DNA of 20,000 nucleotides from an uncultured virus (IMG/VR IMGVR_UViG_3300008448_000047) (IMGVR_UViG_3300008448_000047), one strand, 5' to 3'; shown: positions 1 through 20,000, counted from the first letter of the stretch. The notes: generated by a model from the letters alone, not told the origin. Program-made: numbers and translations.

Positions 1-1
1 G

Positions 2-181
2 GTTCCCAGCAAGAACGGTATAAGTACCATCATCGTTATCTTTCACGACAATTGGCTTTACCTGGCCAAACTCATTGTATGAGGCAGCTATCGCATCAAC
101 GTTGCCTCGTCTGGGGTTTCCTTCGAGAGGTAGCAACGACTCTATTGGGAGAGCAAGGCTAGAAAGACTTTCGTGAATCAT
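2..181 (-). CDS. ParB/Srx-like N-terminal domain protein (5' part; continues past the left edge)
   Basis: Not in the ORF track. My translation from ATG at 181 gives MIHESLSSLALPIESLLPLEGNPRRGNVDAIAASYNEFGQVKPIVVKDNDDGTYTVLAGN with no stop. NPR...I..S..EFG...PIVV...Y.VLAGN is the ParBc pattern. The start overlaps the upstream stop (ATGA). Confidence 0.85.
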   Translation of the reverse strand, partial: MIHESLSSLALPIESLLPLEGNPRRGNVDAIAASYNEFGQVKPIVVKDNDDGTYTVLAGN

Positions 182-423
182 AATTCCATATTTTCAGTTG
201 TCTGCAAAGACAAAGCTACGACGAACTTAGACTCGGATTTAATTTCTATCAACTCTAAGCCGAGGATATGGATAACCGCTCTGGCCAGCTCGCCCATAGA
301 GTTGTCTAGTTCAATAAGGTCCTTGTCGGACAAGTCTCCAGGGTCCGTCATGTCTAGAAACTCTTCTTTTATATGGTTTTGGATGGCCGAAATGGCCTGG
401 GAAAATTTCTGGTCGTTTGACAT
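178..423 (-). CDS. hypothetical acidic protein (81 aa), probably leaderless
   Basis: ATGA-coupled to the ParB-like gene. An extended -10 (TGA-TAGAGT) lies 6 nt before the ATG. Confidence 0.7.
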   Translation of the reverse strand: MSNDQKFSQAISAIQNHIKEEFLDMTDPGDLSDKDLIELDNSMGELARAVIHILGLELIEIKSESKFVVALSLQTTENMEL

Positions 424-429
424 TGCAAC

Positions 430-451
430 ACTCTATCACTGGCGCTATAGT
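430..451. promoter_or_regulatory. back-to-back divergent -10 elements
   Basis: Minus strand TGATAGAGT (430-438) precedes the 423 start. Plus strand TATAGT (446-451) precedes ssb. Confidence 0.5.
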
Positions 452-493
452 TAGTTCCACATCGGCTACGGCCACAACATGAGGAGAAAAAAA

Positions 494-976
494 ATGACTA
501 CTCAGGTCACATTGATTGGGAACGCCACTGGCGACCCAGAACTTAAGTATTTCCAGAACGGAACAGCAAAAGCCACATTTGGTCTTGCCGTCAACCGTTA
601 CTGGAATGATGAGAGTGGAGAGAAGAAGGAGCAAGTCTCGTACTTCACAGTAGAAGGCTGGCGCTACACAGCGGAAGACATTGCACGCGTTGTCGAAAAA
701 GGAATTCGCATTGTTGTCGTTGGCAAGCTCGAGCAGCAGTCCTGGGAAGACAAGGACAGCGGAGAAAAGCGCTCCAAGGTGATTATCACTGCTGACAACA
801 TCGGAATCCACTCCATGGCAATCGAAAGCGTTGAGCGCCGTCGTGGTGGAAACTCTGCTGGAATTGCAGACGACTCTGTTGCGACAGCATCACGCAAGGC
901 ACCACAAACAGCGGCTAAAAAGCCAGCTCGTCCAGCTGCGCGCCGCGAAGATTTGGCCGACGAAGAACCGTTCTGA
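494..976 (+). CDS. ssb: single-stranded DNA-binding protein
   Basis: OB-fold motifs VTLIGNATGDPELKY, FGLAVNRYW and VVVGKLEQQSWEDK, plus acidic tail DEEPF. RBS GAGGAG at 481 favours the ATG at 494. Confidence 0.95.
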   Translation: MTTQVTLIGNATGDPELKYFQNGTAKATFGLAVNRYWNDESGEKKEQVSYFTVEGWRYTAEDIARVVEKGIRIVVVGKLEQQSWEDKDSGEKRSKVIITADNIGIHSMAIESVERRRGGNSAGIADDSVATASRKAPQTAAKKPARPAARREDLADEEPF

Positions 977-985
977 GCCTCGGAT

Positions 986-1017
986 ACCGGCTGTGACTTT
1001 GGTCACAGCCGGTTTTT
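986..1017 (+). terminator. intrinsic terminator after ssb
   Basis: 12-bp perfect stem ACCGGCTGTGAC / GTCACAGCCGGT with loop TTTG, followed by a T run. Confidence 0.85.
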
Positions 1018-1095
1018 CCATATATAACAAGGACTTCAGGGCGGAATATTGTTAACTGTTACCTAAATAAGGTGCAACAAATTCTGCCCTTGGGG

Positions 1096-1101
1096 TATAA
1101 T
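1096..1101 (+). promoter_or_regulatory. putative -10 element for the transglycosylase operon
   Basis: Consensus TATAAT in the AT-rich gap downstream of the ssb terminator. Confidence 0.5.
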
Positions 1102-1165
1102 AGATAGATAAGTATTAACTAGCCCGGTGCGCCGGAGTCATATTCGCCGAACAAAGGAACGAACA

Positions 1166-2368
1166 TTGGATAAAGCAAAGCGTGTATTCGCTATCCTCCT
1201 GTTAAGTATTGTTGTTATTGGGACAGCACCGGCAAAGCTGTCCGCCAGCCCTTCTTTAGGAGAGGGGGTGGTTAGCCGGTCAGCACTTGATTCGCGTGCA
1301 TGGGAGACCCCCACTAGTTCTTCAAATTTTGACCTTCGAAAATCGTCCACAGAACGCAAGCACGCATACCCAACAGATGAATTTTGGGACAAGCTAGCCC
1401 AGTGCGAAACAGCGCAGAATTGGCAAAATGGCGGTCGATGGGCTGGTGGTCTCGGAATCATGAACAACAGCAAATTCCCCAAGCGAGAAATGGGGACATG
1501 GGAGCGTTTTGGTGGAGAGCAATTTGCCCCCACCCCAGACAAGGCAACGCGAGAAGAGCAGATAATTGTCGCTAACCGTATTGCCGTTGAGGGCTACCAG
1601 CAGTTGGTTCAGCGTGACCCAGATTGGGCGCGACGCCAAGGTGTCCCAGCTCAGTACCTGTGGGACCAAAACCCAGTTGGTCTCGGCGGCTGGGGTTGCT
1701 ATAAGTCCAAGTCAAGCGGTAAATACCGCATGGACAAGCCAAAGATGTACTACTACGAAAACTACAAAGATGTTGTGCACTTTAAGTTTACGATGAACGA
1801 AAAGAGTAAAGCGGTTCACGACTTGCAGGTCTTTTTGGGACTAAAGGTGGACAGCTGGTACGGGCCAAAGACTCGTCAAGCGCATCGTAAATACATTAAA
1901 AAACACAATATCCAGACGTACGACACAATTCCTTACTTGTCCGGTGGGGTTACAGCACAAAGTGTTAGCAGCAATAAAACTGCTCCAGAAAAACGTTGCC
2001 CGAAGTGGGAGAAAATGCTCAAGCAATACAAATTGCCTGTTAAGGATTTTTCTTACATCATGTGGCGAGAGTCGCGCTGTATTTCCAAAGCCATTGGCTG
2101 GAACTACAGAAAAGGGATGAGCCATAAGGACTGCAATCTTGCCCCTGCAGTTCAATACAAAAAATGCAAGGCCGTGAAGTCGTACGACAGTGGTCTATTG
2201 CAAATTAATAGCTCATGGGTAACGGTAACGGCGCAGGTCTGCAAGTCAAAACGAGGAGATATGACAGTTCTCCTCAAGCCTGAATGCAACATTGCTGTCG
2301 CTCTGCACTTGTACAATAATGGTGGAATGCATCATTGGAAGGCCACTTCTGGCCGGTATCCGGAGTAA
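1166..2368 (+). CDS. secreted muralytic protein: Rpf-like transglycosylase + peptidoglycan-binding domain + SLT/lysozyme-like domain
   Basis: Signal peptide KAKRVFAILLLSIVVIGTAPA. Rpf core WDKLAQCET..NW...GGLGI...TWERFGG...ATREEQIIVA. PG-binding LQVFLGLKVDSWYGPKT. Second catalytic domain IMWRESRC...DSGLLQIN...LLKPECNI...W. The TTG at 1166 after AAGGAA is the preferred start (ORF track start 1127). Confidence 0.85.
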   Translation: MDKAKRVFAILLLSIVVIGTAPAKLSASPSLGEGVVSRSALDSRAWETPTSSSNFDLRKSSTERKHAYPTDEFWDKLAQCETAQNWQNGGRWAGGLGIMNNSKFPKREMGTWERFGGEQFAPTPDKATREEQIIVANRIAVEGYQQLVQRDPDWARRQGVPAQYLWDQNPVGLGGWGCYKSKSSGKYRMDKPKMYYYENYKDVVHFKFTMNEKSKAVHDLQVFLGLKVDSWYGPKTRQAHRKYIKKHNIQTYDTIPYLSGGVTAQSVSSNKTAPEKRCPKWEKMLKQYKLPVKDFSYIMWRESRCISKAIGWNYRKGMSHKDCNLAPAVQYKKCKAVKSYDSGLLQINSSWVTVTAQVCKSKRGDMTVLLKPECNIAVALHLYNNGGMHHWKATSGRYPE

Positions 2369-2372
2369 AGTA

Positions 2373-2573
2373 ATGGGCGTGTACTCGAGAGCTAATAAAA
2401 TCGAAAAACTTGAAGTAAAGCATATTCACTTATGGTTCGGAGAGCGAATCGATAAAGATGACATTTCAATAGTGGATGTCACTGTCTGTGCTTGGGTTAA
2501 CCCACCCAAGGAACAGATAACACACAATAAAGAACTCGTAACATGCGATTCATGCATAAGAAGGGCAAGATAA
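2373..2573 (+). CDS. hypothetical protein (66 aa), possible Zn-binding (H, C, CxxC)
   Basis: ATG 4 nt after the upstream stop with GGAG in front. Ends VTCDSC. Fills the gap in the operon. Confidence 0.6.
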   Translation: MGVYSRANKIEKLEVKHIHLWFGERIDKDDISIVDVTVCAWVNPPKEQITHNKELVTCDSCIRRAR

Positions 2574-2575
2574 AA

Positions 2576-2857
2576 ATGGTAGGGAAAGACGCTCCAAACA
2601 TGGACCACTCACACTACGAAAAGAAAGAAATTTCTTTTAAAGAGTGGATGTCTATGGGTATTGCACGTGGATGGGCTGGTCCGCCAGTGTGTTATACACA
2701 CGATGGATTACCAACATCGCCAGGCGAAGATGAAGAGTTTGATGAAGGATTGGACCCGTGTATTCATATTATTCGTCTCTATGAAGACGAGGAACATCGT
2801 GCCTCGATTGAAGAATCCCACTCCCCTTCACAATGGCGTAACCATTACTTAAAGTAG
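2576..2857 (+). CDS. hypothetical phage protein (93 aa)
   Basis: Closely follows the previous gene. Contains GWAGPPVCYTHDG...DPCIHIIRLY with possible Cys/His metal ligands. Confidence 0.75.
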   Translation: MVGKDAPNMDHSHYEKKEISFKEWMSMGIARGWAGPPVCYTHDGLPTSPGEDEEFDEGLDPCIHIIRLYEDEEHRASIEESHSPSQWRNHYLK

Positions 2858-2926
2858 CTCCACCGCATTATTCTCGCGTGCTGTATTATTGTGTGGGGAC
2901 AATCCCACCGACAATAAGGAGCTCAA

Positions 2927-3319
2927 ATGCCGGCAACAATTCCATTTTCAATTTTCACTCTCACATCAGACGAGGTTTTAGCAACAGGTACGAAGGCACG
3001 CATGGTAGCCCCATGTGACGGCAAAATCGTAAAAGTTACAGCTGCTCTTATCAGCGCATCTGTAGGTTCTTCTGTGATTCTCGATGTGAATATCGGTGGA
3101 ACAACAATTTTCACCACTCAGGCAAACCGCCCTACAGTGGCGGCAGCTGCAACAACTGCAACAACTGGAACTGCACAGGTTGTTGAGTTTTCAGCCGGCG
3201 ATGTAATCACTGTAGATGTAGACCAGGTTGGTTCCGGTACTGCTGGTACCGGCTTCACAGTCGCAATTGCCTACGAAGACAAGGACTCGGCTTCCACACA
3301 CGCCATTCAGGGTCTCTAA
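2927..3319 (+). CDS. putative virion structural/decoration protein (130 aa, beta-rich)
   Basis: Strong RBS AAGGAG. A/T/V/G-rich with pattern TTIFTTQANRPTVAA...AGDVITVDVDQVGSGTAG. Has its own terminator. Function is inferred. Confidence 0.6.
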   Translation: MPATIPFSIFTLTSDEVLATGTKARMVAPCDGKIVKVTAALISASVGSSVILDVNIGGTTIFTTQANRPTVAAAATTATTGTAQVVEFSAGDVITVDVDQVGSGTAGTGFTVAIAYEDKDSASTHAIQGL

Positions 3320-3336
3320 TACCCGACAAGGAGAAT

Positions 3337-3365
3337 GGCCCGGGTGTAACAGCCCGGGCCTTTTT
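3337..3365 (+). terminator. intrinsic terminator between convergent genes
   Basis: GGCCCGGG...CCCGGGCC stem followed by TTTTT. Confidence 0.8.
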
Positions 3366-3650
3366 CTATTTATTGGTTATGTCGCCAATTTGTCGCGCAA
3401 TCTGCCCTACAGAAGGGAGATAGCTAGATATACCGGCGTTAGATACTTCTCCATCCTTTGCTGATATAGCTTTGGAGTACCCAATCCGTCGGGAAGACTC
3501 AACTTCTTCTAGGCGATTAAGATAGAACTTTAAACTGTTGGTTATGGATTCAATTTCGCGCTTAAGGAAAGCTATTTCTCTTTCTAGTGCGTCTACTTCA
3601 TCTCTTATTTGGCCCGATATGTCGTCAGAGCCACGCTTTGATTTTCTCAT
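3366..3650 (-). CDS. hypothetical coiled-coil protein (94 aa)
   Basis: Start overlaps the upstream stop. Heptad-like run IRDEVDALEREIAFLKREIESI. Confidence 0.65.
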   Translation of the reverse strand: MRKSKRGSDDISGQIRDEVDALEREIAFLKREIESITNSLKFYLNRLEEVESSRRIGYSKAISAKDGEVSNAGISSYLPSVGQIARQIGDITNK

Positions 3651-4003
3651 TTATAACCTTTGACTACTCCGTCAGGAATGACAGCAAACCTGCATTTTCC
3701 ATTAGATTCTACGGGCATTGCCAGGATTTTGCAAGAGCTTCCGCCCTCGTACAGTACGCAGTTTGAGCACTTAACCCCGATTGAAGCTTTCTGGTTTTCA
3801 GCGGCGCTTTTATATCCGGCCCATATGCCTTTGCCGTCTTGGTTGAATTTGCCGTGCCTTTTGGCAATTGAAACCAAAGCTTCAGCCAGTTCTTTTTCTT
3901 CTTGCTGGAGTACGGGTGCTTGCTCTGTGACCTTGACTATCCTTATATTGCCTCCGCTCATTAGGGATGCAATGATGTTCATAATTGCGTTGCTATCTTT
4001 CAT
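3647..4003 (-). CDS. HiPIP-like four-cysteine protein
   Basis: KCSNCVLYEGGSSCKILAMPVESNGKC resembles the HiPIP cysteine spacing. The ATG at 4003 overlaps the nuclease stop (ATGA). Confidence 0.6.
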   Translation of the reverse strand: MKDSNAIMNIIASLMSGGNIRIVKVTEQAPVLQQEEKELAEALVSIAKRHGKFNQDGKGIWAGYKSAAENQKASIGVKCSNCVLYEGGSSCKILAMPVESNGKCRFAVIPDGVVKGYK

Positions 4004-4398
4004 TTGAATTCCGTCCAAGTCTTATTGCCGACGCCATAATATTCTCTCGCTAGTCCTGATTGAATTATGTCGTTATTCAAGCATGCTGTAGCTGGGTCAT
4101 TTACGTCTTCAGAGCTGTATATTTTTGCCAAGATTCTGCCGTATTTATCGTTTTTGTCTGGGATTGTGTTCACATATACCCATTTATGACTTGTTAGCCA
4201 GTCGGAGGTAAAGTCCTTGGCTTTAACACCAAGAGCTTTTTCTTCTTTGTTTGATGTTCTCGACTCTGGGGTATTAACGCCATACAGACGAACACGTATT
4301 TTGTGGTGTATATCAAACCCTAGGTCTATACGCAAATCTAGCGTGTCACCGTCTATTACCTTAAGTACTTCGGCACCGTACCAATATCTTTCGTTCAT
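4000..4398 (-). CDS. thermonuclease (SNase-like) family protein
   Basis: Motifs VIDGDTL, VRLYGVNTPE, DKYGRILA and GLAREY. The ATG at 4398 lies 6 nt after an extended -10. Confidence 0.9.
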   Translation of the reverse strand: MNERYWYGAEVLKVIDGDTLDLRIDLGFDIHHKIRVRLYGVNTPESRTSNKEEKALGVKAKDFTSDWLTSHKWVYVNTIPDKNDKYGRILAKIYSSEDVNDPATACLNNDIIQSGLAREYYGVGNKTWTEFK

Positions 4399-4404
4399 AT
4401 AGCA

Positions 4405-4413
4405 ATTATCCCA
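4405..4413 (-). promoter_or_regulatory. extended -10 promoter (leaderless transcript)
   Basis: TGG-GATAAT, then 6 nt, then ATG. No SD sequence. Lies immediately past the capsid terminator. Confidence 0.55.
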
Positions 4414-4420
4414 CAAAAGC

Positions 4421-4446
4421 AAAACCCCCGGGTTTTATCCCGGGGG
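4421..4446 (-). terminator. intrinsic terminator after the major capsid gene
   Basis: CCCCCGGG / CCCGGGGG stem with a 6-nt loop, followed by TTTT on the minus strand. Confidence 0.85.
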
Positions 4447-4470
4447 CCCTACTATTGATTTTGTTTGTTA

Positions 4471-5814
4471 TTAGGCAGTTGGTGCTGCGTCGAAGTCAAC
4501 CTTGACGAATGCTTCTGGACGCTTCACTGCAAGAGCAAGACGCTGCTCAGCAAGAACCACAATTGCGTTGCGCACGAAGAAGTCTGCGTGCTGCTCTGAA
4601 ATGCGGATGCTTGCCTGCTCGCGGTCGTACAACTGTGCGCCGGTGCCGAAAGCTCCGACGAGAGCTGTGCCCTCTGCGATTGCTGGGGTGTCGATAACTG
4701 GCATGCGCCAGATACGCTGTTCTCCACCAAGAGCTACCGAGACAGCAACGAGGTACTGACCCTGGTCGTCCTTTGCGAGTTCCATGTCTTCCCAGTCGTT
4801 CGGGTGCAAGACCACGCCTGTTGGCTCGTAGTACGAGAGGAATGACAGTGTCGCAGCACGACGGATTGCGTCAGCCTTGTTGTCAGCAACTGGCAAGTGA
4901 GCACCTTCGGACCATGCGTACTCCTGGATGCCCGTGGTCTGAAGAACACCCTGAAGGTTCTCGCCGGTGCCGTCACCGTTAAGAATTTGAGAGTCCTCAA
5001 GAAGACGGAGACCGTACATGAGTTCGTTGTCGATAATGCTGCGGAGCTGTGGCTCGTCTGCAAGAACGTTGCGGTGTGCAGCTTCCCAGTGTGCAAGTGT
5101 GCGTACTGGGGCTTGCTCACCGACGAACACCATGCTCGACTGTGGCTTAGCACCAAAAGCAGTATTGCCACCATTGCGCTCAGCAACTGAAGCAGCAGCA
5201 TTTGTGCCGCCGCCGGCGCTTGTGAAACCAAGCTGGCGGAAGTACTCAATGACAGCAGCTGTCGTTGTGCGGGTTGGGAAGAGGTCACGAACGCGCTTGG
5301 TACGTGTTGGCGGGGTGACGATTGGGTCACGCTGAATGGTACCGAACGAACCAGGTGTTCCTGATGGAAGTGCTGAGTAAACGTCCTTGACGCCGTAGTT
5401 TGTCAGTGACAAACCAGCCTGCCAAGGCGAAATCATGTTTGCACCATTCTTGCCACCCTGAAGTGACTTGAACTCTGGGGATTCGGTGAACATTTGACCA
5501 ATTGACTTGAAGCCCATATCGCGAGCTGCTTCGTATAGTGCATTTTCTGCACTCTTGGCGTTGTATTCAACTGCGACAGAGTTACCCTCTTCGCGGCTCC
5601 ATCCGTCAACATCCTTCATCTGCTCTAGGCCATCGATGAGGCTGCGGATTTCACGGATGTCGCGCATGTTTGAATCGAATGCGGACTTTTGTTCTGAAGA
5701 CACAACAACTGTGCCATCTTCAACCTTGAACGAATCAGCAATTGACTTGTTCTCGGCCATTTTTGTTCTGAGTGCGCCTTGTAGTTCGCGTACTCTTGCT
5801 TCGTCGTAAGACAT
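4471..5814 (-). CDS. major capsid protein, HK97 fold, with N-terminal helical delta/scaffold domain
   Basis: Motifs VRTLAHW, QLRSIIDNEL..GL, QILNGDGTGENLQGVL, VLHPNDW, KDDQGQYL and FVRNAIVVLAEQRLALAVKRPEAFVK. RBS AAGGAG. Downstream terminator. Confidence 0.95.
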   Translation of the reverse strand: MSYDEARVRELQGALRTKMAENKSIADSFKVEDGTVVVSSEQKSAFDSNMRDIREIRSLIDGLEQMKDVDGWSREEGNSVAVEYNAKSAENALYEAARDMGFKSIGQMFTESPEFKSLQGGKNGANMISPWQAGLSLTNYGVKDVYSALPSGTPGSFGTIQRDPIVTPPTRTKRVRDLFPTRTTTAAVIEYFRQLGFTSAGGGTNAAASVAERNGGNTAFGAKPQSSMVFVGEQAPVRTLAHWEAAHRNVLADEPQLRSIIDNELMYGLRLLEDSQILNGDGTGENLQGVLQTTGIQEYAWSEGAHLPVADNKADAIRRAATLSFLSYYEPTGVVLHPNDWEDMELAKDDQGQYLVAVSVALGGEQRIWRMPVIDTPAIAEGTALVGAFGTGAQLYDREQASIRISEQHADFFVRNAIVVLAEQRLALAVKRPEAFVKVDFDAAPTA

Positions 5815-5905
5815 TTGTCTTTCTCCTTAGAAAGTTTGGATTTTTGGAATTTTGGGTCAGATACATCTGCTTAGGTAAGCACCCAGCTCCTGTTTCCTGA
5901 TACCT

Positions 5906-5914
5906 AATGTACCA
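5906..5914 (-). promoter_or_regulatory. putative extended -10 promoter of the capsid gene
   Basis: TGG-TACATT about 90 nt upstream of the capsid ATG, in intergenic DNA. Confidence 0.5.
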
Positions 5915-5957
5915 AACCTAATATCTGTTGTAGTGGAAGTATTGCAAGAAAACAGTA

Positions 5958-6143
5958 TTAATTTGGAACTTGTAAAGCGTCGCCAGATTTAGCTAAATCG
6001 TTGGCAGCAAAGCGCATTCGCCAGTACATGGCGATGTTTTCTGGAGTTTGTTTGACACCATACTTAGACATATCTTCATCTCGTATTGCAGCAAGATAAA
6101 TCTTTTCAATGTCATCGGAAAGAATGTTGTTTTCCATCGTCAT
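5958..6143 (-). CDS. hypothetical protein (61 aa)
   Basis: ATGA overlap with the stop of the giant ORF. AAGG upstream. Confidence 0.6.
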   Translation of the reverse strand: MTMENNILSDDIEKIYLAAIRDEDMSKYGVKQTPENIAMYWRMRFAANDLAKSGDALQVPN

Positions 6144-9100
6144 GCACCTTTTCTTAAAATGTTTGTGACGTTGCCTGTTGTCATTCTGGCTACGTTCACT
6201 CCGTCAGGAATTGGCATTGTGTTGATTATTTCTGCAATTTCTTTATGGGTCAAGTTCGGTCTTGATTTAATCAAACGCTGTACTTCTCTAATTCGTTTGT
6301 CAACAAATTTTTGTGTCAAGCTTTTTTTAATTTTTCTAGCCGTTTGTTCTTTGTTGGGAAGGCGGTAGCTCTCGAGAATCCCAGCCTTACGCATGCGCGT
6401 CAACCGTGCTGTCCAATCTGTACGGTCCATAAGTATGTCGTACTCGTTCCGTAGCGCCTCTAGGGCGTCGGCGACCTGTAGACCGCGACCGTAAACATCC
6501 AGTATGGCGTCCTGTACGTCTTCCTTGGAGTATCTATCTTTGTCGTAGCGCGTAGCCATACTCCCGGATATTTGACCGCCAGAGTTTTCGGGAAGACGGC
6601 GCACAAACTGGTTTACGAACCTGGCTCCCTCTTCTGAATACCGCTGCTGCCTTAAATCGACGTTGTAACGCTTAATTGCTTCAGACAGAAGGGTGCTGGC
6701 AATGCCCTTACGTTTTGAATCTGGAGAAATAAAGATGTTTACATTTCCTTTTTTCTCAAGAGGAAGGTCTTGAGGGTAGTGGTAAACAATTCCTTTTAAT
6801 ATTCCTTTTTCATCTCTCCACAGAAGACAGTCAACCCATTGTCCAGGCTGGAGACCGTTGCCCGTTCCTTTGAAATACGAAAATCCGGGAGGACCTTTTT
6901 TGTCAAACTGAGAAGCTTGCCCCTTGAATGGCCATGGCTCTCCACCAAGACTTTCTTTTACGTCTTTCCATGGTTTGCCTCTATATTTAGGAGCGTTTCG
7001 CATCTCTCTTCTGCTGTTGAAAGACTCCCAGCCTTCTGCTGGTTGAGTTATTCGACCAGATATTGAGCCACCCATTCTGCCGGAAACGGATACGGGTTCA
7101 ACAGCACGTCTGTAGCGAATTCTTGTATCAGGAAGTGTTACGCCATCGTCTTCCCATGCCAATAGCTCTTCGGGGGTAACGCCTTCACCAAACTTGTCTT
7201 TGCGCGACTTTTTGATAAGCGCCCTAATTTCATCCCGGGTTTTTCTTTCAGAATCGCCTAACTTTCCTCTAAAAATATCGTTTACTGATTCAGAAAGTTT
7301 TTTCAGAAATTTGTTTTTTGCATCCTCGTCGTACCAATAGTAACCGTTGCGCGGCCAGTGTGATGCTCCAAAGAGTCCTTCTGGGCTGTAATTATCTCCG
7401 TACAAAGATATTTCTGATATGCCCAATTCTCTGTATATTTCTTCGTTTCGCGCGTTTAGTGCGGTTCCTATACCGAGTCCCTGTTGTTGAAATTTTACTA
7501 CCATCCCCTTGTGTTCTGCTTCTGCTGAATTGTCGTCAAAGTACAAAACCCTGTCAAAAGATGCAAGGCTATTGTTATCGTTAAGTTGACTTGGATTGGT
7601 CCCTAAATGTTTGGGGAAAACCAGTCCAGATATTTCTATGCGCGTTTTGTTTGCTGGGATGGTATAGCCACCCCTGTCATAACCTCCGTCGCCGGTGTTG
7701 GTTACCTTCACGTCTATAGGAATTACATTGAACTCATTGCCTCTGTTTGTTTTTGTTCTGTCTATGTAGTCTTTATTCCCAACTATTACACCGGTAAAAG
7801 CTTCCTTCATTGCTTTTTTTATTTCGCTGTATTTGCCTTTATTTGCAATAAGCTGTCTTGCTTTTCTGGCTGCAGACCTCTCTCTGCCTGAAATAGCTTG
7901 ATTTTCTGCAGATTTCTTTATACCGGCACTTGACATTCTTCCGGATATGTCACCGTTTTGTGCTGCCCAGATAATGATGTCCATCGGGAGCTCTTCATTT
8001 TCAAATGCGTCCATTGCTCCAGGTGTCTTGTTCAAAACATCTTTAACAATTGATTGCTGTGCTGGGGTAAGTGATTTCCATGTTGACTCAAGCGCGTCAT
8101 CTGATACAAAGTCATCAATTTTCTTTTCAGGGGAAATCAGAGGTCTTGATGAAGGTTGTACCGGTGGGCGATATTGCATGTTGGGGTCAATTACGCCAGT
8201 TGTCACGACGTTGAATATTCTGTCTTTTGACATGTCGGAGCTGCTAGCTATATCTTCTATCGACTGGCCGGCATCGAATGACTCTATTGCCTTTCCTTCT
8301 GGGCTTTCTGCCGCATATCGGTTTTGGAACAGACGCGCAGTTGGGCGTCCACCTCGCTTAACTTTCTGAGTAGCTTCATCAAAATCAGCATAGACATATG
8401 CGTCTTCATGCTTAATTTCAAGAGGGCTTGAAGCTGATGGCTTGGAAGCAAGAAGGCGACGAGACGATATATCTGTCGAATCCCATAGGTAAAATTCGTC
8501 TGCTGCTTTTGCAACAGATGGCATTATTTGCCTATTTCTTCCCATTACAGCGCTGTTGAAGTGTCCAGGAAGGCTACGTGGGTCTGTTAAGGAGCGGCGT
8601 TCTAGTGATTCCGCAAGCGCATCTGGCGTTGCCGTGTTGTAGTGCATGACAATGTCGTATCCGGCTGACCTGGCTGCTTGCAGAGTTTCAAAACCAGAGT
8701 TGTATTGTCCAGTTGAGTCGTATACAACGTCAAGACCCTGAGATATCGCTTCTTGCAGTGCAAGGTCCGCTATTACACGTGATTCTTCGTGAACAGCATT
8801 CGCCCACATTGGGTTTCCGGCAGCATGAAGTGCTCTTGCCTCGGGTAGAAGGGTTTTTATTTCATCAGCATCAACATGGAGCGCAAACCCTGGTGTTGGG
8901 ATATTGTGAGCGCCGGTTTTTCTGTCTGTAGTCTTGCCTGAACCAGCTGGCCCACCAACTGAAACAAATTTACGCTTTCCTCCAGTAGGGCGTTGTACTC
9001 CTGCTACCAATGCATCAATAATGGGGCGATAAACGTTGTCGTAGCGATACTTGCTGACATTTGACTTTCCGCCAAATGTTGTGGTTACTTCAACAGATGG

Positions 9101-12100
9101 TTCGCCAATGTTGGCTTTGTAAACATCAAACGTAAGTTTTGGATGCTGTTTCGTAAGTTCAGATTGGTCATATGAACTAGGAAGATTTTGCAATCCAAGA
9201 CGTTTTTGAACGCTGTCATCAAGAGGAGGGAACGACGATGACATGCGACCCGATATTGAACCAGGAGAAGAGCTCATTGATGGGCCACGCCCACCACCGG
9301 TCATTCTCCTGATTAGCTCAGCTAGCACTTCTTCGTCAGTTGCATCCGGACCAAGGTCACGCCTAACTTGTTGTTCTACGAAGTAGGCATTAGCAGGGCT
9401 ACCTGAAGTTGGATTAAATGGCCCACGAGGTCCAGAAGATGGGCCAGGTCCTCCTTGTCCATCGTCATCAATCTCACCGTCACCACCAAGGTCTCGCGTA
9501 CCTCTACCCTCACCCCATAGAGCACTTCCTGCTGGGCGTGATGGCTGTATGCCGTGGCGAGTCCAGTCTGACCATTCGTCAAATTCTTTTTCGACCCATT
9601 GGCGTTGCGGGAACACGGTTGACTGAGTAAACGGAGCGGTAGGCCAGTCGTCTCTATTTGCGTTATGCCGCGGCCATAGGCGACCCTTATCGTCATATAA
9701 ATATAGGTCTTGGTCTGTGTATTGACTTACGTCAATGTCATCGTCAGCAATGTCTGTGTTATTTGGTCTCGCCGAAGAAGATTGGCGTGAAGTTCGTCCT
9801 GCTCGCCATGAATCGTATTGGTTTCTTAACCTGCTATTGCTTAGTGTTTCCCATGCGAATCCAAGTTCTTTGAATTGCTCAGTAGCATCTGGAGAATTGT
9901 TAACGTCTGGGTGAAGCACGCGAGATTTAGCTCTAAAGGCTTTTTTTAGCTCTTCGTCTGTTGCTGTTTCCGAAACTCCAATTATGTCGTATAGGTCTCT
10001 AGATTGAGCCCACTGTCTCGGGTTTGACATTCTCCCGCTAATGGAATTGTTTTCCTCGACAGCATTTAGGAATTCAAACATCTCATTATCGCCAAGCGGC
10101 ATGTAGAAGCCGGCATTTATATATGCCTGGCGACCCTTTGGCGTGTTCGTTTTGTATGTTTCCATCAGCTCTGGGATGTTCCTATGGCGCTGCCATTCAG
10201 GACTGTCTGGCTGCCACATTCTCCATGGCCAAGATGCGGATTCAATCATTTCATGCATGTCGAGAGAAAAATCAATCATTTCTCTCTTCATCCACAAATC
10301 TTCCATCAAAGATTTGCGAGCTTTATTCATTGCTCGCTTAGCAATTTCTTCTCTATCTCCTGAAAACCGTGAGCCTGACTTTCGTGCGGCATCCACGACA
10401 GCCTCTAGGACAGATTCATCTATTGTCCTTTTTATGTAAGCACCGAGCGCCGCCATTTTGTCTATGCCTTCTTGCCCTCCAAATACTGGATGCATATAAG
10501 CCGACGTAGATGAAAGATTCTGTATTTGGTCTCTCATTTCCTGGCGAATATCTTTTACTTTTTCGCGCAAAGCAGACATAGGGGATGTCATGTAAGAACG
10601 TTTTTCTGCGTTAAATTTGTTAGCGCTCTTTGCTACGTCTGACATTTTGCCAGATATTGCCCTAGTTGCCTTCGGTGGATTTTTTTCGAACAAGAATGAC
10701 GGAGAAATCCACTCTTTAGGTATCGCCTTATATATGTTGGCGTCAAAGTTTCTTGAAAGAGGAGAAACTCCGGATTCCATATGCATTTTACGCATTGCCG
10801 AGTTATACATGCGTATTGCAGCTTTCTTCGGCATGTTTGTTCTTTCGGAGAATTGGAATATATTTTCTCCGTCCGACAAGCGACGCATCATTTGAATTTC
10901 ACCAGCGTTCAATGCTGAACCAAACTGCGAAATTGATTGTTTGATTGCTGCTCTCTCTAGAGGAGCATTTGAATTTTTCCATCTGGCGTATCGCTTTACT
11001 ATGCCATCGACCATTTTTTCGGTCATGCCAAGGTCTTCTGCTATGCGGTTTAGTGGCTGCTTGCCATGAACATAACGCATAAAAATATCTTGTTCTGCAA
11101 ATAAGGATTCTGGATTTGAAGACCATGCACCGGCAGACTTAAACATTTTCGGGTTGCGAGCTTTTAGGTTGTCTATTATCGATGCTTCTACTTCCCCGTA
11201 TCGCTCCACCGACATACCCATAAATTTTGCTACAGAGGCACGCGATGCTCCATGTAGTCGCTGCACCATCGCCGCTTTTTCTGCTCCAGAAATAAAAGAA
11301 TCATTCATAATTGCTTTGCGCAATGCTGCATTTATGGCCGGCTCTCTATTGCCGATTGAAGACTCTACTTTTACAACAACATCCATTGCTTCCGTAAAAG
11401 ATATTTTGTTCTTTTTTGCCAAGTCTCTAATTGAGCCTCCGCTGGATATCATCTCGTCAAACATTTTTCGCTCTGAAGCTGAAACATTGTCTGAAGTTTT
11501 AGACAACTGTATTCCGCTATAGAGAACGTAACGATTTATATCCTCTTCACTGACGCCATTTTCTTGGCGCAGCTTATTTTTTATTTCGTCAGACGACATG
11601 CCTCTTAAGTGCATGTCGTTCATGTTGTTTTCAAACCCTTCACCCATGCGTCCAGATATTGACGGACCAAAATTTGAACCAACTCTGGATAGACGGTTTT
11701 CACGGGTTCTTTCTACGTCCGCGGCAATAGATTCTGGAGTTACCTCTCTGCCCATTAGCCTCATGCGGGATATTGAGCCGAGCCTCATCATGTCGTCTGA
11801 TGGAGCTAGTTCCCAAGCGGAATATGAACCAAGGTTTTTTTCGTCAAAAAGTTTTATCTTGTCGGCTTTTGCTCTGCCTTTATTCAGTTCTTTGCGCCAG
11901 CTGTTTGAAATTTCAATTAGTTCTTTATTCCTAGCACGCGTTGCTCTTTCAACACGGTCTAAACCTGTTCTTAAACTTTCGTAGTCAGGACCATAGTTTG
12001 CCGGGTCATCAACTTCCAGAGCCATAGCGTTCTTAATCCACGCGACATGTCCGAACCCGATTGGAAGTTTTCCGTCCGCTATATCCTGAACAGGGAACCA

Positions 12101-15100
12101 TTGCGCTCTCAGCGCGTCATCTCCAGCCTTAAAGGCAGCGTCTGGAGATACAAACAACGCAGTACCACTGACCTCTACGCCTTTTGTAAAGCGCACATCC
12201 CAGTCTGGTGCTGTTATTGTTCCTATCTGCTTAACGCGCGCATCTGTCGGACTTACTTTTAGTCCTACTTCCTCTTCTAGTTCACGCAATGCTGTCTCTA
12301 GTGCGGTTTCGCCAGGGTCAGCAAACCCTCCAGGGAGAACCCATGCACCGGTATCGTCTTTGTGTGGACCGAACGCTCTTTGTATAAGAAGAACCATTAG
12401 CGCCCCCGTATCAGGGTCGCGACTAAATATTGCCGTATCTGACGCTTTCTGTGGGACGCCCTTATCAAGGTCTAGTGCATATTGGTTAATTTTGCCTTCA
12501 ATAGTGTCGTAAACAGTGCTGCGTATGTCGCTTATCTTGTGTGAGTCCAGCGTCATAAAATCACGCAATTCATTACTCACGCCGTTAGCAATTAGCTCCT
12601 GAATCTCAGGCATTTGCTCCCATGGACGAGGATAATTTTTAGATATAACGCTTGTTTCTGCGCCCTTGGCTTTTTCACTGGCCAATAAACCTAATTCATC
12701 TGATTTGAAAGGTCCGTCGATAACATTTTTTGTATCTGCATCTACAAGATAAAGACCTTCTACTGGCTTAAAAACGCTGTCTTTCAGAGTTATTTGTTCA
12801 AGCTTGTAGTTCTGCTTTTTCTTGCCCCTGAAAGGCGAGGTCATCCGGAAACTATTTCTAGCTGTTAAATATTCTCGCTGCCATCTCTCAGGGTTGTATC
12901 TTGCAACTCTGCTAGCGTTGCTTAGCGTTCTCCTCAATCCCATCTGACCAGAAATCGTTGGTCGCGTTGCATCCATAGACGAACGGAATGCATTTATTAT
13001 TGCTTCGTCTGGGGAGACGGTGGAAGCACCGCGTGTTCTGTTCGGCAGCGGTGCAGTCACATCTTTTGATACGGCAACGACAAAGTCTGGATTTGAGTAG
13101 AGGGCTCTAAAGTAGTCTTTCTCCACCGGTGATAGATGTTTAAAGTAGTCAACGTTCTCGGGGTTCATTAATGCAGCAAATGAATGCTCATTAGATGCTC
13201 CAAGGAACTTCCCACTTCCTCCAGAAAATGCCGTCCTCATTGCTCTTGTAATTGGCATTTCGTCAGAATCGTAGCCAAGCAGCATTGATGAAGGTTTGTT
13301 TTTGCGGCGTCCCGAAACAAGTACGCGAGCTGCTTTCCGTGAATATTCATCGTAAAGGTTCGGCCCACCGCTTCGCATGAAGCCAGATATTCCCATGCCT
13401 CGACCCTCTTGCCGCGCCCCCTCTATGGTTCTTTTTACTTCACGAAGCTGCTGGACTCGAGAATCTGCTGTTCTTGTTGCATACGCAGTTGTTCCAGCAA
13501 GACCTTCGTTTCCGTATTTACGTGCGTGAAGCTGATGAGCCTTTAGTGTTCCCTGCAGCGGACCTACATATTCGCGAGTAATTTCACCATTTTCGTTTCG
13601 CTCGATGTAACCCCAGTTTTGTCTCCACCAGCGATATATGCGGTTAGCATGGCGTGCCCGACTTATTTGTGTTGGGTCATAACCTTCATCAAACGCCTGA
13701 GGCCATCCCCTCGTGTCGTCGTCAGTTACTTCGCCAGTGTATGGCTCCTGATAGAGGGCTTTTGCTCTACGGCTTGGGCTGTCAGTTATGGTCCCATCTG
13801 GTTCCATAAATATTGCGCGACGAGCGGTTGGAACAGGATATGACTCAGCAAGGTCAAGAGCGGCTTTTCTTAACCGAGCATCATGTCCGCGTTCAATTCT
13901 GTATGCCTGGTCAGCAAACCATTTCTTTCTTTCTGTTTCTTCAATCAGACCATCAATAGAGCTAATGATTTGTTGTGGGCTTTGGCCGCTAAATAGACGG
14001 GTTAGGTCGTCACGCAAGCGCTCAAGCTGGCTTCTCCTAAACGCCTCTTGACGCGCTGTATCAGAATTGAAAGCCTGGTCTGCTGCATTGAGAAGTTTTG
14101 TTACATCTGAAGTTTTGATGTTGTTATCTATTGCGTACTGTGTTGCTGCAGCTTTAACCAAGTCACGCAAATCAATTGGCTGAGGAGGCCTATTTGTGTC
14201 CGGCTGGTCTGCACCAAAAATAATCAGTTCATGGCTTATTTCTTGCGGAGTTCTTCCTGATTGAAGAAGGTTCCAAACCTGCTCTCGAGCTTTGCGAGAA
14301 TCTTGTCCAGTTCCCGTAACGTAAAGCTCGCGGGCTTCCTTTGCAGCCTCTACAAACTGGTTCTGTAGCTGTAGTGCACCCCAGTCGTCATAAACACCAA
14401 GTGCTGGGTCATACTGGCGACTTGCAGTTGCATAAGAGCCTTTTGACGATGCTTGTTTTCCTTGTTTATTTAGAATTCGCTGGAACATGCGCAATGCAGA
14501 GTCCCAGTTGATGTTCCTTGGTATAAAAGGTATGCCCTTGCGAAGTCTTGGTCCGCCCGGGTCGGAAAGTCCAACTCCATCACCTTGTATTCCACCAAGG
14601 TTTGGTGTTGGCATCTGTCCTGAGCTTGATGGGGTCGGCGGCATTGTTCCCATTGCTTGTCCGACAAAATAATCAATTAATTCGGGCGGGAGGTCAATGT
14701 ATCTTTGGTCGATATGACCGTTGTGTGGGTCTGTCCACTCACTTGGCTTTAGTATTTCGAGAAGGTCAGCTTGAAACTGTTTCGGCGCATACTTGAGAAT
14801 CAATTCTTCTAGTTCGTCAAGTGGGATTAGGGTTACGCCGTCGTCTTCGACGTTGTCCGGGTGTTGAGCCCACGTTGCTGGGTCGTCGGTTACGCCAAGC
14901 TCTTCGGGGGAACCGTGTTCTGTGTTCCATACCCAATCTTCATCGAGAACACCAAACTCATCACGTATTGGGCGCTCAGGCTGCGGTTCTTCAAACTCTT
15001 CGTCTTCTTCTGGCTCTTGAATCCATCCTGCCTCAAGACCAACCTGTGTCCATTGCTGATACTCTGCATTCAAAGCGTCTATGGCGTCTTTAGCTTCTAG

Positions 15101-17923
15101 TTCTCCGCCTTCTCTATAGACGCGTTCTGCTTCTGCGGCCCTCTCCTGTATGTCTTCTGACCAGTTCTCCCATTCAGGCTTGGTGATTGGACCCCATTCT
15201 GGGTGGAAGCCAATGTCATTGTTTTCCAACAAAAACATGATGTAATCATCTGCTGTTACTGGGTCTTCAAAACTAAGCGCCCTACGTCCGCCAGCCCATC
15301 TTGGCATTTGCCTCGGGTCGTCTAAAGGCTGCAACGGTATAGACGAATCTAAAGGCTTTCCAGCTTCGTAGTCAGCTATTAGTTTTGCTAGTTCTTCATC
15401 TAGGGCATCAAGCGCATTTTGTGTTGCCTGCTGTTGAGCCGGGGTCATGGTTCCCTGAGCAACACCAGCGGCAAGTTTTTCTTGAAGAACTCTTCTTCTT
15501 GCTTCCAGGCTCATCGCATCGTCGCCGGCCATATATGCAAGATTGTCCAGCAGGCGCAGCGGTGAATTTTCTTGGCCCGGTTGAGAAATTCTCTGGGCAA
15601 CATCAATTACACCAGCAGCATCGAGCTTTGTTGGGTCGACCATCTCTGGCAGTATGTAGCGATTAAACAGTTCTTCAATGTCTTCATTAGAGAGTACGTC
15701 AACATCAAGACGCGACAAAGTCCCATTCGGTGCCATTTTTTTGTACTCATCAAGGAAGCTTCTAACGAGAGGACGTTTGATTTGTGCTGCTGCAGCAACT
15801 TCAGACGGAAGAAGCGGAAGTTCATCTTTTCTTGGAGGTTTAATGGCTACGTTCGCTGCTTTGAGCGCGTCATTATGACCCTTGAACAGCTTGTCTAAAT
15901 CTTGGTCAGATAGGTCAAGGATTGCTCTTGCTGCAGTTGCGGCATCAGGATACTTGGCAATATGTGTCTGCATTTCAGGTGATAAATTAACCCTTGCAGT
16001 ACTTAGGGCTTCATCGAAGAGGAACCTCTTACGCCACTGACCGGCTTTCCACTGTGCTTTTTCTTGGTTTGTCCACTGTGAGTCTGGGCCAGACGGTGTT
16101 GCCATGCGTCCTGATATCCCACCCATGCGGCCGGAAATAGCGTCAAACCTTTCAAACGCCCTAGCTGTTGCCTCTATGTCTCTGCTTATTCTTCCAACGC
16201 GTCGCTCTCCACGACGTTCTGCTCGTTCGGCCGTGGAAGTAATTCTTCTAGCTGGCTGTATGGCTGTTCTCGGAGTCTTGTATCTACTAACGAAACCATC
16301 GGGAAGATTGTTTGCTCGGGCAAAAGTCTTAGTCATTTCTCCTTGTTTCGTGCGCGACGGCACAAAACCAAGAACTACATCTGACTTTCCGTCTGGGTCA
16401 AGACCATTTGACACATTGTTAAATAGGTCGTTTACCGCCCTGTCGTTTAGTCTTTGGCGCTTTAAGTCATTGTCTTTAAACGCCCATGAAACAAGTGAGC
16501 CCCAGTTGTTAACTTTTCCTCTAGAAACCGCTTCCATTGCCTCGTCTTTAACAGCTCCAAAACTGTTAACAGCAGCAAAAAGTTTGGGGTTATTTTTGCG
16601 AAAAGCACTGATGCGCTTTTTGCGTCGAGACTTTTGTCTTTCTACTGATTCACGAACGTCGTTAGCAAAAAGTCCGTTCTGTTTTGCAAATTCACCGTAA
16701 GAAAGACCGGAAGCTTTTTGCGTATCGAGCAACCTCTGGGCATCGTCTTCTGTCCATTTATCAGCATCTTCTGGGAGCCAATTAAGTTTAGATTCGCGTA
16801 CTTTTTCAGCCTTTGGTTTTGGCAATCTTTCTGGTCGCTGGAGCAACTGCCTACGAGGCTGAGGTTTTTCTTCCGGTGTTGGCGCTTGCGTCCTTTGAGG
16901 CCGCATTCTTGGCACCCACCGACTCGGTCTTCCGCCCGGGGTTGGGTCAATTACACCGCGACCACGGTTAATTGTGGGAATTCCTTCAAGAACTAAGCCG
17001 TCTAGGTCTTCGTCTCTCGCTGTTGCGGGATTCATATCCTGTCCGGTTGCTCCCAATCTAGGACGCAACGCACCAGGAGTTCTAAGAGTTCTTCTGGAAG
17101 AACGACGAGATAATGCCTTTTCCTCTATCAGACCATCGATTGATTTTGTTTCGATGCCGTCATAAAACTCAACGTGTTTTACGCCCCTAACTGAACGTTT
17201 GCGTGCCGTTCTTGCCGCATCCGTATTAGGGACAAACTGTTCTCCGCTGCGAGAACCCTGTATTTTCTTCCTGTTGGTAGCCGCTCTTTGCGCCGGTGTC
17301 AGCTTTGACCACGCTTTAGCTGGCAAGTATCTTCTGGTGTAGCTACCTCTGCGAGCTTTTTTACCGTCGCTCGTGGTCCATTTTTCTTTAGTCCACGAAG
17401 AAAGCGAACGTTGCGTTTTGCTTTTTCCGCCAGTCTTGTATCCGCCACCTGCTTTTTTATACGCCTGAGCGAGCATTTGCGCTTTTCTTGCAGACCACTG
17501 TCCGGGGGCTCCACCCTCAGAGCCAGCCATAATTCGCTGCTTGATTCTCTCGCGCAATTCCGGCTTTGTGTAGTTATTTTTTTTGCTTGCTTTCGTTTCG
17601 ACAGCTTCTTCTAAAGTCTTCTTTGCAAGCTTGCCTCGGCCGGTGATTTGCCTGATATCTCTTTCCAGCTGCTGGCGTCGGAACCTACGACCAGAAACAC
17701 CTATCCCGCTATATTTTCTGTAGTCGGACTCATTGGTGCATGGCATCCATGACTCTCCGCCTGAGCGGTTTAGATATCTTCTAATCCCAATACATCCAAG
17801 ACGTCGCGCAGCAACTCTGGCCGATTCTGGGTCAGAGAAAACGTCCGGGTCGGTAGTGCGCACTCTGCGCGGAGCCCCAAGAACGTCTTTTTGCTCAATG
17901 TCTATGTTCTGCGTATCAGTCAT
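6140..17923 (-). CDS. giant multi-domain (polyvalent) protein / putative polyprotein, 3927 aa
   Basis: Uninterrupted 11.8-kb ORF with several recognisable domains separated by ISGxM motifs. Same strand as, and upstream of, the capsid gene. Confidence 0.92.
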   Translation of the reverse strand: MTDTQNIDIEQKDVLGAPRRVRTTDPDVFSDPESARVAARRLGCIGIRRYLNRSGGESWMPCTNESDYRKYSGIGVSGRRFRRQQLERDIRQITGRGKLAKKTLEEAVETKASKKNNYTKPELRERIKQRIMAGSEGGAPGQWSARKAQMLAQAYKKAGGGYKTGGKSKTQRSLSSWTKEKWTTSDGKKARRGSYTRRYLPAKAWSKLTPAQRAATNRKKIQGSRSGEQFVPNTDAARTARKRSVRGVKHVEFYDGIETKSIDGLIEEKALSRRSSRRTLRTPGALRPRLGATGQDMNPATARDEDLDGLVLEGIPTINRGRGVIDPTPGGRPSRWVPRMRPQRTQAPTPEEKPQPRRQLLQRPERLPKPKAEKVRESKLNWLPEDADKWTEDDAQRLLDTQKASGLSYGEFAKQNGLFANDVRESVERQKSRRKKRISAFRKNNPKLFAAVNSFGAVKDEAMEAVSRGKVNNWGSLVSWAFKDNDLKRQRLNDRAVNDLFNNVSNGLDPDGKSDVVLGFVPSRTKQGEMTKTFARANNLPDGFVSRYKTPRTAIQPARRITSTAERAERRGERRVGRISRDIEATARAFERFDAISGRMGGISGRMATPSGPDSQWTNQEKAQWKAGQWRKRFLFDEALSTARVNLSPEMQTHIAKYPDAATAARAILDLSDQDLDKLFKGHNDALKAANVAIKPPRKDELPLLPSEVAAAAQIKRPLVRSFLDEYKKMAPNGTLSRLDVDVLSNEDIEELFNRYILPEMVDPTKLDAAGVIDVAQRISQPGQENSPLRLLDNLAYMAGDDAMSLEARRRVLQEKLAAGVAQGTMTPAQQQATQNALDALDEELAKLIADYEAGKPLDSSIPLQPLDDPRQMPRWAGGRRALSFEDPVTADDYIMFLLENNDIGFHPEWGPITKPEWENWSEDIQERAAEAERVYREGGELEAKDAIDALNAEYQQWTQVGLEAGWIQEPEEDEEFEEPQPERPIRDEFGVLDEDWVWNTEHGSPEELGVTDDPATWAQHPDNVEDDGVTLIPLDELEELILKYAPKQFQADLLEILKPSEWTDPHNGHIDQRYIDLPPELIDYFVGQAMGTMPPTPSSSGQMPTPNLGGIQGDGVGLSDPGGPRLRKGIPFIPRNINWDSALRMFQRILNKQGKQASSKGSYATASRQYDPALGVYDDWGALQLQNQFVEAAKEARELYVTGTGQDSRKAREQVWNLLQSGRTPQEISHELIIFGADQPDTNRPPQPIDLRDLVKAAATQYAIDNNIKTSDVTKLLNAADQAFNSDTARQEAFRRSQLERLRDDLTRLFSGQSPQQIISSIDGLIEETERKKWFADQAYRIERGHDARLRKAALDLAESYPVPTARRAIFMEPDGTITDSPSRRAKALYQEPYTGEVTDDDTRGWPQAFDEGYDPTQISRARHANRIYRWWRQNWGYIERNENGEITREYVGPLQGTLKAHQLHARKYGNEGLAGTTAYATRTADSRVQQLREVKRTIEGARQEGRGMGISGFMRSGGPNLYDEYSRKAARVLVSGRRKNKPSSMLLGYDSDEMPITRAMRTAFSGGSGKFLGASNEHSFAALMNPENVDYFKHLSPVEKDYFRALYSNPDFVVAVSKDVTAPLPNRTRGASTVSPDEAIINAFRSSMDATRPTISGQMGLRRTLSNASRVARYNPERWQREYLTARNSFRMTSPFRGKKKQNYKLEQITLKDSVFKPVEGLYLVDADTKNVIDGPFKSDELGLLASEKAKGAETSVISKNYPRPWEQMPEIQELIANGVSNELRDFMTLDSHKISDIRSTVYDTIEGKINQYALDLDKGVPQKASDTAIFSRDPDTGALMVLLIQRAFGPHKDDTGAWVLPGGFADPGETALETALRELEEEVGLKVSPTDARVKQIGTITAPDWDVRFTKGVEVSGTALFVSPDAAFKAGDDALRAQWFPVQDIADGKLPIGFGHVAWIKNAMALEVDDPANYGPDYESLRTGLDRVERATRARNKELIEISNSWRKELNKGRAKADKIKLFDEKNLGSYSAWELAPSDDMMRLGSISRMRLMGREVTPESIAADVERTRENRLSRVGSNFGPSISGRMGEGFENNMNDMHLRGMSSDEIKNKLRQENGVSEEDINRYVLYSGIQLSKTSDNVSASERKMFDEMISSGGSIRDLAKKNKISFTEAMDVVVKVESSIGNREPAINAALRKAIMNDSFISGAEKAAMVQRLHGASRASVAKFMGMSVERYGEVEASIIDNLKARNPKMFKSAGAWSSNPESLFAEQDIFMRYVHGKQPLNRIAEDLGMTEKMVDGIVKRYARWKNSNAPLERAAIKQSISQFGSALNAGEIQMMRRLSDGENIFQFSERTNMPKKAAIRMYNSAMRKMHMESGVSPLSRNFDANIYKAIPKEWISPSFLFEKNPPKATRAISGKMSDVAKSANKFNAEKRSYMTSPMSALREKVKDIRQEMRDQIQNLSSTSAYMHPVFGGQEGIDKMAALGAYIKRTIDESVLEAVVDAARKSGSRFSGDREEIAKRAMNKARKSLMEDLWMKREMIDFSLDMHEMIESASWPWRMWQPDSPEWQRHRNIPELMETYKTNTPKGRQAYINAGFYMPLGDNEMFEFLNAVEENNSISGRMSNPRQWAQSRDLYDIIGVSETATDEELKKAFRAKSRVLHPDVNNSPDATEQFKELGFAWETLSNSRLRNQYDSWRAGRTSRQSSSARPNNTDIADDDIDVSQYTDQDLYLYDDKGRLWPRHNANRDDWPTAPFTQSTVFPQRQWVEKEFDEWSDWTRHGIQPSRPAGSALWGEGRGTRDLGGDGEIDDDGQGGPGPSSGPRGPFNPTSGSPANAYFVEQQVRRDLGPDATDEEVLAELIRRMTGGGRGPSMSSSPGSISGRMSSSFPPLDDSVQKRLGLQNLPSSYDQSELTKQHPKLTFDVYKANIGEPSVEVTTTFGGKSNVSKYRYDNVYRPIIDALVAGVQRPTGGKRKFVSVGGPAGSGKTTDRKTGAHNIPTPGFALHVDADEIKTLLPEARALHAAGNPMWANAVHEESRVIADLALQEAISQGLDVVYDSTGQYNSGFETLQAARSAGYDIVMHYNTATPDALAESLERRSLTDPRSLPGHFNSAVMGRNRQIMPSVAKAADEFYLWDSTDISSRRLLASKPSASSPLEIKHEDAYVYADFDEATQKVKRGGRPTARLFQNRYAAESPEGKAIESFDAGQSIEDIASSSDMSKDRIFNVVTTGVIDPNMQYRPPVQPSSRPLISPEKKIDDFVSDDALESTWKSLTPAQQSIVKDVLNKTPGAMDAFENEELPMDIIIWAAQNGDISGRMSSAGIKKSAENQAISGRERSAARKARQLIANKGKYSEIKKAMKEAFTGVIVGNKDYIDRTKTNRGNEFNVIPIDVKVTNTGDGGYDRGGYTIPANKTRIEISGLVFPKHLGTNPSQLNDNNSLASFDRVLYFDDNSAEAEHKGMVVKFQQQGLGIGTALNARNEEIYRELGISEISLYGDNYSPEGLFGASHWPRNGYYWYDEDAKNKFLKKLSESVNDIFRGKLGDSERKTRDEIRALIKKSRKDKFGEGVTPEELLAWEDDGVTLPDTRIRYRRAVEPVSVSGRMGGSISGRITQPAEGWESFNSRREMRNAPKYRGKPWKDVKESLGGEPWPFKGQASQFDKKGPPGFSYFKGTGNGLQPGQWVDCLLWRDEKGILKGIVYHYPQDLPLEKKGNVNIFISPDSKRKGIASTLLSEAIKRYNVDLRQQRYSEEGARFVNQFVRRLPENSGGQISGSMATRYDKDRYSKEDVQDAILDVYGRGLQVADALEALRNEYDILMDRTDWTARLTRMRKAGILESYRLPNKEQTARKIKKSLTQKFVDKRIREVQRLIKSRPNLTHKEIAEIINTMPIPDGVNVARMTTGNVTNILRKGA
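6610..6830 (-). other. GNAT acetyltransferase domain 2 of the giant ORF
   Basis: IFISPDSKRKGIASTLL...YSEEGARF. Confidence 0.8.
7330..7570 (-). other. GNAT-like acetyltransferase domain 1 of the giant ORF
   Basis: Motif A QQQGLGIGTAL, followed by YRELGISEISL...GASHWPRNGY. Confidence 0.65.
8440..8980 (-). other. zeta-toxin-like P-loop kinase domain of the giant ORF
   Basis: GGPAGSGKT, then VDADEIKTLLPE, VHEES..IA and DVVYDSTG. Confidence 0.85.
9812..9997 (-). other. DnaJ (J) domain of the giant ORF
   Basis: DLYDIIGVSETATDEELKKAFR.....LHPDVN....ATEQFKEL..AWETLSN...RNQYD. HPD is at 9905-9913. Confidence 0.95.
10658..11644 (-). other. tandem HTH (sigma70 region 4-like) module of the giant ORF
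   Basis: Repeats SIRDLAKKNKISFTEA, GASRASVAKFMGMSVER, QPLNRIAEDLGMTEKMV and GENIFQFSERTNMPKKAA..MYNSAMRKM. Confidence 0.6.
12037..12450 (-). other. Nudix hydrolase domain of the giant ORF
   Basis: Intact Nudix box G-FADPG-E-TALETAL-RE-L-EEE-VGL, preceded by VLLIQR...W.LPGG and followed by AGDDA..A.WF. Confidence 0.92.
17198..17575 (-). other. DUF5872-like basic domain of the giant ORF
   Basis: YTKPELRERIK..I.AG..GG.PGQWSARKAQMLA..YKKAGGGY...SL..WTKEKW.T...RYLP.KAW..L...QFVPNT. Confidence 0.7.
17729..17842 (-). other. DUF3721-like domain of the giant ORF
   Basis: F.DPESARVAARRLGC.G......G.SWMPC pattern, recalled from memory of the family. Confidence 0.55.
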
Positions 17924-17943
17924 GTGTTTTGTAAAGATTTCTT

Positions 17944-18150
17944 CTACTCTGGTTTAGTATCTGCGATAAATTCGTCAACGACTGTCCAAACTGGATTAGA
18001 GGCAACAACGGACGATAAGTTAATTATTCCACCTTTTTCGCCGTTCCTGAGTATGTATCCAAAGTAGACAGGAGAATTTCCAACCATGACGGAATGGGTT
18101 TTAAACATTTTTTGTCTCCCACCTGGCCCGGTGGCAAATAGCTCAATCAC
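17944..18150 (-). CDS. hypothetical protein (68 aa)
   Basis: GTGA overlap with the upstream stop. GGTGAGG SD sequence. Confidence 0.6.
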   Translation of the reverse strand: MIELFATGPGGRQKMFKTHSVMVGNSPVYFGYILRNGEKGGIINLSSVVASNPVWTVVDEFIADTKPE

Positions 18151-20000
18151 GGCCTCACCACCTCTTCGCCAGCATTTGTTATATCACTGAGCAGAACAAC
18201 GGGAATGTTAAGAGATTCTGCAATTTTGGATATCTGAATAAATCCTTCATAATCCATAATGTCATCGGGAAATTCATCTGCTGCTTCCTCATAACCATCG
18301 TCGTCCTGCATCAGAATCATCCCATCAGGACCAAATGGAGGAAAATCAATATCCCCCCATCTAAAGTCGGTGTCGTCAACGACAATGTATTGAATGTCTT
18401 CCAGAGTTATCTTTGAATGAATTTGAGCTTCTGCATATTTGGACCTACCTATGGCACTCTTGTCGTCTGCGCTATTTGATACATCTCGGCCACGCTCGAT
18501 AAGAGAGATAATGTCGGCTGCCGAAACCCTTGTAAAGGGGGTGTCAGAAGTAAGCCTTTGTCCAAAAAGCCCATGCTGTGACGGGTTCTTTAACGTTGAA
18601 GCTGTTGACATCAAGGACAGTGAGTCAATTTCTGTCCAAGTAACCTTTTCATTCATGTCGGGGTTTAGGACAATTCTTATGGGTCCGTACTGGTTCGTGT
18701 TTTTTATTGCATCTTCTGTCATTCCGCCGACGTGCAAAATTCCGTAAGCAGGCCTCTTCCCCTTATATGAGGGGAGGATTCCGAACATCGCAAATTCTGC
18801 TGCGGCCCGAGCTGAAGTGTTGACATTGCCTTGGCTGGTGTTTGTTTCAAATAGCGTTTTAAACTCGTTATCAGCAAACATATTTAAAACAGCATTAATA
18901 GGCATGGCCACAGATACTTGCGACTCTTTCATTAGGTTTTCGTATCCAATATCGTCTATCGACTCATAATCGCTAGGAGATGTAGAAAGCAGGCCAGCGC
19001 CTATGGCAGAGTTCCACCAGTCAAGTGTGTCTTGGTTCGCCCTACGTCTATCGCTAATACCCATACGTTGCATGTTGTTGATTTTTAACCCTGCGTGTAT
19101 GGCCCGCATTGCTAGTCCGCTGGCTATGTCATTTACTTCTTGACTTAGGTCGCTTGTCATACTTCCCCCTGAACCAAATCCAGGAACACGAGAAATAAGG
19201 CCACGAAGCACTTGCATTGTGTTGCCGCCACGACCGTCAGGGTCTTCACGCGGTATGTCAGAGAAGCGGGTCATTGTGTCGGCCATGTCTCCTACGAAAT
19301 TTCTTATGAAGTCCCTATGACCGTCGTCTAGTTCAAAATCTTCACCAAAATCACCCAAGGCCATTATCTTGGAAACAGTTGCTCCAATCCATCCTCCGAG
19401 CCAACCTCTGAATTCCGATGCTGCATCGCGACCAGCGGTATCTTTAGAGCCCATGTAGAAGTCTGGATTTGTTTGTAGGTAACTAGCAAACCCAAGCTCC
19501 AATACCTTGTCCGTCAGCCCATTGACTAATTCTTTTATTTCTGGGTGATACGAACCTGGTACGAGCCACTCCAGTGGTGCGCCGGTATTGCGCGCATCCA
19601 AGACGTTGTCTACAGGGTTAGGCCTAACGTCGTACCCTTCATGTTTCGATGTGAAATGGTTCCCTAAATGCTCTGGCGTGTCGGGGTCGTATTCAAGGTC
19701 TTTCGCTTCTATGTCATTTTCTGGGGTATTTCCCATTTTCCCAGAAATTTGTCCTCTAGCTATTCTGTTGCTGAGTTTTCTCTGCAACATCGGCTTTGCT
19801 GCGGACATCCGCATTGAGGAATCCTGAACAAATGAATCAATAAAATTTTTAGAATCTGCGTCACTTACTACGCTCACATCAGCATTTTCGCTTATTAGTT
19901 TTTCTATAAATTCGTCAGCTAATTCTTCAATTAGGGACACTGTTTCGTCATCAACGGAGGGCATTAAATCTATTTGGGAGAAATTATCTCCTCTCCCCCA
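18147..20000 (-). CDS. C-terminal part of a probably larger protein with a DUF3626-like domain (likely 5'-truncated by the window edge)
   Basis: The frame stays open from 19964 to 20000 (WGRGDNFSQIDL before MPSV). It contains ISGKMG. The domain at about 18378-18917 reads FKTLFETNTSQG...R...E..MFG...RPAYGIL...QYG...VL...TWTEIDSL...YAEAQIH..ITLEDI. Confidence 0.8.
   Translation of the reverse strand, partial: WGRGDNFSQIDLMPSVDDETVSLIEELADEFIEKLISENADVSVVSDADSKNFIDSFVQDSSMRMSAAKPMLQRKLSNRIARGQISGKMGNTPENDIEAKDLEYDPDTPEHLGNHFTSKHEGYDVRPNPVDNVLDARNTGAPLEWLVPGSYHPEIKELVNGLTDKVLELGFASYLQTNPDFYMGSKDTAGRDAASEFRGWLGGWIGATVSKIMALGDFGEDFELDDGHRDFIRNFVGDMADTMTRFSDIPREDPDGRGGNTMQVLRGLISRVPGFGSGGSMTSDLSQEVNDIASGLAMRAIHAGLKINNMQRMGISDRRRANQDTLDWWNSAIGAGLLSTSPSDYESIDDIGYENLMKESQVSVAMPINAVLNMFADNEFKTLFETNTSQGNVNTSARAAAEFAMFGILPSYKGKRPAYGILHVGGMTEDAIKNTNQYGPIRIVLNPDMNEKVTWTEIDSLSLMSTASTLKNPSQHGLFGQRLTSDTPFTRVSAADIISLIERGRDVSNSADDKSAIGRSKYAEAQIHSKITLEDIQYIVVDDTDFRWGDIDFPPFGPDGMILMQDDDGYEEAADEFPDDIMDYEGFIQISKIAESLNIPVVLLSDITNAGEEVVRP

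Follow-up and report, generated by a model that had tools for sequence, protein, structure and literature searches.

Recurrent five-residue motif in the linkers of giant head-block proteins suggests a head-carried polyprotein in an uncultured phage

The giant protein encoded in the window, which is the whole 20,000-nucleotide stretch of an uncultured virus (IMGVR_UViG_3300008448_000047) analysed here, is punctuated by a five-residue motif, I-S-G-x-M. The motif lies in flexible linkers of the head-block giants and suggests that these giants are cut into many head-carried proteins. We lean, with slightly more doubt than belief, towards a reading in which the giant protein, g44 of the record, is a polyprotein, I-S-G-x-M is its cleavage motif, and the cutter is most likely the S78 prohead protease. 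According to this reading, I-S-G-x-M with a following G, S or A would supply the recognition and cleavage site, including the scissile bond, for a protease of the phage itself, the likeliest being the S78 (HK97-type) enzyme, whose gene opens the same block. As the head matures, ~10,000 aa of motif-bearing proteins would be converted into roughly two dozen pieces of about 5 to 170 kDa, and the released pieces would remain in the capsid and then enter the host together with the DNA. The motif would also delimit exchangeable module cassettes, with related phages having their own variants. The initial annotation had proposed a functional linear motif in linkers, serving as a cleavage site or packaging tag. 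The linear linker motif is upheld by the head-block restriction, the linkers with pLDDT<50, the conservation, a motif-bounded module, the clade variants and the S78 gene, while cleavage itself is what we infer. The motif in four further proteins, the published class to which g44 belongs and a second candidate protease go beyond that annotation.

Occurrence of the motif in the giant protein and in the head block

The giant ORF spans 6140..17923 on the minus strand, to which all features given below with window coordinates also belong, and encodes 3927 aa. [IV]SGxM occurs in it 11 times, whereas 0.056 copies are expected from its composition. When the enrichment against shuffled proteins was tested on the giant ORF, as the initial annotation had suggested, 2000 shuffles gave a mean of 0.05 copies and a maximum of 2. 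The 11 motif starts of that annotation (aa 596, 603, 1512, 1657, 2089, 2423, 2628, 2890, 3326, 3613 and 3785) were all reproduced, and its near-copies ISGRE, ISGRI and SSGQM were found at 7880-7894, 7049-7063 and 14612-14626, respectively. Of the 12 copies in the window, 11 have G, S or A after the motif Met, as had also been described, and so do 17/19 copies of the record. G is frequent directly ahead of the motif, whose most widely common feature is the hydrophobic first position. Codons vary among the copies (ATT/ATA; TCC/TCA/TCT/TCG/AGC; GGC/GGA/GGT/GGG), and as these differences are synonymous, selection acts at the protein level.

The scan was extended to the whole 105.7-kb phage record (CheckV completeness estimate 71%) and to related phages, a step also proposed in the initial annotation. 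The record contains 19 [IV]SGxM copies, all in five large head-block proteins (10,053 aa), and clade variants occur in the relatives. No copy occurs in the remaining 112 called ORFs (23,035 aa; Fisher p = 1.5e-10 versus the five proteins). The four motif-bearing proteins besides g44 are also large and are all neighbours in the head block, and the block of motif-bearing genes is flanked by a portal-MuF fusion gene, the S78 protease gene and the HK97-type capsid gene. In same-strand ORFs of 80 related loci, Phi[ST]G.M was found 83 times upstream and once downstream of the capsid gene, while shuffled sequences for the same 80 loci gave 9 upstream and 6 downstream.

Modules, linkers and conservation of g44

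The N-terminal module of g44 (aa 1-331, 16931..17923), which has weak DUF3721 and DUF5872 matches (Pfam envelopes at aa 34-65 and 121-216), is the best-conserved part among the giant relatives. Nearly invariant columns span 4-331 in the giant alignment, and aa 296-331 are common to g44 and the upstream protein g42. The C-terminal 617 of the 1267 aa of g42, with a DUF3626 domain, lie in the window (18147..20000). This part carries the single copy that had been reported for the upstream protein (ISGKM, 19734-19748), and the full g42 carries two.

Following the N-terminal module of g44, the motif scan and the orthologue alignment locate the tandem copies ISGRM-GG-ISGRM (aa 596 and 603, 16103..16138), and ISGFM (aa 1512, 13376..13390) and ISGQM (aa 1657, 12941..12955) lie in segments with pLDDT<50. 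The NUDIX domain (aa 1831-1950, 12074..12433) is placed between the copy at 1657 and ISGRM at aa 2089 (11645..11659; pLDDT<50). From there a helix-turn-helix array module (aa 2094-2422, 10658..11644), with weak HTH_28, Sigma70_r3 and HTH_23 matches, extends to ISGKM at aa 2423 (10643..10657; pLDDT<50). Two further ISGRM copies in pLDDT<50 segments stand directly ahead of the next two domains, that at aa 2628 (10028..10042) before the DnaJ (J) domain (aa 2643-2704, 9812..9997) and that at aa 2890 (9242..9256) before the zeta-toxin-like P-loop kinase domain (aa 2979-3134, 8522..8989). NUDIX, DnaJ and Zeta_toxin are above Pfam cut-offs, and Foldseek confirms the J domain and the zeta-type kinase, the latter through matches to zeta, PezT and AvrRxo1. 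A 288-aa module with a weak GNAT match (aa 3325-3612, 7088..7951) opens with ISGRM (aa 3326) and is directly followed by VSGRM-GGS-ISGRI (aa 3613 and near-copy 3621, 7049..7087), which was identified by the motif scan and orthologue alignment. A weak GNAT envelope is found at aa 3723-3754, and beyond the last copy, ISGSM at aa 3785 (6557..6571), the C-terminal module varies among orthologues.

None of the copies (0) falls inside a Pfam envelope of g44, in agreement with the initial annotation that no copy lies within a recognisable domain. Its further claim that the copies bracket the modules one by one stands for the NUDIX, HTH-array, DnaJ and zeta kinase modules, while both GNAT matches (E = 0.099 and 0.0027) and the HTH matches are weak, and the C-terminal 'HTH' is without Pfam support. 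In the well-modelled regions of two AlphaFold models, 6/7 copies lie wholly in pLDDT<50 segments between confident domains, which is the disordered-linker location that the initial annotation had raised. These segments account for 20% of the residues modelled. In the pLDDT<50 linkers of g44, 6 copies were observed versus 0.015 expected from linker composition only, and in model 2 each of the four longest linkers of this kind contains one copy.

The giant proteins are 21-30% identical, and only 23/981 columns are invariant across 39 of them. At site 1512 three columns are invariant in these 39 proteins, namely the M, the motif G and the G that flanks the motif, and at site 1657 the G is invariant and the M nearly so (at least 90%). 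In the orthologue alignment, the motif copies appear as conserved islands with variable flanks, and S/A/T swaps occur at the same site. The sole large indel among 9 aligned orthologues is the 288-aa module, which is found in g44 only and has a motif copy at each boundary. Considering the 48 giant relatives (self excluded; 2170-5070 aa), 43 carry 3-10 copies of Phi[ST]G.M, and three of the remaining five carry GFAS.S or GLAS instead. Clade-specific variants in related uncultured phages comprise ITGxM, VSGxM, LSGxM, LTGAM, (R/G)LSSG and GFASxS; judged by their sequences, the variants have a common core of hydrophobic - S/T/A - G/S.

Candidate proteases and alternative readings

The initial annotation had pointed to phage proteases, and an S78 gene was found in the same block as the motif proteins. 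This gene, g32, matches Peptidase_S78 (E = 3.5e-11) and phrog_80, head maturation protease (E = 3.7e-28), and S78 is the only Pfam-recognised peptidase in the ORFs scanned; no peptidase domain was recognisable in g44 itself by Pfam and HExxH scans. In many relatives, the protease polypeptide carries canonical copies after the catalytic and DUF6321 domains (NP-ISGRM-GDLA, NP-ITGKM-GMLA and NP-IAGRM-GALA) and a second copy near aa 615-780. These tail copies recall the self-processing of prohead proteases. The protease's own copy in this genome is degenerate (SSGRM). Since the protease-tail position is kept even in a motif-less clade (NPMAGRV...), the position may be structural. Between clades with different variants, and in a clade without a recurrent motif, identity in the S78 catalytic domain is 75-93%, and thus the change of motif is not mirrored by an obvious change of the enzyme.

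The cutter could instead be a zincin-like metallopeptidase inside the motif-bearing g36 (HETGHVVD, aa 473), acting in the head or after injection, which we regard as unlikely. This domain is far more variable between clades than S78, so that co-evolution with the motif is possible, but no pattern was seen linking HExxH-region variants with motif classes. An enzyme preferring a hydrophobic P1' would cut directly before the motif I/V/L/F, which would suit both the G often found ahead of the motif and the hydrophobic residue as its most widely common feature. The HExxH is kept in 21/21 aligned sequences (g36 and homologues) and is present in LSSG-clade proteins too, although the block also encodes HExxH proteins in relatives that lack the motif. 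Atlas look-alikes with Peptidase_M90, ATLF or Mx1 in 13-34% of members were obtained at scores of 0.90-0.92, a weak recognition below the mark, whereas Pfam gave no match to a peptidase at E <= 5 and the record (71% complete) has no PF18818 match. Module release by MPTase domains is predicted for polyvalent proteins (Iyer, Burroughs, Anand, de Souza, Aravind 2017, PMC5512222), and one phage-type MPTase there has an Asp three residues past HEXXH, as in g36. However, processing by such MPTases is a prediction only.

Alternatively, the motif might stay uncut and serve as a tag for docking or packaging, by which each long protein would be anchored at many points to the interior of the HK97-fold shell, the delta domain or the portal, and this seems quite improbable to us. 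The head-block restriction, linker location, conservation and clade variants would suit any trans-acting reader, and the N-terminal region of the capsid protein is highly conserved. The HK97-type major capsid protein, with an N-terminal delta-like domain (4471..5814), is without the canonical motif: [IV]SG.M is absent from it, including the delta-domain boundary, where KSIGQMF (5488-5508) alone is found. KSIGQMF is conserved in all clades irrespective of motif class and does not covary with it, and this lack of a canonical copy in the capsid protein counts against the preferred cleavage reading. An uncut tag would be akin to the capsid-targeting sequences of T4 or to encapsulin cargo-loading peptides, the latter being short sequences in which G, S, L and I abound. 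To our knowledge, known tags of this sort are terminal and occur once per protein. While an encapsulin-type tag is single and binds the shell interior from a protein end, the ISGxM copies are internal and multiple, with up to 11 at module boundaries and some in tandem. Furthermore, a cassette bounded by two copies reads more naturally as a released unit, and the small residue after the Met (17/19 copies) resembles a P1' preference.

It is very improbable that the motif has no trans-acting reader and is a linker or cassette-junction element for folding, spacing or module recombination, or another modification site; modules are indeed gained, lost and reordered between relatives with the motif marking the junctions, but five residues that are almost invariant in disordered segments across proteins of 21-30% identity, and that change in concert within a genome, are unexpected of a passive linker, and the DNA at the copies is unconserved, so the motif is not a recombination sequence.

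Cleavage of g44, most likely by the S78 protease, is kept as the preferred reading. A wider proposal, which we offer tentatively and with doubt somewhat outweighing belief, is that a large group of whiB-encoding uncultured phages (probably actinophages) delivers early effectors as head-packaged polyproteins. An S78-type protease or a packaged zincin would read a clade-specific five-residue mark and free some two dozen enzymes and DNA-binding modules from ~10,000 aa of precursor, and the mark would define plug-and-play cassettes. If true, this would represent a polyprotein strategy in tailed dsDNA phages together with a portable cleavage or packaging tag, and since the same mark defines the cassettes, effectors could be swapped without a new packaging signal.

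Comparison with known processing systems

In viral polyproteins, such as those of picornavirus and potyvirus, one ORF encodes many units with a repeated protease site in the linkers. Those are replication proteins of eukaryotic RNA viruses, whereas head-carried effectors of a tailed dsDNA phage are proposed here. The maturation and release sites of herpesvirus assemblin are (V/L/I)-x-A then S, and the protease precursor carries such sites itself, one behind the catalytic domain and one close to the C-terminus. Phi-[STA]-[GS] is alike in its hydrophobic - x - tiny pattern, and the S78 proteins of relatives also have two tail copies; however, sequence and host differ, and the Met two residues past the tiny residue is without counterpart. 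The likeness to adenain drawn in the initial annotation was not sustained, as the record (71% complete) gave no Peptidase_C5 (PF00770) match at E <= 1.

The cleavage motif of T4 gp21 is L/I-x-E. The prohead proteases of T4 (gp21), phiKZ (gp175) and SPN3US (gp245) cut many head and ejection proteins, and themselves, at short motifs, which differ between phage groups (AXE in SPN3US, S-x-E in phiKZ; PMC5694885), and proteins cut in this way are ejected into the host. In the present phage, a prohead protease is likewise encoded in the head module, and a short motif is common to several head-module proteins and rare elsewhere. In contrast, the motif is without an acidic residue, and the protease belongs to family S78 of the HK97 type. 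The cuts in T4, phiKZ and SPN3US mostly remove N-terminal propeptides, whereas here the sites separate up to 11 modules within a single protein. Because the motifs of T4 and phiKZ end in Glu and ISGxM contains none, the likeness to these phages suggested in the initial annotation holds as an analogy only.

Polyvalent proteins of phages and conjugative elements contain 2 to 15 unrelated effector-type domains per polypeptide, and the prediction is that they are packaged, travel into the host with the DNA and are released by proteolysis (PMC5512222, section 8). g44 fits this published class with its NUDIX, HTH-array, J-domain, zeta-type kinase, GNAT-like and other modules. The zeta-like kinase, NUDIX and GNAT are named in PMC5512222, as is a head-morphogenesis neighbourhood with portal and MuF. 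By the position of its gene alone, g44 would be carried in the virion and so reach the host. Processing in PMC5512222 is ascribed to built-in MPTase or C-terminal assemblin-like domains, the peptidase being common and not obligatory, whereas g44 has a five-residue motif between its modules and no recognisable peptidase of its own, with HExxH only in the neighbour g36. In the main text of PMC5512222, the word 'linker' does not occur, and no recurrent inter-domain motif was seen in its section 8. The polyvalent class has already been described, and the ISGxM punctuation between modules is a point in which g44 differs from that description.

Occurrence of the motif in the giant protein and the head block

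The window corresponds to positions 52750-72749, read on the minus strand, in an IMG/VR virus record of 105,678 bp, for which the CheckV completeness estimate is 71%. In the giant ORF g44 (window 6140-17923, minus strand, 3927 aa), the motif [IV]SG.M starts at aa 596, 603, 1512, 1657, 2089, 2423, 2628, 2890, 3326, 3613 and 3785. All 11 copies claimed by the initial annotation were thus found, and the near-copies and a copy in the upstream protein g42 were located where it had placed them. Composition predicts 0.056 copies in the giant, and 2000 shuffles of the protein gave at most 2. This confirms the observation, which proves stronger than at first reported. When all six frames of the record were scanned (stop-to-stop frames of at least 30 aa), 19 of 21 matches lay in five large ORFs on one strand, and the other two in 63- and 38-aa frames overlapping opposite-strand genes. 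A simple gene call gave 117 ORFs and places the copies in g36 (1723 aa, four copies), g39 (686 aa, one), g40 (2450 aa, one), g42 (1267 aa, two) and the giant (eleven), with none in the other 112 ORFs, 23,035 aa in total (Fisher's test, p = 1.5e-10). The motif therefore belongs to a gene block rather than to one ORF. The consensus of the 19 copies is I (18) or V (1), S (19), G (19), any residue (R in 13) and M (19), and the Met is followed by G (9), S (6), A (2) or R (2). Considering that the codons at the copies vary synonymously, without a common nucleotide word, selection acts on the peptide. The same variation ruled out a DNA-level repeat or recombination site, and internal translation starts at the motif ATG were rejected because no ribosome-binding-like or Shine-Dalgarno-like sequence was found upstream of the copies and the LSSG and FAS variants lack the Met. 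A search of GenBank phages for DNA nearly identical to the window gave no match.

The motif block is preceded by the portal-MuF fusion g31, the protease protein g32 (785 aa, Peptidase_S78 and DUF6321) and the acidic PepSY protein g34. After it comes a capsid protein of the HK97 type, whose N-terminal domain is long. In g32 (L002:2568-4925, in another stretch of the record), the two domains are followed by a Cys-rich stretch, CGCGGSCGG...CQCGGSCGGSCS, and by a proline-rich unit of ~60 aa (MPRTDEPIEIPEEIPVPEPTRIPKPNPDRTPSRP...) that is present twice in tandem. The gene g34 (L002:5092-6582; PepSY domain, E = 3.6e-6) separates the protease gene from that of the first motif-bearing protein; its product is very acidic and Met/Asp/Glu-rich, contains an IGGMMGMGGG stretch, and could be scaffold-like or a protease regulator. 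Outside the window, the RNase T-type exonuclease (aa 838-1018) of the motif-bearing g36 (L002:6857-12028, record 34857-40028) sits between motif copies 788 and 1072. The motif-bearing g39 (L002:12997-15057) and g40 (L003:59-7411) matched no family in Pfam or PHROG, and g40 had no match in a sequence search of the PDB; most distant relatives have an ORF sized like g39 (~680 aa) ahead of their capsid gene. The giant (aa 296-331, window 16931-17038) and g42 (aa 67-102, outside the window) have in common a stretch of 36-50 aa with 62-78% identity, which may serve both as a targeting or docking element. Nothing else was found to be shared by these two proteins, and in g42 the near-copy VAGRMG comes after the stretch. 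The capsid gene is adjoined, directly after it and on the same strand, by a staphylococcal-nuclease-like gene (window 4000-4422, minus strand; SNase, E = 3.8e-14; phrog_452 endonuclease). A 994-aa collagen triple-helix protein (L004:14-2998, minus strand; ten repeat stretches, E = 4.5e-77), which closes the tail block, is probably a fibre.

Conservation, module cassettes and location in linkers

Searching IMG/VR gave 318 relatives of the capsid protein, from which 80 loci were retained. The wider form Phi[ST]G.M occurs 3-10 times in 43 of 48 non-self relatives of the giant (2170-5070 aa) and is the top enriched pattern in most, as ISG.M, VSG.M (often GVSG.M), LSG.M, ITG.M, IAG.M or LTG.M. It was not found in the remaining five, among which FAS.S occurs ten times in P0047, GLAS six times in P0048 and GFAS four times in P0050. 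In clades further away, (R/G)LSSG, FSSG, LTGA[MILV] or VTGKM is found in the large ORFs upstream at the capsid loci, and the core common to the variants is a hydrophobic residue, S/T/A and G/S, often with G before it. Same-strand ORFs of the 80 loci, which are not independent as several are near-identical, contain Phi[ST]G.M 83 times upstream and once downstream of the capsid gene (9 and 6 when shuffled), and PhiSSG 190 and 26 times (38 and 8 when shuffled). No recurrent motif was found in the clade of record G005, in which the capsid and protease genes are ~70-77% identical, or in the nearest cultured phages, Gordonia phage ChisanaKitsune and Brevibacterium phage Cantare (48% identity in the capsid protein), and therefore no cultured-phage proteome can serve as a stand-in.

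When the orthologues of the giant were aligned (nine rows, 33-84% identical), all copies but that at 3326 matched a copy in most rows, with flanks that vary in sequence and length, and S, A and T swap at the same motif site. An alignment of 39 proteins reaching down to 21% identity has only 23 invariant columns out of 981. At the 1512 site these include the flanking G together with the G and M of the motif, and at the 1657 site the G is invariant and the M nearly so (90% or more). The sole indel block of at least 40 columns among the nine orthologues is a 288-aa module (aa 3325-3612) that is present in the giant alone; it opens with ISGRM, has VSGRM directly after it, and has a 67%-identical copy in one other locus. 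Of the 48 relatives, 42 or more have modules 1, 2, 4 (Nudix) and 8 (kinase). The other modules are found in 1-20, and module order can vary.

AlphaFold2 models of aa 2440-3639 (model 1, mean pLDDT 63.5) and aa 1480-2460 (model 2, mean pLDDT 72.3) were built, with alignments of giant relatives as input. Copies 1512, 1657, 2089, 2423, 2628 and 2890 are wholly within segments of pLDDT<50, copy 3326 abuts such a segment, and copy 3613 belongs to a module that is poorly modelled throughout because it is unique to the giant. The models thus agree with the proposal of the initial annotation that the motif lies in linkers: six of the seven copies in well-modelled regions are predicted to fall in these segments, and since they make up 20% of the well-modelled residues, this is unlikely by chance. 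Each of the four longest low-confidence linkers of model 2 carries exactly one copy, and linker composition does not account for the motif (0.015 copies expected, 6 observed). Model 2 puts the near-copy ISGAE (aa 2211) within a helix of the HTH array that is modelled with confidence, and this match is probably due to chance. The zeta/PezT/AvrRxo1-type kinase and the J domain were confirmed when model 1 was searched with Foldseek.

Candidate enzymes and possible scissile bonds

That the giant is cut at the motif is plausible, and we infer that the motif is probably a cleavage site, either of the S78 protease or of a zincin. The S78 protease is the foremost candidate, although its assignment is tentative. 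Pfam scans took in the 17 head-block ORFs, the giant with its neighbour, the remaining ORFs of the window and another 65 ORFs of 100 aa or more (g17 and shorter ORFs being outside the scan), and the S78 domain of g32 was the only peptidase recognised among them. The protease polypeptides of relatives carry canonical copies just after DUF6321 (NP-ISGRM-GDLA, NP-ITGKM-GMLA, NP-IAGRM-GALA) and further copies near aa 615-780, with three or four LSGAM in some, which resembles the way in which the prohead proteases of SPN3US, phiKZ and T4 process themselves (PMC5694885). Against this enzyme, g32 itself has SSGRM at the place after DUF6321, the segment xxGR[MV]..LA is kept even in a clade without the motif, the capsid protein lacks a canonical copy, and the S78 domain keeps 75-93% identity whatever the motif class. 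When the S78 domain (residues 1-190 of alignment A3) was modelled in complex with a 45-aa linker of the giant (aa 2868-2912), the score was 0.00, which speaks neither for nor against it, and a sequence search of the PDB with the protease N-terminus gave nothing useful. S78 is the N-terminal domain of a 2391-2984-aa giant ORF in the relatives L111, L112, L124, L146, L149, L150 and G001 (L167/L168); assemblin-like peptidases are always C-terminal in polyvalent proteins according to Iyer et al. (PMC5512222).

Cleavage by the zincin-like domain of g36 is less likely. This domain has HETGHVVD at aa 473, its HExxH is kept in 21 of 21 aligned homologue sequences, and Atlas look-alikes of g36 carry zincin families with weak scores, but the N-terminal region of g36 matched no Pfam peptidase at E <= 5 and PF18818 had no match in the record. 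The adenain-type family Peptidase_C5 (PF00770) had none there either. No g36-like sequence was found in five related records by a first-look filter that may be insensitive. S78 and HExxH are both present in an LSSG-clade record, where S78 is fused N-terminally to a 2984-aa protein, and also in relatives without the motif, and therefore their co-occurrence does not choose between S78 and the zincin. An uncut tag, by which the motif would serve docking or packaging, is improbable, and other roles take the probability left by cleavage and docking.

If the motif is cut, three scissile bonds are options. A bond after the tiny residue (Phi-S-G, then x-M) recalls the hydrophobic-x-small rule of assemblin-type proteases, one before the hydrophobic residue would be typical of a zincin, and one after Met fits the small residue next to it. 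At the end of the delta-like domain of the capsid protein, KSIGQMF (aa 103-109, window 5488-5508) resembles the motif in its G-x-M and aligns with what we take to be the HK97 gp5 cut site (K then SLGS). It is kept in all clades and therefore does not covary with motif class. Covariation at this boundary was also rejected for the sequence before the N-arm, which is QLSSRE in LSSG clades but QLTSRE in I[ST]GxM clades too.

Host, significance and comparison with known systems

Judging from gene content, an actinobacterial host is likely, since the record has two WhiB genes (L170:2145-2483 and L170:16207-16773, minus strand), the window has an Rpf-type transglycosylase with an SLT domain (1127-2368, plus strand), and the nearest cultured capsid proteins are from phages of Gordonia and Brevibacterium; WhiB serves as an actinophage marker (PMC10914622). 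A cleavage site would provide the route by which polyvalent proteins become working parts, which their defining paper left as a prediction, as well as a genome-read substrate consensus for an HK97-type (S78) prohead protease, and would explain the ~30 kb, roughly a third of the record, spent on head-carried, cassette-exchanged effectors. It would also offer a simple annotation rule for dividing giant metagenomic ORFs, of which there are hundreds, into functional units, and suggests a short tag that might be used to load foreign proteins into phage heads and release them.

Outside subscription journals and the supplement of PMC5512222, neither a description of the motif nor one under the literal strings ISGRM, ISGxM, ISGKM and VSGRM was found in the literature on polyvalent proteins, prohead-protease cleavage, phage polyproteins and freshwater actinophages, and the word 'linker' is absent from the text of PMC5512222. 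Four features are new here: a punctuation mark of five residues that separates the modules of polyvalent proteins, the variants by which it differs from clade to clade, its association with an S78-type head module, and cassettes that the motif bounds. Motif-directed processing of head-carried proteins is established in T4-like and phiKZ-like phages, but the motifs there end in Glu and serve mainly propeptide removal. The giant fits the class of polyvalent proteins of Iyer et al. 2017 (PMC5512222), which are multi-domain phage or plasmid proteins from the head module. The prediction for these is that they are packaged and injected, and that MPTase or assemblin-like domains built into them carry out their processing; zeta-like kinase, NUDIX and GNAT are among the domains named in that paper.
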